IMG/VR virus record: IMGVR_UViG_2609460125_000009
DNA length: 64,000 bases
Strand: one strand, 5' to 3'
Source of the DNA: a virus
Lineage: Duplodnaviria; Heunggongvirae; Uroviricota; Caudoviricetes
Part shown: piece by piece, positions 1 through 64,000 of the stretch
Numbering within the stretch: the stretch's first letter is position 1
Layout: the number at the start of each line of letters is the position of its first letter
Position numbers and translations under genes: made by a program
The notes under the pieces: generated by a model
Databases searched by the model: none
What the model saw: the letters and a program-made list of their open reading frames with translations, nothing else
What the model was told of the DNA's origin: nothing

Positions 1-72
1 GCGCGACAAAAAGGCGGAAGCCGAGTTTGAAGAATTTGTAGATTATCTGTTGAGTCTGGAGGAAGAAGAATA
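1..72 (+). CDS. 3' end of an upstream ORF truncated by the window edge (..EFEEFVDYLLSLEEEE*)
   Basis: Open frame from window start to TAA at 70-72, immediately followed by the next gene; function unknown. Confidence 0.3.
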
Positions 73-432
73 ATGTCCATGAAAATGGGTGACCTAGCAA
101 AGCGCAAAGAGCCTGATGCACCGGCTAAGAACACAACTCCTTTGCGCCAACCAGTCAGACCACAGGGACGCCCGACTCGTGGCAAAGAGAAAATTAAAAG
201 CCGCACAATGTCACTGGAGGACGAATACTTCGAACTGCTGGAGATGATGAAGTTCATCCCTCGCTTCGAGAAGTTCACTCGTTCTGACGTGATTCGAGCA
301 GCCATTTTCCATCTGGCAGAGAAGTCACCGCAGGAAATCGAGGACATCGTGAAATTGAATGAGGCGATCACCGCTGCCGATGTCACGATGCGTACCGATG
401 AAATCAAACGAGAGTTGATGAAGAAAGGTTAA
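73..432 (+). CDS. hypothetical small basic protein; possible ribbon-helix-helix DNA-binding protein
   Basis: 119-aa ORF; basic low-complexity N-terminus then a short beta-strand/helix pattern (TMSLEDEYFELLEMMK) typical of RHH proteins; inference only. Confidence 0.45.
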   Translation: MSMKMGDLAKRKEPDAPAKNTTPLRQPVRPQGRPTRGKEKIKSRTMSLEDEYFELLEMMKFIPRFEKFTRSDVIRAAIFHLAEKSPQEIEDIVKLNEAITAADVTMRTDEIKRELMKKG

Positions 433-484
433 AAATCATGCATTGGCGCGTACATTGCGCCAATGCATAACTACAGTGTCAGCT

Positions 485-1252
485 TTATGCCGCGCTAACA
501 CTATGTTCAGTCCTAACCACCCCAACCTTCACAAAAGGGCTACCGTAGCTTGGTGGCTTCTTGATTAATTTGCCTACATACAGTTTTCTAATATGCTCAT
601 CGGCTATTCTGCCAACAAATTCATAACGTTTTGTGTCGGGGCCAAGAGCTATATCCCTTGTAAAGTACTGCTGAGAACCGGCTTTGACCCAGCATTCAAT
701 CTGATAAACTTCCATTATCAGCCCACCATATGTAGCGTAGGCATATTTGAGATTCTCGTCTCTTGGAACCTTTGCCCATACGCCACGCGTAGCTTCATAT
801 AATGCCAGAGCGGACATTCCTGACTTGTAGGTGCTGTTTAGCAGGAAGGCAAGACCGGCGTGCTCAGGAGCAATTTCAGTTTCCTCTTGCAGCACTAAGT
901 GATGGTAGGCGTCCAGTGATATTCTGCCCATCATGGAACCACTTCCTCGTACCTTATTCGTAAGCTCTCCGACCCCCATAAGGTCGATGCATGTCGCCTC
1001 AACAAGTTTGGCTGTGGTTTCATCCATACCATGACGAAGTATATCTATGCCTAATTTTTTATTAGCCAAAAGTTCTTTGATCCGCATGGATTTGGGAGAG
1101 TCATCGGGATACTTGATGTGATCGAGACAACGAGTCGATTTGCCTTTTCCTATGTAAAACGGTCTTTTCATCTTGTCTTCTGTATCATAGAGACAGTAAA
1201 CATAGTATTTAGCCTTATCCAATGATCTCGCGTATACCGATAAATCGTCCAT
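485..1252 (-). CDS. GIY-YIG nuclease domain protein (possible homing endonuclease)
   Basis: N-terminal motifs YYVYCLY ... PFYIGKG ... R..H ... E ... N match the GIY-YIG catalytic core; C-terminal ~150 aa unknown. Confidence 0.7.
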   Translation of the reverse strand: MDDLSVYARSLDKAKYYVYCLYDTEDKMKRPFYIGKGKSTRCLDHIKYPDDSPKSMRIKELLANKKLGIDILRHGMDETTAKLVEATCIDLMGVGELTNKVRGSGSMMGRISLDAYHHLVLQEETEIAPEHAGLAFLLNSTYKSGMSALALYEATRGVWAKVPRDENLKYAYATYGGLIMEVYQIECWVKAGSQQYFTRDIALGPDTKRYEFVGRIADEHIRKLYVGKLIKKPPSYGSPFVKVGVVRTEHSVSAA

Positions 1253-1362
1253 TATTGCATCTCTTTGCTACTGACTAATGCGTTCTATTTTACACATAAG
1301 TTTTTAATCAATTTAACAGGCTCAAAGTGTAGAGCTTCTGGGCGTCTAAGACGACAAGTTAT

Positions 1363-1426
1363 GCCTGCTTCTGTATATATAAATAATAAGTAACTTATTA
1401 AATATATACGGAAGCAGGTCTTTTAA
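1363..1426 (+). terminator. long-stem hairpin (17-bp arms, conserved G.U position) followed by T-run; twin of the element at 48727-48791
   Basis: gcctgcttctgtatatat ... atatatacggaagcaggtc then tctttt; contains TATATAAATA. Confidence 0.45.
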
Positions 1427-1525
1427 AAGACACCACCAGAACAACTCCCTTCCGTTTCCACTTCCAAAAACTGCCACCAGTCGCTATCATCCGCTCATTG
1501 TGATAAGTAAGTAACTACCTACCAG

Positions 1526-2275
1526 GTGAGCCACATGAGCCAAATCTTTTTCGATACCATCGACAACGACCAGTACGACTTCATGACAGAGTGGAATACC
1601 GCTGTTATGGACAAGTGGGTCGCTGAAAACATTGGTTTGTCGCGCTGTAAAGACGAGGCTGAACTCTTCGAGACGAAGTGGTTTGATTACCGCGACATGC
1701 ATCCTCTCATGGCCACCTGTCTTTTTACGGAGGCATACAAACGTCAGTACTCAAATATCATGCTGACGCACGGTCGCGAACACTTTGAAACAGCTCCGTT
1801 CACCACCGGGTTAAAACGCCTGCCTTATCAGGAGTTGTCGACTGCCAATAAAACGTCGCTATGGAAAGCACGCCAGTTTGCGGATCGCTATTGCTGCTCA
1901 TACGACTACTTTATCTCCACCGTTCTTTCCGCAGCTGCACGACGGCTGTGGGACAAGCTGCCGCGCCCACAGCATTTGTGGCAGCCAGAGCTGATTGAGA
2001 TATTCGAAGAGAAATTAGCCAGACGCGCAACAACCCGTCTGGATGACTCTCTCGTTAGCTTTAAGCATATGGGAGACATGCAGTTCAACCCGATTCAGGA
2101 AAGCTATTTTGAGTGGATTCTGGAGCGTTTACGCACCATCCCCCGCAGCAAGCGCATACGCGCAATTTTCTCCGCTATCTGGCTAATGGAAATCGTTCCA
2201 GAGCGCCTTATTTCCGCCCACTTTCCAGAAGAACTGGAAGAAGCACGGCGGTTTATTGATCCCCTATCTAATTAA
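1526..2275 (+). CDS. hypothetical protein (candidate helicase-associated factor by position)
   Basis: 249-aa ORF with AGGTGAG RBS, directly upstream of the DnaB-like helicase; no recognisable motif. Confidence 0.55.
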   Translation: MSHMSQIFFDTIDNDQYDFMTEWNTAVMDKWVAENIGLSRCKDEAELFETKWFDYRDMHPLMATCLFTEAYKRQYSNIMLTHGREHFETAPFTTGLKRLPYQELSTANKTSLWKARQFADRYCCSYDYFISTVLSAAARRLWDKLPRPQHLWQPELIEIFEEKLARRATTRLDDSLVSFKHMGDMQFNPIQESYFEWILERLRTIPRSKRIRAIFSAIWLMEIVPERLISAHFPEELEEARRFIDPLSN

Positions 2276-2318
2276 CTAATACTAGAAAACAATTTGTTTA
2301 AAAAACAAAGGAAAGCAC

Positions 2319-3659
2319 ATGACCGAACTTTGCCATACAGGACGCGGGCTGTCCGAAGAGTTTGATGAAGATTTTCAGAACAGATTGACGGCCTATTTTT
2401 GTCGTGATCACGAGTTTCTTACTCGTGCTGGAGATCTGGTTGTACCTAGCCAATTTGCCAATGCGGCCAATGCCATATTGGTTAATATGGTTTCGGGCTA
2501 TTACCGTATGTACAAGAGCGCGCCCTCTTCATCTGCGATTCTGGATATGCTTAAGCGTGCGAAACGCGATAAGACTATCCGTGAGGAACTATTCGCCGAT
2601 GTTGTTGCTGCGTTTAAGCGCATCCTTGCAGAAAAATTGTCTGATACCTCGTACATGGTTGACCAGGTATCAACCTTCGCAAAAAGCGTAGCGTTTGATG
2701 ATGCTCTGATTAAGGCTGCTGAACTGAAAGAGAAGGGCGACTTTCAGGGGGCGATGGCAATCATGGCCAAGGTTCAGCAGATTGGATCGAACGAAGCGAC
2801 CGGAATCTATGACTACTACACCTCCGCAAGTGAGCGATTGAAAGCGCGTGAATATGAGGCTTCAGAGGAGTATGTGCCAAACAGCATTACAACTGGACTC
2901 CCTCTGCTCGATAGGTTGCTGTACCAAAAAGGCTGGGCGAAGCGTGAAATGGTGCTCTTCATGGGGTTCGCTAAATCCGGTAAATCGACCGCAATGGGTG
3001 AGTTTTCCATAAACGCAACGCTTGCTGGCTACAATGTTCTGTATCTCTCGCTGGAGGTTCACACCACCATTTTATCCGACCGTTTTGATGCAAGATTGTC
3101 GGAGACAGAAATGTCCAAGCTGGTGGAACGGCGCGATGAGGTTCATCGTAAGTTGGCAGAGTTGGGAGCCACGAAGGGGATTGGTAGTTTGTGGGTTGTT
3201 GAGCGTCCGTCAGGAAGTATGTCACCGGCAGATCTGGACCGTATGCTTAACAGCATGAAAGCCAATGGCATGGTGCCTGACATGGTTGTTGTCGACTACG
3301 CAGATTTGATGCGTGCCAGTTATGACCTTCGTGATGATCGCGCCAACATTCGTAGTATCTACACCGATTTACGTGCTCTTTATGACAAGCATAACGTTGC
3401 TGGGATCACGGCATCGCAGACAAACCGTGAAGGTGGCGCGTCAGAAGTTGCCACAATGATGCACGCTGCCGACAATATCGAAAAAGTACGTATTGCTGAC
3501 CTGGTAATAACGATCAACAAAACCGAAGAAGAAGAAGCGAAAGGAGAGGCTCGTCTCTACTTTGCTGGTTCACGTAACCAGCAGGGAGGGATCAGCATTC
3601 GCGTTAAACAAAACCTCGAACAAATGCGCTTCATTGAGCGAATCTTAGACGTTACCTAA
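2319..3659 (+). CDS. DnaB-family replicative DNA helicase
   Basis: Walker A GFAKSGKST, Walker B VVVDYADLM, RecA-like C-terminal domain typical of DnaB/T7 gp4 helicases; conserved AAAGGAAAGCACATG start context. Confidence 0.85.
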   Translation: MTELCHTGRGLSEEFDEDFQNRLTAYFCRDHEFLTRAGDLVVPSQFANAANAILVNMVSGYYRMYKSAPSSSAILDMLKRAKRDKTIREELFADVVAAFKRILAEKLSDTSYMVDQVSTFAKSVAFDDALIKAAELKEKGDFQGAMAIMAKVQQIGSNEATGIYDYYTSASERLKAREYEASEEYVPNSITTGLPLLDRLLYQKGWAKREMVLFMGFAKSGKSTAMGEFSINATLAGYNVLYLSLEVHTTILSDRFDARLSETEMSKLVERRDEVHRKLAELGATKGIGSLWVVERPSGSMSPADLDRMLNSMKANGMVPDMVVVDYADLMRASYDLRDDRANIRSIYTDLRALYDKHNVAGITASQTNREGGASEVATMMHAADNIEKVRIADLVITINKTEEEEAKGEARLYFAGSRNQQGGISIRVKQNLEQMRFIERILDVT

Positions 3660-3740
3660 AAAATAAGCGTGGAGAACACCTCCACGCTTGATTCATTGGT
3701 GAAACAACTTTTCTTTTGCCAAACCACAAAAGAAAAACAC

Positions 3741-4922
3741 ATGAGCCTTTATGTTATATCAACATTTAGGTTGGTCACAATATTGCCTGTTAAAAGTGGA
3801 ATTATCGTGAGCGAGCTGAAAGAGCTAATTACCGAATTAGATTTTGAACAATGGTTGGATACTGAAGGTATCGTTTATCGACGTGGAGGCGTGAGTACTC
3901 GCGGTCGTGAAGTGAATATCAAGGAGTGTCCGGTATGTGGCAGCTCCAACTGGAAGGTATATTTCAATCTGACCAGTGGCGTCGGTAAATGCTTCGCTGG
4001 TGATCATCCCGAAGAGATTCAGTTCAATAAGCTGGTCTTCCTCAAGCACTACAGCGGCAAATCACGACGACAGTTCGAGGAATATGTGCAGAACGCCCTT
4101 CTTTCCCAGGGGTGGGCACCAAAGAAAGAAGAGATAGTGCTTGCAAGCACAGTCGAGTTAGAGGGACCACTTGCACTCCCTCGTCATTACGAACTTCCTA
4201 TAGATGGCCGTCTTCCAGACTATCTGGTTGAACGAAACATATCGCCTGAAATGGCAAAGTATTTTGACCTACGATACTGCGTCGAAGGCAAGCACGCTTA
4301 TGTAGATCCGTATACAGATCAGGTTAAAGGACAGATATTCGATATGCGAATACTGATACCGGTTTACGATCTGGATGGGGTAATGAAGACATTTCAGGGG
4401 CGAGACATTACCGGTACAGCTGAACGTCGCTACCTCTTTCCTATGCAGCTTCCAGCTTCAGGTAAGTTTCTCTACAACGGCCATAATGCGGTCGGCAAAC
4501 AGACTGTAGTTGTCTGTGAGGGGGCGTTCGATGTTATGGGAGTTAAACGAGCTATTTTTGATGAAGAAACATTACGTGATTACGTGGAACCGATAGGAAC
4601 GTTCGGGATGCATCTATCTGGTAACACCACTCAGGATGCAGAAGATCAGTTGGGCGCGTTCCTGACGCTCAAGGCGCGTGGATTACGTAATGTGATCATG
4701 ATGTGGGATAGTGAAAAGCAAGCTATACGCAACACTATGGCCGCAGCCAGGCGACTGACCAGTATTGGTCTTAATGTCAAAGTAGCATGTTTGGGCGAGG
4801 AAGGACTCGACCCAGGCGATGCAACGCCAGAACAAATTATCAAAGCCTATTATCGGGCAAAACCGTATACCAAACAGTTGGAGTTGCAAAGCAAGGTTTT
4901 GGGCATTAAGGCGCTATCGTAA
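3741..4922 (+). CDS. DNA primase (zinc-finger + TOPRIM)
   Basis: CPVCGSS..C zinc ribbon, TOPRIM-like VVVCEGAFDVMG; start placed at the ATG with the conserved AAAAACACATG context (ORF in track begins at 3669). Confidence 0.8.
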   Translation: MSLYVISTFRLVTILPVKSGIIVSELKELITELDFEQWLDTEGIVYRRGGVSTRGREVNIKECPVCGSSNWKVYFNLTSGVGKCFAGDHPEEIQFNKLVFLKHYSGKSRRQFEEYVQNALLSQGWAPKKEEIVLASTVELEGPLALPRHYELPIDGRLPDYLVERNISPEMAKYFDLRYCVEGKHAYVDPYTDQVKGQIFDMRILIPVYDLDGVMKTFQGRDITGTAERRYLFPMQLPASGKFLYNGHNAVGKQTVVVCEGAFDVMGVKRAIFDEETLRDYVEPIGTFGMHLSGNTTQDAEDQLGAFLTLKARGLRNVIMMWDSEKQAIRNTMAAARRLTSIGLNVKVACLGEEGLDPGDATPEQIIKAYYRAKPYTKQLELQSKVLGIKALS

Positions 4923-4997
4923 CAAGTGCCGCTAAAATAAGTAGATGATTACTTATCTTTCTGTAAGAATACTTTCATCTGTTAGCTAGGAGTTGGT

Positions 4998-5780
4998 ATG
5001 AAAGACGAAATTCAGAAATTAGCCTGCGACATCATTGATAAAACTGGTTTAGAAATCAGCGAGTGCAATCGGCTAGACATCATTGAAAAAGCCGTAAAAA
5101 CAGCAATGGATCATATCGCCACTCGTTTGGTCGAGATCCCGCTACCGGGGCTACCTTATCTGAAGGTTAAGTTACACGTATGGGGTGAACCTTCTTGTGC
5201 ACGGCGTTATGCATTAGTTGTTTTTATTAGCAAAGAAAACCCGATCAGTCTTAAAGTGCAGGTTGGGGCATGGATGGATGGCAAAGTGATCTACACAAAT
5301 ACCGTTTTTTGTGCGTCAAATGACAGTATTATTGAAGAGGCTATTCAAGAATCACTTCTAACTATGCATAGCTTAGTTTTGCTGGAAGACAAGCAAAACT
5401 ACGAAGAGTACTTACGGTCGATAAAAGGTGAGAGAACATTGTCACTTAAAGCCGATTTCGTTACCCCGACAAACCTGTTGGAAGTCTTGCTTAATAAAGG
5501 GGCTAATGATGCCGTAAATGTAATCAGGGAGAGCGAATATTCGACTCTTTGGGACATGTGCAAAAGCCAGTTGGATCTGGTGCATATCGTTATTGATGCT
5601 GGGAAGGCATGTGATGGCGTAATGGCGGAATTTGCTGGGAAGGTGGTCAGGATTGCTAACGAATTACCGATGATAGAGCAAGAGGCCAAATCATACGCCA
5701 CCAATCATGTCACAGAGCTTCTTGTCCCCTATCGCTTAGAAAGCAATCAGCGCAAGATGGTTAGCTGGGGAAGTTGGTAA
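4998..5780 (+). CDS. hypothetical protein
   Basis: 260-aa ORF with AGGAG RBS. Confidence 0.55.
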   Translation: MKDEIQKLACDIIDKTGLEISECNRLDIIEKAVKTAMDHIATRLVEIPLPGLPYLKVKLHVWGEPSCARRYALVVFISKENPISLKVQVGAWMDGKVIYTNTVFCASNDSIIEEAIQESLLTMHSLVLLEDKQNYEEYLRSIKGERTLSLKADFVTPTNLLEVLLNKGANDAVNVIRESEYSTLWDMCKSQLDLVHIVIDAGKACDGVMAEFAGKVVRIANELPMIEQEAKSYATNHVTELLVPYRLESNQRKMVSWGSW

Positions 5781-5835
5781 TCTCTCCGCGCGTCGTTTTT
5801 TACGCAAATAACGATAGGTAAGTACAAGATTATTT

Positions 5836-6318
5836 ATGGCGGTAGTTGTGAAAGCTGATTTGTCAAAAATCCCTTCTATTTCAGGAAATAACGGTTATTC
5901 ACTTCGTTGTGAGGAAGTAAAGATAAACGGTGAGTCGGCATATTGCAGCTATTCCGTTTGCCAGCACACCATTCTTGCCTTCAAAGAAAACCGTCTTCCT
6001 CGAACTTCTTTCCAGTCGTGCGCAACCGCTATTAAAGCAGGCAAATGCAAGGCGTTAAAAATGATGGTTGAAGAGATTCGTAAAGGAGAATCTCTGTATT
6101 TCGAAGATATGACCGCGCTCATTAAGGAGGTTGAAGAACGGAATAAACAAGCCAGAACTATAAAACGAAAACGTGACAGTGTAACGATTAATAGCATGGT
6201 TAAGAAGAGCACCACATCACAAACAGCGATCACTGACGTGTATGCGGCGTTGCTTGAAGAAACAACAAAAGAAACACATGAGCAAATCGATCAACATATG
6301 GAGGCAAAACAACAATGA
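5836..6318 (+). CDS. hypothetical protein
   Basis: 160-aa ORF, stop overlaps ligase start. Confidence 0.5.
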   Translation: MAVVVKADLSKIPSISGNNGYSLRCEEVKINGESAYCSYSVCQHTILAFKENRLPRTSFQSCATAIKAGKCKALKMMVEEIRKGESLYFEDMTALIKEVEERNKQARTIKRKRDSVTINSMVKKSTTSQTAITDVYAALLEETTKETHEQIDQHMEAKQQ

Positions 6319-7637
6319 AAAAGTTGATCGCACTTAAGCATAAGCTGGACGAAATGAAAGCTATGGGAACCAATGCAAAAAAAGAGGCATTGGCCAACAT
6401 GGATGACTTCGAGCAAAGCATGGTTTCATTGATGCTCAACCCTTTCATCCGTTTTGGGGTAAAGAAATACAAAGTGGCAGAGCCGCTTAGTGAGTCCGTC
6501 CCAAGTGACGAAAAAGCCATTGATATACTGAATAAGCTGGCCTCTCGCGAGCTGACGGGGAACGCAGCAATAGCAGCTGTTGAGTCTATCGTGGCGTCAA
6601 TGTGCGCCGATGGGCAGGACGTGTTCCGTCGTTTCCTCTTAAAAGACCCGAAAGCAGGTGTTGGGATTAGCCTATGCAACAAGGTTTTTGAAAATCCCAT
6701 TCCGAAATTCGAGGTGCAGCTGGCGTCACCGTATAAAGAAAAAGGCGACAAATACCCCTTCAAGCCAAATCCTAAAGCCAAATGGCCGATGATTGGCAGC
6801 CTTAAGCTCGATGGTTTGCGAGTAATTTGCGAGGTTATTGTTGACGAGGAAGAGGTTAACTTCCTTTCTCGTACTGGTAATCCAATCACGTCTCTCGATC
6901 ACCTAAAGCCAGCCATGCTCGAATTAGGCAAACTTTCAGGCCACAAACACATCTTCTTCGATGGTGAAGGAACAGCCGGTTCATTTAACCAGTCCGTATC
7001 TGCATTGCGCAAAAAGAACGTGCAGGCAATTGGCGCTATTTATCATGTTTTCGACTTCTTCCTACCGGAATGGCGGGCACAGGCTAAATCCAAAGAGTAT
7101 GCAAAGACAGGTATGAAGCTGAAAGAGCGCCTGGCTATTCTCGTGGCGTTGTTCAAAAACGATCGCAGTGAAGACTACGCGCAAGACATTCACCTACATC
7201 CGTTCTACATCATCCATAGCCACGAAGACTTCATCGAACGCTTCATGAAACGCCTGGACGATAACGAAGAAGGGGAGATGGGCAAAGATCCGAACTCTGT
7301 TTACGAGTTTAAACGTACCCGCAGCTGGTGGAAGTTAAAAGACGAAGATTCAGAAGATGGTGAAATTATCGACTTTGAGCCGGGCGACCCGGACTCTGGT
7401 TTTGCCAACACACTTGGAAAAATTGTTATTCGTCTTGAAAACGGCGTCATCGTTCGTGCGAGCGGCATTAAGCATAAATATCTGGACGAGATCTGGAACA
7501 ACAAAGAGAAGTACCGTGGTCGTATTGTCGAGGTTCATTGTCACGAGAAAACACCGGACGGCAGCTTACGCCACCCACGACTGAAATGGCCGCGTTGCTT
7601 ACGCGATACAGAAGATCGAATCGGAGATAAAGAATGA
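6315..7637 (+). CDS. ATP-dependent DNA ligase
   Basis: KxDG adenylation motif (SLKLDGLR), size and context in the replication module. Confidence 0.8.
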   Translation: MKKLIALKHKLDEMKAMGTNAKKEALANMDDFEQSMVSLMLNPFIRFGVKKYKVAEPLSESVPSDEKAIDILNKLASRELTGNAAIAAVESIVASMCADGQDVFRRFLLKDPKAGVGISLCNKVFENPIPKFEVQLASPYKEKGDKYPFKPNPKAKWPMIGSLKLDGLRVICEVIVDEEEVNFLSRTGNPITSLDHLKPAMLELGKLSGHKHIFFDGEGTAGSFNQSVSALRKKNVQAIGAIYHVFDFFLPEWRAQAKSKEYAKTGMKLKERLAILVALFKNDRSEDYAQDIHLHPFYIIHSHEDFIERFMKRLDDNEEGEMGKDPNSVYEFKRTRSWWKLKDEDSEDGEIIDFEPGDPDSGFANTLGKIVIRLENGVIVRASGIKHKYLDEIWNNKEKYRGRIVEVHCHEKTPDGSLRHPRLKWPRCLRDTEDRIGDKE

Positions 7638-7813
7638 TGCTCGGCTGGATGATTGCATTTTTAGCGGTTGGTTTTTTAATCGGTATTGTGGTGATGTCCA
7701 GTTGCATCAATGACTACATTAAAAGCGGTGTTATAGAACGACGCGGTCGTATTTATCGCATTGTAGAAATAACCCGCACAGTGAAGGAGATTAAGGATGA
7801 TCGTATTAAGTAA
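7634..7813 (+). CDS. small membrane protein (59 aa), paralog of the 8009-8161 ORF
   Basis: ATG overlaps ligase stop; one TM helix then GRIYRIVEITRTVKEIKD, resembling GKRVYRVVHETKVRK in the 8009 ORF. Confidence 0.4.
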   Translation: MMLGWMIAFLAVGFLIGIVVMSSCINDYIKSGVIERRGRIYRIVEITRTVKEIKDDRIK

Positions 7814-8012
7814 GCGGGAGAAGGAAACGCTTCATGAAATCAGTAAGTGGCCGGAGTTCCCTGAGTACTGGAAGCCTAAAACGCGGGCTAAGTTAGAGCG
7901 GTTAGGGTTGGTTGCAAACGTTTCTGAAACGTGGTGTTCGGCCAACTACCAGTTAACTGATAAAGGGAAAGTATTGCTACAGCAATTAGTAGAATCAGGA
8001 GCGTTAAAATGA
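7797..8012 (+). CDS. hypothetical protein (71 aa)
   Basis: ORF in track, translationally coupled to neighbours. Confidence 0.4.
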   Translation: MIVLSKREKETLHEISKWPEFPEYWKPKTRAKLERLGLVANVSETWCSANYQLTDKGKVLLQQLVESGALK

Positions 8013-8161
8013 TTCCATACATCTCATTAGCTTTTATGGGTGGCTTCCTTATCGGCTTCGGCATCTGTCGTGATTTAATTAAGCAGGAACTTAAAACCAA
8101 AACACTGTGCATCGGAAAGCGTGTGTATCGGGTAGTTCATGAAACAAAGGTTAGAAAATGA
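8009..8161 (+). CDS. small membrane protein (50 aa), begins MIPYI on the recurring 13-mer AATGATTCCATAC
   Basis: ATG 8009 overlaps previous stop; TM helix; C-terminal similarity to the 7634 ORF. Confidence 0.4.
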   Translation: MIPYISLAFMGGFLIGFGICRDLIKQELKTKTLCIGKRVYRVVHETKVRK

Positions 8162-8448
8162 GCAATTTAACTTCTTGGGACTGGTGGTTGGCCACCTATT
8201 TCTTAGCGGCCGGAGTCGCATTCGCCTTTTACGTAGGTCAGTTAGTCGTAAAACTGCTGCTGATTAAATTTGCCAGTCATAAACGTATCGATGATGGTCT
8301 GTGGCGTCTTGGCACCCTGGTGGAAACTCGCTACGGGCAACTTAAGGAGAACGAAACCATTACTATCCAAGCGAAACGATTCACTGCCACCATCACAAGA
8401 ACACCTAGTCGTAGAGTGGCCTTGATCAAAAAAGTCACAACCGAATAA
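8158..8448 (+). CDS. membrane protein (96 aa)
   Basis: N-terminal TM helix (WWLATYFLAAGVAFAFYVGQLVV). Confidence 0.5.
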   Translation: MSNLTSWDWWLATYFLAAGVAFAFYVGQLVVKLLLIKFASHKRIDDGLWRLGTLVETRYGQLKENETITIQAKRFTATITRTPSRRVALIKKVTTE

Positions 8449-9224
8449 AAACATGGTGATAAGTATTTACTTACTTATCTTTTATGTATAAGATGACTTT
8501 GTTTTCGTTGAGACGCGACTGTTTGAACTTAAATACAAGTGCAAACGAAGAAGTCTATCTGGCAGTAGCCTAATAAGCCAAACACCAGCGAGGTCAGTTT
8601 CCAGCCTCGTTACCGAAATGGGACACACTGAGCGAGTGTGATTGCAGAACGCAGGAGGGAACATTCATGTTCCCTCCGATGAAGTAACAGAATGGGCGGT
8701 TGGTATATTTTCAACTCCATATGACTCCCGGATTCTTAGCCACTGACCGCCCATCCTGTTACGTCATTTTGTTCAATTATGTCGTTTATACTGGGTTAAA
8801 AAGCGGCGACGTAGCCCGGCTGGTATGGTTAGCCAGCACACAACGTTGAGGCCATTACATTTTTATCAATTCTAAGGTTCTATTCACAGAGATACCGGCG
8901 AGCGTTGATATGTAACATGTTGGGCAAACATTCAATCGGAGTAGTGGCCTCAACGTTGTGAAGACAGGATTGTTGTGTAGGTTTAACCACTGTTGCCATT
9001 GGTGCCTGTTTTCACAACAAATGATTCCATACATCACATTGTATAAATTACAAAGTAGGTGCTGTCCTCAGAAACATCATCTACTTAAAGATTTTGCCTT
9101 CTATTGAGCGAAGTCGAAAACGTCTGGCACTAACGGAAAGTGCAAGTAGCGGTGTGTTTCCTGGCAGAAACTAACACCGCCGCGATTGGCACTGTTGAGT
9201 AATAAATACTGGCAGTGCTGAATT

Positions 9225-9299
9225 GATGGTGTAGCTCAGCGGTAGAGCAGTTGGCTGTTAACCAACTGGTCGGTGGTTCGAATCCACCCACCATCGCCA
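9225..9299 (+). tRNA. tRNA-Asn (anticodon GTT)
   Basis: Manually folded cloverleaf: acceptor gatggtg/caccatc, D-arm gctc-agcggta-gagc, anticodon loop ctGTTaa, T-arm ggtgg-ttcgaat-ccacc, discriminator G + CCA. Confidence 0.85.
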
Positions 9300-9304
9300 A
9301 TTTA

Positions 9305-9391
9305 GGGGAGTTAGTCCGTAGAGGTAGCGGGGTAGACTGTAAATCTACTGTCATTGCGACTCGGGTGGTTCGACTCCATCACTCCCCACCA
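9305..9391 (+). tRNA. tRNA-Tyr (anticodon GTA), type II with long variable arm
   Basis: acceptor ggggagt/actcccc, anticodon arm gtaga-ctGTAaa-tctac, T-arm ggtgg-ttcgact-ccatc, discriminator A + CCA; D-arm pairing less clean. Confidence 0.75.
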
Positions 9392-9395
9392 AATT

Positions 9396-9471
9396 GCCGG
9401 TTTAGCTCAGTTGGTAGAGCGCCTGCCTTGTAAGCAGGATGTCAGCGGTTCGATCCCGTTAACCGGCACCA
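9396..9471 (+). tRNA. tRNA-Thr (anticodon TGT)
   Basis: acceptor gccggtt/aaccggc, D-arm gctc-agttggta-gagc, anticodon arm cctgc-ctTGTaa-gcagg, T-arm agcgg-ttcgatc-ccgtt, A + CCA. Confidence 0.85.
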
Positions 9472-9835
9472 ACACAACAGGTAAGAGCATTGGGCGAATC
9501 GGCGATACTGACCCACAAGCCCGTAAATCGATAGAGTCAGACCAGTGCTCTTACCGTTGTGAGGAAGTGCAGCTCTTTGAAGCAACCAGAAGATAAGCAT
9601 CTGGCTTCACAACACAACGATAAGATCATTACGGTTAATCGTCGTTCATGTGCACAATGACTGGTCGAAAGGTAGTGATCTTACCGTTGTGGTGGATTCG
9701 CAGACTGATGCGATAGCTTTCTTGGATGTTAGGGAAATGCGGCCGCAAATCTTCCCTTTCGCGAGCGGTGATCGTCCGTAGTCCTAATTGGCTGCACCGT
9801 ATGCCGGAGATTCAGTACCGGCCACCACAACGGCC

Positions 9836-9922
9836 GGAGAGTAGGGAGCATGGTGCTCAAGCGGTCTTGAAAACCGTCCCATTGCGCAAGCGATGATGGT
9901 TCGATTCCATTACTCTCCGCCA
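9836..9922 (+). tRNA. tRNA-like gene, probably tRNA-Ser (anticodon TGA), non-canonical D-arm
   Basis: acceptor ggagagt/actctcc, anticodon arm gcggt-ctTGAaa-accgt, long variable arm, T-arm gatgg-ttcgatt-ccatt, G + CCA; D-arm does not fold cleanly. Confidence 0.45.
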
Positions 9923-10077
9923 GACACAGCGTTGAGCGGTTTGGCCTTTTAATCACCCAGATTAAGACTCCGCTAACATAAACCAGACCGCTCAACGCTG
10001 TGATAGACAATTACGGCAGACGTTCTTAACCATAGCTTGCTAACATCCTAGCAACACTTTTTTTCAGCGCAAAATTC

Positions 10078-10100
10078 AAAGGGGCTTCGGCCCCTTTTTT
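10078..10100 (+). terminator. rho-independent terminator after the tRNA cluster
   Basis: aaaggggc-ttcg-gcccc followed by tttttt. Confidence 0.7.
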
Positions 10101-10143
10101 GCAACTGAAAGAGTCAAGTCTACGAACTTTGTAGGAAGAAATA

Positions 10144-10494
10144 ATGACCAGCAAAGATAACACACCACTAAAAGTCACCCCTGAACACATTGAACAACTC
10201 ATTCAAAGTGAACATTATTTCACTGCATATGATGCCAGCCACGGGGATAACTTCATCTCCGTTTACAATTCAAAAACAGATATCGACAAATGTCATGAGT
10301 CGTTAAAACTCTTAACGTTCTGCGTTATGGTTCTCAAAAATGGATATACCGTAACGGGAAAATCTGCGTGCGTAAGACCAGAAATCTTCAACTTTGATGT
10401 TGGTCGCGAGTACGCTCGAAAAGATGCTATCGATCAAATCTGGCCCCTGGAAGGCTATCTCCTGAAGCAAAAGTGGCATGAGGCAAAGCAATGA
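10144..10494 (+). CDS. hypothetical protein
   Basis: 116-aa ORF with AGGA RBS. Confidence 0.55.
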   Translation: MTSKDNTPLKVTPEHIEQLIQSEHYFTAYDASHGDNFISVYNSKTDIDKCHESLKLLTFCVMVLKNGYTVTGKSACVRPEIFNFDVGREYARKDAIDQIWPLEGYLLKQKWHEAKQ

Positions 10495-10736
10495 CGATCA
10501 CTATCTACGGACGAGATAACTGCTCATTCTGCAAACGTGCGGTCGAGCTGGCGAAGCAACTAAAGGGACATGGCTACGGTGATTATGAGTACATCGACAT
10601 CACCACTGCCGGTATCGACAAGGAAAAACTAAGTGAAATTGTTGGTAAACCGGTAGAGACTATCCCCCAAGTGCTGATCGATGGCCAACCGATTGGCGGA
10701 TACACAGAACTGGCTGCATACGTCAGCACCCTCTGA
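10491..10736 (+). CDS. glutaredoxin/NrdH-like redoxin
   Basis: 81 aa, N-terminal CSFC (CxxC) active site and thioredoxin-fold spacing (TIPQVLIDGQPIGGY). Confidence 0.7.
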   Translation: MTITIYGRDNCSFCKRAVELAKQLKGHGYGDYEYIDITTAGIDKEKLSEIVGKPVETIPQVLIDGQPIGGYTELAAYVSTL

Positions 10737-10815
10737 TTTTAACGGCTCACAGGAGCCGTTTTTATTCCCACCAAACTCACTCCCGTTTCCCTTAAAATTC
10801 AAAAAACAACGTCAA

Positions 10816-10848
10816 AATGATTCCATACCTACTATGTATGGAATCATT
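10816..10848. repeat. loxP-like site: perfect 13-bp inverted repeats AATGATTCCATAC flanking a 7-bp asymmetric spacer CTACTAT
   Basis: Read directly; lies ~100 bp upstream of the tyrosine recombinase gene; additional copies of the 13-mer at 8008-8020, 9020-9032 and (reverse) 16867-16879. Confidence 0.5.
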
Positions 10849-10902
10849 AGTAAAAATGAGTTACTTTTACTCTTGATCCTATAAGAATCTATGCCTAATA
10901 TA

Positions 10903-10918
10903 CTGTTTACTTATACAG
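10903..10918. promoter_or_regulatory. LexA-box-like palindrome CTGT-N8-ACAG upstream of the recombinase gene
   Basis: taCTGTttacttatACAGta, 29 bp upstream of ATG 10947. Confidence 0.4.
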
Positions 10919-10946
10919 TACATCGGCGTAACTCGGTGATTGTCAT

Positions 10947-12050
10947 ATGAAAAATAGCTTTGACAGAGCACGCGCTGCGGAGAACACCTCAAAAGAGGCG
11001 ATTGAGTATCTCGAAAGAGCATCTCAAATGCAGGCCGTTATGATCTCCCAGGTCAGCAATGACATGAGATTCTCGGACGCATTCATGTTATTCACTCGCT
11101 TATCTCTGCTGATAACAAGACGTCGGCCAGAGATCGCTGTTCATTGTATTTTGATACATGTTTTGCCGCACATTGCCGATGTAAAAGTAAGTGATATTAA
11201 TAGGTTCATGGTGAACCAACTGGTCAACCCACTAATACTGGATGGCAAAATTGTTATGGGTCGCCGCGTTTTCTCTCTGATGAAGCAGTTCCTCAGCTGG
11301 TGCGCCTTCCAGGGGATGATCGACGTGTCACCGTTAAACGATATGTCACTTAACAAAGTTGCCGGTGGCGCAAAGCCCACACCTCGCGAGCGGAAGCTGA
11401 CCGACGCAGAGGTATGGGTGTTCTGGAATATATGGGACTACTTCAATGTGTGTGCTGGTACAAAATGGGCGGCCAGGCTATGTCTTGTATCCGCAAGACG
11501 ACCTGACGAAGTACTGCGGGCTAAAAAAAGTGAGTTCAATCTTAAGCGTGGGGTTTGGAATCAAGGCAAGAGGAACAAATCTGCCCGTGAGCATTCTCTG
11601 CCTTTAAGCTCATTAATGCGCACTTGTATTGAAGAGTTGTTCGAATATGGTAAAGACAGCCAGTGGCTCGTGCCTTCGAATAAAAAAATCGGGAAAGACC
11701 TTCCTATGTCTAAAGTGGCAATAGCCCAGGCATTACGTCGTATTCTGGAACGACCAGAACTGATGGAGCTTGAGCCATTTACACCCCGAGATTTGCGCCG
11801 TACTGCGCGTAGTTACTTCCCAGCATTAGGCATAAGCCAGGAGGTATCACGTAAAATCATGAACCACAGTCTTGAGGGGATAGATCGGGTCTACGACCGG
11901 CACGATTATATGGACGAGATGCGAGACGCCTTAGAAAGTTTCTCGACGTACATCGCATCAATCGTAGAGCAACCGGATTTAGACGAAATTGACCACAAAT
12001 TTAAGGGAGATCGTCTATCAACAGAGCTTATTCGTGTAAATTTTTCATAG
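10947..12050 (+). CDS. tyrosine site-specific recombinase/integrase
   Basis: C-terminal catalytic domain with R ... HSL ... R ... Y pattern (RDLRRTARSY, NHSLEG, VYDRHDY); no clear RBS so start is uncertain. Confidence 0.75.
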   Translation: MKNSFDRARAAENTSKEAIEYLERASQMQAVMISQVSNDMRFSDAFMLFTRLSLLITRRRPEIAVHCILIHVLPHIADVKVSDINRFMVNQLVNPLILDGKIVMGRRVFSLMKQFLSWCAFQGMIDVSPLNDMSLNKVAGGAKPTPRERKLTDAEVWVFWNIWDYFNVCAGTKWAARLCLVSARRPDEVLRAKKSEFNLKRGVWNQGKRNKSAREHSLPLSSLMRTCIEELFEYGKDSQWLVPSNKKIGKDLPMSKVAIAQALRRILERPELMELEPFTPRDLRRTARSYFPALGISQEVSRKIMNHSLEGIDRVYDRHDYMDEMRDALESFSTYIASIVEQPDLDEIDHKFKGDRLSTELIRVNFS

Positions 12051-12431
12051 AGACTTTATGGCCTCAACAACCTTTTGTGATGCGCCTTTCTCTTTACCGA
12101 ATCGCTCGTTATATGCAGCAAGAACCTGTTTTTCGTCCTCGTTAAGAGGAGCAGTGCCTTCTTTGTATAAAAATGCTGCGAGTTCGGGTTGGCGTTCTTC
12201 CAGCACCATCATCATAAGACGACTTGGCTCAATACCCAGTGCCAGCGCCAGCGGACGAACCTTATCGATAGGCAAAGGAATTTTGCCGCTTTTAATTAAA
12301 GAAAGGTTGTTGGCGTTTTTATACCCAATTGTTTTGGCTATCTGGGCCTGGCTCATAGGTGAGGATTCAATCAACCCTGCGATAAAAGCAGCGTAGCGAC
12401 TTTCTATAAATTCAATCTTGTTATCAGACAT
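12045..12431 (-). CDS. XRE-family helix-turn-helix transcriptional regulator
   Basis: HTH SQAQIAKTIGYKNANNLSLIKSGK; convergent with the recombinase gene. Confidence 0.65.
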   Translation of the reverse strand: MSDNKIEFIESRYAAFIAGLIESSPMSQAQIAKTIGYKNANNLSLIKSGKIPLPIDKVRPLALALGIEPSRLMMMVLEERQPELAAFLYKEGTAPLNEDEKQVLAAYNERFGKEKGASQKVVEAIKSL

Positions 12432-12682
12432 GGTTACAACCTTTGCGCGTTCAATTCTCTCTGGTAAGTGCTTACCGATATTACATCAAAGGTTAGGGTT
12501 GTAAAGCTATTATCATTTTTTTCGATAGGCACTTAAAAGACCGGTTAAAGGCCATTGCACGGAGAAAAATTAGCCCAAAATAGGTAAGAAAATCAACTTG
12601 CATATGATATGAATGTATTCAGTATTGATACAAATTTTAGTAGTATTCCTTACCATAGTATAAGTTAGAATGGATTGATTGA

Positions 12683-12895
12683 ATGAACACCACTATTTCC
12701 AGCCTAATCGCTCTTGAGATCGGACACGTACAGAAATTAGCTGATGAGTGTGTAGCTGACATCCTCACCGATCTACCGAATGAGCAGATTCAGGTTGGTG
12801 TGAATGACACAACTGGATTTATATTCGAACTTAACAACAAACGCTTCACGCTTCTCAATACCGGCTCCGGGTCTTTAGCCGTCAGAATCTGTTAA
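12683..12895 (+). CDS. hypothetical protein (70 aa)
   Basis: ORF in track only; weak support. Confidence 0.3.
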   Translation: MNTTISSLIALEIGHVQKLADECVADILTDLPNEQIQVGVNDTTGFIFELNNKRFTLLNTGSGSLAVRIC

Positions 12896-12993
12896 CCCCT
12901 CTTCTCCCTGCGCGAATGGCTTAGTTCCCTGTTCGCGCAGTGCTACATTAAACACACTAGTAAATAATTTGTTTTCATAACAAAGGATTAGCC

Positions 12994-15102
12994 ATGTCTA
13001 AAAAACGTTCCATCAAAGAGGTTCAGGACTTCCGTGACAGTGTAAAACGAGTAGTCGCTCTCCTTTCAGGTAAAAACATCCCTGTTGCAGAACGAGGGGA
13101 CGACGCTTATGTACGCTATAACGATGATGGAGAGCCAATTCTCGTAAACATCCCATCAATCCCGGATAACGCAACACCGGCATTGATGAATGCTGTGCGC
13201 GGATTTCTCGATCATGAGGTTGCTCACATTTTGTTTACCGATATTCGTGTGTCCAACAAAATGAGAGAAAAAGGACGCGTTCCTTCCTGGTCGCTATGGA
13301 ATGCCTTAGAAGACGTGTTCATCGAGCGAAAAATGGGTCAGGTCTTTAACGGAACAAGACGTAATCTGATGGCAACTCAGCGCCTTATAATCGAAAAAGT
13401 CTTTAAACCAAAGGCTTCAGAGGCTATTGCTTATTGTGGCAAAGATCAGCGCGCGCTTTTTCTAAACTTCTTTCTCTGTCCGGTTGTAAGAGCCTGGGAT
13501 GGCCAAGCACCGTTCGTAGATTTCATGGATGAATATTGGCCTGTCATTGAGAAACCAATTTCATTATTAAAAGAACATGGTATCGATGTGGCCGTGCGTA
13601 ACATGTCTTGCACCGAGGATTGTGTAAAGGTGGCTGCGACCATAGCTAAGATCCTCAAAGACACTGAAAGTGAAAGCAAAGGTAAGGAGTCAGCTCCGGG
13701 AAAAACTTCCGATCCTTCAGACGCTGACCAGACGGATGCCTCTGGAGAAAACAATGAAGACAACGAAGATCATGAGACACCCTCAGCGTTAGATAATCAC
13801 AAATCTATCAAATCAGAATCACACAGTAAGCACAAACATGATAATAACGACGGTGATGATTCAGATAATTCTGAATCATCAGAAACAATATTCGATGATA
13901 CAGAAAATGATAAAGAGGTATCAGATTCTGATGCTTCTGATAACGCGGTGTCAGAATCATTTACCGCTGACCACGAAAAAAGAAAAACGACAGAAGACGG
14001 CTCTTCAGATATCCCAACTCCGTCAAAAATGAGTCTGGAAGAGGCTTTAGAGGAGCTGGATAGCATAGAAGATGAAGTCGGAGGCATGACAGAAGATGCT
14101 CTATCCGAAACGATTAAAAGCGAGTTAACAGAAACCTCGAAAAGCGAATACAGGCCATACAATCGCTCATACGACTTCATCGGCTCGATTGATCAGGCAG
14201 AAGCCCATATCAAACGGCTTATTAAAACATTCTCCGATATTGATTTAGGAGGATATCCAATCAGCCGCTATCGCATCGTTCCTGAAGGCAACCAGCTCTT
14301 CGACAAATATATTGAAAAGCATCTTTCGTCAGGTGTTTCGTCGACGCTGGCAAAAGACCTGGAGCGAGCAATAGCAAGCAGAAACAGAGTTCAGTTTATA
14401 CCGGGCCAGCGTCGGGGGCGCATTCATGGTTCTAGTATCTACAGATTAGCAATGAATGATGATCGCGTGTTTCGTAAAAAAGAAGAATCTAAAGCCGTTA
14501 ACGCCTGTGTTCAGCAAGTGATTGATTTATCAGGTTCAATGAGTGGTATAACGATACAATTGGCTCTTGCAAGTGCATATACCATCGCCGATGCCCTTGA
14601 TCGAATAAATGTTCCCAACATTATCACCGGCTTCACTACATTTGGTAGTCATATGGCGGCAGGAGAACTTAAGGCTGTCAAGTATGAGTTCTCTCGCTTT
14701 GAATCTTTAATGCTACCTATCATCAAAAATTGGAATGAAAAGGTAAATTCTCGCGAAGTTCGCTCACGTATGGGGTGCGTAGGCTACACATTCCCACTTC
14801 TTAATAACGTGGATGGTGAAAGCATAGCCAGCCTTGCATCGTTATTTTCCGGTCGCATGGAGGACAGGAAGATCATGCTTGTTCTGAGTGATGGCGCGCC
14901 GTGGGCTGTTGGGAGAGGTTTTGACGCTCATTTGCGTTCGGTTGCGAAGCAAATTGAAACGCAGACTGACATTGATTTGATGGCAATTGGCATCATGACT
15001 GACGCACCGGAGAGATTATACTCAAATCATGCCCTGGTAACGAGCGTTGATAGTCTTGGTTCATCTGTAGTTACTGAACTATCTCGTATCATTTTAAAGT
15101 GA
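12994..15102 (+). CDS. VWA-domain protein, CobT-like
   Basis: C-terminal MIDAS-like DLSGSMSG, long acidic/Ser-rich central linker; paired with the downstream AAA+ ATPase. Confidence 0.65.
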   Translation: MSKKRSIKEVQDFRDSVKRVVALLSGKNIPVAERGDDAYVRYNDDGEPILVNIPSIPDNATPALMNAVRGFLDHEVAHILFTDIRVSNKMREKGRVPSWSLWNALEDVFIERKMGQVFNGTRRNLMATQRLIIEKVFKPKASEAIAYCGKDQRALFLNFFLCPVVRAWDGQAPFVDFMDEYWPVIEKPISLLKEHGIDVAVRNMSCTEDCVKVAATIAKILKDTESESKGKESAPGKTSDPSDADQTDASGENNEDNEDHETPSALDNHKSIKSESHSKHKHDNNDGDDSDNSESSETIFDDTENDKEVSDSDASDNAVSESFTADHEKRKTTEDGSSDIPTPSKMSLEEALEELDSIEDEVGGMTEDALSETIKSELTETSKSEYRPYNRSYDFIGSIDQAEAHIKRLIKTFSDIDLGGYPISRYRIVPEGNQLFDKYIEKHLSSGVSSTLAKDLERAIASRNRVQFIPGQRRGRIHGSSIYRLAMNDDRVFRKKEESKAVNACVQQVIDLSGSMSGITIQLALASAYTIADALDRINVPNIITGFTTFGSHMAAGELKAVKYEFSRFESLMLPIIKNWNEKVNSREVRSRMGCVGYTFPLLNNVDGESIASLASLFSGRMEDRKIMLVLSDGAPWAVGRGFDAHLRSVAKQIETQTDIDLMAIGIMTDAPERLYSNHALVTSVDSLGSSVVTELSRIILK

Positions 15103-15197
15103 ACAAAACAGCCTTAACGATAAGTAACCACTTACGATAGATAATGATATATTTATATAAGAAGTTGAACGCTCATTAGAAAACAAAGGAAAAACGC

Positions 15198-16433
15198 ATG
15201 ACTACTACTGCACTGCAAAATGAAAACAATCCTTCTGATTACCTTGTTTGCAAGTGGTGCGGAAAATCATTTCACTATTTTAAGTCCCATGTTGCCAATG
15301 GTAATTGCGAGGGCATTCCTGAGTCAGTAAAAGATGCCGATCCTGACACCGTACTGAAAATGTACACAACACAGTTTCCAGATGAGCCAACGCTATCGAA
15401 AAAGGCACTTGATGCAATTCAAGCTAAACGTGCCGAGCAAAAAAGCGAAATGGCCAAATCATCTGGCGTGACCAGTAGCCCAGGCTACACAGGCACAGTT
15501 GAGTACAAGACAGATCTGGTCGCAGCTCACGAACTGCTAAATGTAACGGTGAAAGAACTCGGAACAAAACGTGGGACGCCGCTCATGGTTAGCGTCAACG
15601 TCAATACGCCGTTTCCAGAGTTCGTTCCAGAAGTGAAGAAGGGATACGTATATGGCGACTTCGAACTGATCAAAGACATTTTCATGATGCTTGAACTTGG
15701 CATACCTGGCTATTTGTGGGGTCATGCAGGAACAGGCAAATCGTCATTGCCTACACAACTATGTGCTTTGCTCAATCGTCCGTTGATCCGTGCCCAACAT
15801 ACAGCATCAATGGAAGAGGCACATGTTACGGGGCAAATTCTGGCGCGTGATGGCTCTACGTATTTCGAGCCTGGCTTGCTTGCGCTCGCAATGAAGCATG
15901 GCTGGGTTTACCTCGCGGATGAATACGACTTTGCGTTTCCACAAATTCTTGGCGTGTATCAGCCAGTGCTGGAAGGTGAAGCGTTAGTCATCAAAGAGGC
16001 GACTCCAGAATGGCGTCGCATTACTCCGCATGAACGGTTTGCTTTCATTGGCACTGGCAACACGAACGGATCTGGTGATGAAACCGGCTTGTACCAGGGT
16101 ACAAACATCCAGAACGCCGCGAACTTTTCGCGTTTTGGCATCGTTTCGAATGTGAAATACATGAGCAAAGAGGCAGAGATCAACATGTTGATAAATGCCG
16201 GTATCGTGGATGAATACGCAGAAAAGATGGTTAAGTTTGCCGGTATCGTTCGCGATGGATACGAAGAACACCTTATCAGTCAGCCAATTGGCCCTCGTGA
16301 ACTTTTGTTGTCGGCCAAGATTGGAATGATGCGAGGCGACTTTGTGACAGGTATTGAGCGTTCTTTCATTAACAAACTCCCTTCAGCTTCTGCACAAGCG
16401 GCTCGTGAAGTTGTTCAAAAAATATTTGGTTGA
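15198..16433 (+). CDS. AAA+ ATPase, CobS/MoxR-like
   Basis: Walker A GHAGTGKSSL, Walker B VYLADEYD, sensor region; conserved AAAGGAAAAACGCATG start context. Confidence 0.7.
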   Translation: MTTTALQNENNPSDYLVCKWCGKSFHYFKSHVANGNCEGIPESVKDADPDTVLKMYTTQFPDEPTLSKKALDAIQAKRAEQKSEMAKSSGVTSSPGYTGTVEYKTDLVAAHELLNVTVKELGTKRGTPLMVSVNVNTPFPEFVPEVKKGYVYGDFELIKDIFMMLELGIPGYLWGHAGTGKSSLPTQLCALLNRPLIRAQHTASMEEAHVTGQILARDGSTYFEPGLLALAMKHGWVYLADEYDFAFPQILGVYQPVLEGEALVIKEATPEWRRITPHERFAFIGTGNTNGSGDETGLYQGTNIQNAANFSRFGIVSNVKYMSKEAEINMLINAGIVDEYAEKMVKFAGIVRDGYEEHLISQPIGPRELLLSAKIGMMRGDFVTGIERSFINKLPSASAQAAREVVQKIFG

Positions 16434-16613
16434 TCGTGCGTAAAGGATGTTTCGGCTCTCTTATCGCTGCTTCTGAAACTGGTAAGGCTTGTCTGGTGTG
16501 TCCAGACAAGCCCGATTGTCACCAATCAGCAAAAGAAGTTGCGATTTCGATGCATGGGAAGTTCGTAGGCTTCCCAAATGACAAAATCAAAAAAACCAGA
16601 AAGGTAAAAACAC

Positions 16614-19600
16614 ATGAAGGCACTGATGGTTCGAACTGACTTCTCACTTGGGGAGTCGGCTTTAAAAGCAGAAAACGCGGTGAAGATTGCCAGAGAAGCT
16701 GGCTACACCGCTGTAATTTCAGCAGATAGCATGAATATTGCGAGCGTTATTCCACTACAACGTGCCGCTGGTGACGACATGGCGGTTATTTGTGGTGTGA
16801 AACTAAACATCGTTGATGATCCCACATACGAGCACCGGGCTAAACTTGCTAAAGAGTCTAAGGGATGTATGGAATCATTGGAGCGAGGACGTAACTACTC
16901 GTTTACCGCTCTAATTAAAAATGAGAAAGGATATCGCGACATCTGCGAACTAATGACGGCGGCCAACACACGAGAACAGTTCTACTTTGTACCGCGTCTC
17001 TCGCTCGAACAGTTGGTTTCTACATATGCCAAAGGCAACATCATCCTGCTTACTTCCGACATCGGTAGCGTGTTCCAACGCAACGATTTTGCAAAAATCA
17101 TAAGCACACTGATTACAGCGGGTGGAAAAGACAACTTCTATAGTGTGGTTTATCCGCACCCTACCCCATTCTACGACCAGATTAACGTCCGGGCGATGAA
17201 AGTCGCCAGCGCATTGAAAATAGAGCCAGTGGCGTTCTATCCCGCTTATTACGAATCGATCGACGATGCAGACATTAAAGACATTGCGCACATGGTTACG
17301 AACAACATAAAAATCGACCAGCCGCATCGTCTGCGTATCCCCCACCAGCGAGATAACGCCATCAATGGTCGTCGCCATCTCCTTGAGGCGCTTAAAGCCT
17401 TCTCCGTTCGCATGGATGTGCCGGTAACAGCTGCAATGGCCTCAACAACGCAGGACTCCATTATCGATGCCTGCACATGGCGCTGGCATGAATTGCCACC
17501 AGCACTGCCCAAGATGGCAGACGACGAACCTGCAACGCTGATGAAACTGGCTGTTGCAGGGCTGCGTAAACGTCTTACCACAAAAGAGTTTGGATACACA
17601 CCACCTGCTTCTGAGAACAGGGTTTATGTTGAGCGGCTAAAGTACGAAATGGACACGCTGACTCGCCTGGGATTCTGTGGTTACTTCCTGATGGTACGCG
17701 ATCTGATGAATCACAGCCGTGAAACTGGCATTCCTGTCGGGCCTGGTCGTGGTTCCTCTGCCGGTTCTCTGGTGGCGTGGTGCATAGGCATAACCAACGT
17801 CGACCCAATCCGTCACGGTCTTCTGTTTGAGCGTTTCATCAACCCTGAGCGTCTCGACTTGCCGGATGCTGACTTGGACTTCAGCCAGGCACGTCGCCAT
17901 GAGGTGATCGAGTATCTGAATGAACGCTACGGCGAAGATTACGTTGCAGGCATTCCGAACTTCACCTATCTGGGCGCGGCATCTGCGCTGCGTGACACTG
18001 CACGTATTTACGGTGTCGATGCTGCGGATATGGCGGTATCCAAAGAGTTCAAGAATATGGAGGACGACAGCCTGTCTCTGGAAGAGCTGCGCGAGCAACT
18101 GGCCAGCCTGGACAAATACGCCACGAAAAACCCGGAAGCGTTCAAAGCGGCGTGTAAGCTGCAAAGCCTGATGCGTGGTTTTGGTCGTCACGCTGCGGGG
18201 ATGATCGTCGCTGGCGTTCCATTAGTAGAGCGCACGCCCGTCGAGCTGCGTGGCAATGCTCGATGTATTGCGTTCGATAAACGTTACTGCGAGGCGATGG
18301 GGCTGATTAAGTTGGACGTTCTCGGTCTGGCAACACTCGATCTTCTGGATAGCGCGAAACGCTACATCAAAGAGAGTACCGGTGAAGACATCAATCTCGA
18401 CGCTATCCCACTGGACGATCGCAAGGTTCTGGATGGGTTCGCTGCAGGGTACACGCAGGGCGTATTCCAGCTGGAGTCCGGCCCCATGCGTAAGCTGCTT
18501 AAAGATCTGGGCGGTGGCATCGAGCCAATGAGTTTCAAAACCGTTGTCGCAACTACCGCCCTCTTCCGACCGGGACCGATTCAATCCGGCATGTTGGATG
18601 ACTATGTTTCCGTTGCGAAAGGATTTATGACGCCTACATCACTACATCCTGTCTTGGATGAACTGACCTCTGAAACAAATGGAGTGATTCTCTATCAGGA
18701 ACAAACGATGAACGCAACAAGGCTTCTTGCTGGTTTCACAATGGCCGAGGCGGATGGTGTGCGTTCAGCAATCGGTAAGAAGAACATGGAAAAGATGAGG
18801 AGCATGGGTGAGAAATTTGTCATTCAGGCTCAAGCTGGGTGGATCGACGTAGAGCTTGAAAATGGCGCAATACAACGGATTCATCGCGCAGAACATTTTA
18901 AATGCGAGGACGGTACTCTGAGGACAGTTGAAGAGGCGTTGGAGCATGGAGTGAAGCTGCCAATGCCAGTTGTGCGCGTTACAACGTCACATCCAGGTCT
19001 GTCTGAGACGAAGGCAAAAGAGATATGGACTGCATTTGAGAAAAACGGAGCCTATCAGTTCAATAAATCACACTCCGTTGCTTATTCTTTAATCAGTTAT
19101 CAGTCTATGTGGCTAAAGACGCACTACCCTGCTGAGTTCTTCGCAGCTGCGCTCACCATTCTGGGCGAGGATAAGCATCAGGGGCTGGTGAAGGATGCGC
19201 TGACCTATGGCATTCGCGTATTGCCACCAGACGTTAATGTGTCATCTAACCGAATTGAGATCCGCACACTCGAAGACGGCAGTCAGGCACTGTATGCGCC
19301 ATTCTCTGCTGTGAAAGGCTGTTCTGAAAATGGTTGTCAGGCAATTATGCGTGCGCGTGAGAAAGTTGGTGGCAAATTCGAGTCAGTGGCACAATTCGAT
19401 GAAGCGGTCGAGAAGCGTGCATGTAACAGTCGTGTACGCGAGTCGCTTCATAAAGTAGGGGCTTTTGCGTCAATTGAGCCAGGCAGTCTGCCAGCAACTG
19501 ATCCTGAACGACTGCGCGACCAGGCTGAGCTGATGGGCAATCTCATCATTGACGCTGTTAAAGCATCACGTCCGTTCGAAATGAATCCTAAGCGTTCTGC

Positions 19601-20132
19601 CGAAATCAACGTACTCATGACACGTATGGCGGCTGAAATGGGCTTGGGTGAGGAGTTGATACGCCCGACTATTGGTATTAAACCCAAAATCATGATCATT
19701 CTGGACAATGCGAACGGCAATGACGCTCGTACCGGCTACTTCATGGAGAACGGATACGACGACTTTAAGGCAAAACTACTGACAGTTGGAGATCTGCGCA
19801 TGGGCGATCTTTATGTCACGGGTGTTTGTAAGAAGGTTAAGGACAAAGAGAAAGACTATACCAAAGACGAGATAGGCCAGTTCACAGACTTTATGCGGGA
19901 AGAAATTAATCTTGTACGACCAACCTACATTTTGACGTGTGGTAGTCGTTCAACCGCACTATTTAACAATAAGAGTAAACCATCAGATCTGATTGGTCGT
20001 AAGGAGTACTTCCCAGAGCTTGATGCAACCGTCTTCTACGGATTTAACCCGAATATCCTGTACTTCCGACCGGAAGAAGGAGAGCGACTGGAGGCCATTC
20101 TGGCTGATATCGCGGAGACAATAAATAAGTAA
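16614..20132 (+). CDS. DNA polymerase III alpha subunit homolog (DnaE-like) with a divergent C-terminal domain
   Basis: 1172 aa; N-terminal PHP domain, polymerase core motif GPGRGSSAGSLVAWCIGIT; conserved AAAAACACATG start context. Confidence 0.9.
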   Translation: MKALMVRTDFSLGESALKAENAVKIAREAGYTAVISADSMNIASVIPLQRAAGDDMAVICGVKLNIVDDPTYEHRAKLAKESKGCMESLERGRNYSFTALIKNEKGYRDICELMTAANTREQFYFVPRLSLEQLVSTYAKGNIILLTSDIGSVFQRNDFAKIISTLITAGGKDNFYSVVYPHPTPFYDQINVRAMKVASALKIEPVAFYPAYYESIDDADIKDIAHMVTNNIKIDQPHRLRIPHQRDNAINGRRHLLEALKAFSVRMDVPVTAAMASTTQDSIIDACTWRWHELPPALPKMADDEPATLMKLAVAGLRKRLTTKEFGYTPPASENRVYVERLKYEMDTLTRLGFCGYFLMVRDLMNHSRETGIPVGPGRGSSAGSLVAWCIGITNVDPIRHGLLFERFINPERLDLPDADLDFSQARRHEVIEYLNERYGEDYVAGIPNFTYLGAASALRDTARIYGVDAADMAVSKEFKNMEDDSLSLEELREQLASLDKYATKNPEAFKAACKLQSLMRGFGRHAAGMIVAGVPLVERTPVELRGNARCIAFDKRYCEAMGLIKLDVLGLATLDLLDSAKRYIKESTGEDINLDAIPLDDRKVLDGFAAGYTQGVFQLESGPMRKLLKDLGGGIEPMSFKTVVATTALFRPGPIQSGMLDDYVSVAKGFMTPTSLHPVLDELTSETNGVILYQEQTMNATRLLAGFTMAEADGVRSAIGKKNMEKMRSMGEKFVIQAQAGWIDVELENGAIQRIHRAEHFKCEDGTLRTVEEALEHGVKLPMPVVRVTTSHPGLSETKAKEIWTAFEKNGAYQFNKSHSVAYSLISYQSMWLKTHYPAEFFAAALTILGEDKHQGLVKDALTYGIRVLPPDVNVSSNRIEIRTLEDGSQALYAPFSAVKGCSENGCQAIMRAREKVGGKFESVAQFDEAVEKRACNSRVRESLHKVGAFASIEPGSLPATDPERLRDQAELMGNLIIDAVKASRPFEMNPKRSAEINVLMTRMAAEMGLGEELIRPTIGIKPKIMIILDNANGNDARTGYFMENGYDDFKAKLLTVGDLRMGDLYVTGVCKKVKDKEKDYTKDEIGQFTDFMREEINLVRPTYILTCGSRSTALFNNKSKPSDLIGRKEYFPELDATVFYGFNPNILYFRPEEGERLEAILADIAETINK

Positions 20133-20138
20133 TAAAGA

Positions 20139-20162
20139 AAACCCGCCTGTTGGCGGGTTTAT
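20139..20162. terminator. bidirectional rho-independent terminator
   Basis: aaaacccgcc-tgtt-ggcgggttt between convergent genes. Confidence 0.65.
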
Positions 20163-20435
20163 AAAGAATTATGGCGCTTGTTGAGGAAGTCACTCCTCTT
20201 ACGCACTTTGTTTTGCCATGCCGGCAGTTAGCTTCTGCCTTTGACTATTCATGCGGCAACCCCGCATTTCGCCACAATGGGCAATTCACTTTTATGGAAT
20301 AAACTGGCCGTTGTGTCGATTTAATTAGCATGGCCTTACCATGCTAATTTATTCAACTTGTACAATCCTACAAATCTATCCACTCAGGCTTACACCGTCT
20401 TCGTTATTGTAGAAATGAGGATCATCAGCGTTGAA

Positions 20436-20651
20436 TCAGCTTAGAGCAACGACATTTGCTGCTGCTGGGCCTTTAGCCCCATTCTCGATAGAGAATTCGA
20501 CCTGCTGGCCTTCTTCCAAAGTGCGGAAATTATTACTCTGAATTGCCGAAAAATGTACAAAAACATCTTTACTGCCATCAGCAGGAGAAATAAAGCCAAA
20601 GCCTTTATCAGAGTTAAACCATTTTACTAAACCAGTCATTTTATTAGACAT
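20436..20651 (-). CDS. cold-shock protein, CspA family
   Basis: [21 protein letters not shown] ... VFVHFSAI with RNP1/RNP2-like motifs; start moved to the internal Met matching the CspA N-terminus; ~300-nt leader upstream. Confidence 0.85.
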
Positions 20652-20980
20652 AGATATTACCTTCTTAATTTTGTGAGCCACATAGTGCGGCGAGAATTTG
20701 ATCTGTATAGATTGGGACTTACTTAGGCACTTAAGGAGGAGACTCACGAAGAAGGGAAATCAGAAGATAACACTGAACTGAGACTGCTTTACTAAAACTG
20801 CTTACATAAGGTCTGTCTTGCAAACCAACGATGCTATTAACGCATACCCCTTCTTTTCATGCAACCTTTATTTTTCAAAGATAACTAATTTTTGTCACCA
20901 TTGGTTTAGTAAACGTTAACGAACCAGACGATGCCAGACACCTTTACAGAGAACAGATGCCCGCCAATTGGCGGGCATCA

Positions 20981-21544
20981 TTATGCGCATTTCGCAATAT
21001 CTTTGCGGCGTTTAATCAGTTTCTCCGCAATTTGCTCTATTTCGTTGAAATCTTTCGAGACGCTGTTTCGAAGCGCCAGATTCCATTTACTCAAAGTTCG
21101 GGCATTTTGGACAATTTGATCGCCCTCTTTAAGTCGTCCGTTATTCATGAGCCATTCAGCCACATCAGCCCAATCCCAGAGAGGAGACTGGCCTTTTATG
21201 CGTTGTACAGGGCAAGGGAAGTCGCCGCTTCCGCGCTTACCGTCTTTGAGCAACGCCACTGCCTGGCGAGACAGGTCTGTCAGTTCCGCGATATCGCTTA
21301 AGCCCACAAGAGCCGAGTCGACGGATTCAACAATTGCACCGATACCGGCTGATTCAATATTGTCGACCGCAGATGCGATAGCTGCATCAAGTGATTGTGC
21401 TTCGCGGTCAAATTCTACATAGACGGAGTTTCCATATGCGCAAATTAGCGCATCGTCACAGCCGTTTTGGTACAGCGCGTCTTCCAGTCCTTCCGTCTCA
21501 TACGATACGCCTGAGAGCGTCAGAGTGAAGTTATAAAGCGCCAT
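20981..21544 (-). CDS. hypothetical protein (187 aa), possible DNA-binding protein
   Basis: ORF with internal start MALYNF; terminator hairpin just downstream (20958-20980). Confidence 0.5.
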   Translation of the reverse strand: MALYNFTLTLSGVSYETEGLEDALYQNGCDDALICAYGNSVYVEFDREAQSLDAAIASAVDNIESAGIGAIVESVDSALVGLSDIAELTDLSRQAVALLKDGKRGSGDFPCPVQRIKGQSPLWDWADVAEWLMNNGRLKEGDQIVQNARTLSKWNLALRNSVSKDFNEIEQIAEKLIKRRKDIAKCA

Positions 21545-21604
21545 AGTTTTCCTTTGAAGATAGTTGGACAGTTTCTGCAAAAGGCGGCTAATGCCGCCTT
21601 GAAA

Positions 21605-21829
21605 TCATTTACAACGATCAACCATTCGTTTGATCTGTTTGGCATGGTTTTCGGGATTACCCGGAGTCGACCATACGCTCATTTGGTGAGTTTTGTGTTC
21701 ACCTTCTGGATTACCGCATCGCAGTCTGCAAAAACAATGTGCAGCACCACCAGCAGCTACCCAGATCCAGCCTTTACTTAATGCATAGTCAATGGCTGCT
21801 TGAATATGCTTATTCGGATGTTGCTTCAT
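21605..21829 (-). CDS. hypothetical Cys/His-rich small protein (74 aa)
   Basis: ORF in operon with the 20981-21544 gene; HCFCRLRCGNPEGEHKTH cluster suggests metal binding. Confidence 0.45.
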   Translation of the reverse strand: MKQHPNKHIQAAIDYALSKGWIWVAAGGAAHCFCRLRCGNPEGEHKTHQMSVWSTPGNPENHAKQIKRMVDRCK

Positions 21830-22083
21830 TCGCCTCCGATAATAGTATTCTATTCACAGTGTTGACATCTGTCAACGGCGACTGAATTTCATCCGTTCAT
21901 GCCACACCACCATCCATCTCATGTATGTGACCTAAAGATGGTCAGCACAGCTTACCAAAATAAGACAACTAATTATCTTCGGTGATCTCAATATCTTCCC
22001 CTGAACAAAGTTGACATGACGCCATAAACCCGTTCTCTGTTTGATATAATTGATACAGATTTTATAAGTAGGAACCTATTAGA

Positions 22084-22515
22084 GTGAACACTGATATTTT
22101 TTCTAAAATCATGGCCGATCTGGAGTTCGACCGCGACAACCTTGAGGAAGTATGGCGTAAACAGCCACGGCTTTTAATGGAGTATGGGTCAAAACTAGCG
22201 CAGGCAGATCGAGATGTCGCAGAGGCAAAACTTAACCTTGAAGCTGTTGAAGCAAAGCTATACGACACAGAGCGTAAGAACTTGAGTATGAACGGCATTA
22301 AGTTCAACGAGTCTGTACTGGACGCTAAGGTTAAAACAAACCCACAGTATCTGTCTAAACGGCAGAAGTTGGATGAAGCACGGCACATCGCAGACATATA
22401 CAAACATGCTGTCGCCGCCTTTTCGCATCGCCGAGACATGATCGTTCAGGCGTCAAAGATGGCCATCGTTGAATTAGAGCGATTAGGCTCTGAACGCTTT
22501 ATTACTCCCCGTTGA
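22084..22515 (+). CDS. hypothetical protein (GTG start)
   Basis: 143-aa ORF, AGGA upstream; first gene of the long plus-strand block. Confidence 0.5.
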   Translation: MNTDIFSKIMADLEFDRDNLEEVWRKQPRLLMEYGSKLAQADRDVAEAKLNLEAVEAKLYDTERKNLSMNGIKFNESVLDAKVKTNPQYLSKRQKLDEARHIADIYKHAVAAFSHRRDMIVQASKMAIVELERLGSERFITPR

Positions 22516-22632
22516 TTTTTGATAGATAATAAGTAAGTACTGATCTATCATTTAACAGCTCGAAAGAGCCACGAATGAACGAAAGCCCAACGCGCATAGC
22601 GCCATCGGCCAAATCACAACAAGGAGAAACAC

Positions 22633-23661
22633 ATGTCTAAGACATTACTTGATTTGCTTAACAAAACTCGTGAAGACATTGCCGCCAAACGTGGCAACAA
22701 CGTTGATCTGACTCGCTTAAAAGACGGCGTCAACTATATCCGCATCTTCCCGAATAAAGACGACCCAAACGGTAAGTTCTTCCAGACTTTCGGTATGCAC
22801 TACGTTAAGTATCAGAACGAGGAAGGTAAAGAAGCAACCAACGCTTATATTTGTGAGCAACATACTCACGGTCGCGCTTGTCAGCTATGCGAAATGGTGA
22901 TGGAAGGTCGCGCTCGTCACAAGGGTAACAAAGCAATGGAAGAACGCATCGGTCAAATGCGTGCCACTCCTCGCTACCTGGTCAACGGCATTCTTTCTGC
23001 TCGTGAGGATTTCGCAGATGCTGAGAAATGCCAGTTAATCGAGCTGCCGTCTACTGTATTCGATGATATCTGCAAAGCAATCACCGAAGACATCGCTGAT
23101 GATATCGGCAATCCACTGAGCAAAGAGGAAGGCTACGCATTCCTGATTAAACGTACTGGCTCTGGTCGCGATACCAAATATGACGTCTCGCCTAAGCGTA
23201 AAGTCTACAAAGGCGATATCGAAGATAAATTCTGGAACACCCAGCATGATCTGATCGCATACGCAAATCAGGCTGATGAAACTCGTCTTCTGTCGACAGT
23301 TCGCACTATGGGTCGTCTGATTGGCATCGCTGCACCAACTGCCGCAGCATCTGCACCAGCAATTTCCTCAACCGCGAAAACATCGGCTGCGGCACTACCT
23401 GGATTTGGCTCTGTCACTGGTCATACAGAAGGAGCGACGGCTGTAGCAACCGCGCACACACCGGCTTCTGAACCAACCAGTCTGGTTGATGAAGAAATCC
23501 TCCGTGCCGTTGAAACTGAATTTAAACCAGAGGCAAGTTCCGCTGCCGTTGCCGTATCAGTCAAAGAGTCTGAAGCAGTCGCAGCGACATCTGTAGCAAC
23601 CGCATCTGCGACGGAAGATGAAGGTCTGGATGACCTACTGAGAGAGCTGGACTCTCTGTAA
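22633..23661 (+). CDS. single-stranded DNA-binding protein, gp32-like
   Basis: Zn-binding C..H.H...C..C cluster (CEQHTHGRACQLC), Ala/Ser-rich linker and acidic C-terminal tail DEGLDDLLRELDSL. Confidence 0.65.
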   Translation: MSKTLLDLLNKTREDIAAKRGNNVDLTRLKDGVNYIRIFPNKDDPNGKFFQTFGMHYVKYQNEEGKEATNAYICEQHTHGRACQLCEMVMEGRARHKGNKAMEERIGQMRATPRYLVNGILSAREDFADAEKCQLIELPSTVFDDICKAITEDIADDIGNPLSKEEGYAFLIKRTGSGRDTKYDVSPKRKVYKGDIEDKFWNTQHDLIAYANQADETRLLSTVRTMGRLIGIAAPTAAASAPAISSTAKTSAAALPGFGSVTGHTEGATAVATAHTPASEPTSLVDEEILRAVETEFKPEASSAAVAVSVKESEAVAATSVATASATEDEGLDDLLRELDSL

Positions 23662-23678
23662 TCCCATTACGTGACCAG

Positions 23679-23707
23679 TAAGGCGTCTACGGACGCCTTA
23701 CTTTTTG
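23679..23707 (+). terminator. rho-independent terminator after the SSB gene
   Basis: taaggcgtc-tac-ggacgcctta then ctttttgg. Confidence 0.6.
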
Positions 23708-23721
23708 GAAGGAATGTACCG

Positions 23722-24666
23722 GTGAATTATCTCTTCGTAGATGGCAATAGCCTGGGTTATTACCACCAACAATCTGACAAATTGCACAACGGCGAAATGG
23801 AAGTACAGGCTGCTTTCGGCTTTGTTAAGAACGTCCGTCGTTATGCCTCCATCCTCCATGCCCGACCTATGATTCTTTGGGATGGATTTAGTGACAAGCG
23901 TCGCGACTTTTACCCGGACTACAAAGCAAATCGCGACGACGATCCTGATATGAAAAAGATGAAGGAAGGCTTTGCTATCCAGAAGCCATACATCCTCAAA
24001 ATGATGACCGCGCTTGGAGTTACCCAACTCATTGCAAAAGATGCAGAAGCGGATGATCTGGCCGGGCTGCTGGTATCCCGCATGGCACCGCAGCCAACCG
24101 TTGAACACATCTATCTGTTAACAGGCGATAGCGACTGGCTTCAGTTAGTTCGTGAAAACGTAAGCTGGGTAAGCCTGCGTGAAGACGCCAAAAACAAGCA
24201 GGTTAATTTTGAGCAATTTGCGGAGCTGACAGGATTCGCTACTCCTCGCGCATTTTTGGAAGCAAAAGCATTACAAGGCGATAAATCGGACAACATTAGC
24301 GGTGTTGGTGGCATTGGTGCTGGCGGTGCGAAAGAGCTGCTGCATGAATGGGGAAGTGTCGCAACGATGGTACGCGGCATCAACGACGGCTCAATCGTGG
24401 TTGACAAAGGACGCCATAAGACCGCCTTCAACAAACTAGCGAAGAATGCCTTCAACGAGAAAACAGGCTGTCGAATGCTCGAAGCGTTCAAGAGAAACAT
24501 CACGCTAATGAACCTGATTGAGACGAAGTTTCCGCCTACCGAAATCGAAACAATCAAAGGCAATCGTGACGTGAAAGCATTCGAGCAACTGTGCTACGAG
24601 CTGAATTTCCGTTCGTTCCTTGAAGACCTTGAAGTGTTTGTTCTTCCATTCGAAAGGTATTGCTAA
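23722..24666 (+). CDS. 5'-3' exonuclease / flap endonuclease (RNase H-like, FEN family)
   Basis: LFVDGNSLGYY N-terminal motif and TGDSDWLQLV helical-arch motif; start moved to GTG after the terminator with GGAAGGA RBS. Confidence 0.8.
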   Translation: MNYLFVDGNSLGYYHQQSDKLHNGEMEVQAAFGFVKNVRRYASILHARPMILWDGFSDKRRDFYPDYKANRDDDPDMKKMKEGFAIQKPYILKMMTALGVTQLIAKDAEADDLAGLLVSRMAPQPTVEHIYLLTGDSDWLQLVRENVSWVSLREDAKNKQVNFEQFAELTGFATPRAFLEAKALQGDKSDNISGVGGIGAGGAKELLHEWGSVATMVRGINDGSIVVDKGRHKTAFNKLAKNAFNEKTGCRMLEAFKRNITLMNLIETKFPPTEIETIKGNRDVKAFEQLCYELNFRSFLEDLEVFVLPFERYC

Positions 24667-24932
24667 TGCTTAAATCGATTATTAATGGCGCTACAACCAC
24701 CCCCACCCAACTGGCAAAAGAGATTGTCTTTTATCACGGTGAGTACGCTGTCATCGCACTGCCGTCAATTCTAGGCGCTGCCGGAATGAAAGCGACAGAT
24801 CGCGAGTTTGGATTAGTCAGCGAGCAGGTCGTAAAAATCCTCGCTCGTGTATCCAGACTCCTTAACCACGATGCGATTGTATTCGACGAATCCGCCGCTT
24901 TAAAACGAATCAACGAAACAAAAGGAGCCTGA
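24666..24932 (+). CDS. hypothetical protein (88 aa)
   Basis: ORF in track; ATG overlaps previous stop. Confidence 0.4.
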   Translation: MLKSIINGATTTPTQLAKEIVFYHGEYAVIALPSILGAAGMKATDREFGLVSEQVVKILARVSRLLNHDAIVFDESAALKRINETKGA

Positions 24933-24934
24933 TC

Positions 24935-27274
24935 ATGGCAAAAGGAAAATCCGCACTGGCACTTGCTCTGAAAAAGAAAATCGGTAGCAACGACGAAATT
25001 CAGAAAGTAACTCATTGGATTGACACAGGCTTTCCTCCGTTAAACAAAGCTATTTCCGGTCGTTACGATGGCGGTTTCCCATGTGGTCGTATCGTAGAAG
25101 TATTCGGGCCACCAAGCGCGGGGAAATGTGTTACCGCAGACACCATGCTGCTGACGGAGCGTGGAATGGTAACAGTGAAAGAGTTGTTTGAGATTGAAGG
25201 GTACAAAGCGACATGCACTACTCGCGATGTAGAGCATAACGTTGGACTCATCAATGAAAATGGCGTGATAGAGAAGACCTCACACCTGACATGGAACAAC
25301 CGTCGCAAATTCAAGCGTATTAAGCTGGCATCAGGCGGTTATATCGAGGCTACGTTCCGTCACCCAATCCGTGTGGTTGACGACTTAGGTAATGTCGTCT
25401 GGCGACATGCTGAAAAAATCAGTGTAGGCGACACGATTCCTTCAATGGTTGGCACACATCAATTCGGCGATCAGCACCTGGATGCCAATATCGCAAAACT
25501 GATGGGCTATTTAATTGCTGACGGATACGTGGCCTCTGAAAATTCAGTGAATTTTTCTAACACAGATCCTTTCATCAAGGATGAGTACTACCGCCTCATT
25601 TCGCTGGTATCAGACAAGATGCCAGTTACGAGAAAACATAACGGCTCGGAAGACCATGTGCTGTTTAGCAAAGAGGTGCGTTCGCTGCTTTTTAAAGAAT
25701 ATGGTCTGGAGTATGAGAAAGCTGCTGGCAAGCAGGTTCCGTTGAGTGTGCGTCGCGCCAATAGCGAGGCTCAAATTGCATTCCTTCGCGGCTACTTTGA
25801 GCTGGAATGCCACGTCAATGATGGTCGCTGCATTGAGGTTGTGAGCGCGAGTGGGCTGCTGCTACAGCAAATTCGCCTCATGCTCCTGAATCTGGGGATT
25901 ACGTCAACTATCTCTGAAAAACACGTCGCGGGTTATGAAAATACATATTACCGGCTGTCATTCAGTGGCTCTAATTACGACCTTTTTCTGTCAACGATTG
26001 GTTTCGAATCTCCGGCACGTTTATCAGTGGCAACCAAACGGGACATTGGTTTTGACCGCACTTACTCAGGCTATGTTCCGCACATCAGCGGCTTAGTGAA
26101 ATCACTCTACGAGTCGCTCACCAAGACCACCCGTGAAGACTACGCTCTGGTAGACCACGTTATTGGCCGCGGCGATCGTGTCGGAATAGACAAACTGCGA
26201 GAAATCTATGTCTCCTTCATTGGCAGAAAGAATCGTTTTAACGAGCATCTGTTTGCACAACTGGCAGCGGTAATTGGCTCTAACTTGTTCTACGACGAAG
26301 TCGTGGCTATTGAGGAAGGTGAAGCACCAACGTTCGACGTAGCGATGCCGGAAACACACTCTTTCTGGTCTAACGGGATTATCAGCCACAACACATTCCT
26401 TGCAACAGCAGCGATGATCTCCGCTCAAAAACAAGATGGTCTGGCGGTATTCCTCGATCATGAAAACAGTTTTGACGTTGGCCTGGCTGTAGCCAATGGC
26501 CTGAACGCAGATGAGGATGACGGTCAGTGGGTATACAAGCAGCCAGATACCTTCGAAGACTCTGTAGAGTTGATCGGCACAATACTTAAATTGGTTCGTG
26601 ATGAAGAGCTTATCCCCGAATCAGCACCTATCTGTATCGTGGCTGACTCTCTTGCGTCTATGGTTCCGAACTCCAAAGCCGAGAAGTTCGAAAAGATGGC
26701 TGAAGGCACAGCCAAAGACAAAGATCAGCTAAACATGAACGACAATACGGCACTGGCTCGTGCGACGAGTGCGAACTTCCCTACTCTGGCTTTGTGGGCA
26801 CGCAAATACAACGCCTGCATCATCTTCTTGAATCAGGTTCGCACAAAAATCGGTGTAATGTTTGGCGACCCTACTACGTCGCCAGGTGGAGATTCACCGA
26901 AGTTCTACGCTTCTGTACGTATCCGTCTTGGTGCATCGGTGATGAAGGATGGTAAAGAGAAGATCGGCCAGGACGTAGGCGCAGAATGCATCAAAAACAA
27001 AGTTGCACCACCGTATGGCAAATGCACCTGGAAATTCTACTTCGATCCTACTCGTGGCCTCGACGTTATCGAGTCGCTCGTCGAGTACATGCTGGAAGAA
27101 GGATACCTGCCAAAGAACGCCAGCGGTCGAGTAGAAATTGGTGACAAGAAATACACCAAATCACAGATCGTCGAGATGTATCGGGAGAAGCCACTAGCTG
27201 AAATCATTGCGGCTTTACAGGCAATCGACGACCGGAGATCAAAAGACAATCCCACCGAGTCAGTAGAAGAGTAA
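24935..27274 (+). CDS. RecA-family recombinase interrupted by an intein
   Basis: Extein: GPPSAGK|TFLATAAM P-loop and FLNQVRTKIGVMFGDPTTSPGGDSPKFYASVR, closely matching the RecA core; 422-aa insertion between K64 and T. Confidence 0.85.
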   Translation: MAKGKSALALALKKKIGSNDEIQKVTHWIDTGFPPLNKAISGRYDGGFPCGRIVEVFGPPSAGKCVTADTMLLTERGMVTVKELFEIEGYKATCTTRDVEHNVGLINENGVIEKTSHLTWNNRRKFKRIKLASGGYIEATFRHPIRVVDDLGNVVWRHAEKISVGDTIPSMVGTHQFGDQHLDANIAKLMGYLIADGYVASENSVNFSNTDPFIKDEYYRLISLVSDKMPVTRKHNGSEDHVLFSKEVRSLLFKEYGLEYEKAAGKQVPLSVRRANSEAQIAFLRGYFELECHVNDGRCIEVVSASGLLLQQIRLMLLNLGITSTISEKHVAGYENTYYRLSFSGSNYDLFLSTIGFESPARLSVATKRDIGFDRTYSGYVPHISGLVKSLYESLTKTTREDYALVDHVIGRGDRVGIDKLREIYVSFIGRKNRFNEHLFAQLAAVIGSNLFYDEVVAIEEGEAPTFDVAMPETHSFWSNGIISHNTFLATAAMISAQKQDGLAVFLDHENSFDVGLAVANGLNADEDDGQWVYKQPDTFEDSVELIGTILKLVRDEELIPESAPICIVADSLASMVPNSKAEKFEKMAEGTAKDKDQLNMNDNTALARATSANFPTLALWARKYNACIIFLNQVRTKIGVMFGDPTTSPGGDSPKFYASVRIRLGASVMKDGKEKIGQDVGAECIKNKVAPPYGKCTWKFYFDPTRGLDVIESLVEYMLEEGYLPKNASGRVEIGDKKYTKSQIVEMYREKPLAEIIAALQAIDDRRSKDNPTESVEE
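25127..26392 (+). mobile_element. intein with LAGLIDADG homing-endonuclease domain inside the RecA P-loop
   Basis: Begins with Cys directly after GPPSAGK, ends ...SHN followed by Thr; internal LAGLIDADG-type motifs MGYLIADGYV and FLRGYFELECHV. Confidence 0.75.
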
Positions 27275-27280
27275 ACACAA

Positions 27281-27304
27281 GGCGTCCACAGGACGCCTTT
27301 TTTA
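27281..27304 (+). terminator. rho-independent terminator after the RecA gene
   Basis: ggcgtcc-aca-ggacgcc then ttttttat. Confidence 0.7.
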
Positions 27305-27367
27305 TCTCTTGAAAATATATAAGTGCTTACTTATCATTTTTCACATAACAACCACATAGGAAAACAC

Positions 27368-27568
27368 ATGATCAAAATCTATCTATTGGCAGTAGCCACA
27401 GGCCTTTCAGTGGCTCTCATCTACGGATTACTGGTTCCGTCGCTGATTTCTGCAAAGAGTGATTTGGCCGTCATGCTTGGAGTTCTCGTTGGTTTTGGCG
27501 CTCCAGTAATCGGTCTTATTGGTGGTCGTAAGTTTATTAACTCATTAATCAAAGCAAAGGGGAAATAA
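27368..27568 (+). CDS. small two-TM membrane protein (66 aa)
   Basis: Start at the ATG with GGAAAACACATG context; hydrophobic throughout; directly upstream of the SPFH gene. Confidence 0.5.
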   Translation: MIKIYLLAVATGLSVALIYGLLVPSLISAKSDLAVMLGVLVGFGAPVIGLIGGRKFINSLIKAKGK

Positions 27569-27571
27569 GTA

Positions 27572-28402
27572 ATGAAGAAAGGTTTACTTGCAGTTGCTCT
27601 GGCGGCTATTTGCACAATGGGTCTTACTGGCTGTGATCGCGTGGAGCCTGGATACGTTGGCATCAAAGTAAACAAATTAGGTGAAGACAAAGGGATTGGT
27701 GAAGTGGTTGGCGTTGGTCGCCAATGGACAGGTCTTAACACCGAACTTTACGTATTCCCGACCTTCAAACAAATGAAGACCTACGACGAACCGTTCACAT
27801 TCCAGATGAGTGACGGTACTGCTATTGGTCACAAAATTGGCGTTGCGTATCTGGTTAATCGTGACAAGGTAACGACGGTGTTCCAGACCTATCGCAAAGG
27901 CGTAGACGATATCACCGAATCAGATCTGCGTCAGAAAATTGCCGACTCTCTAAACCGTTTGGCCAGCCGTATGACCACTGACTCATTTATCGACGGTGGT
28001 AAGGCACAATTGCTGGACAACGCACTGAAAGATATTCAGAAAGAGATGTCTCCGGTTGGTATTGAGGTACTGAGCCTGTCATGGGTTGGAAAGCCTGATT
28101 ACCCAAAAACCGTCATTGAATCTATTAACGCCAAAGTAACGGCTAACCAGCGTACTCTGCAACGTCAGCAGGAAGTTGAACAGCGTAAAGCTGAGGCGAA
28201 TATGCTACGTGAACAGGCTAATGGTGAAGCTGATGCTATCCGTGCTCGTGCGCAAGCAGAAGCAGACGCCATTCGTCTGCGCGGTGAAGCTCTGCGTCAA
28301 AACCCGAACGTTATGGAACTGGAAGCCATCAATAAATGGAATGGCCAGTTACCGCAGTACATGACTCAAGGGGCTAACACTCCTTTCATTACAGTGAAAT
28401 AA
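27572..28402 (+). CDS. SPFH/band-7 (prohibitin/stomatin-like) lipoprotein
   Basis: Signal peptide with lipobox LTGC, SPFH-like core, C-terminal coiled coil with AEA-rich repeats. Confidence 0.65.
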   Translation: MKKGLLAVALAAICTMGLTGCDRVEPGYVGIKVNKLGEDKGIGEVVGVGRQWTGLNTELYVFPTFKQMKTYDEPFTFQMSDGTAIGHKIGVAYLVNRDKVTTVFQTYRKGVDDITESDLRQKIADSLNRLASRMTTDSFIDGGKAQLLDNALKDIQKEMSPVGIEVLSLSWVGKPDYPKTVIESINAKVTANQRTLQRQQEVEQRKAEANMLREQANGEADAIRARAQAEADAIRLRGEALRQNPNVMELEAINKWNGQLPQYMTQGANTPFITVK

Positions 28403-28419
28403 CTCCCCTAAAAAGTTCA

Positions 28420-28444
28420 GGCGTCCAGTTGGACGCCTTTTTTA
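28420..28444 (+). terminator. rho-independent terminator after the SPFH gene
   Basis: ggcgtcc-agtt-ggacgcc then ttttttat. Confidence 0.7.
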
Positions 28445-28493
28445 TCGCAATTATCTTATTAAGAAAACAATTTGTTTAAAAGGATAAGAAAAC

Positions 28494-28919
28494 ATGACAG
28501 CTATTAAGAAACTCTACGATGCCGCAAACGTGGCTCTGGATGTTATTGATGATGAAGTAGCAAAAGGCTTTCCTGAACCTGATTGGGCGCATCAGCTACG
28601 AAACGCTATCGCAGAAATGACCCCACCAGATCCAACCCCCGACGAGACAGACTGGCAGCGATTCATCCGTATGTACGCTCAGGAAATAGGTCCAACGCCA
28701 ACGGCAGAGCAAGCAATGCTGCTGAAATACTTCAAAGAGGCGGGGGAGGATTTACCAATTGATGACTCAGCATATTGGTTCCACTGCGCATGGCGTAAGT
28801 ATGACGTGATATTCACACAAGGCATGGGGAGCAAAGATATGGTTGTGTGGCATCTACTCCATATAGACACAGCCGTTGACAGAGTTATTGAACAGTTTTT
28901 CCCTAAACAAGAAGATTGA
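28494..28919 (+). CDS. hypothetical protein
   Basis: 141 aa; conserved AAAACAATTTGTTTAA ... AAAACATG upstream context. Confidence 0.55.
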   Translation: MTAIKKLYDAANVALDVIDDEVAKGFPEPDWAHQLRNAIAEMTPPDPTPDETDWQRFIRMYAQEIGPTPTAEQAMLLKYFKEAGEDLPIDDSAYWFHCAWRKYDVIFTQGMGSKDMVVWHLLHIDTAVDRVIEQFFPKQED

Positions 28920-28974
28920 TCGCCTATTCATAACTACCAAAATAAGTAAACACTAACCACAAAAGGAAAAACAC

Positions 28975-29250
28975 ATGAGAGTTTTAGTTCGAATCGTTAC
29001 CAGCACTGTCTATGACGCATTTCCGCTTTTTATCGTCAAAGCCGATGGCCTTAACGACGAAGAAACTGACGCGCTGATCCAGCGTACTCTTGTTGAATAT
29101 ACAGGTCATGACGCTGATTCAGTGATGGTTGATGATGATGGTGTTTGTTGGCATAACGGCAACTGTTGGTACGTAGAAGAGACTCAACAAATCAGTGATG
29201 AAGATGCCGCACATCTTGAGCGTATTTTAAGCATCAGCACTTTTGAGTGA
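28975..29250 (+). CDS. hypothetical acidic protein (91 aa)
   Basis: Conserved GGAAAAACACATG context; Asp/Glu-rich. Confidence 0.5.
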   Translation: MRVLVRIVTSTVYDAFPLFIVKADGLNDEETDALIQRTLVEYTGHDADSVMVDDDGVCWHNGNCWYVEETQQISDEDAAHLERILSISTFE

Positions 29251-29289
29251 GTTTACAGTAAAATTTATATAAGTTAGTATCTACCTATC

Positions 29290-29469
29290 ATGAAGATTTT
29301 TATTGAATACTTGTTACTCATCGTTTCAATAGCTTTTGTCATCGACTGCATTTTCACCGGTGTCATTCGTAAAGTCTTTTCCCCGGTGAACGACGTAGTC
29401 ATAAACGCTTTGGCTATCGTGCTCGTATTTAATTCAGCATTTGATGTAATCAAAGAGGTGGCAGCATGA
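29290..29469 (+). CDS. small membrane protein (59 aa)
   Basis: Hydrophobic ORF below the track cutoff; stop overlaps next start. Confidence 0.35.
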   Translation: MKIFIEYLLLIVSIAFVIDCIFTGVIRKVFSPVNDVVINALAIVLVFNSAFDVIKEVAA

Positions 29470-29801
29470 AGGCCATCCCATTCACTCTGTTGTTCCTTTC
29501 CTCGATCGTTGTGGCCGACACCACTGTTTATCAGTGTGAAATGTCTGTAGCCGACGTTAAGAATGGCGCTCTTACCGACGTCATAAAAGCACCATATGGA
29601 GCGATGGTCGTAGACAGCGGCGACCAGTTCTATGTTGTGCGTGACGATCGAGTGTTGTCATCCCCATATCTCACAAACCGTAATGGCAAATTAACCGGCG
29701 TCGGAGAAGACCACTTCGTATACAACAAATACAAGGGCTTCTATGGCGTTCACGCTTCTCAGCAAAGCTACCTTTTCGATGACTGCAAGGAGGTTGGATA
29801 A
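29466..29801 (+). CDS. secreted/periplasmic hypothetical protein
   Basis: N-terminal signal peptide MKAIPFTLLFLSSIVVA. Confidence 0.5.
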   Translation: MKAIPFTLLFLSSIVVADTTVYQCEMSVADVKNGALTDVIKAPYGAMVVDSGDQFYVVRDDRVLSSPYLTNRNGKLTGVGEDHFVYNKYKGFYGVHASQQSYLFDDCKEVG

Positions 29802-30013
29802 TGGCATTAACACTGGCAGGTCTGGAAATCGAGAAAACAAGCGGCTACTGGCGTGCTAAGGGTTTCAAGCAGCCTGGCATTCTTGAGCGTCTGGAACGTG
29901 AAGATGGGTATATCGTCCACCAGCGGCGTGAATGGCGTATGTACGATCCAGAAACAGGAAAACTGACTACAAAAGCCGGAACACTTTGGGGCCTGTTGAA
30001 GAAAATACACTAA
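29801..30013 (+). CDS. hypothetical protein (70 aa)
   Basis: ORF in track; overlapping stop/start. Confidence 0.45.
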   Translation: MALTLAGLEIEKTSGYWRAKGFKQPGILERLEREDGYIVHQRREWRMYDPETGKLTTKAGTLWGLLKKIH

Positions 30014-30491
30014 TAGCACCAACCACTGCGGTGAGTAGCCAGCTCACCGCATTCGTATCAGCTCATTATCCACTGTGGTCTGCAGTCCTCTCTTCCTACA
30101 TATCTGCTAACCACTGTAGCGAGTAGACAGCCTTTCATTCGCATCAAACAACCACTATGGTGAGTATTGGAGTGAGATGTACAGCGGGTATCCACTATGG
30201 TGAGTAAGCCTTTGCTGTTTTCAGTGGATATCCACTCGCCACAGTGGATACGCTCAAAGATGAGGGCGACAACAACCACTATAGACAGTAAATTTTCCAA
30301 GATACCCAGTGACCACTAACCTCGCAGCCCTTGTTTCATCAGTGTTAGTGATCACTAACATTTGATTCAGTATTTGCATTCTACTGCCTACAGTGGTTAT
30401 CAACAGATAACGATACTCACTATAGTGGATAGCGAATTACAGATATAAGTAAGGCTCACTACAGTGGATAGTGAGCCTTACTACTAACTAC
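30011..30491. repeat. iteron array downstream of rep (incA-like): ~10 copies of the palindromic core CCACT(A/G)T(A/G)GTGG in both orientations
   Basis: e.g. aaccactatggtgagta (30141, 30181), accactatagacagta (30265), ctcactatagtggatag (30406), ctcactacagtggatagtgag (30445). Confidence 0.7.
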
Positions 30492-30501
30492 AGTGGTTGG
30501 G

Positions 30502-31557
30502 CTATTTGCGAGTCTTTGCCTTGCGCAACTCTTCGAGAAGCGCCAGTTCTTCTTTACTCAACATGACCATTTTGCCTTCTTTTTCGTCAGGCACAACGTC
30601 GATAATGTCATCTTGATTCTCATCTGGGAGGCTATATTCCGTCTCATCATTATCGATTTTTGTTGATATTTGTGCCTGGCGTAACTTTGGCCGCCTATAG
30701 TGGATGACGAAGTAGACCGAGTTTCCGCGCTTAACTTCCGTGTAATCGAGATATCCTATCTCTCGCAGCTGTTCCATAGCCTTTCTTACCGTCGCATTCT
30801 GAGTAATAGTGCGACTTGTCAGATTAAGTCTGGCGCGTAAACGGGCTAGTGATATTGGTGCCGGATCAGGCGGCAAACTTTCAATAAAAGTATAAAGCGC
30901 CTGAGCGGATTCTTTTCTTGAGAGTTCGTTTATAGCCCGGAGTTGCAGAAGAACCTTTTTGTCGAACTGGTAGAGTTCGAAAATCTTGGGATCTGCTTTC
31001 AGTTCGACCGTATCGTGCTTGACACTATATTTTGCCGTTTGCACAAGATGCGTTACGTAAAACTCATCAGAGCCTTTGCTACGGAACGAGATGGTATTTG
31101 TGGCAATACGGCTTAGCGAACTGTCCAGGCGTTTGCGTAACTTCGCTGATGACCTGGCGGTCGGAATGCCACACAGCCTTACAAACTCAACGAACGGCAA
31201 CGTGACAGTATCGCCAACGACCTTGTGTTTGGCAAACGCGTGGATTATTCCCACCCACGTTTTAAAGTCGTTATCCATATCAAGCCGAAGGCCAGAGATC
31301 CTTATGTCTTCGTACCCTTCGGCTTTTGCCAGAGACAGCTGTTTGAGTTCAGCAGAGGCATCCATAGAGACCATTTGCCCCTTTCTTCCTCTGGATGTCG
31401 ATTTCAGCGTCGGAACGAAGAGGCCCAGACGCATCAAAGCAACAGGCTGAACAGTGTTATTAGTGTTAGGAACCAACGTAACAACTTCGCCTGTCTTTTT
31501 ATCTGTTTCTGAAAATGCTTCAACGATCGCTATGTTTTTATTGCCGTTTTCGCTCAT
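30502..31557 (-). CDS. iteron-binding plasmid replication initiator (RepA/Rep_3-like)
   Basis: 351-aa protein flanked on both sides by iteron arrays, adjacent to DnaA boxes and GATC cluster; family assignment from architecture and general sequence character. Confidence 0.7.
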
Positions 31558-31602
31558 TCCAAATGTCTCTTGTTATTCGACGGCTTTGGTGGCCTTTGCT
31601 GA

Positions 31603-31722
31603 TTACAGTGGATAGTAGCACTCATCACAGCGGTTATCCTACCGTCTATAGTGGTTTTTCTCCTCTCTATAGTGGTTGCTTTGCTCCCTATAGTGGATTA
31701 TTCGCTCTCTATAGTGGATATC
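31603..31722. repeat. iteron array upstream of rep (incC-like): direct repeats ctctatagtgg at ~20-bp spacing
   Basis: ctatagtggtttttc, ctctatagtggttgc, cctatagtggatta, ctctatagtggatat. Confidence 0.75.
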
Positions 31723-31740
31723 GATCATGTCTGAAGGCAG

Positions 31741-32220
31741 ATGGCGCAACGGTTTGAGGTGGGCGGGGATCTTATTGGGTCTTTATGGGTCTCTTTGGTT
31801 CTCTTTGTGATCTGAATTACTGGATCGGGCCTGTGGATAAAAATCAGAGGATTTCAAGAACAGGTAACTCTACTCTTCTGTGGATATTTAAGGACATAAG
31901 AATCATGACTAAGAGTAGAGTTTAAAATATATCTATGTATATCAGTATGTTAATGAAGAATTAAGTCATTAAGTTATCCATAAAAGACAATGTGCTCTAC
32001 TCTCTACAGTGGATATATACAGCTCTCCAGAGTGGTTGTTTTACTCTTCATAGCGGTTATTCAGCTCTCTACAGAGGTTTCTTTGCTCTCCATAGTGGAT
32101 GGCAACACCCTTTCAGACCAGTAACCGCAACGGCTAGAGGCGATCGGGGATCTCTTTGGATCTTCTATTTGATCTTACTTGGGATCTCTTATTTGGATCT
32201 ATCCAGTGGATAACTGGGAT
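31741..32220. promoter_or_regulatory. origin-like region: two copies of a module (GCAACGG.TAGAGG..GGGGATCT + GATC cluster + DnaA box) separated by a second iteron array (31995-32102)
   Basis: DnaA boxes tgtggataa (31832-31840, perfect TTATCCACA on the other strand), near-matches at 31879-31887, 31974-31982, 32205-32213; six GATC within 32143-32200. Confidence 0.6.
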
Positions 32221-32300
32221 AAGTAAAACAGGCAAATGCAGATTAAGGTATGCCTAATGAGTTATCGTAGCATCGGCCAATAACTACTGAAAAAACGATT

Positions 32301-32945
32301 ATGGATCTAAAACGCACGCGCTGGGTTCGTCGTCTTGAGGACGGCTCCTACACTATCGAATCAAATTCCAACCTGAATAAGCAGAAGTTACTTTGTGATA
32401 TCTGCGGTATAGCGGCGAAGTGCCCGATCTACGAAACCAGAATTAAACTTGATAAGGCTGGTGTGAACTTTCATTTGAATAGTTGTATCAGGTACGTTCC
32501 ATTGCTCGCATTTCGTAAACCGATCATCGGATTGGATGCGCCCTACTTCAACACACTCCGTTCAGGAGTAACGTGGCGAGATCGTTTATCACCAGACAAA
32601 CTGATTTGCCTTGTATCCGCAGATACAGGAAAAATCATTCGTTTTGGGAAAGTAGACAAGGTTTACTCAGGCCCAGTTGACGAGATGTTGCGGAAACACA
32701 GCCGGTTTAATCACCTCTGCATGGGTGGTGAGAAAATAGAGAAGGTTGAAGAAGTGATCCGCAAATCCTACGGACACTTCCTGACCAAAGATAGCCTGCT
32801 CACTGCAATCTACATCAGACATGTAAAACGTGAGTTCGACCTTGAATACCATAGCGAAGAAGAACTGAACCTTGTCGATCCACGTCCTAAAGCTGGCGTC
32901 ATAAGCATAAATGCAGCGCGTAAAAAGCCCACTGACGCGCTGTAA
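32301..32945 (+). CDS. hypothetical protein
   Basis: 214-aa ORF followed by hairpin terminator ggcgtagat-agaa-tctacgcc. Confidence 0.5.
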   Translation: MDLKRTRWVRRLEDGSYTIESNSNLNKQKLLCDICGIAAKCPIYETRIKLDKAGVNFHLNSCIRYVPLLAFRKPIIGLDAPYFNTLRSGVTWRDRLSPDKLICLVSADTGKIIRFGKVDKVYSGPVDEMLRKHSRFNHLCMGGEKIEKVEEVIRKSYGHFLTKDSLLTAIYIRHVKREFDLEYHSEEELNLVDPRPKAGVISINAARKKPTDAL

Positions 32946-33199
32946 CCCTCCAGATCGTATATTGGCGTAGATAGAATCTACGCCCCCTCAAAATAGCTCT
33001 CATAGCGTTCTACAGTGATCCAGTCTTATTTTTAGTCATACAGACAAGCAAAGTTGCGCCACGATAAATAGGTATATACTTACTTATAAATTTTGTATAT
33101 TAAGGCGCTCGTTTCATTCCTAACATACCGTTATGCATAGTTGTTTACCTCCTCATTGCTCTTAGAATTTGTATCAAAATAACCACAAAGGAAAAACAC

Positions 33200-34285
33200 A
33201 TGACTTTGCCATACGGCGTCATTTCTGACTGCCACTACCACAAATGGGATGCGTTCTCCACGACGAACGCTGAGGGGCTTAACTCCAGACTTGAAATACA
33301 GTTGGAAGCAACGAAAGAAGCAGCCATCGCCATGAAGAAGGCCGGTTGTACGTACATGTTGGTTGCCGGTGATACATTTCACGTCCGAGGAACTGTGTCC
33401 CCTTCTGTTTTGCATTACGTAACTGAAACGTACAAGTGGATTATCAACGAGCTTGATCTGACAGTAGTAATGCTGGCCGGTAATCACGATCTTGAAACCA
33501 ACGATTCAGTATATAGCGCCAACGCAGCAGCATCGCTGAGTTCTATCGGCGTGGTAATCGTATGTGGCAAGTGCCCACACTCAATAAAAATTGGTGATGT
33601 GACTGTCCACCTGATTAGCTGGCGTAACAATCATGCGGAGCTTATCAGCGATCTGAAAGCATTACGTAAGAGCGTAGAAGGTGACAATCATGACGTTGTT
33701 ATCCATACATCCATTAACAAAGCCATTCCAACAATGCCTGACGTCGGTATCGATGCGCAGGAGTTAAAGGATATCGGCTTTCGTCTCGTGCTTAGTGGGC
33801 ATTACCACAACCACAAAGAGGTCATTCCTGGAGTTATCAGTGTCGGTGCACTGACTCATCAAAATTGGGGAGATGTTGGATCTCTGGCTGGCTACATGAT
33901 CGTAAACCCGGACGGCAGTTTCAGTCACTACGAAACCAGTGCGCCTAAATTCATTAACCTGGAAGATGATGTTGCTGATGACCAAATTCGCGGCAACTAC
34001 GTGCGTTTCCGCGCCGTAATTGAGAACGATGAAGAAGGCATTAAGTACCAGAACATCCTCAAAACAATGGGTGCAAAAGGTGTCGTGTGCAACTTCATCC
34101 GTAAGTCATCAATGATGGAAGGGACAGCCAGCACAACTGAAACCAGCAAAATCGATAGCCTGGGAGAGTCGGTATCTGCTTATTGCAAGATTGTCCACGA
34201 TACTGACGGCGGATTTGATCTGAGCAAATTGGATATTTTGTGTCAGGAAATCCTCACCGAAGCGGAGAGTTCGGAGGCTGTGTGA
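33200..34285 (+). CDS. SbcD/Mre11-like nuclease (calcineurin-like phosphoesterase)
   Basis: Motifs DCHYH, GDTFH, GNHD; followed by the Rad50-like ATPase. Confidence 0.8.
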   Translation: MTLPYGVISDCHYHKWDAFSTTNAEGLNSRLEIQLEATKEAAIAMKKAGCTYMLVAGDTFHVRGTVSPSVLHYVTETYKWIINELDLTVVMLAGNHDLETNDSVYSANAAASLSSIGVVIVCGKCPHSIKIGDVTVHLISWRNNHAELISDLKALRKSVEGDNHDVVIHTSINKAIPTMPDVGIDAQELKDIGFRLVLSGHYHNHKEVIPGVISVGALTHQNWGDVGSLAGYMIVNPDGSFSHYETSAPKFINLEDDVADDQIRGNYVRFRAVIENDEEGIKYQNILKTMGAKGVVCNFIRKSSMMEGTASTTETSKIDSLGESVSAYCKIVHDTDGGFDLSKLDILCQEILTEAESSEAV

Positions 34286-34514
34286 AGCAAAGTCGTTATG
34301 GGAGCTTTCGAGACTTTGCCATCACGATGAAAAGACTTGAACGAGGCCAGACGGTGATGTTTCACAAGCCCTACCCGCCACAAGGAAATCCCGTAGCGTT
34401 TTATCTTGGAAGGTTAACAAGAAAAGGCGTATTGAGACGCAGATCCTTCCCGGCGCATACGGAGTTCAGATTGAAAGAAGGCCAAAAGCTAACACACGGT
34501 ATCAGAGGTGTTAT

Positions 34515-36431
34515 ATGAAGTTTTTAAAGCTCCAGGTTGAGAATTTTATGGCTATCGCCAGCGCGGAGGTCGAGTTAGATCAGCGTGGTTTAGTGCTCAT
34601 TCAGGGTGTTAATAGTGATGATAGTTCCGCATCAAGTAATGGCTCTGGAAAGTCAACTCTAATGAATAGCCTGATGTGGTGTCTTTATGGCGAAACAGCT
34701 CATGGTGTGAAGGGTGACGATGTGTTGTCTACCGACCATGAAAAGAACTGTCGTGTTGCAGTAACCATCGAGGATGAAGGCAAGAGATACGCAATCATTC
34801 GTCACCGTAAACACAAAGAGTTCAAAAATCGTCTTATCGTTCGTGGTGAAGATGGCGATATGACGAAAGGCAAAGATGCGCTGACGCAGGAGTTCGTCGA
34901 GCGTCTGATCGGTGCATCTAAAGAGGTTTTCATGGCTTCCATCTATGCGAGCCAAGAAGCTATGCCAGATTTACCTGGAATGTCCGACAAAAACCTCAAA
35001 ACCATCGTAGAAGAAGCCGCTGGCGTTGACAGACTGACACGCGCCTACGCTATTGCTCGTGAGCGAGCTAATGCAGCTGCCGCACGTATGGATGTGGTTA
35101 AAACCAAATTGGAGTCGACAATCTCGACCATTGAGGCAACACAGTCAGAAATTGAGTCAGCGAAAGCCTCCTCTGAATCATGGGAGCAAGAGCGTTCTAA
35201 ACGTTATGACGATGCCCTGGCTGGGCTGGCCAGTGCCGAAGTTGAGTTAACGGAAGTTGAACTTGAGATCCGCACTCTTCCCGAACAGATACGTGATACC
35301 GAGAAGGCAATCGAAAGTGAGCGCAAAAAGTTAGCCTCAAAAGAAGAACATGACGCCAAGTTGCTCAAAGTTCGTGGTGCGATAACTGATATTCGGGCAA
35401 GCATCAAAGCTACAGAAAATAGTCAGGCTGATGCAATGAACCGCGCGCGTAATTTTAAGACCAAAGCAGAAGAGGTTGGTACTAAAGTGGGATCACCATG
35501 CCCTACTTGTGGCAAAGCCTACTGCGAAGAAGATCTATCAACGGTGAAGGAGAATTTCATTGAACAAGCACGTCAGGAAATTGGTCAGGCGAAGACACTT
35601 GCAGAGGCAATGGCTAAACACAAAACGAATCTTGAGAAAGCGTTAAGCATTGAGTCTGCCCTTGTTAAAACGACACCTGATGTAACGGCTATCATTGCCC
35701 GGATTGAAGAGCTTACGAAACAACTCTCATCTTTGCGTCATCGTGAGAAGGAGGTTGTTGCTATTGAGTCTCTTGTGACTCGTGCTCGTACTGAGGTCGA
35801 TCGTATATCAAAAGAGATTAATCCGTTTATTGCTCTTATCGCCAGACACGAAGATAACCTGGTATCCAGTAAGTCTACCTTCAAGTCCTTAAAAGATGAG
35901 TTGAAGGCTATTCAGGAACAAACGTTGCTATTGGAAAAAGCTCGTCAGGTCTACTCTCCTGCCGGGGTGCGTTCTCATATTTTGACGTCTGTTACGCCTT
36001 TCCTGAATACACGCACTGCCGAGTATCTCAATACGTTGTCTGACGGGAATATTACTGCTGAGTGGTCGACGATGGATGTCACTAAAAAAGGTGAGTATCG
36101 CGACAAATTCAACATTAGTGTGCAGAAGAAAGGTTCAAGTAAGTCGTTCCAAACCCTCTCTGGTGGTGAGAAGCGGAAGGTTCGCATTGCGTGTTCTTTG
36201 GCATTGCAGGATCTGGTTAGTAACCGGGCGAGTAAAAACATCGATTTGTTTATCGGCGACGAAATTGACGATGCACTCGATACAGCCGGTCTTGAACGCC
36301 TCATGGGTATTCTGGAGTCCAAAGCTCGCGAGCGAGGTACTGTGCTGATTATCTCCCATAAAGAGATGAAGTCGTGGTTCCGGGAAACTATTACGCTGGA
36401 AGTTAAAGAGGGGCGCAGCTATGTCGTTTAA
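34515..36431 (+). CDS. SbcC/Rad50-like ATPase
   Basis: N-terminal Walker A GSGKSTLMNSL, long coiled coil with CPTCGKAYC zinc hook, C-terminal signature LSGGEKRK and Walker B LFIGDEIDDALD. Confidence 0.8.
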   Translation: MKFLKLQVENFMAIASAEVELDQRGLVLIQGVNSDDSSASSNGSGKSTLMNSLMWCLYGETAHGVKGDDVLSTDHEKNCRVAVTIEDEGKRYAIIRHRKHKEFKNRLIVRGEDGDMTKGKDALTQEFVERLIGASKEVFMASIYASQEAMPDLPGMSDKNLKTIVEEAAGVDRLTRAYAIARERANAAAARMDVVKTKLESTISTIEATQSEIESAKASSESWEQERSKRYDDALAGLASAEVELTEVELEIRTLPEQIRDTEKAIESERKKLASKEEHDAKLLKVRGAITDIRASIKATENSQADAMNRARNFKTKAEEVGTKVGSPCPTCGKAYCEEDLSTVKENFIEQARQEIGQAKTLAEAMAKHKTNLEKALSIESALVKTTPDVTAIIARIEELTKQLSSLRHREKEVVAIESLVTRARTEVDRISKEINPFIALIARHEDNLVSSKSTFKSLKDELKAIQEQTLLLEKARQVYSPAGVRSHILTSVTPFLNTRTAEYLNTLSDGNITAEWSTMDVTKKGEYRDKFNISVQKKGSSKSFQTLSGGEKRKVRIACSLALQDLVSNRASKNIDLFIGDEIDDALDTAGLERLMGILESKARERGTVLIISHKEMKSWFRETITLEVKEGRSYVV

Positions 36432-37164
36432 ATTAAGCCGCTCGCAGTTTTTGCAGGTATTTGCAGTGATGCAGTCGATAAAACTGATCAATGGGCATAC
36501 TTCCAATGGTGCGGCTCCACGTATTCTGTGGGGCAGCAACAATATTGACGGAGTACAATTCGCCGCGTTGCTTGGTCTAATATCCGAGACGCCATTGATG
36601 CAAAGTTTGAAATCACTACCACCTGGATGTATTGCGCCGATCCTGATTAATCCTTTTGTTGAGGGGGGATATCTTCCCAACGTCGGGCCTGGGTTTATCG
36701 CAACCCATGAAACTGAAGATCTTAACATTGATAGCGAAGGGTTCTTTGGGGCAATGGATGCGCATCTCTGTATGGCTTTCACGAACCTTATTCGACTTGC
36801 CAATAAGCGGGTGGATAGTTTGGCATCGCCAGGTGATGCTTTTACTGGTTTCCTTATCCAAAGGAGGGATAAAAAGTACAGTGCGGACAAACTACAGTTT
36901 GTTGGTAAGTATGGAGAAATGGTAGAAATCGAACTTCAGCTCCCTCATGTTTTAGCAAACGATAGTGCAGACAGTCGGAGGCTGTTGGGCATCATGCGTC
37001 ATTTCATAGCAAGTGGCGTTAAACATGCCGTAGATAAACGTGTCACGCAGGAAAATGAGTATTCAGACTTTGCAAACTATCCCCAACCAACGTTGCAAAC
37101 GGCAATAGTAGCCAATTCGTTGGAGGCGAGATTATTGGAAAACCCTCTATGGGGAACATGGTAA
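36421..37164 (+). CDS. hypothetical protein
   Basis: 247-aa ORF between SbcC-like and RuvC-like genes. Confidence 0.5.
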   Translation: MSFKLSRSQFLQVFAVMQSIKLINGHTSNGAAPRILWGSNNIDGVQFAALLGLISETPLMQSLKSLPPGCIAPILINPFVEGGYLPNVGPGFIATHETEDLNIDSEGFFGAMDAHLCMAFTNLIRLANKRVDSLASPGDAFTGFLIQRRDKKYSADKLQFVGKYGEMVEIELQLPHVLANDSADSRRLLGIMRHFIASGVKHAVDKRVTQENEYSDFANYPQPTLQTAIVANSLEARLLENPLWGTW

Positions 37165-37173
37165 GGAGACTAT

Positions 37174-37743
37174 ATGAGTAAAAAAATCAGCGTAGTTGGT
37201 GTTGATCCCTCTATGAGCAACTTTGGGCTTGCTGTGGGCACTTTAGACCTTGAAACGGACGAACTTGAGATTCACGGCCTTACTCTTGTTGAGACTAAAG
37301 CGGGGAGTAACAAAAAGACCGTTCGTGTGAACAGTGACGATCTGCGCCGTGCCAGTGAAATATGGCGTGTTGCGAAGCCAATCATTGATAAGGCGAATAT
37401 GGTTTTTTGTGAACTACCGGTTGGGAGCCAAAACTCTCGTTCGCAGACGTCTTACGGTATTTGTATCGGTGTACTTGCGTGTGTGGATAAGCCATTGATC
37501 CAGGTCACTCCAAACGAAATCAAGCATTTTGTTGGCAATAAACTTACTACATCGAAAGAAGAGATTATCCAGTGGGCTACGAAAAAACACCCTAAAGCAC
37601 CGTGGCTGCGTCGTAAGCAATCTGGACAGGATGTTCTCGTGAACAAAAACGAACATTTGGCTGATGCGGTGGCTGCCATCCATACCGGTATGCAAACAGA
37701 TCAGTTTCGCCAGGTGCGCGATGTTCTCAAGTCTCTCATTTGA
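37174..37743 (+). CDS. RuvC-like Holliday junction resolvase
   Basis: N-terminal VVGVDPSMSNFGLAV and downstream acidic residues consistent with the RuvC/RNase H fold. Confidence 0.6.
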   Translation: MSKKISVVGVDPSMSNFGLAVGTLDLETDELEIHGLTLVETKAGSNKKTVRVNSDDLRRASEIWRVAKPIIDKANMVFCELPVGSQNSRSQTSYGICIGVLACVDKPLIQVTPNEIKHFVGNKLTTSKEEIIQWATKKHPKAPWLRRKQSGQDVLVNKNEHLADAVAAIHTGMQTDQFRQVRDVLKSLI

Positions 37744-37816
37744 TCTCATTGATAGGTAAGTGCTTATCTATTAACATGGGCCACTAAATATAGTGGCCCT
37801 CTTTATTTGGTGATAC

Positions 37817-40132
37817 ATGATAAGCATCGTAAAACGTAACGGCCAAACAGAGCCGTTATCCGAAGAAAAATACAACCGCGTCGTAATGTATGGCGTAGAA
37901 GGCATTCGTGGTGTAAGCGCATCCGCTGTAGCAATGGGAGCTGCGACCAGCATTTTTGATGGGATTACCACCAGCCAGTTGCATGAGGCTTTGGTTAAAT
38001 CTGCCGCTGATTTGATCTCACCAGATGCACCAAATTACTCGCAGGTGGCTGCCCGCCTGAACATTTTTAAAATCCGCAAAGATGCCTTCGGTCGTTACGA
38101 CTATCCGAACTTCTACCAACACATTGTCAAGAACGTTAACAAGGGCGTTTATGACAAGGATTTGCTGACACATTATTCATTTGAAGAGATCGAAGAACTC
38201 GGCAATTACATTAAGCCTAAACGTGACGATCTTTTTGGCTATGCAGCTACGGTGCAGTTGCAAAGCAAATACCTCGTTCAAAACCGTGTTACTGGTGAGA
38301 TTCACGAAGGCCCGCAACATATCTATATGCTGGTGGGCATGTGTCTGTTCCAGAATTGGGAAGACGACTGCGCGGGCAAAACACGTATGGAGATGGTCAA
38401 AGGTTTCTATGACGTTACAAGTACGTTCAAGCTGTCTCTGCCCACACCAATCATGGCCGGCGTCCGTACTCCAACCCGTCAGTTCTCCAGTTGTGTGCTG
38501 ATTGAGTCTGGCGATAGTCTGAAAGGGATTAGTGCAGCTTCAGCCGCAATTATCGACTACGTTTCACGTCGTGCTGGAATTGGTATTGGTTTTGGCCGTA
38601 TCCGTGCGCTGGGCAGCGAGATCCGCAATGGTGAAGCCACCCATACCGGAGTTATTCCATTCCTGAAGCATTTCCAGACGGCTGTTAAATCTTGTTCGCA
38701 AGGTGGTGTTCGTGGTGGCGCAGCAACAGCGTTTTACCCGATCTGGCATCTTGAAGTTGAAAGTCTGCTGGTGGTGAAAAATAACCGTGGTATTGATGAA
38801 AACCGCGTTCGCCATCTTGATTACGGCGTCATGAGTAACCGTCTAATGTACCGTCGACTCGTCAGAAGCGAGAACATCACTCTGTTCAGCCCGCATGATG
38901 TGCCTGATATGTACGAAGCCTTCTTCACAGACCAGGATCTGTTTGAAAAGCTGTACCATAAATACGAAGCCGATGATTCAATTCGCAAGAAGTCAGTACC
39001 TGCCATTGAGCTGTTCTCATCTCTGATGCAGGAACGAGCGTCCACGGGCCGAATTTATATTGCGAACGTCGATCATATTAACGAGCATGGCGCTTTCATT
39101 CCTGCTCTTGCACCTGTTCGCCAGTCAAACCTGTGCATGGAGATCACTCTACCCACTCGTCCACTGGCATTTACCGACGACCCGAACGGTGAGATCGCGC
39201 TATGCACTTTATCCGCTTTTAACCTCGGAGCCATCCGTTCACTGGAGTCCCTTAAAGAGGTGGCGTTCTATGCCGTTGCTGCACTGGATTCGTTACTGGA
39301 TTATCAAGACTATCCGATGGAGGCAGCCGAAGTGCCTGCCAAAGCTCGTCGTAGCTTGGGAATTGGTGTAACCAACTTTGCTTATTACCTGGCAAAGAAT
39401 GGCGTTCGTTATTCTGATACCGCTGGCAATAAACTGGTGCATGAAACGTTCGAAGCTATCCAGTATTACCTTCTTGATGCCAGCTGCCGACTTGCTGAAG
39501 CAAAAGGTGAGTGTGACTGGTTTGAGCAGACCAAGTACGCAATTGGTCAGTTGCCGATCGACCATTACCGTTCTTCATTAGACGAAAGTGGCGAAACCAA
39601 CTTTGAGTTAAAGATGCCGTGGGAAGAACTGCGTGAACGTATTGCAAAATACGGCCTTCGCAACTCCACACTGACGGCACAAATGCCATGCGAGACTTCC
39701 AGCCAGATCACTAATTCCACCAACGGCATCGAACCGCCTCGTGGCCCGGTGTCGGTGAAATCTTCTAAGGACGGCATCGTTAAGATGGTCGTGCCTGAGT
39801 TTGAAAAACTGAAGGAACAGTATGAATACCTGTGGGATATGCCGGACAACCGCGGCTATCTGACAAAGGTGGCGATCATCCAGAAGTTCTTTGACCAGGC
39901 TATTTCAGCCAATACCAACTATGACCCTTCTCGCTTTGAAGGCGATAAAGTCCCAATGATGACGCTACTGTCAGATTTGCTTCTCGCCTACAAGATGGGA
40001 GTTAAAACGCTTTACTACCACAACACCAGAGATGGTGCAGGAAAGCGTGATGACGACGAAGCGCAGAATCCACTTACGCAAGCTGTAGCCGTCGAGCCAG
40101 AAGATGAGTGCGACGGAGCCTGCAAAATCTGA
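37817..40132 (+). CDS. nrdA: ribonucleotide reductase class Ia large subunit
   Basis: N-terminal ATP-cone, active-site region SNLCMEI, C-terminal Cys pair; 771 aa. Confidence 0.9.
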   Translation: MISIVKRNGQTEPLSEEKYNRVVMYGVEGIRGVSASAVAMGAATSIFDGITTSQLHEALVKSAADLISPDAPNYSQVAARLNIFKIRKDAFGRYDYPNFYQHIVKNVNKGVYDKDLLTHYSFEEIEELGNYIKPKRDDLFGYAATVQLQSKYLVQNRVTGEIHEGPQHIYMLVGMCLFQNWEDDCAGKTRMEMVKGFYDVTSTFKLSLPTPIMAGVRTPTRQFSSCVLIESGDSLKGISAASAAIIDYVSRRAGIGIGFGRIRALGSEIRNGEATHTGVIPFLKHFQTAVKSCSQGGVRGGAATAFYPIWHLEVESLLVVKNNRGIDENRVRHLDYGVMSNRLMYRRLVRSENITLFSPHDVPDMYEAFFTDQDLFEKLYHKYEADDSIRKKSVPAIELFSSLMQERASTGRIYIANVDHINEHGAFIPALAPVRQSNLCMEITLPTRPLAFTDDPNGEIALCTLSAFNLGAIRSLESLKEVAFYAVAALDSLLDYQDYPMEAAEVPAKARRSLGIGVTNFAYYLAKNGVRYSDTAGNKLVHETFEAIQYYLLDASCRLAEAKGECDWFEQTKYAIGQLPIDHYRSSLDESGETNFELKMPWEELRERIAKYGLRNSTLTAQMPCETSSQITNSTNGIEPPRGPVSVKSSKDGIVKMVVPEFEKLKEQYEYLWDMPDNRGYLTKVAIIQKFFDQAISANTNYDPSRFEGDKVPMMTLLSDLLLAYKMGVKTLYYHNTRDGAGKRDDDEAQNPLTQAVAVEPEDECDGACKI

Positions 40133-40232
40133 CATATGGTGGGGTATATCCCCACCTTATCTTTGATTTGTAAGCCTTGTTTAAACACATAAGATAACAA
40201 CTTGTTTAAACACATCAAAAAAGGAAAAACAC

Positions 40233-41375
40233 ATGTCATATTCAACGTTCCGTTTGGGTGCTAATGATGCAACCAAAGAGCCTATGTTCCTCGGACAATC
40301 TGTCAACGTGGCACGTTACGATCAGCAAAAATACCGTGATTTTGAAAAGTTGATTGAACGTCAATTGTCTTTCTTCTGGCGGCCGGAAGAAGTTGATATT
40401 TCGAGTGATCGTATCGACTTCAACACGAAGCTGCGGGACCACGAACGTCACATTTTTCTGAGCAATCTCCGTTATCAAACGTTACTCGATTCAGTTCAGG
40501 GACGTAGCCCAAATGCAACGCTTCTGCCGCTTATCTCTATTCCTGAACTGGAAACGTGGGTTGAAACATGGTCTTTCTCTGAGACTATCCATAGCCGCAG
40601 CTACACCCACATTATTCGTGGCATGGTGGACGATCCGAGTATTGTTTTTGACGGTATTGTTACGGATGAAGAAATCATCAACCGAGCGATCAGTATCTCT
40701 GCTGAATATGACAGGCTTTATGGGATGACCTGCGAGCGCCAGTCGTTAGGTGAGAAAGAGTTTGAACGTCTGTACGTAAATGAATATGGCTGGGAGCCAT
40801 ACCCTTTGCACCGTCAGCTTTTCCGCACGTTGGTGTCCATTAATGCGCTTGAGGCGATCCGTTTCTATGTAAGTTTTGCATGTACGTTTGCCTTTGGCGA
40901 ACGGAAGTTGCTTGAGGGTAACACCAAAATTATGCGCTTTATTGCCCGTGATGAAGCTCTGCATTGCGAAGGAACTGAACGCATGATCCGCTTCATGCGT
41001 ACCGGTCGCGAAGGCTTATTGTGGAAAGAGATTGCTGCTGATGAAGAAAACGTCATTTACGACACCATGAAATCAGTCGCCGAACAAGAAATGAACTGGG
41101 CAGACTATCTCTTCAAAGACGGTTCGATGATTGGTTTAAACGCGGATATTCTGAAGACCTATGTAAAATACCGCACCAATCTGGCTATGAATCGTCTTGG
41201 CCTGAAGGCTTTATTTCCAGAAGTTACCACAGATCCGCTGGTCTGGATGAACAAGTGGTTGTTAACCGACACACTGCAAATTGCACCACAAGAGGCAGAG
41301 CAAAGCACATATCTGGTAGGTCAGATCGATTCTACCGTGGATAAGGCTTCTCTAAGCCAGTTTGCAGACCTGTAA
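40233..41375 (+). CDS. nrdB: ribonucleotide reductase class Ia small subunit
   Basis: Immediately downstream of the large subunit; length and overall sequence character typical of R2; conserved GGAAAAACACATG context. Confidence 0.85.
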
Positions 41376-41452
41376 ACCGATACAAAGCATTATGTGGCCT
41401 GGCAACGCTGGGCCACAATGGATCACAAGAATTAAGAAGGAACAAAACTAGC

Positions 41453-42322
41453 ATGAACTTTACCAAACTGACTGACCACCTGAAACTTGCCACCGATCGT
41501 CTCATTGGATTTAAGCCAGAACCATATGAGTTGCATGAAGGTCATGGTGTAGCTACTGAAAGTATTTACAAGATGGTCGATCAGTTTCATGAACTCTTCC
41601 AGCATCCGAGACGCGTTATGCCGACACCAGAGCTGCTTCGTCTCCGTGCAAGCCTGATTCATGAAGAAGCTGTAGTGGAAGGTATTCCAGCCGCAATGAA
41701 TGGGGATATTGAGCAACTGCTGGATGCAATGGCCGACTTTTTATACGTTGGTGTTGGTACGATGGTCGCCATCAAAGGTGGTATTTCTACCGGCATGACC
41801 TATTACACGCAGGAACAGAGCATTGATCGCTTTATGCAGACAATTTTTGTGCCCGGTAACACTGTTTTCGATGATATGGCAATGCCATTTCAGGAAGCTC
41901 GTGAGGCGTCATGTATGCTCGAAGAGCTGGCAGATAAACTTGAGAAGAAGACTGTTAAGGATTCTGAGCTGATTCAGGAACTGCGCCGTGTAATGAACAA
42001 AATCTATGTGGCGTGCATGATGACTTATCGACTGGCTGATTTCCTCGGTATCAATGTCGTCGAGCTGGTTGGCGAAATTCATCGGTCTAACATGACAAAA
42101 TTATGGCCTGCTGATGTTGAGGAACGTCGCCAGGCTGTGGCCAACTGCAAATACGACTCTTCAGATCTGGGATTCCGCCATGCTGATGGCACCGATAAGA
42201 TGATCGGTTTTCGAATTTCCGATGGAAAGATTATGAAGTCTCCAACCTATAGTGATGTCGATTTATCCTCCTTTGTTGAGCAAGCTAAAGCCTCAGCAAT
42301 GTACGGAATGATCAAAAAATAA
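41453..42322 (+). CDS. MazG-like nucleotide pyrophosphohydrolase (tentative)
   Basis: All-alpha character with E..E..D-type acidic motifs (IHEEAVVEG ... DIEQLLDAMADF); domain assignment not verified. Confidence 0.4.
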   Translation: MNFTKLTDHLKLATDRLIGFKPEPYELHEGHGVATESIYKMVDQFHELFQHPRRVMPTPELLRLRASLIHEEAVVEGIPAAMNGDIEQLLDAMADFLYVGVGTMVAIKGGISTGMTYYTQEQSIDRFMQTIFVPGNTVFDDMAMPFQEAREASCMLEELADKLEKKTVKDSELIQELRRVMNKIYVACMMTYRLADFLGINVVELVGEIHRSNMTKLWPADVEERRQAVANCKYDSSDLGFRHADGTDKMIGFRISDGKIMKSPTYSDVDLSSFVEQAKASAMYGMIKK

Positions 42323-42492
42323 TTGTAGGTAGTTATCTATCTGTGTATATTTAACATGCGTAATAAAACTCTGGAATGACTATTCGTTTTGGTGGCCTAT
42401 GGCCGCCATTTTTTTATCTGTCTGGTCTTGTTCTCTCAATGAATGTAAACTCACACGATGAATAAGTAATTACTTATCTTTGTGAGGTTTTT

Positions 42493-43596
42493 GTGTCACT
42501 CCTTTTGAATCGAGAGCATACGAACGGTCAGGTAACAAACGCATCGTATGCAAAAGTTATTGAGACGGTGCTTAAAAGCGGCGTGCAGGCTGATGATCGC
42601 ACAGGCACTGGTACTTTAAGCACCTGCTACGTTCCCTCTTACTACATGCTTACTGGTGGGACTGTGCCGCTTATTTCTGGAAAGGCGGTAAATCTTAAGC
42701 CACTGCTTGTCGAACTTGAGTGGTATCTGAAAGGCACGGGCAACATCCAATTTCTCAAGGATAACGGCGTTAAGATTTGGGATGCATGGGCCGATGAGAA
42801 TGGCGATTTGGGGCCGGTTTACGGTAAGCAGTGGCGTCGATGGGAAGATACCCGCATCGTGAGCCATAGTGAATATCTGAGCAAGATCGATACTTTCCGT
42901 GAACGCGGGTACAAAGTCGAGGGATACCTGGGTATCAGTGAAGATCGCGTAGTGCTGTCCCGTGAAATCGATCAGCTACAGCGTATTGTCGATACACTGC
43001 GCACGAACCCCACCGATCGTCGCATCATGCTTAACGCATGGAACGTAGGCGAGCTTGAGGATATGAAACTGCCACCTTGCCACTTTGTCTTCTCTTTGTG
43101 GAGTCGTGAGCTTGATTTTGAAACCCGTTTAACGATGGCAACTGACATTGGTCTTCAACACAGTCGCCTCGGTTATGAGTCTATCTACACCAAGATGCTA
43201 TACGATCTGGAGATGGACGGCAGTGTTACTGAAACTGAACTGGATGAACTTGGAATCCCCAAACGCATCCTCAACTCCTGCCTCGTACAGCGTAGCGTAG
43301 ACACTTTTGTTGGTATGCCATTCAATATTGCTGGCTATGGCATTCTCACTCATTTTCTCGCGAAGATTACGGGTCACATGGCCGGTGCATTTGTACATTT
43401 TGGCTTTGACGTGCATTTGTACAACAACCACATGGAAGGTGTGTGTGAGCTAATGAAACGACAGGCTCCAGAGCATTCAGATCCGGTCGTTATTTTCCCT
43501 CATGAATGGTCTGAGCTGGATGATTTCAAATGGGACGATATTCTGATTCTTGGCTATGACCCTCTACCGTGGATCAAGGTTCCAGTGGCGGTGTGA
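42493..43596 (+). CDS. thyA: thymidylate synthase with two insertions
   Basis: DRTGTGT, IWDAWADENGDLGPVYGKQWR, NAWNVGEL, PPCH, FNIAGY, HLY motifs align with E. coli ThyA; GTG start with GAGG RBS. Confidence 0.9.
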   Translation: MSLLLNREHTNGQVTNASYAKVIETVLKSGVQADDRTGTGTLSTCYVPSYYMLTGGTVPLISGKAVNLKPLLVELEWYLKGTGNIQFLKDNGVKIWDAWADENGDLGPVYGKQWRRWEDTRIVSHSEYLSKIDTFRERGYKVEGYLGISEDRVVLSREIDQLQRIVDTLRTNPTDRRIMLNAWNVGELEDMKLPPCHFVFSLWSRELDFETRLTMATDIGLQHSRLGYESIYTKMLYDLEMDGSVTETELDELGIPKRILNSCLVQRSVDTFVGMPFNIAGYGILTHFLAKITGHMAGAFVHFGFDVHLYNNHMEGVCELMKRQAPEHSDPVVIFPHEWSELDDFKWDDILILGYDPLPWIKVPVAV

Positions 43597-43597
43597 T

Positions 43598-44011
43598 ATG
43601 GCAATAGGTATGTATGTCTTATGCGAAATTGAAGGTGTGCTGGCAAATACCAGCCATCGTAAATCTGTATCTGACGCGGATGCAGGCCAGCTCATTGCCG
43701 GTGATGAACTCATTTTCCCCACCAGCCGTATGTTGCGTGGTTTTGCTCGCTCAGGGGCTGAAGTGGTGCTTATCAGTAGCCGCTCTGAAACTCTTGAAGC
43801 GCCCACTAAACGATGGTTGAAAGATTTTGGTGTTGATTACGACTGGCTTCATCTCGTACCGAATGGCGTCAGTTATGAGAAGCATATTAAGCGCACATTA
43901 GCGGAGCATAAAGGCGATCTGCTTATCGCTGCGCTGGTGCACGATCCTCGACTCCGTGCCGCTTTAGCTGACTCTCATCATAGACCGGTCATCTATGAGG
44001 TGAGCAAATGA
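43598..44011 (+). CDS. hypothetical protein
   Basis: ORF with ATG 2 nt after thyA stop; start uncertain. Confidence 0.4.
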   Translation: MAIGMYVLCEIEGVLANTSHRKSVSDADAGQLIAGDELIFPTSRMLRGFARSGAEVVLISSRSETLEAPTKRWLKDFGVDYDWLHLVPNGVSYEKHIKRTLAEHKGDLLIAALVHDPRLRAALADSHHRPVIYEVSK

Positions 44012-44484
44012 AGATGATAGCTGCTGTTGGCCGTAACTATGAGATCGGCATAGCGAACGAACTGCCCTGGCGTTGTTCTACCGATCTGAAGCTATTTAAG
44101 AGACTCACCAAAAACGCCACTGTCGTTATGGGGCGTAAAACGATGGAAAGTCTCAAACGCCCTCTTCCAGAGCGTCATAACCTCGTTTTGACGCGCTCTC
44201 ATGGCTTTGTACCAAATGGATTCTACCCTGCTGGTGTGGATGATGTGTTGCGATTACCAGAGCCTGTGTGGGTGATTGGCGGGGAACAAATTTACTCGCT
44301 ATTCATGCCGCATGTTGAAGAGATTTGGCTCTCCCACATCGGCGTTGATGTGCCAAACGCCGATGCATTCTTCCCGGCAAGCATGATGCGTAATTTAGGC
44401 TTTGTGCCTGTTGAAACAGTTTTTACCCAACGAGCCAGCGAGGAAGAGCTTGGCTTTTCGCAGATCGTATACAGAAGGTCGTAA
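44008..44484 (+). CDS. folA: dihydrofolate reductase
   Basis: MIAAVGRNYEIG ... LPW ... VVMGRKT ... VIGGEQIY motifs. Confidence 0.85.
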   Translation: MKMIAAVGRNYEIGIANELPWRCSTDLKLFKRLTKNATVVMGRKTMESLKRPLPERHNLVLTRSHGFVPNGFYPAGVDDVLRLPEPVWVIGGEQIYSLFMPHVEEIWLSHIGVDVPNADAFFPASMMRNLGFVPVETVFTQRASEEELGFSQIVYRRS

Positions 44485-45128
44485 TGGATTACCGGATTGG
44501 GATCACTGGTGCTCAGGGCAGTGGGAAAACAACCCTGGCAAAATATATCGACAAACATTACGGAATCCCTTACGTGGATGCTGGTGTCGGAAGTTTGATG
44601 AGCCGACTCGGTGTTCGAGTAGGTGAGTCTATGCCTCTATATGAGCGGCTTCAGATTCAAATGGAAATAGCAAAGCATATAGAGCTACTTACGCGTGGTG
44701 TTGAAGGCTTTGTTATCGATCGCACACCTGCTGATGTTATGGCCTACACGTTGGATTTGGTCGGCCATACCAATGAAGATCGATGTATTGAGTTAGCCCT
44801 CGATATCGAAAAGTTTTGCCACAAAACTGCTATTTCAAACTTTAACGCCATTGCTGGCTTACGCCCGGGAGTCGCTCTCTCAGAGCGAGATTACTTGCGA
44901 TCACAACGAGCATCATTAGACCGTCTGTATGTCGCTCGTATTGATGCGTTGATGTGCGGGGAACTGACAAAAATTCACCTGCATCCGCAAAGGGGGGATC
45001 TGCAAACCTTCGTCGTTTCCAACCGATATCGCACGGTTGAAGCAAGAGCCAGATCAGTGATGAGAATGCTAGATAACGCTGTAGAAAAGATAGAAAACCG
45101 GTTCTGTGGCCGAGTGACCGTTCATTAG
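44484..45128 (+). CDS. P-loop NTPase, putative (deoxy)nucleotide kinase
   Basis: Walker A GITGAQGSGKTT at N-terminus; sits in the nucleotide-metabolism cluster. Confidence 0.5.
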   Translation: MDYRIGITGAQGSGKTTLAKYIDKHYGIPYVDAGVGSLMSRLGVRVGESMPLYERLQIQMEIAKHIELLTRGVEGFVIDRTPADVMAYTLDLVGHTNEDRCIELALDIEKFCHKTAISNFNAIAGLRPGVALSERDYLRSQRASLDRLYVARIDALMCGELTKIHLHPQRGDLQTFVVSNRYRTVEARARSVMRMLDNAVEKIENRFCGRVTVH

Positions 45129-45189
45129 AAATTGTTCGCCTCTTCGACATTGCGACAATAAAACTCTCAAAATGGGTTAAGGATAAAAA

Positions 45190-45609
45190 ATGTTTAGTGA
45201 AATGTTGCTTGAAGATGAACTGGATCGGAAAACAACAGAGGCTTTGATTCGTGTAGCGGACGAACATTCCCGGTCTCTTATGAGCGATCGAGAGGCTCGT
45301 CTGGCTATTCGTGCCATATTCGAAACTGCGCAGGGGCTTGTTGGCGCACAAGTAGGTGAAGCCATTAACATCGCCATGTCTCAGTTCAGTGAAGGCAGTA
45401 AAAAGCCTCTGTTTCCTATGCATTTGATGCTGGCTGGTGGCACGGTGCTTTACGTCTCTGTTTGTCTGGATAGCAACCAAATCAACATTCTCAACACGGC
45501 GTCAGGTAAGTGGAAAGATCCGGTTGTCTGTGAAACCAGTGAAGAAACTTTGAAAAAAGCGGCTCAATTTGTACGTAGCGCACTACTTAAGGGCGCTAAG
45601 AAGTTGTAA
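45190..45609 (+). CDS. hypothetical protein
   Basis: 139-aa ORF with AGGA RBS. Confidence 0.5.
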   Translation: MFSEMLLEDELDRKTTEALIRVADEHSRSLMSDREARLAIRAIFETAQGLVGAQVGEAINIAMSQFSEGSKKPLFPMHLMLAGGTVLYVSVCLDSNQINILNTASGKWKDPVVCETSEETLKKAAQFVRSALLKGAKKL

Positions 45610-45618
45610 GGAGTAGTA

Positions 45619-46413
45619 ATGGGACAACCGGTAGACATAACAGGTAAACGTTTTGGAAAGTTGGTTGCACTTAAATATTCCGGTATTTCAAACAAACAAG
45701 GGCGACTTTGGGATTGCATCTGCGATTGCGGCAACACCTGCCTGGTTAGTTACGGGAAGCTAAATCACGGGGCGACAATATCGTGTGGCTGTGTCTACAA
45801 CGCACATCGCCGTAGCGTAAAGCCTCATGGTATGAGTAAAACGCCAATTTATCGTATATGGCTGGGTATGCGGGAACGATGTGAAAAACCAATCCATCAC
45901 GCCTATAAGTGGTATGGCGGCCGAGGTATCAAAGTCTGCGAGCGGTGGCAAATATTTGAAAACTTTTATGCTGACATGGGAGAGCGACCAGAGGGGATGT
46001 CTCTTGATCGCAAAGATGTGAATGGTGACTACGAACCTGAAAATTGCAGATGGGCGACTTTTGAAGAACAGGCCAATAACACGCGTTCAAACTTAATTTT
46101 GGAGCATAAGGGGGAAAAGCTGACTCTCTCACAATGGGCTAAAAGAGCCGGGATTCAGACATCAACTCTTCACTATCGAATCAAGAAAGGGTGGCCATTA
46201 GATCGCGCGCTTAACGCCAGCGTCGACACGTATGCCAACCGAGATAGTAAGCGTCTGATCGAGTGTCGCGGCAGAACTCAGCGAATTACCGAATGGGCTA
46301 GAGAGGTTGGCTTGACTGCGACCATTATCTCGCAGCGAATTTTGAGGGGGTGGGATGTTGAAGCTGCCATCTTCACACCGTCCAAACGACCAGTAAAAGG
46401 AGATAAAAAGTGA
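45619..46413 (+). CDS. HNH-like homing endonuclease family protein (degenerate) with C-terminal HTH repeats
   Basis: Cys-rich N-terminus, YGGRGIKVCERW and SLDRKDVNGDYEPENCRWAT..EQANN resembling HNH_3-type proteins, two helix-turn-helix-like repeats. Confidence 0.45.
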   Translation: MGQPVDITGKRFGKLVALKYSGISNKQGRLWDCICDCGNTCLVSYGKLNHGATISCGCVYNAHRRSVKPHGMSKTPIYRIWLGMRERCEKPIHHAYKWYGGRGIKVCERWQIFENFYADMGERPEGMSLDRKDVNGDYEPENCRWATFEEQANNTRSNLILEHKGEKLTLSQWAKRAGIQTSTLHYRIKKGWPLDRALNASVDTYANRDSKRLIECRGRTQRITEWAREVGLTATIISQRILRGWDVEAAIFTPSKRPVKGDKK

Positions 46414-46958
46414 TTGCTACAGGGGTGGACATCGAATCAACAGGTCTTGATTTCCTCTCAGGCCATAAAATCATTGAAATCGCAATGGTGAAGTACGAAA
46501 TTGAGACACAGACAATGGTTGATAGTTTTGTAATGCGGTTCAACCCGCGTCGCAGTATCGATCCGAAAGCGCAAGCGGTACACGGCATCAGTCTTGAAGA
46601 TTTAGCCGCCGAGCCGTTACTAGCCGATCACGCTTCATCTGTCGCTTCGTATCTCTCTTCTTCCGATATTTGGATAGCCCACAACGGCGAAGCGTTCGAT
46701 ATTCCGTTTATTAGGCATGAGCTGAAAAGTTACGGTTTTTCGCTTCCAGACATCCCATTGATTGACACTCTATTTTCCCTGTGGGCCACAGAAGACGGTA
46801 AACGTCCTCGCCTTGAAGAATTGGCCTTCTCTCTTGGCTTTATATACGATCATGCCAAAGCACATAGTGCCTTATATGACACAAACTTAATGATGCAATG
46901 CTTCTTTAAGGCACGTAATAAATACGGATTTTTTAAATTACCCTCTGAAATTGTGTAA
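46410..46958 (+). CDS. DnaQ-like 3'-5' exonuclease (DEDDh)
   Basis: Exo I VDIESTG, Exo II IAHNGEAFD, Exo III HSALYD; GTG start with AGGAG RBS. Confidence 0.75.
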   Translation: MIATGVDIESTGLDFLSGHKIIEIAMVKYEIETQTMVDSFVMRFNPRRSIDPKAQAVHGISLEDLAAEPLLADHASSVASYLSSSDIWIAHNGEAFDIPFIRHELKSYGFSLPDIPLIDTLFSLWATEDGKRPRLEELAFSLGFIYDHAKAHSALYDTNLMMQCFFKARNKYGFFKLPSEIV

Positions 46959-46963
46959 AACAA

Positions 46964-47002
46964 AAGCCTGCTTTAAAGAGAGTTTGAAGCAGGCTTTCTT
47001 TT
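46964..47002 (+). terminator. rho-independent terminator after the exonuclease gene
   Basis: aagcctgctt ... aagcaggctt then tctttt. Confidence 0.6.
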
Positions 47003-47118
47003 AAAGAACAGTCGCCTTTCAATCATTTCCTGCCTGTATTTAATACTTTTCCGCCTGATAGGTTTAGTCAAAATGTAGCCATCGAAACGCAAATGTAACC
47101 AAGCAGAAGGAGACTTAC

Positions 47119-47928
47119 ATGAGTTCGGTTGAAAATGTAATGACAAATGATGATCTGGACGAGCTGACAGCCATGTTGCAATCACTTGATGAACCAGTAA
47201 AAAAAGCCGCACAGGTTGAAAATACTGATGATATTGACGATCTGCTGCTCGGCCTCGATGCTGGCGTAGCCATGAGTTCTGATGATGTTGCCGAAGAACT
47301 GTTCAATGAAGAAAAAGCAGGTGATTTCAGCTCTGCTTTAAATGAGTTGGAGTTAGCGCATGAGCCTATAAACGTAATTAACGCTGAAAGTGTTGAAGCT
47401 GCCGAAAACGAGCCAGAACAATTGGGATTTATTGAGGTTGAAGAGTATGTTGAGGTTAATGACGAATTAAAAGTTCAACAGTCAAATGATAGCAACACAA
47501 ATAAAAAAGCGCGTACTGCAAGAGGTCCTCGTTTTACTTTAAGTGATAAAGATGATTCGTTTTTCAATAAAGCAGGCTTAGAAACAGATATTTTCTTAGA
47601 CGCTTACGAAAACGCGCCTGTCAAAGCAAAGGATAAGATATTAAACCTTCTTAATTGGTTTAGCGGAGGTCCAGATATTAGTGTTTACACGGTAATTTCC
47701 ATGAGACACCTTCTCACAGAAAAGAAGGCTACAAGTAATAGTATTAAGATTGCTTTAATGAGCAATCCAGAAAAACCGTATCCGCTTAACACTGCGTCAA
47801 CTCAGGCTGGGCAAATGATGGCTGTATTTCCAGCGACAGGAATTGCCGTTAGAGACGGTGGAAATCTAACATTGAACGAAGAATCACCGATCGTTAAGAA
47901 GTTTGTAGCGGAGTACACTATTGGATGA
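47119..47928 (+). CDS. hypothetical protein with highly acidic N-terminal half
   Basis: 269 aa; AGGAG RBS; Asp/Glu-rich first ~120 aa. Confidence 0.5.
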   Translation: MSSVENVMTNDDLDELTAMLQSLDEPVKKAAQVENTDDIDDLLLGLDAGVAMSSDDVAEELFNEEKAGDFSSALNELELAHEPINVINAESVEAAENEPEQLGFIEVEEYVEVNDELKVQQSNDSNTNKKARTARGPRFTLSDKDDSFFNKAGLETDIFLDAYENAPVKAKDKILNLLNWFSGGPDISVYTVISMRHLLTEKKATSNSIKIALMSNPEKPYPLNTASTQAGQMMAVFPATGIAVRDGGNLTLNEESPIVKKFVAEYTIG

Positions 47929-48111
47929 CGTCCCCCTACTGAAAATAAAGCCCATAGAGAGCTTTATAGTGCTGGGTAAGCCAATCACATACCCAGCACC
48001 ACAAAAACGCGCCAGAGAGCTTCTCGTTTGCATTTCTGGCGCGTTTTATTTGATTGCCAGACATAAAATCAAATGCAAAAATAGGTAATCACTTACCTAT
48101 CGAGAAAGAAG

Positions 48112-48705
48112 ATGATTGCAGCCGAAAAAATCAAACAGCGAAAGCGCGACAACTCTCTTCGTGACCTCTGGAGAACACCTGACTGGCTGTTTTCTGCCAT
48201 TCAACGTTATCTTGGAGTGACATTTGATGTTGACGTTGCCTGCAACAAGGACAATGCAAAGCTGCCTAATTTCATAGGCGTTGAGCGTGATGCTTTGAAA
48301 TCTGAATGGGGACAGCCAGGTACAATTGCCTTCCTCAATCCACCCTACTCCAAAATCTCCCCCTGGATTGATGCGGCTATACGTGAGCAGGCTCGCGGAG
48401 TTACAACAGTGATGCTAATTCCTCAATCCCTCGATACAAAGTGGTATGAGCGTGCAACAGAGTGTGCGAATGAGACGATTATTCTGTCTGGTGGCCGCGT
48501 AGCGTTTGTCGAGCCTGACGTCAATTTGGGTCAGGTAGAAGTAAACATCAACCCCGGTGGCAGTATGCTCGTTGTTTTTCGAGGATTTTGTCAGGACGCT
48601 GGGCACTCTATAAGCAAGATCCCTTTGGACGTCATGAAAAGTCTGGGAGGGTATGATCCTGCGAATGTGATCAGGAAAAAAAGACCATCAAAGAAGGCTG
48701 CTTAG
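48112..48705 (+). CDS. DNA N6-adenine methyltransferase (phage Dam-like)
   Basis: Catalytic NPPYS motif and overall organisation of the small phage N6-MTase family. Confidence 0.7.
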   Translation: MIAAEKIKQRKRDNSLRDLWRTPDWLFSAIQRYLGVTFDVDVACNKDNAKLPNFIGVERDALKSEWGQPGTIAFLNPPYSKISPWIDAAIREQARGVTTVMLIPQSLDTKWYERATECANETIILSGGRVAFVEPDVNLGQVEVNINPGGSMLVVFRGFCQDAGHSISKIPLDVMKSLGGYDPANVIRKKRPSKKAA

Positions 48706-48726
48706 TTTGTTCTGGAGTCTGTAATT

Positions 48727-48791
48727 AGCCTGCTTCTGTATATATAAATAACTACATATTAATTATTAATATACGGAAGCAGGCTGTTTTA
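48727..48791 (+). terminator. long-stem hairpin terminator, twin of 1363-1426
   Basis: agcctgcttctgtatat ... atatacggaagcaggct then gtttta; same G.U position as the first copy. Confidence 0.55.
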
Positions 48792-48891
48792 TATCAGAGA
48801 CTCCCAGACCTGAACACCACTACAGAATCCACTAGAACCCCTTCCCAGACGCTTTAAAATCGATTTTATGAACCACTTTAAGGAAACCAAC

Positions 48892-49122
48892 ATGTCATAC
48901 CCGACTAATGTCGTTGCGCTCGTAGAGAGCGATTTTCTGGCCCAGGCTCGTGAAATGATGAAAGATCGTGAGCAGGCTTTCAACTTGTACGAGTGGGCAA
49001 TTAAGTGCTTGCATCTTGGCGAGCATCGCGAACTTGTTGAACAGCTTTTAGGTGAGTTGATCAATGAGGTGTTTGCCTTGAATGTTCAACTACATGGTCG
49101 AGAAAATAATCAATCACAATGA
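48892..49122 (+). CDS. hypothetical protein (76 aa)
   Basis: Start moved to the ATG with AAGGAAACCAACATG context. Confidence 0.4.
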   Translation: MSYPTNVVALVESDFLAQAREMMKDREQAFNLYEWAIKCLHLGEHRELVEQLLGELINEVFALNVQLHGRENNQSQ

Positions 49123-49706
49123 TAGATAAGTACAAACTATTCATAAAGTGAATTGTAAGTGCTAAGATCTGATAGTTTCCAGTCGTAGACTGGAGGCTCG
49201 ACCTGATGGGTGGGGGTAAGCGTCACTGGCGTCAGGTTTAAAAAAGCTCACTACCAGCGTAGAACCGGTGCCGTATAGGTGTCGGGGAAGGGGGAACCAA
49301 AGTGAGCAGAGACAAGGGTCACTTTATGATTGTCGAGTCTGGGGTGTTTCGAGAGGTTGAATCCAGTACTCCCCTTCATAAAGTGTGGGAAGATCTCGGT
49401 TCTGGGGTGCTGTCATCCATAACTTCCCAAGTCTAAGCTGGCAGTAGACTTAGACCATAACTTTTCAGGTTATGAAACGACCAGGTTGGTGAGGGATTTT
49501 TATACTCACCTCCCTGGGAGAGTATTACCTGAAAAGACAACCTCTCACTTCGTTCGAGGTGAACTTCACTCACTTCGTTCGTTCAGTTCAGGTTTATAAA
49601 AACCTGTTCTGGGAAGTAATTTGTTTATTTTAATAATTATTAACACGCACGCGTGTGCGCACGCGCGAGGAAAAAAATCGGCGCGGCGCTTGATTCAGGA
49701 GTTTAT
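49123..49706. other. ~580-bp non-coding region with hairpins, tandem cacttcgttcg repeats and GC palindrome acgcacgcgtgtgcgcacgcgcg next to an AT-rich tract
   Basis: No ORF of 60 aa or more on either strand; structures read directly; function unknown. Confidence 0.4.
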
Positions 49707-50300
49707 ATGACGACGAAGACACCAGCCCGATCGCAAGCAAAAACTCGCAAAAAAGCCAAAAACAAAAATTCTCCCCGCACCAATCCCACAACGCCTGTCG
49801 TAGAGTTCAATCCCCAGCTTAAAACCGTGAAAATCTTCAGTGATGGCTCTTGCCTTAAAAATCCGGGTGGCCCGGGCGGTTACGGTATAGTTCTCCAGTA
49901 TCGTGGTGAGGAACGCGAGTTCTCAGATGGTTTTCATAGCACCACCAATAACCGCATGGAGATGATGGGGGCACTTATCGGGCTGGAGCGTTTGAAATAT
50001 CCATGCAACGTTATTTTGCACTCTGATAGCCAGTATCTGAAAAACGGCATGACACAGTGGATGAAATGGTGGAAACGCAATGGATGGGTGACTTCTGACA
50101 AAAAACCGGTAAAGAATGTTGATCTGTGGAAGCGTCTGGATGAGGCTGCAAGTCGACATAATGTTCGCTGGAAGTGGGTTAAAGGTCACGCCGGGCATCG
50201 TGAAAATGAAATATGTGATCGACTCGCGAAGATCGCAGCTTTTTCCGCAGCAGATATGCCTCACAAGAAAGATATTGGTTTTGTTTACAACAAGCAGTAA
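49707..50300 (+). CDS. rnhA: ribonuclease HI
   Basis: [57 protein letters not shown] align with E. coli RNase HI; start moved to the Met with AGGAG RBS; basic N-terminal extension. Confidence 0.85.
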
Positions 50301-50445
50301 GTAAGTGTTTACCTATCATTTTAAATCATGTATCTTATCGGCGTCAGGATGACAATGTGTCGGTAAGACACAGTTCCAGGATGGAACGAGAAAGGCGGCT
50401 GGCAATCGCCAGCCGCAACTCTTTCTGACACTGGATGGAGTCCAC

Positions 50446-50940
50446 ATGGCACGTCAAACCTATTTCACTTCTGCAACTAAACGTCCTCGTTCACTACGTC
50501 AAATTTTGGCCGAATTATTTAGCGGTCGTGTTCTGTCACGTCTTGATGAACTAGAGACTGCCGTTCGGTTGCTGAATGAACGTTTAGATAAGCAAGCGTC
50601 AGTTGTTGCGAACGTGGGGGCGATTGTTACCTCTGGTTCTTCACGCGAAGCGAAAAGTACACGGCCTTTAGTGAAGGAGAAAAACAACAAGGACAGTTCG
50701 AATGGAAAATTTTCAAAGAAAGAGGCTGAAACCAATGGCCTACGTTCTCATTATAGTTTCACTGGCGACGGTAGCCGTTCCAGCCGGCCAGAGCCTTTTG
50801 ATGCCGGGTTCATCCATCACCACACCTCCGTCGACGACAATTACCACCACTCCAGTAGAGCGTCCTGTCACTCTGGATGGGATGACGGTGGATGCGATAC
50901 CTCAAGTTCATCCAGTTACTCAGGATCATGCTGTGACTAA
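50446..50940 (+). CDS. hypothetical protein; C-terminal part overlaps an alternative frame (50702-50953)
   Basis: First ~85 aa protein-like, remainder low complexity; alternative frame encodes a TM segment plus Pro/Thr-rich linker. Confidence 0.35.
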   Translation: MARQTYFTSATKRPRSLRQILAELFSGRVLSRLDELETAVRLLNERLDKQASVVANVGAIVTSGSSREAKSTRPLVKEKNNKDSSNGKFSKKEAETNGLRSHYSFTGDGSRSSRPEPFDAGFIHHHTSVDDNYHHSSRASCHSGWDDGGCDTSSSSSYSGSCCD

Positions 50941-50949
50941 GGCGGTTGT

Positions 50950-51147
50950 ATGAACTGGTTTTCAAATCACTTTGGAAAAACTTGGCTGGCGATTCTGGCT
51001 TTCATAGCTCTCATGGCCGCCGGTTGGGTATCGAACATTGTAAAACTCGTTTGCTCTGGTGATCTCCAGTTTCAGGCTGGTATGACCTTGGCTCGTGTTG
51101 TTGGGATTTTTGTTTTTCCAGTCGGTTCGGTACTTGGTTATTTCTGA
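50950..51147 (+). CDS. small membrane protein (65 aa)
   Basis: Two hydrophobic segments. Confidence 0.4.
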   Translation: MNWFSNHFGKTWLAILAFIALMAAGWVSNIVKLVCSGDLQFQAGMTLARVVGIFVFPVGSVLGYF

Positions 51148-51240
51148 CGGTTGTTAGTGCATATGCATTGACCGTCTTTTCGTAAGCAATTCATGTAACT
51201 AGAAAACAACTTGTTTTAACAAATAACAAAAGGAAAGCAC

Positions 51241-51666
51241 ATGTTAGGTTTATTCAAAAAGAAAACTCGTAAAGCTGTTATCGAGGTCAAAAAAATGGAG
51301 AACCGAGATGCGGTTGAAGCCACCGTGTGGGGCGCGTACATGATCTCCTATGCCGATGGCACATGCGACGCAAAGGAAATTTCCATTCTTGAGAAAACAA
51401 TTGCAGCTCTGCCTGCGTTTTCTCCGTTTGCTGGTGAGATTGCCCAAATGAGCGCCAATATCCGTGCTCAATACGAAGCCTCACCGCGCCGCGCTAATGC
51501 CCAGGCTTTACGTGAGCTGGCTGATGTGGCCGGGACTAATGATGCAGTAGATGTACTGTGTCTGTGCCTTGATATTGCCGACCAAGACGGTATTGGCGAA
51601 CAAGAAGAGCTGGCCCTGAAAAAGATCGCACAGGCGCTTCAGTTGTCACTGGATGCTTATCTCTAA
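51241..51666 (+). CDS. TerB-like domain protein (tentative)
   Basis: Two ADG..(E) helical repeats (ISYADGTCDAKE, DIADQDGIGEQEE); conserved upstream motif. Confidence 0.45.
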   Translation: MLGLFKKKTRKAVIEVKKMENRDAVEATVWGAYMISYADGTCDAKEISILEKTIAALPAFSPFAGEIAQMSANIRAQYEASPRRANAQALRELADVAGTNDAVDVLCLCLDIADQDGIGEQEELALKKIAQALQLSLDAYL

Positions 51667-51824
51667 TGCTTGAGAGATTCCGGCTTGTGACCGTCATTGC
51701 TCTTCTGGTGATGGCGGTGTTGGTGGATTTTACGGGAAAGATGATGTCTGTCATTTCTGATGGCGTCCTCATTGGTCTGGCGATCTACTTCGCTTATCCG
51801 CTAGTCCGTAAAGCAACGTGTTAA
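51666..51824 (+). CDS. small membrane protein (52 aa)
   Basis: ATG overlaps TerB-like stop; hydrophobic; followed by terminator 51828-51856. Confidence 0.4.
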   Translation: MLERFRLVTVIALLVMAVLVDFTGKMMSVISDGVLIGLAIYFAYPLVRKATC

Positions 51825-51963
51825 TGACAAGGGCCAAATGGCCCTTGTGTTTCGTTGACCGAAATAGAGAGTTTGCACCTTTACGTTTAGCTTGCTCCCC
51901 TTTTATGCCACATCACAATAAAGCCAATAAGAAAACAACTTGTTTAAGCATTAGGAAAAACAC

Positions 51964-52530
51964 ATGTGCAAGAAATGCAAAGCGATAGCTGATGAACAAA
52001 ACGCCTTATTCGAAGAAATGGATGCTAATGAACTGGTCAAAATGTTAGCCATTCTTCGAGGAATAGAAGACGTTTCCATATTTGAGAGAGTGGTTACAGC
52101 ACTTAATTTTGAGTCCACCTTTGAAGAGCCAACTCAGATTGTAGCTTTAGCACATCATTTCGGTGTTCATTATCTTGCTGAAAAAGAGAGAGCTGATAAG
52201 TTGCAAGCGACTTTGGATATGGTGAGCGAGACTCAAGGATCTCATGACGGTAATAAAAGTGAGACGATTATTGCCAGCAAAGATCGTGAAATTGCCGGGC
52301 TTAAATCCTCTCTAACGATGTTGATGTCTGCAATTAACCTTATGTCTTCTAAAGCAGGTTATAAAATGCCATCACTAAACAGCGACGATCCGATGGCCGT
52401 TCGCCAGCTTTTAGGTGCAATGGCCGACCAGCTCGACGACACAAAGAGTCGCCTTGAAGACATGATGCGGGAGCTCACGCATCGCCATGACTTGAATAAG
52501 CAGCCGCACAAAACGCAATACGCACTCTAA
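51964..52530 (+). CDS. hypothetical coiled-coil protein
   Basis: 188 aa; conserved upstream motif; terminator gggggc-gaaa-gccccc at 52548-52570. Confidence 0.55.
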   Translation: MCKKCKAIADEQNALFEEMDANELVKMLAILRGIEDVSIFERVVTALNFESTFEEPTQIVALAHHFGVHYLAEKERADKLQATLDMVSETQGSHDGNKSETIIASKDREIAGLKSSLTMLMSAINLMSSKAGYKMPSLNSDDPMAVRQLLGAMADQLDDTKSRLEDMMRELTHRHDLNKQPHKTQYAL

Positions 52531-52671
52531 TACTGCACCAGTCGACAGGGGGCGAAAGCCCCCATTTTTACGCCTTAAATCTGCTGTAACGCCTATGAAT
52601 GCAGCTTTTATGCCTTTTCAAGTTTGCGATAATTACACCAATCAGAAAACAAATTATTTAATGGTGTAATT

Positions 52672-54357
52672 ATGAATACAGCCCTTTCTATCATCGACGA
52701 TGCCAGCTCAAACACGGCTATCGACTATCGTCAGGAAATGAATGTCATCCACGAAATTGTGGCCGAGTGCGAGAAAGAGATCGCCTTCATGTATCAGGTA
52801 CACGACTTCGTTTATGGCGACGAACGCCACAACATGATTAATCGCCTGCTGAGACTAAACCATCGACCAGATGAAGATCGCTCGCGTTTAAATCGAGGTT
52901 GGTTGGATAAAGTCGATCTGGAATGGGTGAAACAGAATATTTGGGCCGAGTACTGGAGGAAGGTCACGGACATGACTAACGTTTTGCTGATCATGCCAGC
53001 TTCCCGTCGAGATGAGTGGCGCGAGCAGTTTATAGAGGGCAAACAGGAAGTCATCAAAACTGACAGAACCGGCTACCAGATGAAGGTTAAAGAGTTCGTT
53101 GGTGTACCGGAGTTCAAAGCAGAAACGGTCATACCCACGATGCTTAATTTGCTGAATGACAGGCACAAATATCTCTCTGAGCGCGTGTATGGCTTGTTTA
53201 AGGCGCTGAGTCCTGCGCACAAGACAAATAAGACAAACGGTTTCAGCGAGCGTCTGATAATCGCTGACTGCATTTCTGATTTCTGGCGGGACAGCGTTAG
53301 CGTGAACTATCGCAAAGAGGACTACATCGACGATCTGCGTGTCTTGCTTCATTTCTTCGCGCACAAAGAATTTATTACCATCAACCGCACTGCTGAGGTG
53401 CTATCAGCTGCGTATAGGGCAAACGACTGCCAGACCGGTGACTGGATGAACGTCGATGGAAATCTGATGCGCGTGAAGATGTTCAAGAACGGCAACGTTC
53501 ACTTTGAAATACATCCTGACGTGGCCTGGAAGTTGAATGAGGTGCTGGCTTACAGTATGCCTGCTGCAATCCCCGCGCCATGCCGAACTGCGCCAAAAAC
53601 ACGGGCACCAAAGCAGTTCGGTTTAATCCAGAAGACGATCTCCGTGCCGGTTCGCACTGCGCTTCGTGACGGGCGATTGAGCAAAGACAAAGGCGTATGG
53701 TACTTCTCTGATTCAGCTCTCCAGAAGTCGCAGGTGGAAGAGCTTGAGCGCACACTGAGCTTCATTGGCGGCGTGCAGGAGAAAAAGCACTGGCAGTTCC
53801 CGTATGAGATCGGCCATACGCTAAATACGATTGTGGCTACCGGATTAATACCGGATACAAAATCACACCAGTTCTACCCTACCCCACGCTTGATTGCTGA
53901 GTACGTTGCCAGAGCCACTGAATTGAAGTCTGGTGAGAAGCTGCTGGAGCCTCAAGCCGGACGTGGGGATCTTCTGGCCTATATCAACGCCGATCTGGAA
54001 GATGTTACCTGCATAGAAATCGCACCTCTCTTCGCTGATATCCTGCGCGGAAAAGGGTATACGAACACGATTTGCTGCGACTTCATAAAGTGGTCTGAGG
54101 ACAACGTAGGTTATCAGTTCGACAAAATCGTTATGAACCCGCCGTACTCGCTTGGTCGTCATAGAGAGCACACGCTGGCTGCGCTGGGGCATCTGAAAGT
54201 CGGCGGGCGTCTTGTAGCAGTATTGCCGGGCACTGCGCCAATACTGGACTGGATGACGATGGATAATTACGTTTATGCCAGAGGGAAGTCGTTTACCAAC
54301 GAGTTTGAAGACACAGGGATCACAGTCAGCGTATACGTTTTCAAACGCGTTAAATGA
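52672..54357 (+). CDS. fusion protein with C-terminal N6-adenine DNA methyltransferase domain
   Basis: C-terminal SAM-binding LLEPQAGRGDL and catalytic NPPY; N-terminal ~400 aa of unknown function. Confidence 0.65.
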   Translation: MNTALSIIDDASSNTAIDYRQEMNVIHEIVAECEKEIAFMYQVHDFVYGDERHNMINRLLRLNHRPDEDRSRLNRGWLDKVDLEWVKQNIWAEYWRKVTDMTNVLLIMPASRRDEWREQFIEGKQEVIKTDRTGYQMKVKEFVGVPEFKAETVIPTMLNLLNDRHKYLSERVYGLFKALSPAHKTNKTNGFSERLIIADCISDFWRDSVSVNYRKEDYIDDLRVLLHFFAHKEFITINRTAEVLSAAYRANDCQTGDWMNVDGNLMRVKMFKNGNVHFEIHPDVAWKLNEVLAYSMPAAIPAPCRTAPKTRAPKQFGLIQKTISVPVRTALRDGRLSKDKGVWYFSDSALQKSQVEELERTLSFIGGVQEKKHWQFPYEIGHTLNTIVATGLIPDTKSHQFYPTPRLIAEYVARATELKSGEKLLEPQAGRGDLLAYINADLEDVTCIEIAPLFADILRGKGYTNTICCDFIKWSEDNVGYQFDKIVMNPPYSLGRHREHTLAALGHLKVGGRLVAVLPGTAPILDWMTMDNYVYARGKSFTNEFEDTGITVSVYVFKRVK

Positions 54358-54418
54358 TAGGTAAATACTTACCTAATTTGTGTAAGAATGTAGTTACTAA
54401 ACGATAAGAGAAAAACAC

Positions 54419-55123
54419 ATGAACAACCTCCAGTTAGAGCATTTTAACGTCACAGGCCATTCTGATTTTCCTTTCAAGTTTACATTGAAAGGTTATGCAG
54501 AGGATGCGGTAGGCCAGATCATTATTGATAAAGGCATCGTTAAGTTTGAGGGGGATTTTGATGAATCCGCGAAAACATTCATAGACTTCGTTGCCAAACG
54601 TTGGAGCGAGCAATGGAAAAACCTGGAAAAGCGCGCCAATGAGTTTGATCGGTTCATGGATGCAATGGATACAGCAAAAGAGGCTCTTGATGCCGGGACT
54701 CCGTTAGATCTGGAGTCACTTTTCAACGGCGAAGTGGCCTCTGCGATGTTCGCCACCATGTTCGCGGGTGAGTTCGTCCGCAGCGGTGCCAAAAACTACC
54801 TTGAGCTGGATTACAACGTCCCTGCAATTGGCGATTTCGTCGTTACCATCCAACGCAAAGAAGGTAAGACGCCAGGTGAACGCGTCGCAGAGCTTGAGGC
54901 CGTTGTGGATCAGCGTAACGGAGAGTGTGACCGTTTGATCAACGAGCTTCATGCACTTCGGGAAGAAAGAATATGTGCGGGTAGCAATACACGTAATGCA
55001 GCGGATATCTACTTCCAGTTAGTTGAGGAATGCCAGATTCCACCAGGTGGCTCTCTTGTCGATTACGTCAGACATTTAATGGCGGAAGTTAACTCCAGCC
55101 ATAAAGATGGTGAGGTGCGCTGA
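54419..55123 (+). CDS. hypothetical protein
   Basis: 234 aa; conserved GAGAAAAACACATG context. Confidence 0.55.
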   Translation: MNNLQLEHFNVTGHSDFPFKFTLKGYAEDAVGQIIIDKGIVKFEGDFDESAKTFIDFVAKRWSEQWKNLEKRANEFDRFMDAMDTAKEALDAGTPLDLESLFNGEVASAMFATMFAGEFVRSGAKNYLELDYNVPAIGDFVVTIQRKEGKTPGERVAELEAVVDQRNGECDRLINELHALREERICAGSNTRNAADIYFQLVEECQIPPGGSLVDYVRHLMAEVNSSHKDGEVR

Positions 55124-55503
55124 TGTTTGGCATTGACGCACAGCGTATAGCCGCTTTTGCAAAAAGCCCTCTTGATAATCCCTTGTCTCGTAGTGAGCAA
55201 ATGGAGCTGGCAAGGCTTTTTCTTCACATTCAAAAACAGGCAGACATTTTCAATAACATGCCTAATCAACCTATTCTGGATGGTCACATCCAGATGGTCA
55301 TTAACAGTCATGAGAAAGGCTGGGCTGCAATCGTCCCCTGCACAATTACATACAAGTTGGCGAAAGAGGTTCAAGAGTTTCGAAAAGCCAGTGTCGAATC
55401 GGAGTCTACCAAAGCCGCAATAAACACTCTTATTCGCATGGGGTTCACATGGACCGGTGGAGCCTACTGGCAAGCACCTCACCCCATTTTATCCGGCAAT
55501 TAG
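55123..55503 (+). CDS. hypothetical protein
   Basis: 126 aa; GGTGAGG RBS; overlapping stop/start. Confidence 0.5.
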   Translation: MFGIDAQRIAAFAKSPLDNPLSRSEQMELARLFLHIQKQADIFNNMPNQPILDGHIQMVINSHEKGWAAIVPCTITYKLAKEVQEFRKASVESESTKAAINTLIRMGFTWTGGAYWQAPHPILSGN

Positions 55504-55622
55504 ACGCTACAAATCCTTCGGCATGAATAAATAAAGGCCATAAGTTGTGGCCTTAAATAAATTGTTTTCTACCTTTTCTTATTTGTGAAAATAACAACAA
55601 CTAGAAAACAACGGAGTTAAGA

Positions 55623-56264
55623 ATGTCTAGTATTTCCGAAGCTCATATGTTCGCCGCTGGCGCTCATGGTGGCGTTGGTCAGAAAAGAAAATATACCGGC
55701 GAAGACTACATCAACCACCCGGTTGCTGTCCGAGAGATTGTTGCATTGCATGACGGAACCGTGGAGATGCAAATCGCGGCGCTTCTGCATGATGTGGTCG
55801 AAGACACCCATGTAACCATAGAGATGGTTCGTGATCACTTCGGTGAGCGCGTAGCTGAAATGGTTCAGGCTCTGACCAACATTGCAAGGCCAGAAGACGG
55901 CAATCGAATACAGCGTTTCATCATCAATGTCCGGGAGCTGGAGCAAAATCTCGACATGCAGACGCGCATGATCAAGCTGGCTGACCTGCTCGACAATACC
56001 TCTTCTATCGTGAGTCGCGATCCCGAGTTTTCAGCTGTCTACCTCGCAGAGAAAGAACTGATGCTGGACGTACTCTTTCACGGCAAAGAGATTGGTGCCA
56101 ACGCTGATGTTGTCGAGTACATGGAGAGGATAGGTATAGAACACCCGTTGCTATTAAGCGCAATGGCGAAAGTCACTGAAGGTATTGCGCTTCTGAAACC
56201 GGTACACATCAAACGTTATGAAAAACACAAATCGCTGATCTGGAGCGCGTGGGAGGCTGCATGA
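55623..56264 (+). CDS. HD-domain phosphohydrolase, SpoT-hydrolase-like (small alarmone hydrolase candidate)
   Basis: AALLHDVVEDT matches the RelA/SpoT hydrolase HD motif; ~210 aa with no synthetase domain. Confidence 0.65.
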   Translation: MSSISEAHMFAAGAHGGVGQKRKYTGEDYINHPVAVREIVALHDGTVEMQIAALLHDVVEDTHVTIEMVRDHFGERVAEMVQALTNIARPEDGNRIQRFIINVRELEQNLDMQTRMIKLADLLDNTSSIVSRDPEFSAVYLAEKELMLDVLFHGKEIGANADVVEYMERIGIEHPLLLSAMAKVTEGIALLKPVHIKRYEKHKSLIWSAWEAA

Positions 56265-56803
56265 AGGTCGAAAAAATAGATGTTCTTTCCTTTGTGCTGA
56301 CGGATCTGGAACGCCTCGATCCGGTTCGAGTGATGATTGAAAACTACGAACCTGGTAAGGGAAGAATCACCATCATCTGCTACGGAAAAGCGTGGACTGC
56401 GGCTTGGTTTGCTATGGGCGGTGATGATGTGCAGACGTTCATTAAGCGGGTCAGCAACGAGTATCTAATCGGCTATTTCGACTCTCAACTGCGAAGCACG
56501 GTCGACGATGACAACGATGCAAATCTGCTTTTCGTGAAGTCAGAAATCATAAAGTTACGAAGAGAGAGAGAAATCGACGCCGTACTGGCTCGTGAAATGT
56601 GGGACGAGGCGGAAAACACCGATGACGTAAAAGAAAGCTGCTGTTGTTTCGGCGTCGGTAACAAACTGCTGAATCTCTTTGGTGATGATCCGTGGTATGC
56701 CGACTGGCCAACGGTACCAAACCCGAAATACCAGTATCTGGAACGCATTGTGAACGCGGTACGTGAAGGGCTGAAAGAGTTAGATAAGTTAGAGGCATCG
56801 TAA
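56261..56803 (+). CDS. hypothetical protein
   Basis: Start moved to the ATG with GGGAGG RBS. Confidence 0.5.
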   Translation: MKVEKIDVLSFVLTDLERLDPVRVMIENYEPGKGRITIICYGKAWTAAWFAMGGDDVQTFIKRVSNEYLIGYFDSQLRSTVDDDNDANLLFVKSEIIKLRREREIDAVLAREMWDEAENTDDVKESCCCFGVGNKLLNLFGDDPWYADWPTVPNPKYQYLERIVNAVREGLKELDKLEAS

Positions 56804-57303
56804 TGAGAGAGAAAATCAAGAACCCGGTCGTCGTATTGTATAAACGGGAAACCAGCGATTCTTATGCGGTATCCATCACTGATGGAAGCCAGAACATGCA
56901 CGATGGTCTGCTAATGGCCTCCGTATCTCCTGATGATTCTGACTACCCTTTCGCCACTTTCGCTATGGTTGGTTACTACATGGCTGCCGAAATTGAGAAG
57001 TTGCGAGCGCAGAGAGACGCATTAGCGGCGGAGAATGCAGCCCTGAAAGAATCTGAGCGAGCATTCGATGCGATGTGTGCCGAGGAACACGGAGATAATT
57101 GGGTTAGCGAATTAACGGAGACTCCAGCCACCGATGCTTTTCTGGCTGAAGTACGTGCGCAGGGCGTGGATATGGCTCGTAACGCGATGATTGATTTTGT
57201 TGATGGTGAAGTTGGGCCAAACAAGAACGTTCCGGGGCTGATTAGAGGCGCAGAGATATGCGTAAGTATTGCTGAACAGCTTCGTAAAGGAGTCATCCAG
57301 TGA
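56803..57303 (+). CDS. hypothetical protein
   Basis: 166 aa; GAGG RBS. Confidence 0.5.
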   Translation: MREKIKNPVVVLYKRETSDSYAVSITDGSQNMHDGLLMASVSPDDSDYPFATFAMVGYYMAAEIEKLRAQRDALAAENAALKESERAFDAMCAEEHGDNWVSELTETPATDAFLAEVRAQGVDMARNAMIDFVDGEVGPNKNVPGLIRGAEICVSIAEQLRKGVIQ

Positions 57304-57701
57304 GCAAGATTGACTATCAGGCACTGCGTGAGGCGGCAGAGCGTGCAATTCCGGCAATGGAACGCCTGTTAATGTTGCCAGTTGATGATGATCTGATATG
57401 CGAACAGGAACTTAAAGATAGCGGTGTTGATATTGATGCCCTCAACGCCTTCAAATTTCTGGCCGGACCAGAAACCGTGCTGGCACTACTGGATGAGATC
57501 AACGCATTAGAGGAAACGCGTATCAACGATGTTTGCCGTATTGCGGAACTAACAAAACAACTGGAGTTGGCAAAATCAAAACTCAACGAGCAGCGTGAGT
57601 ATTACGAGGGCGTTATCTCGGATGGAAGTAAGCGCATAGCCGCTCTTCTTCGCAAGGACAATCTTGCCAGCGCCACGAACATTGAAGGTGAAAGAAAATG
57701 A
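57300..57701 (+). CDS. hypothetical protein (GTG start)
   Basis: 133 aa; AGGAG RBS. Confidence 0.45.
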
Positions 57702-58021
57702 CCACATCGCACTCTGCTATTACCCAAGAAAAAGCCTTCAACATACTCGAACGACTAGAGACGCTCGCTACGGAGGAGGAGATATCCCCGGAGAAACTGG
57801 TTGAGTTCAGCCGTGTGATATTGCGTCGCAAGAACGATATGGAGCGGCTGACATCTGGCGCTCCATCCTTATCAGTCAGGCGAACACTTTGTTGCAGCTT
57901 CTGCAACAAATCCCAGTACGCCGTCAAAAAGTTAATTGCTGGGGACGCCGTTTTCATCTGCGACGAGTGTGTGGATGTGTGCAACAGAATTATCCGGGGA
58001 GAGAAAGAGAGATCAGCATGA
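57698..58021 (+). CDS. ClpX N-terminal zinc-binding-domain (ZBD)-like protein without ATPase domain
   Basis: C-terminus [35 protein letters not shown] aligns with the E. coli ClpX ZBD ([34 protein letters not shown]). Confidence 0.7.
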
Positions 58022-58548
58022 AATTATCCAAATTTTCTGAGTTGGTGAATCGTATTTTGTCCAACAACCACAGCCATCGTCGCGATATGGATGTAACGAT
58101 CGTTGTTCATTCGCCTGGTCGCATCGGTTCAACACCATCAGTTGAGGTTCAGTCAATTCAGGCGGGTTTTGATTGGGATGCCGGGCAAGTGATGATTTTT
58201 CCATCACAGCCACTGACCACGCTAACACCAGAGCAGGTTGCTGATATCGCTGATAGTGTGCGCAAAGGTCAGTCTTGGCACGCGTATCAGGAATACAAGA
58301 AGCATAAAGAGCAGTTGGAAAAATTGTCGATGGAGTTGGAAGCCGCTAAACAGCGGGAAAAAGATCTGTTTATGGAAAATGTTCGACTTAAGTCAGGTAT
58401 AGCCGGTCTGATACACCTCGGTATTCGATATGCGGATGTTGAGGTCATGAAAATTGCTGGAGATGCCCAGCTTTCTACTCCATGCACTGACAGCATCATA
58501 AACAGCATTGCAGCAGGCATTTTCACCAAAGAGGGGGCAGCACGATGA
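58018..58548 (+). CDS. hypothetical protein
   Basis: Start at the ATG overlapping the previous stop (track ORF begins at 57889). Confidence 0.5.
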
Positions 58549-58730
58549 GAACACTAGAGGTTCGCGCTGAAGACGTAATCCCTGGTGATGTGCTCATAAC
58601 ATCTAAAGGTCAACAATGTGCGGTTAAATCTTTTTGGATGGAAAATGACAAAGTGACTCTGTTCGGTACGGATGGTTCCGAAACTGATTATGACTACGAC
58701 GAATTGCTTGTTGTTGAGAGAGCTGCCTAA
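58545..58730 (+). CDS. hypothetical protein (61 aa)
   Basis: AGGGGG RBS. Confidence 0.4.
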   Translation: MRTLEVRAEDVIPGDVLITSKGQQCAVKSFWMENDKVTLFGTDGSETDYDYDELLVVERAA

Positions 58731-59383
58731 TGACCACCGTTAACAATAAGAAATGCTACCCAAGCGAGAAATATCTTAATGAGCTGATCACCAACATTGA
58801 GTTTGCTGCAAGGGCACCAGTTGAAGTCGTGAGAGCGATTGCAGCAGAGCTACAGAAGCACCGTAAGGCCTATGCCAATACAGCCGCATCTAAGGATGGT
58901 TGGATAAGCTGTAGTGAGCGAATGCCTGTAATTGGCGAGCTAAATTGGAGAACTAGTTTTCCTTTACTGGTTACGTGTGAGATCGGCGTTATACCTGCTT
59001 ATTACGGCTTTGTGAGCGTTAATGGTGATAGGCATTATGGCTTTATGGAGAGTCTTAAATACGGAGACGATAACGGCAACCATCCTCAAACTAATGAATA
59101 TGGTCTGATTAGCAATGTCACACACTGGATGCCACTACCAGAACGCCGCAGGAGTCGAACAGTGAATAATGCAGAGTTATTTCAGAAAATATCGGCTCTC
59201 GCGACTGAATGCCACGCTATAGCATCTGAGCTTGATGTTGGCGATGAACGAACCGAGATGTTCGAAATATACAGTGTGCTGCGCAATCTCTGTCGGCGTG
59301 GCTACGCCACTCAAGTAGGGCGAATGACTAACCCACTACTCTCATCCTGTGATGAGGATGACTCGGATGAGGATGACGAATGA
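58730..59383 (+). CDS. hypothetical protein, possible DUF551-like region, acidic C-terminal tail
   Basis: GWISCSERMPV segment resembles the DUF551 motif common in phage proteins; tentative. Confidence 0.45.
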   Translation: MTTVNNKKCYPSEKYLNELITNIEFAARAPVEVVRAIAAELQKHRKAYANTAASKDGWISCSERMPVIGELNWRTSFPLLVTCEIGVIPAYYGFVSVNGDRHYGFMESLKYGDDNGNHPQTNEYGLISNVTHWMPLPERRRSRTVNNAELFQKISALATECHAIASELDVGDERTEMFEIYSVLRNLCRRGYATQVGRMTNPLLSSCDEDDSDEDDE

Positions 59384-59763
59384 TGCATAAATCAGTAGCC
59401 GGTGAGTTTCAGAAGGAAGTCGATAATACCACTGATCTATTGGACGATATTTTAAGCATTCTCGCGCTGCTTGAGGCTGGCGATTGGTCAGAACATTGCA
59501 CTAAAACAGAGCTAGGCGGTCGGCTTGAAAGAGAGATTACACGACTGATTAGCGATGCCCAAAATGATTTGTCACCTGAGCATCTCCCCTGCGATGTAGT
59601 TCTTGTGCCAGGGATGAGGATACACGAAGGCGTCAGAACGAAAACATTATTAACCGCATTACAGAGAAGAGCCGAACTAAGCTCGCGGATAAAGTTGATG
59701 CCATCCAAAATATTTGATGTCGTCAAATTTACGCCATCGCAACATACTGAGAGAGATAAATGA
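59380..59763 (+). CDS. hypothetical protein
   Basis: 127-aa ORF. Confidence 0.45.
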   Translation: MMHKSVAGEFQKEVDNTTDLLDDILSILALLEAGDWSEHCTKTELGGRLEREITRLISDAQNDLSPEHLPCDVVLVPGMRIHEGVRTKTLLTALQRRAELSSRIKLMPSKIFDVVKFTPSQHTERDK

Positions 59764-60392
59764 GCACGGTAGCGAAAGATCTCACAGAAGATATTCTCAA
59801 TGAAATTATTGCTGGTGCAAATACCTCGCTTGAGCAACTTCTTGCGTTAGCACTGAGAGCCGAACGTCGAGACAGAAATCGTTTTTATGAACGATTACCA
59901 GGGAAACGACCAGATAGATCAGATGAAGAAGGTTGCGATATAGACTACATGGAGCCTTCAGAGATTTATCAACTTGGTAAAGATGACGGCTGGAACGCTT
60001 ATCACGATGCTGTGATGAAGTTGGATGAAAAAGTTAAACCTCTTTCTCGACCGGTAGATCACGGTTTCCGCGATAACTGCGAATGCTCTAGTTGCCAGAC
60101 CACGGCCCGTATTTGTTCCGAATTGACAGATAAGTCCAGCCTAATCTACGAAGTTAATGTAGGCGGTAATACATGGGTCGAATGCACAAGAGCTGCATAC
60201 GTAAGAGCAAAAGACAAGGGTGAATTAACCAGAGTTGTTGCCCATCACCCAAATAATGAGCTTAAAGATCACCAGATTAGAGAACTGGTGAATGAGTTGC
60301 GGGATATTGCGGTTCAGTACCACGGAACGCAGCAATTGCGGGAGAAAATTGCCAGAGCAGTGAACAACTCAATTAGATCAGAAAGTATGTAG
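59760..60392 (+). CDS. hypothetical protein
   Basis: 210-aa ORF; last gene of the plus-strand block. Confidence 0.5.
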   Translation: MSTVAKDLTEDILNEIIAGANTSLEQLLALALRAERRDRNRFYERLPGKRPDRSDEEGCDIDYMEPSEIYQLGKDDGWNAYHDAVMKLDEKVKPLSRPVDHGFRDNCECSSCQTTARICSELTDKSSLIYEVNVGGNTWVECTRAAYVRAKDKGELTRVVAHHPNNELKDHQIRELVNELRDIAVQYHGTQQLREKIARAVNNSIRSESM

Positions 60393-60835
60393 TCAATACA
60401 ATAAAATGGCCCCATTTGGATGGGGCCGGTAACAACTAGCATTATGGGCGCTGGTTGACGTACTCAATGATCGCTTCGATGATTGCGAACATAGGCGGCA
60501 CGATTTTGAAAAGTAAGTTAAGCACTATAGGCCTCACTTAGTTTTATCGCACCTAGCTGCAAATACCTTTGAGCTTGCCTTTGCAGTTGCAATATCTGTA
60601 GTCGCCAGATACTTACGGCACGATTTCGAGTTAAGGTAAGGTTTTAGAGTCACCAAAAACCTGGACTTAAATCTTCTTTGAGAACAACGATGTTTGGTAA
60701 ATGGTCATTATTACCTAGCATGACGGCTCAACGTTTCTTGATGAATCCAGTACATTCGGTTAATCTTAGCTCAGTCGCCAGATACTTATGGCTCAGGAAC
60801 AGAGGCGCAAACTCTGTTTCCTTTTAAAAAGCCCA

Positions 60836-60869
60836 GCCTAGTCAACTGGGCTTTTTTAATGTCCGTTTT
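60836..60869. terminator. rho-independent terminator (bidirectional shape)
   Basis: aaaaagcccag-cctagtcaa-ctgggcttttttaa. Confidence 0.6.
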
Positions 60870-61154
60870 TAACCAAATGTACCCACAATACCGCAACATC
60901 AGTGTCTTGCGAATTAAGATAGGATTTATAGAGACTATGTGCAAGTGCATAACTTTGTGGATAACTCGTAAAGGAAAAAGTGGTTTCCGCGGACATTAGT
61001 TCAGACAAGGAGTCTGGGAAAGTCAATGGGAAGTAAAAATTTGTTAAAAATAACGTTTGTTGGAATTGTATATATTTATGCCTTTCAATAGTTAGCATCT
61101 TATTAACATCTTTTTTAAGAGATAGAGTTCAAAAATATATAGCTTCAACATATA

Positions 61155-61170
61155 CTGTATGCATATACAG
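61155..61170. promoter_or_regulatory. LexA (SOS) box
   Basis: taCTGTatgcatatACAGca, perfect CTGT-N8-ACAG with AT-rich centre, ~20 bp upstream of the UmuD'-like gene. Confidence 0.7.
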
Positions 61171-61188
61171 CATTAAGAGGCGAGTATT

Positions 61189-61578
61189 ATGGGCTTCCCT
61201 TCTCCTGCGGCGGATTATGCTGAGAGCCGTATTTCTCTTGATCAGCAGATAATTAGACATCCTTCAGCGACCTACTTCATGAGGGCGGCTGATAGTCATC
61301 ATCGTGAGGGAATATTGCAGGGTGCATTGCTGGTGGTCGATTCCTCACTGACTCCTGTTGATGGATCTCTTCTTGTATGTGCTCTGGATGGGGAATATCG
61401 CGTAAAAAGATACCGGAAGTATCCACGTCAGCATCTGGAGGATTTAAGAACTGGTAAGAAGGAAGCATTGCCAAAGGATGATGATGGATGCACGGGCAGC
61501 AATGCCGTGTTTGGTGTGATCACTCACATTATCAACGACGCAAGAAGTGGCGAGTTTGATGATTGTCCTGTGATGTAG
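61189..61578 (+). CDS. UmuD'-like protein (pre-processed UmuD homolog, HumD-like)
   Basis: Begins MGFPSPAADY, i.e. at the position where UmuD is cleaved to UmuD' (..C/GFPSPAADY); retains the Ser (DS) and Lys (RVKR) region; SOS box upstream. Confidence 0.8.
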   Translation: MGFPSPAADYAESRISLDQQIIRHPSATYFMRAADSHHREGILQGALLVVDSSLTPVDGSLLVCALDGEYRVKRYRKYPRQHLEDLRTGKKEALPKDDDGCTGSNAVFGVITHIINDARSGEFDDCPVM

Positions 61579-61590
61579 GAGAACTGTTTA

Positions 61591-61616
61591 GGTGGTGCAT
61601 TGCACCACCTTTTTAT
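61591..61616 (+). terminator. hairpin terminator between the umuD'-like gene and mrp
   Basis: ggtggtg-cattg-caccacc then tttttat. Confidence 0.55.
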
Positions 61617-62716
61617 CACACTGCGCGGAATGCGATTTCGCCAGGTATTACTTCACCTTGCCAATACATTTGGGCAGCAACGCGATCTGCGAGGTCACGA
61701 TAAATAGCCGTAAATTCGCTATCTGGACGACTAATAACGGTTGGTGTTCCGTTATCCAGATCTTCACGAAGAGAGATATGAAGTGGCATTTGGCCTAACA
61801 ACTGCGTGTTGTATTTCTCGGCCAGTTTCTGTGCGCCACCGGTGCCAAAAATTGGCTCGTGATGACCGCAGTTACTGCAAATATGCACACTCATGTTTTC
61901 GACGATACCTAGTACCGGCACTTCGACTTTTTCGAACATCACAATGCCTTTCTTCGCATCGATCAGCGCGATGTCTTGCGGCGTAGTTACCACAACCGCA
62001 CCAGTTACAGGAATGTTCTGCGCCAGCGTCAATTGAATATCACCAGTGCCCGGCGGCATATCGAGAACGAGATAGTCCAGATCAGGCCACAGTGTTTCCT
62101 GCAACATCTGCATCAGCGCCTTGCTGGCCATCGGTCCACGCCACACCATTGCATTGTCGTCGGTGACCAGATAACCAATAGAGTTGGTTGCCAGGCCATG
62201 AGACATGATAGGTGCCATGTGAGTACCGTCCGGTGAGGTTGGACGTTGGTTTTCCGCGCCCAGCATGGTTGGAATTGATGGACCATAGATATCGGCATCC
62301 AAAATACCAACTTTCGCACCTTCAGCAGCCAAAGCCAGTGCCAAGTTTACTGCTGTGGACGATTTGCCTACACCGCCCTTGCCTGAGCTTACGGCGATAA
62401 TATTCTTAACACCATTAATGCCTGGTTGGTTTTTGACGCGCTTAAGCGTGGCAATGTTGTACGACAGCTTCCAGTCAATAGCCTTTGCGCCAGTGATACG
62501 GAGCAGATCACCACTACATTGCTCTTTCAGGTCTTCAAAAGGCTTATTCCACACGAAAGGCATGATTAGTTCGACATGCAGTGTGTCATCCATCAACGCA
62601 ACATGGTGTAACGCTTTAAGCGTAGTCAGGTTGTGTTTCAGGGTTGGGTGCTGAAAATTAGCCAGCGTACCGGCTACCATTGCTCTCAGGGCATCCGGCG
62701 ATTTGGACTCGCTCAT
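61616..62716 (-). CDS. mrp: Fe-S cluster carrier ATPase Mrp/ApbC
   Basis: Near-identical to E. coli Mrp over its length (SSGKGGVGKSSTAVNLALALA ... CSNCGHHEPIFG). Confidence 0.95.
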   Translation of the reverse strand: MSESKSPDALRAMVAGTLANFQHPTLKHNLTTLKALHHVALMDDTLHVELIMPFVWNKPFEDLKEQCSGDLLRITGAKAIDWKLSYNIATLKRVKNQPGINGVKNIIAVSSGKGGVGKSSTAVNLALALAAEGAKVGILDADIYGPSIPTMLGAENQRPTSPDGTHMAPIMSHGLATNSIGYLVTDDNAMVWRGPMASKALMQMLQETLWPDLDYLVLDMPPGTGDIQLTLAQNIPVTGAVVVTTPQDIALIDAKKGIVMFEKVEVPVLGIVENMSVHICSNCGHHEPIFGTGGAQKLAEKYNTQLLGQMPLHISLREDLDNGTPTVISRPDSEFTAIYRDLADRVAAQMYWQGEVIPGEIAFRAV

Positions 62717-62873
62717 CCCGTCTCCTTTATTTTAATTTGCGCAATTGTCGCCTTGTAGTGTACTCCAGCTGCGACATTTAATCATTTATGAGAAATGCTG
62801 TTATCACATGGCAGACATAAGGCCATTTTGTTACTATCAAGCCCCTTTTCACTACAAAGAAGTAATGCCTACT

Positions 62874-64000
62874 ATGACCCAAGTCGCGAAGAAAATTCTG
62901 GTGACGTGCGCGCTGCCGTACGCTAACGGCTCAATCCACCTCGGCCATATGCTGGAGCACATCCAGGCTGATGTCTGGGTTCGTTACCAGCGAATGCGCG
63001 GCCACGAGGTTAATTTCATCTGTGCCGACGATGCCCACGGTACGCCGATCATGCTGAAAGCACAGCAACTTGGTATCACACCGGAGCAGATGATTGGCGA
63101 AATGAGTCAGGAACACCAGACTGATTTCGCAGGCTTTAACATCAGCTATGACAACTATCACTCGACGCACAGCGAAGAGAACCGTCAGTTGTCTGAGCTT
63201 ATCTATACTCGCCTGAAAGAGAACGGTTTTATTAAAAATCGCACTATCTCTCAGTTGTACGACCCGGAAAAAGGCATGTTCCTGCCGGATCGTTTTGTGA
63301 AAGGCACCTGCCCGAAATGTAAAGCGCCAGATCAATACGGCGATAACTGTGAAGTTTGCGGCGCGACCTACAGCCCGACTGAACTGATCGAGCCGAAATC
63401 GGTGGTTTCTGGTGCTACCCCGGTAATGCGTGATTCTGAACACTTCTTCTTTGATCTGCCCTCTTTCAGCGAAATGTTGCAGGCATGGACCCGCAGCGGT
63501 GCGTTGCAGGAGCAGGTGGCAAACAAAATGCAGGAGTGGTTTGAATCTGGTCTGCAACAGTGGGATATCTCCCGCGACGCACCTTACTTCGGTTTTGAAA
63601 TTCCGAACGCGCCGGGTAAATATTTCTACGTCTGGCTGGACGCACCGATTGGCTACATGGGTTCCTTCAAGAATCTGTGCGACAAGCGCGGCGACACTAC
63701 CAGCTTCGATGAATACTGGAAGAAAGACTCCACCGCCGAGCTGTACCACTTCATCGGTAAAGATATCGTTTACTTCCACAGCCTGTTCTGGCCTGCCATG
63801 CTGGAAGGCAGCAACTTCCGCAAGCCGACCAACCTGTTTGTTCACGGCTATGTGACGGTGAACGGCGCGAAGATGTCCAAGTCTCGCGGCACCTTTATTA
63901 AAGCCAGCACCTGGTTGAATCATTTTGACGCTGACAGCCTGCGTTACTACTACACTGCGAAACTCTCTTCGCGCATTGATGATATCGATCTCAACCTGGA
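62874..64000 (+). CDS. metG: methionyl-tRNA synthetase (5' portion, runs off the window)
   Basis: [46 protein letters not shown]... HIGH-type motif and E. coli MetG N-terminus. Confidence 0.95.

Follow-up and report, generated by a model that had tools for sequence, protein, structure and literature searches.

The Cyrano phage-plasmid, which is of the SSU5 type, contains a variable cargo hot spot at which two independent cassettes (morons), both encoded on the minus strand, lie between dnaE and a long plus-strand block. We put the probability at about 0.55 that these two morons are a cspA-type cassette and an autoregulated type II toxin–antitoxin (TA)-like addiction or defence module of the PADLOC family PDC-M06. 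The module consists of gene A (21605..21829, minus strand; 74 aa), a putative toxin with a predicted alpha-beta3-alpha fold, and gene B (20981..21544, minus strand; 187 aa), a putative antitoxin and autorepressor. Protein A is basic (pI 9.5) and protein B is acidic (pI 4.5); this pairing was counted as a TA-like trait, together with the winged HTH (wHTH) domain of B, a palindrome that travels with the pair and a decayed copy in which A has disappeared along with the 5′ end of B.

Locus organization and genomic setting

The window (the whole stretch of 64 000 nucleotides that was analysed) was identified at 99.9% identity as Escherichia phage Cyrano (pLF82 of AIEC LF82), an SSU5-like phage-plasmid. 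Phage-plasmids of this kind are common in E. coli, Klebsiella, Enterobacter, Shigella and Salmonella, and pMT1 of Y. pestis belongs to the same group. On the plus strand, Pol III alpha (dnaE) occupies 16614–20132 and the long recombination block begins at 22084; three minus-strand genes (20436–20651, 20981–21544 and 21605–21829) lie between them and break the co-linear order as the earlier note had described, and across 20–22 kb the GC skew goes negative. All three are genuine genes and not chance ORFs, given the matches of the first (csp) to cold-shock families, the hundreds of homologues found for the 74 aa and 187 aa proteins, the confident predicted folds of A and B and their transcription in the lysogen.

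A terminator scan located a hairpin between dnaE and csp (20139..20160, both strands; −15.6 kcal/mol), after which the minus strand reads UUUUCUUUAUU; it is a bidirectional terminator of dnaE (plus strand) and probably also of the csp transcript (minus strand). At this site relatives carry neither cassette, csp alone, the A–B pair alone or both. The idea of one island acquired as a unit, under which the three genes had originally been grouped, was therefore dropped in favour of two cassettes that occur separately in relatives.

Transcription signals of the A–B operon

A sigma-70 promoter that matches the consensus at 11 of 12 positions (TTGACA-17-TAGAAT; 21847..21875, minus strand) was found upstream of A by a promoter scan. 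The terminator scan placed an intrinsic terminator (20956..20979, minus strand) 2 nt past the stop codon of B; it has a 10 bp stem with eight GC pairs and a T-rich tail and folds with −22.3 kcal/mol. The prediction of a two-gene operon with its own terminator was thus confirmed and a near-consensus promoter (21875–21847) can be added to it. Reading of the spacer sequence between A and B revealed no separate promoter for B.

An operator-like palindrome, GTTGACA-GA-TGTCAAC (21861..21876, minus strand), overlaps the −35 box. In Prodigiosinella and Providencia the same palindrome is found at position −47 relative to the ATG, and in the alphaproteobacterium Polymorphobacter it likewise precedes A; SSU5, pMT1 and Histophilus have degenerate versions. 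It is conserved from gamma- to alphaproteobacteria; the flanking sequences are unrelated. With two small co-transcribed genes, a wHTH domain in B and an operator-like palindrome at the promoter, the locus has the generic layout of a type II TA system.

The A/B intercistronic region contains a GC-rich hairpin (21581..21600, minus strand) with the sequence AAGGCGGC-ATTA-GCCGCCTT followed by TTGCAG. GC hairpins of other sequence occupy the same position in Prodigiosinella, Providencia, pMT1 and SSU5, and the element may be a partial terminator or may influence mRNA stability. RNA-seq of the Cyrano lysogen gave 30-fold (CYRAN_51, gene A) and 14-fold (CYRAN_50, gene B) expression over the prophage background, and both genes are listed among the morons in that study (PMC9928086). 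The hairpin and the higher level of A mRNA would favour the putative toxin over the antitoxin, an unusual situation unless offset at the level of translation or protein stability.

Occurrence of the pair

A and B matched the PADLOC models PDC-M06A (1.2e-19) and PDC-M06B (1.3e-32), respectively, and are adjacent on the same strand in the order A then B. Judged by these matches the locus is a member of the candidate family PDC-M06, from whose two-gene composition it shows no difference. PDC-x systems are unpublished and unvalidated candidates (PMC11811056); no paper on PDC-M06 was retrieved in a literature search, and for the pair in pMT1 or SSU5 no literature was found beyond the Cyrano moron table.

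In 13 of 13 A-carrying contexts that were examined, mostly mobile-element hot spots, A lies directly upstream of a homologous B; the contexts named are Cyrano, pYPE3-114k, SSU5, pMT1, Prodigiosinella, Providencia, Histophilus, Pseudoalteromonas, Shewanella, Sodalis, Polymorphobacter and Sulfitobacter. The Prodigiosinella pair is located in a P4-like island and adjoins a RelE/HTH TA system, and the Histophilus pair is located in a P2-like prophage and adjoins YefM/YoeB. The P2-like prophage and P4-like satellite sites that carry the pair are, we take it, known defence hot spots, a concept reportedly due to Rousset and colleagues (2022). Other settings are an integrase island in Pseudoalteromonas, a lambdoid tail module in Shewanella and stand-alone chromosomal copies outside islands in Providencia and Sodalis; in Polymorphobacter the gene directly downstream of B encodes an AAA ATPase.

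The possibility that the homologues are ordinary core genes of related elements, which the earlier note had named as an argument against its own reading, was examined in PLSDB and dropped: A is present in 299 plasmids, compared with 861 for a neighbouring core gene. The counts depend on the lineage (63/63 in Yersinia and 13/346 in Klebsiella), and all 63 of the Y. pestis pMT1 records that were searched contain the pair. It occurs in 110 of 5426 complete E. coli genomes (∼2%), always on plasmids, and is absent from PhiR41_1, which is 91% identical. The one decayed copy that was inspected lacks A together with the 5′ end of B, and Escherichia plasmids with B outnumber those with A by ∼34. The moron-like character that had been proposed from placement and orientation is therefore upheld by a promoter and terminator belonging to the pair itself, by a presence that varies across SSU5-like elements and by 14–30-fold expression in the lysogen (PMC9928086).

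Predicted architecture of A and B

Both folds were predicted with high confidence (pLDDT 88 for A and 91 for B). B is composed of an N-terminal ferredoxin-like domain (residues 1–75, with the order beta-alpha-beta-beta-alpha-beta), a winged HTH of the AlpA/Xis/MerR type (∼80–135) and a C-terminal helical hairpin. The only recognizable domain among these is the AlpA/excisionase-type wHTH, and PHROG and NCBI name B an excisionase/transcriptional regulator. Autorepression by a wHTH protein is typical of plain regulators as well. The N-terminal domain contains two strongly conserved acidic motifs, GCDDAL (C29-D30-D31) and FDREA (D46-R47-E48). Sub-threshold matches of B to CagE_TrbE_VirB (E 0.0016–0.011) fell under the cutoff and were regarded as noise.

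In A, the N-terminal HPNK motif is invariant, H31 is nearly invariant and is positioned just ahead of strand 2, and a Cys/His-rich loop is inserted between strands 2 and 3. From the arrangement of C38, H45/H48 and C73 in the sequence, A probably holds a structural metal site or a disulphide. The description of both proteins as Cys/His-rich holds for A (four Cys and six His) and fails for B, which has four Cys and no His. Sub-threshold matches to PF00101 were obtained for 31 of 41 close relatives of A (best 1.2e-4), and the name of one NCBI record reflects this; the signal drops to 8/55 in the broader family and the likeness to the RuBisCO small subunit was set aside as chance.

Comparison with HicA and HicB

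HicA has a dsRBD-like alpha1-beta1-beta2-beta3-alpha2 fold in which the catalytic histidine opens strand 2, and HicB combines a partial RNase-H-like N-terminal domain with an RHH or Xre-type HTH domain. The deposited and published label of the pair is HicA/HicB (‘HicA toxin protein’ for A and ‘putative antitoxin HicB’ for B in the Cyrano record; PMC9928086). No match to HicA_toxin (PF07927) at E ≤ 10 was obtained for A or for any member of the alignments A1 (41 sequences) and A3 (55 sequences), and Pfam and NCBIfam scans of A, B and the members of alignments A1, A3 and A2 gave no HicA or HicB match. Sequence and profile searches of the PDB with A and B returned nothing, HicA included. Foldseek searches of the PDB with A gave nothing significant; the best structural neighbours, none of them significant, are toxins, and HicA was outside the top 50. 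Comparison by hhalign with E. coli HicA, HicB and a 26-sequence HicA profile that is narrow (at least 66% identity, the word-indexed search yielding close relatives only) gave no global match. In one local match of 20 columns, HPNKxI from the N-terminal part of A was paired with PRHPxxEI from the C-terminal part of the HicA profile; the match was discarded as evidence of homology since the two positions are topologically non-equivalent. In B, neither a HicB-type N-terminal HicA-binding domain (PF15919 or PF05534) nor the C-terminal RHH or Xre-type DNA-binding domain of HicB was found.

Membership of canonical HicA/HicB, for which there was no family, PDB or global profile match, is consequently not supported. 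The profile searches and structure prediction that had been recommended for both proteins thus led to PDC-M06A/B and to confident models, and to no HicA/HicB family. The model of A suggests a weakly HicA-like fold; B is not HicB. The systems do share several features: in comparison with HicAB (E. coli; PDB entries 6hpb, 4p78, 5yrz and 6g26), the toxin-first order with a small basic first gene (58–74 aa) and an acidic second gene product with a DNA-binding domain are found in both, and the conserved H31 by strand 2 of A would correspond in sequence to the histidine of HicA. In contrast, the invariant N-terminal HPNK of A and the Cys/His-rich loop linking its strands 2 and 3 have no counterpart in HicA, and in place of the HicB domains B carries the ferredoxin-like N-terminal domain and the AlpA/Xis-type wHTH. 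The weak fold resemblance of A is the sole basis of the HicA/HicB label, and the present analysis corrects an annotation that may spread.

Proposed function and alternatives

In the TA-like reading, A would be a growth-arresting effector, most plausibly an RNase, in which the conserved H31 begins strand 2, and B would neutralize A via its N-terminal ferredoxin-like domain. A dimer of B would bind GTTGACA-N2-TGTCAAC over the −35 box through the AlpA/Xis-type winged helix and thereby repress the operon. During lysogeny the module may stabilize the prophage plasmid by post-segregational killing, abort competing phages or both. As in the addiction modules of other phage-plasmids (phd-doc of P1 and the KacT-like and RelE/ParE-like pairs of Cyrano), the pair is a small two-gene cassette that is expressed in lysogeny from a plasmid prophage whose stable inheritance is required; the protein families are unrelated to these and post-segregational killing by A–B is hypothetical. 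The earlier suggestion had been either a TA or a defence/anti-defence unit, of which the TA/defence part is the best supported by PDC-M06 membership, the autonomous mobile module, the basic/acidic pair, the conserved operator-like palindrome and the HicA/HicB deposit, whereas no feature specific to anti-defence was found.

The same observations could be accommodated by a non-toxic regulatory module, which we regard as unlikely, in which B would be an AlpA/Xis-type transcription factor for its own promoter and perhaps for other genes, and A a metal-binding cofactor or modulator, for example an anti-repressor or a sensor, with no killing. The wHTH as the sole recognizable domain of B, together with its PHROG and NCBI naming, and the operator-like palindrome at the promoter agree with such a module, as do the lack of a significant toxin-family sequence match for A, the Foldseek result without HicA and the excess of A mRNA over B mRNA (PMC9928086). 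However, the pair moves as a unit with its own operator-like site and has reached chromosomes, satellites and the tail modules of prophages in unrelated bacteria, and so has no constant external regulatory target. Moreover, in cargo hot spots it is found clustered with bona fide TA systems, PADLOC has flagged it as a candidate defence system (for which we assume defence-island association to be the reason), and the basic/acidic pairing and the disappearance of A along with the 5′ end of B suit a TA system better. A defence or anti-defence role without TA logic, in which the N-terminal domain of B would sense a phage component and free or activate A, or the pair would shield Cyrano from host defence, is also improbable. 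The PDC-M06 matches of both proteins, the location of the pair at presumed defence hot spots in P2-like prophages and in P4-like satellites and the AAA ATPase gene after B in Polymorphobacter point in this direction. Expression in the lysogen (PMC9928086) is likewise consistent with it, but a different PDC pair gave no defence on testing (PMC12409345) and the stand-alone chromosomal copies in Providencia and Sodalis lie off islands. Since many abortive-infection systems are TA systems, this alternative overlaps the TA-like reading, and its anti-defence variant has no feature of its own in the locus. A reversal of polarity, with B as the effector through its GCDDAL/FDREA domain and A as the inhibitor, is very improbable: the first gene is the more highly expressed, as is typical of antitoxins (PMC9928086), and C29-D30-D31 and D46-R47-E48 could by their sequence be catalytic, but the DNA-binding domain and acidity of B, the basicity of A, the survival of 5′-truncated solo copies of B without A and the toxins among the closest structural neighbours of A all argue for the opposite assignment.

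A more far-reaching version of the TA-like reading, which we hold only tentatively and consider rather doubtful, is that PDC-M06 is a new TA/abortive-infection family and not a HicAB subtype, in which a metal- or disulphide-stapled mini-nuclease is paired with a palindrome-reading antitoxin of new architecture as hot-spot cargo. The signature of the toxin would be the invariant HPNK...H...C...TP...H...C, and the antitoxin would consist of a ferredoxin-like neutralizing domain, an AlpA-type wHTH and a helical dimerizer and would read a palindrome that is nearly unchanged from alpha- to gammaproteobacteria. Such cargo would move between phage-plasmids (including pMT1), P2-like prophages, P4-like satellites and lambdoid tail modules and would protect the host or stabilize the element. 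If the pair is an addiction or defence module, it would be a concrete factor in the persistence of SSU5-like elements, and an untested PADLOC candidate would become a characterized system.

The cold-shock cassette

The csp gene (20436..20651, minus strand; ATG start at 20651) encodes a 71 aa cold-shock protein of the CspA/CspG type. A cold-shock domain is present (Pfam CSD, 1.2e-33), the RNP1 (KGFGFI) and RNP2 (VFVHF) motifs were seen in the CspA alignment and the identity to K-12 CspA is 73%. The NCBIfam score was above the cutoff for the CspA subfamily (133.8 bits, cutoff 130) and was 138.4 bits for CspG (cutoff 144); the identical gene in plasmids is named cspG by PGAP. The deposited Cyrano record contains no CDS at this position, and csp is for this reason absent from the published moron table; the moron survey never scored it.

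The gene is preceded by a structured cspA-type 5′UTR of ∼177 nt with thermoregulator and cold box (20652..20829, minus strand), which was assigned using Rfam and the alignment with K-12 cspA. The cspA thermoregulator model RF01766 matched 20411–20829 (minus strand) with 185.7 bits (gathering score 78, E 1.3e-50), and the cold box, the internal blocks and the SD are retained in the alignment with the K-12 cspA upstream region. When aligned column by column with the corresponding region of K-12 cspA, the promoter (20836..20895, minus strand) shows an AT-rich UP element, a −35 box TTGCAT (20864–20859) and a TG-extended −10 box GTTAAT (20841–20836). The earlier note was thus right about a CspA-family gene with a regulatory leader but overestimated the length of the latter at ∼300 nt, the remainder of the gap being promoter and UP element. 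In the Rfam comparison the terminator stem of RF01766 was missing, and the transcript therefore probably continues to the dnaE terminator.

Going by these alignments, nothing upstream is missing from the cassette as a cspA-type unit: promoter, cold box and thermosensor leader are all present. The protein would be made from its own cspA-like promoter, the leader would enhance translation and stabilize the mRNA in the cold and the lysogen would gain an extra RNA chaperone. As cargo the cassette is ordinary and adds a predicted cold-inducible RNA chaperone. It shares with E. coli cspA the CSD fold with both RNP motifs, and the two can be aligned across the promoter with its UP element, the cold box and the thermosensor 5′UTR. 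The leader of E. coli cspA is 159 nt in length, and that of Cyrano is ∼18 nt longer. Unlike the prophage-borne paralogues cspB, cspG and cspI and unlike chromosomal cspA, the Cyrano gene is located on a phage-plasmid and not on a chromosome or lambdoid prophage; its DNA identity to the csp cassettes of lambdoid phages, including Tritos of the same host (CspB/CspI), is ∼75%.

Identity and setting of the locus

By megablast, the segment 19500–23000 was matched over its full length at 99.9% identity to Escherichia phage Cyrano (OV696614) and partially to Salmonella phage SSU5 and to related elements. In the adherent-invasive E. coli strain LF82, Cyrano is the plasmid pLF82; it is a virion-forming phage-plasmid of the SSU5-like type (PMC9928086). 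The three minus-strand genes described in the earlier note, a cold-shock gene (csp), a gene for a 187-residue protein (B) and a gene for a 74-residue protein (A), were all found between Pol III alpha and the plus-strand block. The plus-strand genes upstream are those for a vWA protein and an AAA protein, which were deposited under cobalamin-related names, and for Pol III alpha (dnaE, 16614–20132); the downstream block begins with a UvsY-like gene (22084–22515, plus strand) and continues on the same strand with a gp32-like SSB, an exonuclease and RecA. GC skew is negative across 20–22 kb.

The A–B operon and its expression

Gene A (21605–21829, minus strand; Shine–Dalgarno GGAGG) is preceded by a near-consensus sigma-70 promoter (TTGACA-17-TAGAAT, 21875–21847, minus strand) and is followed after a 60 nt spacer by gene B (20981–21544, minus strand; Shine–Dalgarno AAGGA). 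An intrinsic terminator (20979–20956, minus strand) begins 2 nt past the B stop codon, so that the two genes form an operon with a terminator of its own, as first described. The −35 box lies within a perfect palindrome (GTTGACA-GA-TGTCAAC, 21861–21876, minus strand). In Cyrano, Prodigiosinella and Providencia alike, GTTGACA-N2-TGTCAAC overlaps the −35 box at −47 from the ATG; the same palindrome is located 5′ of A in the alphaproteobacterium Polymorphobacter, and SSU5, Histophilus and pMT1 carry one-mismatch or half-site versions. The sequence flanking the palindrome is unrelated in every locus compared. Because it is retained amid unrelated surroundings, the palindrome is best explained as a putative operator for the conserved winged helix–turn–helix of B, which would make the operon autoregulated.

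The spacer contains a GC hairpin followed by a short T run (21581–21600, minus strand). Such a hairpin was present in all five enterobacterial loci compared (the Cyrano window and loci L003, L005, L008 and L012), with a different sequence in each, and is thus conserved as a structure and not as a sequence. In the lysogen (LF82 grown in LB), A (CYRAN_51) and B (CYRAN_50) are transcribed 30-fold and 14-fold above the prophage transcriptional background, respectively, and were counted as morons and named HicA and HicB (Misson et al., PMC9928086). This expression directly supports the moron-like character initially proposed from placement and orientation. The hairpin, taken together with RNA levels that fall twofold between A and B, suggests partial termination or differential mRNA stability at the spacer, and the hairpin may set the A:B expression ratio.

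Proteins A and B

B is an acidic protein (pI 4.5) with a predicted fold in three parts (pLDDT 91.4): a ferredoxin-like N-terminal domain, a winged helix of the AlpA/Xis/MerR/TerS type at residues ∼80–135 (structural neighbours 8c3t, 4j2n and 7lxs) and two long C-terminal helices. A is basic (pI 9.5) and is predicted to consist of a helix, three strands and a helix (pLDDT 88.4); a further short helix lies within the loop joining strands 2 and 3. Both proteins had been called Cys/His-rich; the description holds for A (four Cys, six His) and fails for B, which has no His.

The predicted fold of A was not corroborated by independent searches. A Foldseek search of the PDB with A gave a best E value of 0.58, with HicA outside the top 50; Pfam HicA_toxin gave no signal at E ≤ 10 in any A-family member scanned, PDB profile searches with the family were empty and hhalign against the HicA profile yielded a 20-column local match and nothing more. 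This match, which pairs HPNKxI at the N-terminus of A with PRHPxxEI before the last HicA helix, was rejected, as the motifs occupy topologically different positions.

Within the A family, H4 and P56 are invariant and K7, W21, H31, C38, T55, A63 and C73 are conserved at 90% or more; position 48 is mostly Cys across the family and His in enterobacteria, and many members end in C-x-H. From this conservation we infer a putative structural metal or disulfide site linking the strand 2–3 loop to the last helix. H31, possibly catalytic, falls at the apparent location of the essential His of HicA. Sub-threshold Pfam RuBisCO_small matches (best 1.2e-4) were returned by 31 of the 41 close relatives of A in one alignment; the signal weakens across the wider family, and this identity was discarded as probably a misleading annotation seed. 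One NCBI record carries the name 'ribulose bisphosphate carboxylase small subunit'.

Distribution and genomic contexts

A has 55 close homologues in a 90%-clustered database, none with a Pfam domain, and a search of 1.84 billion proteins with its family profile retrieved 727 cluster representatives at E ≤ 1e-3; at least 273 homologues of B were found. In every A-carrying context examined, a B homologue lies directly 3′ of A on the same strand. The pair occupies the position matching Cyrano in SSU5, Y. pestis pMT1 and E. coli pYPE3-114k. Elsewhere it lies in a P4-like integrative island of Prodigiosinella, with a RelE/HTH toxin–antitoxin (TA) pair and TnpB nearby, on the Providencia stuartii chromosome between housekeeping genes, in a P2-like Histophilus prophage adjoining YefM/YoeB (B of 152 residues), in an integrase/IS110 island of Pseudoalteromonas, as an opposite-strand insert amid the tail genes of a lambdoid Shewanella prophage, on the Sodalis chromosome and on alphaproteobacterial plasmids of Polymorphobacter (B hhalign 8.5e-31) and Sulfitobacter (4.7e-7). 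On Polymorphobacter p29362-2 (locus L013, 4896–6737) a gene for a 613-residue AAA-family ATPase begins exactly at the end of the B homologue, and this copy may represent a form of the system with three genes.

In PLSDB, A was found in 299 plasmids, mainly of 95–120 kb and non-mobilizable, against 861 for the adjacent UvsY-like core gene. The respective counts are 63 and 63 for Yersinia, 81 and 91 for Enterobacter, 80 and 219 for Escherichia, 13 and 346 for Klebsiella and 2 and 49 for Salmonella. dnaE and the UvsY-like gene flank a hot spot whose content is modular: it is empty in PhiR41_1 (flanks 91% identical), holds csp without the pair in a Klebsiella element and the pair without csp in pYPE3-114k, pMT1 and SSU5, and carries the two together in Cyrano as well as in 63 near-identical plasmids. 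The plasmid counts and this modularity identify the pair as accessory and not, as the earlier note had allowed, as ordinary core genes of related elements. Among complete E. coli genomes the pair was present in 110 of 5,426, plasmid-borne every time, under the PGAP labels 'HTH/AlpA transcriptional regulator' and 'hypothetical protein'.

In the one decayed copy inspected, E. fergusonii pRHB41-C20_2 (locus L017, 2956–3516), a single deletion eliminated A together with the promoter/operator and the initial ∼20 codons of B. The reading frame of the B remnant is still open and is annotated 'DNA-binding protein'. Escherichia plasmids with B exceed those with A by ∼34, so the B-only form may be common.

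Interpretation of the pair

The reading that fits best, to which we assign a probability of about 0.55, is a type II TA-like module in which A, plausibly an RNase, would act as the effector, while B would neutralize A and repress its own operon, serving plasmid-prophage stabilization, abortive infection or both. It accounts for an autonomous mobile promoter/operator cassette, the order of a basic protein of possibly HicA-like fold before an acidic DNA-binding one, the residence in cargo hot spots beside known TA pairs, the expression in the lysogen and a mode of decay in which A and the 5′ end of B are lost together. A HicA-type RNase mechanism for A is a more tentative proposal. The pair belongs to PDC-M06 (paired models, A 1.2e-19 and B 1.3e-32), one of the unpublished and unvalidated candidate systems of PADLOC. 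As in HicAB, the putative toxin comes first, is a small α/β protein and is paired with a putative DNA-binding antitoxin; A fails the HicA sequence tests, however, although its fold may resemble that of HicA, and B fails both HicB tests, so the pair was not filed as HicAB, and 'HicA-like fold, non-HicB partner' describes it better than the deposited names.

That the two proteins are a non-toxic regulator and its co-factor is considered unlikely. There is likewise only a small chance of a defence system without TA logic, an explanation that overlaps the TA-like one. A TA-like module with the polarity reversed, B being the toxin, is very improbable. The locus had been noted and annotated before, with its expression demonstrated, and is not new as an observation; its family is widespread and fixed in Y. 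pestis pMT1, and its function is easily testable.

The csp cassette

The csp gene (ATG at 20651, stop at 20436, minus strand) encodes 71 residues with a Pfam CSD match of 1.2e-33 and 73% identity to K-12 CspA; the protein passes the NCBIfam CspA subfamily cutoff and narrowly misses that of CspG. The Rfam cspA thermoregulator model scored 185.7 bits (gathering score 78) over 20411–20829 (minus strand), with the terminator stem of the model absent from the match. When aligned to the region upstream of K-12 cspA, the cassette showed conservation of the AT-rich UP element, the −35 box (TTGCAT, 20864–20859, minus strand), the TG-extended −10 box (GTTAAT, 20841–20836, minus strand), the cold-box region surrounding the transcription start, blocks within the leader and the Shine–Dalgarno sequence. 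The leader measures ∼177 nt and not the ∼300 nt first estimated. The cassette is an ordinary, standard member of the cspA family, prophage-borne paralogues of which are well known. Cassettes of lambdoid phages, including Tritos, share ∼75% DNA identity with it, and the identical gene is labelled cspG by PGAP in 63 plasmids. The deposited Cyrano record (OV696614, ENA) has no CDS at 20436–20829, leaving gene and thermosensor leader unannotated, so the published transcriptome-based moron list could not score csp; the csp genes of Tritos, another prophage in the same host, reached 59–93-fold in that survey (PMC9928086).

A strong hairpin at 20321–20354 lacks a minus-strand U-tract, and the csp transcript may therefore extend to the bidirectional dnaE terminator (20139–20160, both strands). 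The ∼275 nt 3′ of csp (20161–20435) are co-conserved with it at ∼75% identity in the lambdoid phages HannyBb and Tritos; they include this 12 bp hairpin, which is followed by T-rich sequence only on the plus strand, and a 43-codon plus-strand reading frame (20171–20302) with no ribosome-binding site or family match. The segment could be a long 3′ UTR, a small RNA or a small gene.

Neighbouring genes

The plus-strand genes at 12994–16433 were deposited as 'dimethylbenzimidazole phosphoribosyltransferase' and 'cobalamin synthetase'; their products were instead interpreted as a vWA-domain protein, which has a long acidic linker, and an AAA ATPase resembling MoxR/CobS, and the cobalamin names look doubtful. 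In Klebsiella pKqs_SB610_2 (locus L015, 1–1371) a NUMOD4 HNH endonuclease gene directly 3′ of a dnaE CDS points to insertion of a homing endonuclease within or next to Pol III alpha. The RecA-like recombinase (24935–27274, plus strand) has 779 residues against 358 in SSU5 and contains a homing endonuclease inserted past the P-loop region. The orthologue is labelled 'LAGLIDADG family homing endonuclease' by PGAP, and the protein looks like an intein-containing RecA.

Follow-up and report, generated by a model that had tools for sequence, protein, structure and literature searches.

The 64,000-nt stretch of Caudoviricetes DNA analyzed here (IMG/VR record IMGVR_UViG_2609460125_000009; hereafter the window) carries a gene for a RecA/UvsX-like recombinase that is interrupted, between the lysine and the threonine of its Walker A motif, by an element which its motifs and profile matches identify as a class-1 intein with a double-motif LAGLIDADG homing endonuclease. 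The best explanation of these data is very probably a selfish homing intein with a nested nuclease, residing in the recombinase of an SSU5-like phage-plasmid. The intein as such is already known, having been catalogued in 2015; the additions made here are the phage-plasmid module as its host context and sequence evidence that points to ongoing homing.

Position and anatomy of the intein

The recombinase open reading frame (24935-27274, 779 aa; plus strand, as are all features below) is preceded by a Shine-Dalgarno-like AAGGAG (24922..24927), read directly from the sequence, with the ATG 7 nt downstream, and a terminator-like hairpin followed by a T run lies just 3' of the gene (27279..27299; consensus scan only). 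The N-extein (aa 1-64, 24935..25126) ends in the Walker A stretch GPPSAGK, which aligns with GPESSGK72 of E. coli RecA, and the C-extein (aa 487-779 plus the stop codon, 26393..27274) begins with Thr+1, the Walker A threonine, which is predicted to double as the splicing nucleophile. Between them lies the intein of 422 aa (25127..26392, precursor aa 65-486), composed of a HINT splicing domain and the nested endonuclease according to Pfam and NCBIfam matches, intein-free alleles and an AF2 model. The insertion point (GPPSAGK/C...SHN/TFLATAAM, slashes marking the junctions) is equivalent in the alignment to K72/T73 of E. coli RecA. The initial annotation had placed a full-length intein with canonical splice junctions and LAGLIDADG motifs at 25127-26392, directly after the Walker A lysine, and this was borne out by profile searches with Pfam and NCBIfam and by the insert itself, which is in frame, begins with Cys and ends with His-Asn. 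The insert alone matched Pfam Intein_splicing (4.1e-12, 46.6 bits; cut-off 35.8), Pfam LAGLIDADG_3 (4.3e-18, 65.8 bits; cut-off 22.5), TIGR01445 for the intein N-terminus (1.7e-08) and TIGR01443 for the intein C-terminus (16.9 bits; cut-off 15.6).

All class-1 splicing residues are present. Cys1 (25127..25129), the nucleophile of block A that would carry out the N-S acyl shift, does not vary among the 29 viral-contig alleles and is also conserved in relatives that are 27-45% identical, and block B reads TFRH (intein aa 76-79, 25352..25363), with the TxxH motif kept in all relatives of alignment A1 covering the region. Blocks F and G, FDVAMPETHSFW...GIISHN (26333..26392), contain the penultimate His421 and the terminal Asn422, and are followed by Thr at +1. 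The first LAGLIDADG motif, LMGYLIADGYV (intein aa 125-135, 25499..25531), contributes D132 as a candidate catalytic acid, which is kept in every allele reaching it, and the second, FLRGYFELECHV (intein aa 219-230, 25781..25816), contributes the candidate E227, which lines up with the Asp at the catalytic position in the motifs of PI-PkoII and the VMA intein; most full-length relatives share its ELE(C/S). The two motifs are 94 aa apart, in the range of double-motif enzymes (~90-120 aa), with an acidic residue in each. In the AF2 model of the intein (pLDDT 81, pTM 0.85), motif 1 forms a helix of aa 120-131 that ends just before D132, and motif 2 a helix of aa 213-227 that ends at E227. The predicted HINT fold matches solved inteins and mini-inteins, and the model also matches I-DmoI and intein endonucleases; it is of low confidence at aa 131-150, just after motif 1, where the strands expected for a pseudo-dimeric alpha-beta-beta-alpha-beta-beta-alpha fold are not predicted as such. 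The GC content of the intein (0.47-0.50) is no different from that of the exteins, and base composition is uninformative on a foreign origin.

The host recombinase and its phage-plasmid context

Removal of the insert, which had been expected to restore a contiguous RecA-like P-loop, does so: the Pfam RecA match, which is split in two and scores 125.5 bits in the interrupted protein, becomes a single match of 145.7 bits (cut-off 27), and the restored GPPSAGKT, which aligns with GPESSGKT of RecA, is also the P-loop of intein-free homologues. The calculated masses of 86.6 kDa for the precursor and 39.0 kDa for the ligated exteins agree with the ~86 and ~39 kDa given initially, and that of the intein is 47.5 kDa. 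That recombinase activity would be conditional on protein splicing, as was also proposed, can soundly be inferred from the sequence, because the insert sits at the K72/T73-equivalent position of the P-loop. The host protein matches phrog_97 (UvsX-like, 1.2e-91). Its profile scores place it in the RecA superfamily as a UvsX/RecA-like recombinase of phage-plasmids and not as a bacterial RecA orthologue, because the spliced extein, at 153.7 bits, scores below the cut-off of 325.3 of the bacterial RecA equivalog model TIGR02012.

The gene sits in an SSU5-like phage-plasmid recombination module and is not a chromosomal recA. Upstream of it, PHROG matches identify a UvsY-like mediator candidate (22084-22515), a gp32-like SSB (22633-23661) and a 5'-3' exonuclease (23671-24666), followed by a small ORF (24660-24932) that completes the upstream module (22084..24932), and gene order and names in the module are identical in the phages Cyrano and SSU5. 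The plasmid pEcoFMU073332c (NZ_CP017847.1) carries a recombinase gene 100% identical to that of the window, and is a close relative over the whole window (~98.7% identity), differing in 53119-61151. In E. coli genomes, the gene is plasmid-borne at 253 of 253 places. No second intein or paralogue was detected in the window when all six-frame ORFs were searched with phmmer and an A1-built HMM.

Intein-free alleles

Close alleles lack the insert, which is in frame and precisely bounded. An uninterrupted FGPPSAGKTFLATAAM occurs in Escherichia phage CMS-2020a, SSU5, E. coli SP15_P2, p09EL50, Klebsiella pRM-3, Enterobacter pEh27_1 and a Yersinia pestis plasmid, and the viral-contig collection holds 60 empty alleles. 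With the intein removed, the window gene is 1074 nt long, the same as in CMS-2020a and SP15_P2, and differs from the former by 27 nucleotides and 1 amino acid; the empty allele of SP15_P2 is 100% identical to the window in the N-extein and 99.2% in the C-extein. The comparison with intein-free homologues, suggested in the initial annotation as a check, thus confirmed the insertion point and indicated that the region is no conserved integral domain. Several variants of the empty site exist, namely GGGCCACCAAGCGCGGGGAAA/ACGTTCCTTGCAACAGCAGCG in SP15_P2, ...AGTGCAGGGAAA/ACG... in the CMS-2020a type, ...GCTGGTAAA/ACCTTCCTG... in the Klebsiella type and ...GCCGGTAAA/ACCTTTTTG... in the SSU5/Yersinia type.

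Horizontal spread and frequency of the intein

Sequence comparison shows that the intein was transferred between divergent recombinase alleles long after the alleles themselves had split. Between the window and Klebsiella phage p4727, the intein is 97.0% identical at the nucleotide level, as compared with 79.7% for the N-extein, ~82-83% for the C-extein and 71-79% for neighbouring genes. The difference between intein and exteins is highly significant (Fisher test, p = 1e-33), and dS is 0.09 in the intein versus 1.1-1.8 in the exteins. The 16 complete viral-contig alleles have extein identities of 75.9-100% and intein identities of 95.7-100%, and on plasmids of Escherichia, Klebsiella and Enterobacter the intein DNA is 96-100% identical versus 76-86% for the exteins. 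Extein clusters at 97% identity mix both kinds of allele (6 intein-positive and 18 intein-free, 3 and 13, and 3 and 9, respectively). Besides, every intein-positive allele in correct register, from at least four different backbones, carries the short junction marker tract GCGGGGAAA/ACATTCCT, whose exact core occurs in none of the 60 empty alleles.

Overall, the population data favour recent and ongoing homing, and the claim that the element carries a likely active homing nuclease gains strong though indirect support from them: the intein is 97% identical within exteins that are 80-86% identical, its dN/dS is low (~0.15 for the whole intein, ~0.19 for the endonuclease region), all 29 viral-contig alleles retain D132 and E227, and these alleles contain no stop codons, frameshifts or decay. 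Nuclease activity is nevertheless not guaranteed by the sequence, because motif 2 reads ELEC and not the commoner D-G, and because the model is less confident at aa 131-150. The identity step could in principle be explained by gene conversion of the ordinary kind, with plasmids sharing a cell and no nuclease break involved, and selection on the junction codons, rather than co-conversion, could be the source of the shared marker tract.

Intein DNA was detected in 248 of ~731 gene-carrying plasmids, a frequency that sets intein-DNA matches against gene matches; these plasmid counts are BLAST coverage classes and not curated alleles, and the spliced-gene query is unfit for counting empty alleles, as the C-extein alone covers 82% of it and passes the 80% class. 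Of the 251 E. coli genomes with the gene, 114 carry the intein, always on plasmids and with no chromosomal copy, and by the same classes it is missing from 63 of 63 Yersinia and 39 of 40 Salmonella plasmids. The host chromosomal recA was considered as a homing target and is unlikely to be one, its P-loop DNA differing from the empty sites at 18-24 of 42 positions and chromosomal copies of the intein being absent.

Proposed homing cycle and alternatives

In the scheme that we propose, translation would yield an 86.6-kDa precursor whose P-loop is split and which would hence be inactive as an ATPase. Cys1 would undergo the N-S acyl shift, the hydroxyl of Thr+1 would attack the thioester, Asn422 would cyclize with the assistance of His421, and an O-N shift would leave a native Lys-Thr peptide bond, releasing the 39-kDa recombinase and the free 47.5-kDa intein. 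When intein-positive and intein-free phage-plasmids share one cell, the free intein or the precursor would cut the P-loop-coding DNA of the intein-free allele, and repair from the intein-positive copy would transfer the intein together with only ~7-9 nt of flanking extein per side. The intein would thus be selfish and still actively passing through its homing cycle, with splicing that is probably constitutive and does no harm to the host gene.

An unlikely alternative is that the intein has been co-opted as a switch, its conditional splicing regulating the recombinase/ATPase post-translationally as described for the RadA intein of Pyrococcus horikoshii. The precursor would then stay unspliced, for example during plasmid-state maintenance, and splicing would be triggered on entering lytic replication, with ssDNA, the redox state (e.g., at Cys1) or the UvsY-like or gp32-like partner proteins as proposed triggers; a recombinase whose activity is confined to lytic replication or to the response to DNA damage seems similarly improbable. 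The RadA intein (c1) occupies the identical insertion point at the P-loop end of a RecA-superfamily recombinase, also with Thr at +1, and there native exteins, temperature and ssDNA control splicing; it has the HINT fold, and the model of the window's intein matches its structure 4e2t. Cys1, C30, C228 and C235 of the intein and C50 of the N-extein would permit redox control, and with about one third of alleles carrying it, the intein is both common and persistent. The RadA element is a mini-intein without endonuclease and with splicing conditional on temperature and ssDNA, unlike the full-length intein of a mesophile in the window, and the two were judged to be independent invasions (Topilina et al. 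2015, NAR 43:6631, PMC4513877). Against the switch, that paper reports that modelling of the E. coli precursor gave no RadA-like inhibitory arrangement of extein and intein. The intein is also polymorphic within very close extein lineages, as seen with SP15_P2, and is dispensable, because all of the Yersinia plasmids counted above and all but one of the Salmonella plasmids do without it, and its intact endonuclease and signature of recent horizontal spread are fully explained by selfish homing.

It is very unlikely that the element is a splicing-dead or nuclease-dead relic, which either knocks out the recombinase or persists by vertical descent or ordinary recombination only. Clearly decayed endonuclease regions occur in the distant relatives P0007, P0012 and P0013, an IS1 lies inside the intein in one E. 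coli plasmid, and the C-extein is truncated in one E. albertii plasmid; therefore, inactive copies exist. However, neither the window nor any of the 29 viral-contig alleles has lost a catalytic splicing residue or one of the two LAGLIDADG acids, those alleles are free of stops, the dN/dS is 0.15, and vertical inheritance cannot yield inteins that are 97% identical inside exteins that are 80% identical. Finally, the reading of the 422 aa as a built-in domain of the recombinase family, for which only the continuous reading frame speaks, is ruled out by the intein-free alleles, as exactly these 1266 nt are missing from dozens of homologues whose GPPSAGKT P-loop is normal, and the region matches intein and LAGLIDADG profiles and folds.

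Prior record and significance

The intein is listed as RecA "c2 (65-486)" in Table 1 of Topilina et al. (2015, PMC4513877), with hosts including eight E. coli strains (among them MS 145-7), Enterobacter cloacae BWH 29, Enterobacter sp. MGH 26 and Salmonella enterica 557928. The coordinates are the same as those of the window's intein, and it is the same element; the MS 145-7 plasmid NZ_CP146657.1 is 99.6% identical to the window in the gene and 100% in the intein. That paper confines itself to listing and modelling the element and treats its host as bacterial RecA, with the word "prophage" absent, whereas the gene studied here is plasmid- or phage-borne. NCBI has an annotation model named "intein-containing recombinase RecA". 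Our literature search found nothing relevant that links the intein with SSU5 or phage-plasmids, and the enterobacterial element is unmentioned in a review of inteins in human pathogens.

As a discovery, the intein matters little, its coordinates having been published in 2015 and NCBI models recognizing it. Most copies are labelled by PGAP as "LAGLIDADG family homing endonuclease" or "hint domain-containing protein", a naming that hides the recombinase of a widespread enterobacterial phage-plasmid family. E. coli offers natural intein-positive and intein-free alleles with exteins 99-100% identical, together with several empty-site variants, and such allele pairs are a convenient mesophilic system for work on homing, on the tolerance of target-site variation, on co-conversion tracts of unusually short length and on any conditional splicing. 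If splicing were gated, the element would be a mesophilic and genetically tractable counterpart of the archaeal RadA switch. The near-identical intein across Escherichia, Klebsiella, Enterobacter and Citrobacter backbones could also serve to trace encounters of phage-plasmids within one cell.

Relation to other inteins

The protein-homologue search returned 13 matches, no full-length 779-aa representative among them, and was used for relatives and not for counts. Three Herelleviridae helicase inteins (Twort, Listeria LMTA-148 and Bacillus Goe25) and the RecA intein of Bacillus phage fHSPT3 are 31-34% identical over the full 422 aa; they occupy the same site after the Walker A lysine (GGK/C...HN/T or S) and share the block F/G sequence PETHSF...HN, but differ in their Gram-positive hosts, their low identity and, in three of the four, their helicase host proteins. 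Metagenomic or chromosomal RecA inteins (P0004-P0009 and P0011-P0013) are 27-45% identical and have the same GK/C...SHN/TT site in RecA-family exteins, some of which are true bacterial RecA proteins that include the RecA C-terminal domain; most full-length members have ELE(C/S) as second motif, and P0007, P0012 and P0013 have lost the endonuclease, unlike the window's intein.

The RecA inteins of M. tuberculosis (PI-MtuI, site a, aa 252), a LAGLIDADG-type enzyme, and of M. leprae (site b, aa 206) are likewise inserted in RecA, but at other sites, and the model NF007072 gives only 24.6 bits on the window's intein, a weak sequence relation to the mycobacterial elements. TliVMA (7qss), PI-PfuI (1dq3), PI-PkoII (2cw7) and PI-SceI (1vde) have other host proteins and target sites, are 10-21% identical, and were biochemically tested, whereas the window's intein is known from sequence. 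Their HINT and LAGLIDADG architecture is the same as that of the window's model, with Foldseek E-values of 7.8e-20 to 1.5e-08 and TM up to 0.68.

Architecture of the intein and its insertion site

The recombinase precursor ORF (24935–27274, + strand) encodes 779 aa, of which residues 65–486 (25127–26392, + strand, 422 aa) form an insert with Cys as its first residue and His-Asn as its last, flanked by GPPSAGK on the N-side and TFLATAAM on the C-side. By calculation, the precursor has a mass of 86.6 kDa, the joined flanks 39.0 kDa, and the insert 47.5 kDa. Translation and these masses bear out the initial annotation, which had described a full-length LAGLIDADG intein in the P-loop of a RecA homolog, in its coordinates, length, junctions and masses; the overall observation is confirmed and its interpretation is supported. 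The intein profile search proposed there gave the same picture, as the insert alone scored above the cut-offs of the Pfam models Intein_splicing (46.6 vs. 35.8 bits) and LAGLIDADG_3 (65.8 vs. 22.5 bits), and also passed both the N-terminal and C-terminal TIGRFAM intein models.

The full catalytic set of canonical class-1 splicing residues is present, i.e., Cys1 as the first intein residue, block B TFRH (intein aa 76–79), block F FDVAMPETHSFW, block G GIISHN, and Thr +1 as the first C-extein residue. The LAGLIDADG motifs LMGYLIADGYV and FLRGYFELECHV carry the acidic residues D132 and E227, respectively, the latter being aligned to the catalytic-position Asp in PI-PkoII and the VMA inteins. An AlphaFold2 model of the intein built from 11 sequences (mean pLDDT 81, pTM 0.85) had the TliVMA intein (7qss) as its top PDB match (E 7.8e-20, TM 0.68), with PI-PfuI, PI-PkoII and PI-SceI among the other best matches. 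Taken alone, the modelled splicing domain resembles mini-inteins, among them that of P. horikoshii RadA, whereas the modelled nuclease part resembles I-DmoI. Each of the two LAGLIDADG helices is predicted to stop at its acidic residue or just short of it, and model confidence is low at aa 131–150, the segment after motif 1.

Against the RecA profile, the joined flanks gave a single match of 145.7 bits, whereas the intact ORF matched in two pieces. The joined flanks align to E. coli RecA without gaps through GRIVEIYGPESSGKTTL, thus placing the insertion between the equivalents of K72 and T73 (numbering verified against K-12 recA). Considering the roles of these two residues in RecA, a precursor with a split P-loop would be inactive until splicing. 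Comparison with intein-free homologues confirmed the insertion point and revealed natural empty alleles. The copy of this gene in Escherichia phage CMS-2020a lacks the 1266 nt; at 1074 nt it is exactly as long as the window gene once the insert is taken out, and the two differ at 27 nucleotides and one amino acid. The uninterrupted FGPPSAGKTFLATAAM is read in SSU5, E. coli SP15_P2, p09EL50 (E. coli O104:H4), Klebsiella pRM-3, Enterobacter pEh27_1, and a Yersinia pestis plasmid; the SP15_P2 allele is 100% identical to the window in the N-extein and 99.2% in the C-extein. Since such close natural alleles lack exactly the insert, the idea that it is an integral domain of the recombinase is ruled out.

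Host gene and known relatives

The spliced protein scored 153.7 bits against the bacterial RecA equivalog model, under its cut-off of 325.3, and matched PHROG 97 'UvsX-like recombinase' (1.2e-91). Next to the gene lie those for a gp32-like SSB, a 5'-3' exonuclease and a UvsY-like candidate, an order shared with SSU5 and Cyrano. Judged by these sequence comparisons, the intein host gene is not recA; it codes for a recombinase belonging to an SSU5-like phage-plasmid. It is 100% identical to the copy on E. coli plasmid pEcoFMU073332c and 98–99% identical to the genes of Escherichia phages Cyrano and PhiR41_1; the whole window is ~98.7% identical to pEcoFMU073332c, from which it departs in one accessory region. 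Of 5,426 complete E. coli genomes, 251 contain the gene, with all 253 places on plasmids and 0 on the chromosome.

The window intein is already known, and its detection here is a correct rediscovery. A RecA intein 'c2 (65-486)' is listed for eight E. coli, two Enterobacter and one Salmonella strains (Topilina et al. 2015, PMC4513877). The window gene is 99.6% identical, and the intein 100%, to those of strain MS 145-7 from that paper, and the NCBI label on the Enterobacter copies is 'intein-containing recombinase RecA'. We found no literature placing this intein on SSU5-like phage-plasmids and no published experiment on its splicing or cleavage, and the word 'prophage' is absent from the text of Topilina et al. 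2015. The added value is modest and consists of the setting in a phage-plasmid and of population data that speak for active homing. In RefSeq plasmids, PGAP calls most copies 'LAGLIDADG family homing endonuclease' or 'hint domain-containing protein', using 'intein-containing recombinase RecA' for only some; the recombinase is thus hidden in most annotations of such phage-plasmids.

Insertion directly after the Walker A Lys is a 'classic' P-loop intein site in the literature. Beyond the enterobacterial group, the nearest relatives are 40–45% identical inteins of RecA-family proteins at the same GK|C...SHN|TT site, some with decayed nucleases. The 31–34% identity class comprises the RecA intein of Bacillus phage fHSPT3 and the helicase inteins of Twort-like, Listeria and Bacillus Herelleviridae phages, likewise located directly after the Walker A Lys.

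Horizontal spread and probable homing

Compared with Klebsiella phage vB_KpnS_p4727, the window DNA is 97.0% identical in the intein, 79.7% in the N-extein, ~82–83% in the C-extein, and 71–79% in the flanking genes, with sharp steps at both intein junctions (38/1266 nt differ in the intein vs. 182/1032 nt in the exteins; Fisher p = 1e-33). In comparisons with Klebsiella, Enterobacter and another E. coli lineage, synonymous divergence is 0.09 for the intein and 1.1–1.8 for the exteins. Two pattern scans of viral contigs yielded 29 occupied alleles and 61 matches to the empty site, 60 of which had usable flanks. Among the 16 complete occupied alleles, exteins are 75.9–100% identical (median 85.1) and inteins 95.7–100% (median 97.9). 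Extein clusters at 97% identity hold both states (6 occupied and 18 empty, 3 and 13, 3 and 9). In E. coli pRHBSTW-00180_3 (CP056788.1; 543–2882), the N-extein and intein codons 1–267 are window-type, codons 268 onward are of Klebsiella/Enterobacter type, and the C-extein start matches the Enterobacter/pYLPD4a type; the allele is thus a mosaic with a crossover inside the intein.

The junction core GCGGGGAAA|ACATTCCT is present in every occupied correct-register allele, on at least four different backbones, and its exact form in none of the 60 empty viral-contig alleles. In the flanks compared (window 25100–25126 and 26393–26420; occupied L082–L110 vs. empty L021–L081), the differences between matched backbones are limited to about −7, −4, +3, and sometimes +6/+7; donor-type bases are confined to these positions, and −10 and +9 stay recipient-type. 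We read the shared core as a putative co-conversion tract extending <10 nt to either side, which for nuclease-driven homing would be unusually short; alternatively, selection on those codons might have kept it.

These sequence patterns are best explained by an intein that is selfish, is currently homing and splices in the ordinary class-1 manner. A RadA-type switch, in which conditional splicing would regulate the recombinase, is possible but unlikely; the intein is dispensable, and near-identical backbones are polymorphic for it. The idea of a dead relic is contradicted by the signature of horizontal spread, by dN/dS (~0.15 for the intein, ~0.19 for the endonuclease part), and by the conserved residues: all 29 occupied alleles lack stops and keep C1, TFRH, D132, E227 and HN|T where covered, the sole length variant being a 2-aa (6 nt) in-frame deletion in IMGVR_UViG_3300028993_000030.

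Distribution among genera

The gene was found in 731 plasmid records and the intein DNA in 248, all 90–100% identical. About half of the recombinase-carrying plasmids have the intein in Escherichia (123/231) and Enterobacter (41/85); the proportions elsewhere are 71/269 in Klebsiella, 6/22 in Citrobacter, 1/40 in Salmonella and 0/63 in Yersinia. At the empty sites of Yersinia and SSU5 the sequence is GCCGGTAAA|ACCTTTTTG, possibly a poor target; alternatively, these lineages may rarely meet intein carriers.

Additional observations

E. coli plasmid CP059946.1 (732–1502) carries an IS1 copy of ~770 bp at about intein codon 142, disrupting intein and recombinase together; its terminal repeats are of IS1 type, and 8 bp of the target, AATTTTTC, are duplicated. 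In the 62-kb derivative plasmid p3RM15115 of Escherichia albertii (CP043243.1), the intein is still intact in a decayed recombinase, with the C-extein frame ending early after ...KFEKMAE.

Terminator-like hairpins with a near-identical stem (AGGCGTCC...GGACGCCT) follow consecutive genes at 27279–27299 and 28419–28438, and can be read as terminators on both strands. A four-tRNA cluster (9225–9922, +) comprises Asn-GTT, Tyr-GTA, Thr-TGT and Ser-TGA. The accessory region (53119–61151), missing from the otherwise 98.7% identical pEcoFMU073332c, encodes a 561-aa DUF4942 protein, an HD-domain protein, a DUF551 protein and several family-less ORFs; near the matching position, pEcoFMU073332c has a type I restriction-modification system. 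At record positions 55185–58476, 74501–74977 and 98852–102370, which correspond approximately to window 60500–63800, 44000–44500 and 16600–20100, this plasmid carries genes that are large and housekeeping-like for a phage-plasmid: full-length metG (methionine-tRNA ligase), apbC, dnaE (Pol III alpha), nrdAB and thymidylate synthase, together with a phage-type DHFR annotated as the trimethoprim-resistance gene DfrA51.

Follow-up and report, generated by a model that had tools for sequence, protein, structure and literature searches.

A two-gene accessory cassette of an SSU5/pMT1-like phage-plasmid encodes an SPFH lipoprotein and a small membrane protein, predicted partners in many unrelated phages

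For SPFH cages, among them those of HflK/C, prohibitin, erlin, stomatin, and flotillin, views in atomic detail are recent, and a general question is what such cages contain and what purpose they serve. A self-contained gene pair with an SPFH member is carried by an E. coli phage-plasmid of the SSU5/pMT1-like type. Within the 64,000-nucleotide stretch of DNA that was analyzed (referred to here as the window), a discrete cassette of ∼1.14 kb consists of a gene for a two-transmembrane (two-TM) protein and a gene for an SPFH lipoprotein. Phages thus appear to possess a minimal, portable SPFH version, built from one lipid-anchored subunit and one two-TM partner of 60–80 amino acids. The gene family is an ordinary one overall and its annotation was already known, yet it constitutes a widespread and uncharacterized phage module. 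A two-gene system of ∼1 kb that virulent and temperate phages alike retain offers a handle on the function of periplasmic SPFH microdomains, and it could help to reveal a host membrane process that phages need to control. The practical gain for the window itself is modest: its genes had been correctly recognized, and the cassette is an accessory insert.

The two ends of the cassette carry near-identical hairpins, each followed by a T-run (Table 1). There are exactly two copies of their core, GGCGTCC-N(3–4)-GGACGCC, in the 64-kb window, one at each end of the cassette, against an expectation of 0. A scan of a 2.2-kb region for terminator-like sites returned 7, compared with 2.1 ± 1.5 in shuffled sequences. 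The predicted promoter, TTGAAA-17-TATCAT, has a single occurrence in the window and is kept in Cyrano (TTGAAA...TATCA) and in Y. pestis pMT1 (TTGAAA...TATTAT) despite an overall identity of ∼77%. The original prediction, made from the letters of the window alone, described the pair as an independent transcription unit with terminators on both sides. Both reading frames were confirmed and so were the flanking terminators, the core of which is found nowhere else in the window. The claim of independence was strengthened by the conserved, window-unique predicted promoter and by the absence from the cassette of a 17-nt motif that precedes the neighboring operons.

Table 1. Positions of the cassette features within the window
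Feature	Position	Strand	Details
Left terminator, hairpin and T-run	27279..27305	+	Hairpin 27279-27299; 9-bp stem with 6 GC pairs, then TTTTTTATC; predicted end of the recA transcript; left copy of the cassette-bounding repeat
sigma70-like promoter, predicted	27309..27337	+	TTGAAA-17 nt-TATCAT; 10/12 matches
66-aa two-TM protein	27368..27568	+	TM segments 7-23 and 35-51; predicted N-in/C-in
276-aa SPFH/Band_7 lipoprotein	27572..28402	+	Residues 21-176, SPFH1/2 region; C-terminal KWNGxLP...PFITVK tail
Signal peptide and lipobox LTG-C21	27572..27634	+	Residues 1-20, signal; Asp22 at +2
Right terminator, hairpin and T-run	28419..28444	+	Hairpin 28419-28438; 8-bp stem with 6 GC pairs, then TTTTTTATC; right copy of the bounding repeat; the pCS1 empty-site alignment resumes from here

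A mechanical list of open reading frames gave the small gene an 81-aa product that begins at GTG 27323. This start was rejected in favor of ATG 27368, because all homologs begin MIK... and the −10 hexamer lies 3′ of the GTG. The ATG has a ribosome-binding site, AGGA, 6 nt upstream. The SPFH reading frame starts 3 nt past the stop of the small one and has AAGGGG upstream.

Related elements differ at this site. In the related Cronobacter plasmid pCS1 it is empty and holds one terminator copy, and pDR25-3 and pSECR18-2374B have other genes in the cassette slot. Judged from its organization and from these relatives, the region is an accessory ("moron"-type) cassette of an SSU5/pMT1-like phage-plasmid and lies outside the replication machinery. 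Phage morons have the same properties: a promoter-like site of their own, a terminator, presence or absence at a fixed site among relatives, and recurrence of the same genes in unrelated phages. The likeness has a limit, since in other phages the SPFH pair is part of early operons and has no evident signals that belong to it alone; the moron form therefore applies to the SSU5-like lineage. Close relatives of this phage-plasmid that lack the SPFH gene still maintain themselves. A plasmid-maintenance reading is weakened because the cassette is common to many unrelated phages, including strictly virulent ones. Neither the mobile nature of the cassette nor this sharing, with virulent phages included, had been noticed in the original prediction.

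The larger protein matches Pfam Band_7 (PF01145) through residues 23–209, well above the gathering cutoff (106.2 bits versus 23.6; E = 2.6e-30) and over positions 2–176 of the 176 in the profile. It belongs to phrog_200 of the PHROGs collection (E = 3e-108). Its signal peptide ends in MKKGLLAVALAAICTMGLTG-C21, which conforms to the lipobox pattern [LVI][ASTVI][GAS]C. The same regular expression finds a lipobox in 103 of 120 close homologs and in 111 of 150 distant ones. Among the 103 close homologs with a lipobox, 97 have Asp at +2, a residue that at the sequence level points to retention in the inner membrane. Farther out in the family, this position is occupied by S, T, or G, and such proteins could be sorted differently. 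Arg at +3 might weaken the inner-membrane retention of the SPFH lipoprotein by Asp at +2 (Lol avoidance).

An AlphaFold model built from an alignment of 108 sequences had a pLDDT of 93.3, whereas a single-sequence run (pLDDT 47) was unusable. The predicted model has the fold of the SPFH superfamily, in which an alpha/beta part leads into an extended coiled-coil helix; one helix spans residues 179–243 and a second spans 246–255. It aligns over its full length with HflK/C, prohibitin (PHB1/2), erlin1/2, stomatin, flotillin, and QmcA. In an alignment of homologs, W256 of the C-terminal tail is invariant and G258 and P261 are nearly so. The dN/dS ratio of 0.03 indicates strong purifying selection, and a gene-level test gave no positive selection. 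The products had been described at the outset as a 66-aa two-TM protein and an SPFH/band-7 lipoprotein with a long coiled-coil tail. All three elements stood: the first is reflected in two hydrophobic segments, the second in the full-profile Band_7 match and the conserved lipobox, and the third in the two modeled helices. The labels "serine protease" and "transposase" that recur on homologs were rejected, as no such domain was present in the Pfam search.

We considered whether the small reading frame might be spurious, and rejected this on the basis of its conservation across very distant phages and its dN/dS of 0.13–0.20, which indicates strong purifying selection. The protein matches phrog_1130 in PHROGs (E = 5e-25), a family labeled only "membrane protein"; there was no match in Pfam or NCBIfam. 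A motif in the predicted periplasmic loop, P24-x-L-I-S28-A-K-S-D...G38, is conserved, and in an alignment of 22 partners P24 is invariant and S28 and G38 are nearly invariant. Positive charge is concentrated at the C terminus.

A length of ∼66 aa, two TM segments, a predicted N-in/C-in topology, and a basic C-terminal tail are also the gross features of a class II holin. The small protein could then be holin- or antiholin-like and be restrained by an SPFH cage, or the cage could stabilize the inner membrane against premature lysis or against abortive-infection effectors that target membranes. SPFH proteins restrain channels and transporters, which counts in favor of such a role in lysis timing. 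We nevertheless consider it very unlikely. No holin family was matched in Pfam or PHROGs, and no locus examined has an endolysin neighbor, the pair being located among replication and early genes. In addition, the 1:1 fusion to the SPFH protein that is found in some phages is more readily understood for a partner with a structural role than for an effector under regulation.

The association between the two genes was followed at two distances. In IMG/VR, an intact small protein is encoded directly upstream of the SPFH gene in 78 of 80 close loci; this set, obtained with a 10-sequence query, covers close relatives only (at least 77% identity), and distant contexts were sampled phage by phage. 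The phrog_200 and phrog_1130 profiles were both matched, by adjacent genes on the same strand. Fusions of the small protein with the SPFH protein make up 16 of 150 distant representatives of 50%-identity clusters, of which there are roughly 2,800 in all, and the phrog_200 profile itself includes an N-terminal extension of ∼80 residues. A tblastn search with the 66-aa protein recovered SSU5-like relatives only, and the wider distribution of the partner was traced by gene position, TM prediction, loop motif, and fusions. Partners with the same loop motif occur in P88, phiP27, a P1-like plasmid, the N4-like phages KpCHEMY26 and Paxi, 4MG (where one gene lies between the partner and the SPFH gene), Vibrio CKB-S1, Pseudomonas U2, the T7-like ProddE, and Burkholderia SR1. 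A recognizable partner is missing for the distant SPFH lipoproteins of Pseudomonas TL, Erwinia FIfi106, and phiM6, and the SPFH lipoprotein of phiCbK has a different neighbor, with three TM segments. On this evidence from sequence and gene order, the small protein is an obligate partner of the SPFH protein, with exceptions among distant members.

The fused versions are informative with respect to topology. They consist, in order, of two TM segments, a linker, a hydrophobic segment with a lipobox, and the SPFH region. This order places the C terminus of the partner in the cytoplasm and the SPFH part outside, since no other arrangement works.

We propose that the pair forms a periplasm-facing SPFH cage that is anchored in the inner membrane and contains the two-TM partner. 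We put the probability of this scheme, from coupled expression to assembly, at roughly 55%. Both genes would be transcribed from the sigma70-like promoter of the cassette and their translation would be coupled, as suggested by the 3-nt spacing here and by the 4-nt overlap of the partner and SPFH genes in other phages. The 66-aa protein would span the inner membrane twice and have its two termini in the cytoplasm, so that only the short P-x-L-I-S-A-K-S-D loop would reach the periplasm. The SPFH protein would be exported and lipidated at Cys21, and Asp at +2 would keep it at the inner membrane, on the outer leaflet. Lipid anchoring at this leaflet would put the SPFH domains and the coiled coil in the periplasm, in the topology of HflK/C. 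Oligomerization through the long helix and the C-terminal tail would then close a ring or cage around a patch of inner membrane, and the two-TM partner, in a 1:1 ratio, would make up the transmembrane portion. A cage is to be expected because every structurally solved full-length SPFH protein assembles in this manner; for the phage protein, we infer it from two conserved elements, the coiled coil and the KWxGxLP tail at the C terminus. We likewise infer the localization of the pair and the stoichiometry of the partner.

In a last step, the fenced patch would sequester or regulate a host inner-membrane component, from which the phage would benefit early or midway through its lytic development. 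The leading candidate, with HflK/C, prohibitin, and erlin as the analogs, would be FtsH or another membrane protease or transporter. The identity of the client and the benefit to the phage are, we stress, speculative, and the step as a whole, whether it involves FtsH or another host client, is offered tentatively. The original prediction held that the unit may remodel the host membrane and that SPFH proteins partner with proteases; a role of this kind for the unit would agree with the evidence. A more specific version is that the pair captures a particular inner-membrane machine of the host during infection, with FtsH as one candidate and, as others, a transporter or a channel that serves DNA entry or envelope homeostasis. 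The transmembrane wall would then be formed by the 66-aa protein, as an SPFH partner of a new class distinct from NfeD. This version is doubtful. If true, it would mean that a widespread and previously unrecognized device for host takeover or exclusion exists across all three tailed-phage morphotypes.

HflK/HflC of E. coli, a cage that modulates FtsH (PDB 7vhq, 7vhp, 7wi3, and 9cz2), has in common with the phage protein SPFH1/2, the long coiled coil, the short helix, and the C-terminal tail over the full length, together with an inner-membrane, periplasmic orientation, which is predicted for the phage protein. A phmmer search of the PDB with the phage sequence gave a single weak match, to HflK (E = 0.007). 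The phage protein is anchored by lipid at Cys21 and has no TM helix of its own, whereas HflK and HflC have an N-terminal TM helix; the cassette holds a single SPFH gene and not a paralogous, TM-anchored K/C heteropair; identity is 13–18%; and the phage protein is paired with the 66-aa two-TM protein, phage-borne, and dispensable. Scores against the NCBIfam equivalogs for HflK/HflC were below the cutoffs (18.7 bits versus 159.4 for TIGR01933 and 30.2 versus 134.4 for TIGR01932).

A resemblance to HflK/C could mean that the phage protein acts as a surrogate that alters FtsH degradation of a CII-like regulator, and thereby tunes the frequency of lysogenization or the stability of the plasmid-prophage; it would be dedicated to the choice between lysis and lysogeny. 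A Pseudomonas satellite prophage encodes an HflK/C-family protein for which an influence of this kind has been put forward (PMC4936722). In the structure comparison, HflC and HflK rank with the best matches, the predicted topology is the same, and many carriers are temperate. Yet the module is also conserved in obligately virulent phages (N4-like, T7-like ProddE, Vequintavirinae, and T4-like), and the gene is missing from those close phage-plasmid relatives that maintain themselves. Together with the equivalog scores, these observations make the surrogate role distinctly unlikely.

Other SPFH systems offer partial likenesses to the proposed cage. QmcA faces the cytoplasm, whereas the phage protein is predicted to face the periplasm, and prohibitin and erlin complexes associate with proteolysis machinery. 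SPFH-NfeD operons (E. coli QmcA-YbbJ, PDB 8z5g; Pyrococcus PH1511-PH1510) combine, like the cassette, an SPFH gene with one for a small membrane-protein partner. The phage partner differs in having only two TM helices and a loop without NfeD/OB-fold; its 66 residues, which are without Pfam or NCBIfam counterpart, are too few for an OB fold. Prohibitin PHB1/2 and erlin1/2 (PDB 9o9z, 8rrh, 9o9u, and 9vvj) resemble the phage protein in facing a noncytoplasmic compartment and differ from it in being eukaryotic organellar, TM-anchored, and heteromeric, with 15–18% identity.

The SPFH family was found in at least 413 phage records, which range from T7-like and N4-like podoviruses to Lak megaphages, and in 737 of 5426 complete E. 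coli genomes (∼14%). Hundreds of unrelated phages carry the pair, and the small protein was traced in phages of the P2-like, P1-like, lambdoid, N4-like, and T7-like types and in Vequintavirinae. The pair is located inside the Pe early operon of P88, on the pL side of lambdoid prophages, and between dmt and ban in P1-like plasmids. In virulent phages, it adjoins genes for DNA polymerase, dUTPase, or exonuclease. From these contexts, the pair is best read as an accessory early function of phages, probably made early or in the middle of infection. The plp/upl region of P1 was considered as an instance of the same module and rejected; its dmt-ban interval has plp, upl, and tciABC, with no SPFH gene annotated.

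Exclusion genes are expressed early, and the replication and nucleotide-metabolism neighbors in virulent phages would fit such timing. The pair, made by the lysogen or the infected cell at the inner membrane and periplasm, might serve superinfection exclusion or anti-phage conversion: it would keep other phages from bringing in their DNA, as T4 Imm/Sp, P22 SieA, or HK97 gp15 do. The moron-like organization with its own predicted promoter and terminators, the variable slot that holds different genes in relatives, the predicted inner-membrane/periplasmic location, and the frequency of the pair in prophages, phage-plasmids, and E. coli genomes are all in keeping with this. However, no model in PADLOC-DB v2 matches either protein even at E = 1, and a literature search gave no support. 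Unrelated phage types have SPFH proteins with 77% identity, and the dN/dS is very low, a pattern unlike that of an arms-race determinant; the P2-like, lambdoid, and P1-like copies are in lytic early operons rather than in positions expressed by the lysogen. On balance, we regard exclusion as unlikely.

The last alternative is modeled on PM0222 of Pasteurella multocida, a prophage-island SPFH/HflK/C-like protein of 25–35 kDa. PM0222 is shed in outer-membrane vesicles, its signaling runs through TLR1/2, and its deletion attenuates virulence (PMC9872710). The phage protein, as a putative counterpart, would then be a host-directed lysogenic-conversion lipoprotein, a virulence or immune-modulating factor. 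The occurrence of the module on Y. pestis pMT1 and on Salmonella pHCM2-like plasmids is compatible with this, but effects on an animal host do not explain the family members in virulent phages of the environmental bacteria Caulobacter, Desulfovibrio, and Sinorhizobium. TLR2 activation is, moreover, a generic property of bacterial lipoproteins. We consider this reading highly improbable.

In the papers found to mention phage-encoded SPFH proteins, the role is called unclear, the domain is merely listed, or an analogy to HflK/C is drawn (PMC13239085, PMC1524935, and PMC4936722); our literature search did not find a functional study of any phage SPFH lipoprotein. Further SPFH/"band 7" entries, known by annotation only, are PVP-SE1 gp118, phiCbK gp180, and ORFs of the T4-like phages 44RR, Aeh1, and RB43. 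CYRAN_57 of Cyrano (annotated as "Stomatin-like integral membrane protein") and gp12 of P88 are likewise annotation entries and members of the same family, phrog_200, and the protein described here is 100% identical to the former and 77% identical to the latter.

The original prediction described a 66-residue protein with two transmembrane (TM) segments directly 5' of an SPFH/band-7 lipoprotein gene. Both ORFs were found as predicted, at 27368–28402 and co-directional. An AGGA box lies 6 nt 5' of the small-ORF ATG. A mechanical ORF list gives a longer GTG start at 27323, which was rejected because the –10 hexamer lies 3' of it and because all homologues start with MIK, MRL or MKL. The SPFH ORF starts 3 nt past the small-ORF stop codon and is preceded by AAGGGG. 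Hydrophobic segments of the small protein span residues 7–23 and 35–51, and its C-terminal tail is basic. By the positive-inside rule, both ends would be cytoplasmic and only the short loop SAKSD would be outside, in agreement with the annotation of a homologue in Klebsiella phage KpCHEMY26 ("2 TMDs N in C in").

The pair had also been proposed to form an independent transcription unit flanked by terminators. Terminator-like hairpins with T-runs lie on both sides, and their core (GGCGTCC-N3-4-GGACGCC, then TTTTTTATC) occurs at just these two sites in the 64-kb window, whereas shuffled sequences give an expectation of 0. The promoter-like site 5' of the small ORF occurs once in the window and is kept in phage Cyrano and plasmid pMT1, even though overall identity to pMT1 is only ∼77%. 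Neighbouring operons carry a 17-nt motif with the inverted-repeat core AAACAA-N-TTGTTT (8 copies in the window versus 0.15 expected), each copy lying 13–52 nt 5' of a + strand start codon. The motif is kept at the matching position in pCS1, pDR25-3 and pMT1, and has the look of a promoter or operator specific to the element and common to many operons. It is absent from the SPFH cassette in the window scan. These signals support a putative independent transcription unit.

Features of the SPFH cassette and its surroundings in the window
Feature	Position	Strand	Details
Recombinase gene	24935–27274		RecA-family, split by an intein that contains a LAGLIDADG homing-endonuclease domain
Left terminator-like hairpin and T-run	27279–27299		
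Cassette in the recA-to-DUF7238 interval	27306–28444		discrete ∼1.14-kb insertion/deletion unit (approximate bounds)
Promoter-like site	27309–27337		TTGAAA-17-TATCAT
Small partner ORF	27368–27568	+	66 aa, MIKIYLLAVATGLSVALIYGLLVPSLISAKSDLAVMLGVLVGFGAPVIGLIGGRKFINSLIKAKGK
SPFH ORF	27572–28402	+	276 aa
Right terminator-like hairpin and T-run	28419–28438		
DUF7238 gene	28494–28919		first gene 3' of the cassette; function unassigned
17-nt motif (motif search of window)	2283–2299, 12962–12978, 28461–28477, 40191–40207, 51200–51216, 51929–51945, 52643–52659, 55555–55571		AAGAAAACAAWTTGKTT; copy 28461–28477 lies 5' of the DUF7238 gene

The 276-aa protein belongs to the SPFH superfamily and to PHROGs family phrog_200 ("lipoprotein", E 3e-108); an HMM search matched the whole Pfam Band_7/SPFH profile at residues 23–209 (E 2.6e-30). 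Sequence similarity to solved structures is minimal, HflK (7vhq_E, E 0.007) being the sole match in a PDB sequence search. An AlphaFold model calculated from an alignment of 108 representatives of 50%-identity clusters reached pLDDT 93.3 and pTM 0.74 (the single-sequence version reached only pLDDT 47). It comprises a β-rich membrane-proximal region (21–95), an α/β region (97–176), a long helix (179–243), a short helix (246–255) and a less confident tail. Foldseek aligned it full-length in the PDB with HflC/HflK (E 2e-14), prohibitin 1/2, erlin 1/2, stomatin, flotillin, major vault protein and QmcA. Model and matches thus provide the SPFH fold on which the original prediction had staked itself, and helix 179–243 would be its long helical tail; the predicted architecture is that of cage-forming members. 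The most conserved positions among the 108 diverse homologues include G49 and W256, which are invariant, and G258 and P261, which are nearly so. The last three belong to a C-terminal KW[ND]GxLP motif, and the equivalent region of other SPFH proteins closes the oligomer.

The lipoprotein assignment also held, as the N terminus is a predicted signal peptide ending in the lipobox L-T-G-C21, followed by Asp22. Asp occupies +2 in 97 of the 103 lipobox-bearing close enterobacterial homologues, and in E. coli Asp(+2) is an established Lol-avoidance signal. The SPFH protein would be lipidated and stay at the inner membrane, on its periplasmic side; how Arg at +3 bears on this retention is uncertain. 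The protein is not an HflK or HflC orthologue: it scores far below both NCBIfam equivalog cut-offs and differs from HflK/HflC in being encoded by a lone SPFH gene and in its lipid anchor. "Serine protease" and "transposase" labels on several homologues are unsupported.

The 66-aa protein is an obligate partner of the SPFH protein. Its tblastn matches were confined to SSU5-like relatives, and its wider range was seen through position and features. An intact two-TM ORF of 62–78 aa lies immediately 5' of the SPFH gene, 3 nt away or overlapping it, in 78 of 80 IMG/VR loci whose SPFH protein shows at least 77% identity; for one of these ORFs, an in-frame ATG further upstream gives a called length of 113 aa. 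In the remaining two loci the partners are interrupted by an internal stop codon (IMG/VR contig L033) or cut by a contig end. The partner is also present in P2-like phage P88 (27% identity, versus 77% for the SPFH proteins), N4-like KpCHEMY26, Stenotrophomonas Paxi, Vibrio CKB-S1, Pseudomonas vB_Pae_U2, T7-like Desulfovibrio ProddE and Vequintavirinae 4MG, where it lies one gene away from the SPFH gene. It is unannotated in lambdoid phiP27 (∼2810–3000 of L091) and Burkholderia vB_SR1 (∼1020–1200 of L098). In a Shigella boydii prophage, a 62-aa ORF overlapping the SPFH start is a candidate from position and length. No partner was recognisable by the more distant homologues sampled in Pseudomonas TL, Erwinia FIfi106 and Sinorhizobium phiM6, and phiCbK has a 116-aa three-TM neighbour in its place.

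An alignment of 22 partners shows P24 invariant and S28 and G38 nearly so, within the consensus G-x3-P-x-L-I-S-A-x-[SD]-T-x2-V-x2-G, which runs from the end of TM1 across the periplasmic loop into TM2. Of the 150 best 50%-identity cluster representatives, 16 are natural partner–SPFH fusions, running from two TM segments that contain the loop motif through a linker and a third hydrophobic segment with terminal lipobox to the SPFH protein. This order independently supports a cytoplasmic partner C terminus and an external SPFH protein. The phrog_200 profile has 379 positions, and the window protein aligns at 80–359. Together, the fusions, the adjacency and the joint retention to as low as ∼37% SPFH identity argue strongly that the two proteins act together in fixed proportion. 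The partner lacks an OB-fold domain and matches no family, so the pair is not an SPFH–NfeD operon.

Escherichia phages CMS-2020a, PhiR41_1 and Cyrano (∼108 kb) share 94–98% identity with the region, and a 113-kb E. coli plasmid matches it at 99.3% identity. The order recA then pair recurs in Salmonella plasmids, Yersinia pestis pMT1 and Salmonella phage SSU5, where the small gene was seen. These identities and the shared arrangement place the window in an SSU5/pMT1-type phage-plasmid. Cyrano annotates the pair as "membrane protein" and "Stomatin-like integral membrane protein". The post-recA interval is a variable accessory slot in such elements: it is empty in Cronobacter pCS1, holds a DUF2591 gene in Enterobacter pDR25-3, an opposite-strand 258-aa ORF of no assigned function in Klebsiella pSECR18-2374B, and the SPFH pair plus DUF2591 in pMT1. 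Since some of these close relatives lack the module, it is unlikely to serve plasmid maintenance. In alignments, the empty pCS1 site has a single terminator copy running straight into the sequence right of the window's second terminator, which makes the cassette a discrete insertion/deletion unit bounded by a duplicated ∼27-bp terminator. The DUF7238 gene (Pfam E 5e-38) keeps its position in all relatives examined. Upstream, the recombinase assignment rests on Pfam RecA, LAGLIDADG_3 and Intein_splicing; in relatives such as pCS1, pMT1 and the Klebsiella plasmid, the recombinase at this position is ∼358 aa long and has no intein.

In P1-like plasmids the pair lies between dmt and ban, as in E. 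coli O55:H7 plasmid p12579_1 (78-aa partner and 275-aa SPFH protein, 3738–4782 of L092). This interval is another accessory slot with membrane-related genes. In phage P1 it is occupied by tRNAs, plp, upl and tciABC.

By tblastn, the SPFH family occurs in 413 of 50,697 phage records. Temperate carriers include phiP27, Stx2a phages, P88 and SSU5-like phages; strictly virulent ones include N4-like, LUZ24-like, PVP-SE1/4MG-like and FelixO1-like Erwinia phages and phiCbK. Lak megaphages, one crAss-like phage and Bacillus myoviruses are further carriers, and SPFH ORFs have been reported in T4-like 44RR, Aeh1 and RB43 (PMC1524935). An exhaustive HMMER scan returned 2,816 50%-identity clusters at E <1e-3 (195 at E <1e-30), and 737 of 5,426 complete E. 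coli genomes have a homologue (418 places chromosomal, 414 on plasmids). Temperate phages other than the SSU5 group have the pair in lytic early operons, namely the Pe operon in P88, the pL side in lambdoids and, in P1-like plasmids, the dmt–ban interval, where P1 has its C1-controlled ban promoter. Its neighbours in virulent phages are replication and nucleotide-metabolism genes. A lysogeny-specific role is improbable, since obligately virulent phages retain the module.

Both genes are under purifying selection, with dN/dS of 0.03 (SPFH gene) and 0.13 (partner) between the window and pMT1; neither gives a gene-level arms-race sign in dN/dS against pMT1 and Cyrano. The SPFH genes of window and Cyrano differ by dS 0.02 with zero amino-acid changes, beside old partner alleles (27368–27568 versus Cyrano 8059–8259; dS 0.75, 73% amino-acid identity). 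Near-identical SPFH genes next to diverged partners imply that recombination joined the two at or close to the boundary between the genes, so that partner alleles have been shuffled.

We propose a ring- or cage-shaped oligomer of the SPFH protein, the form seen for every full-length SPFH protein so far solved. The partner, at 1:1, would supply the transmembrane part missing from the lipid-anchored subunit, its conserved loop touching the membrane-proximal SPFH domain. The outcome would be a phage-made, HflK/C-like inner-membrane microdomain. For its role we favour client regulation, tentatively and with a probability of about 0.35. Exclusion or defence is a weaker candidate, and no PADLOC defence model matches the protein pair; membrane stabilisation or lysis timing is a little less probable again, and other roles share the remainder.

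The original observation is confirmed and its interpretation supported by the ORFs, fold, lipobox, terminators and promoter-like site. As genes, the two are unremarkable, and public records already annotate them. Beyond annotation, the analysis describes a bounded cassette, predicted to be separately promoted, in a variable slot; a conserved partner of non-NfeD type, at times fused to the SPFH protein and marked by a defined loop motif; and a pair that has no assigned function yet is one of the more broadly distributed accessory modules in tailed phages. The searchable literature on phage SPFH lipoproteins holds annotation-level remarks only. One experimental paper deals with a prophage-island HflK/C-like protein of Pasteurella multocida, a candidate homologue, which occurs in vesicles and contributes to virulence (PMC9872710). 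Cyrano also has an annotated HicA/HicB toxin–antitoxin pair on the opposite strand (1673–2521), between the DNA polymerase III alpha gene and the UvsY/gp32/exonuclease/RecA block, a locus corresponding to the window region 5' of the recombination genes.
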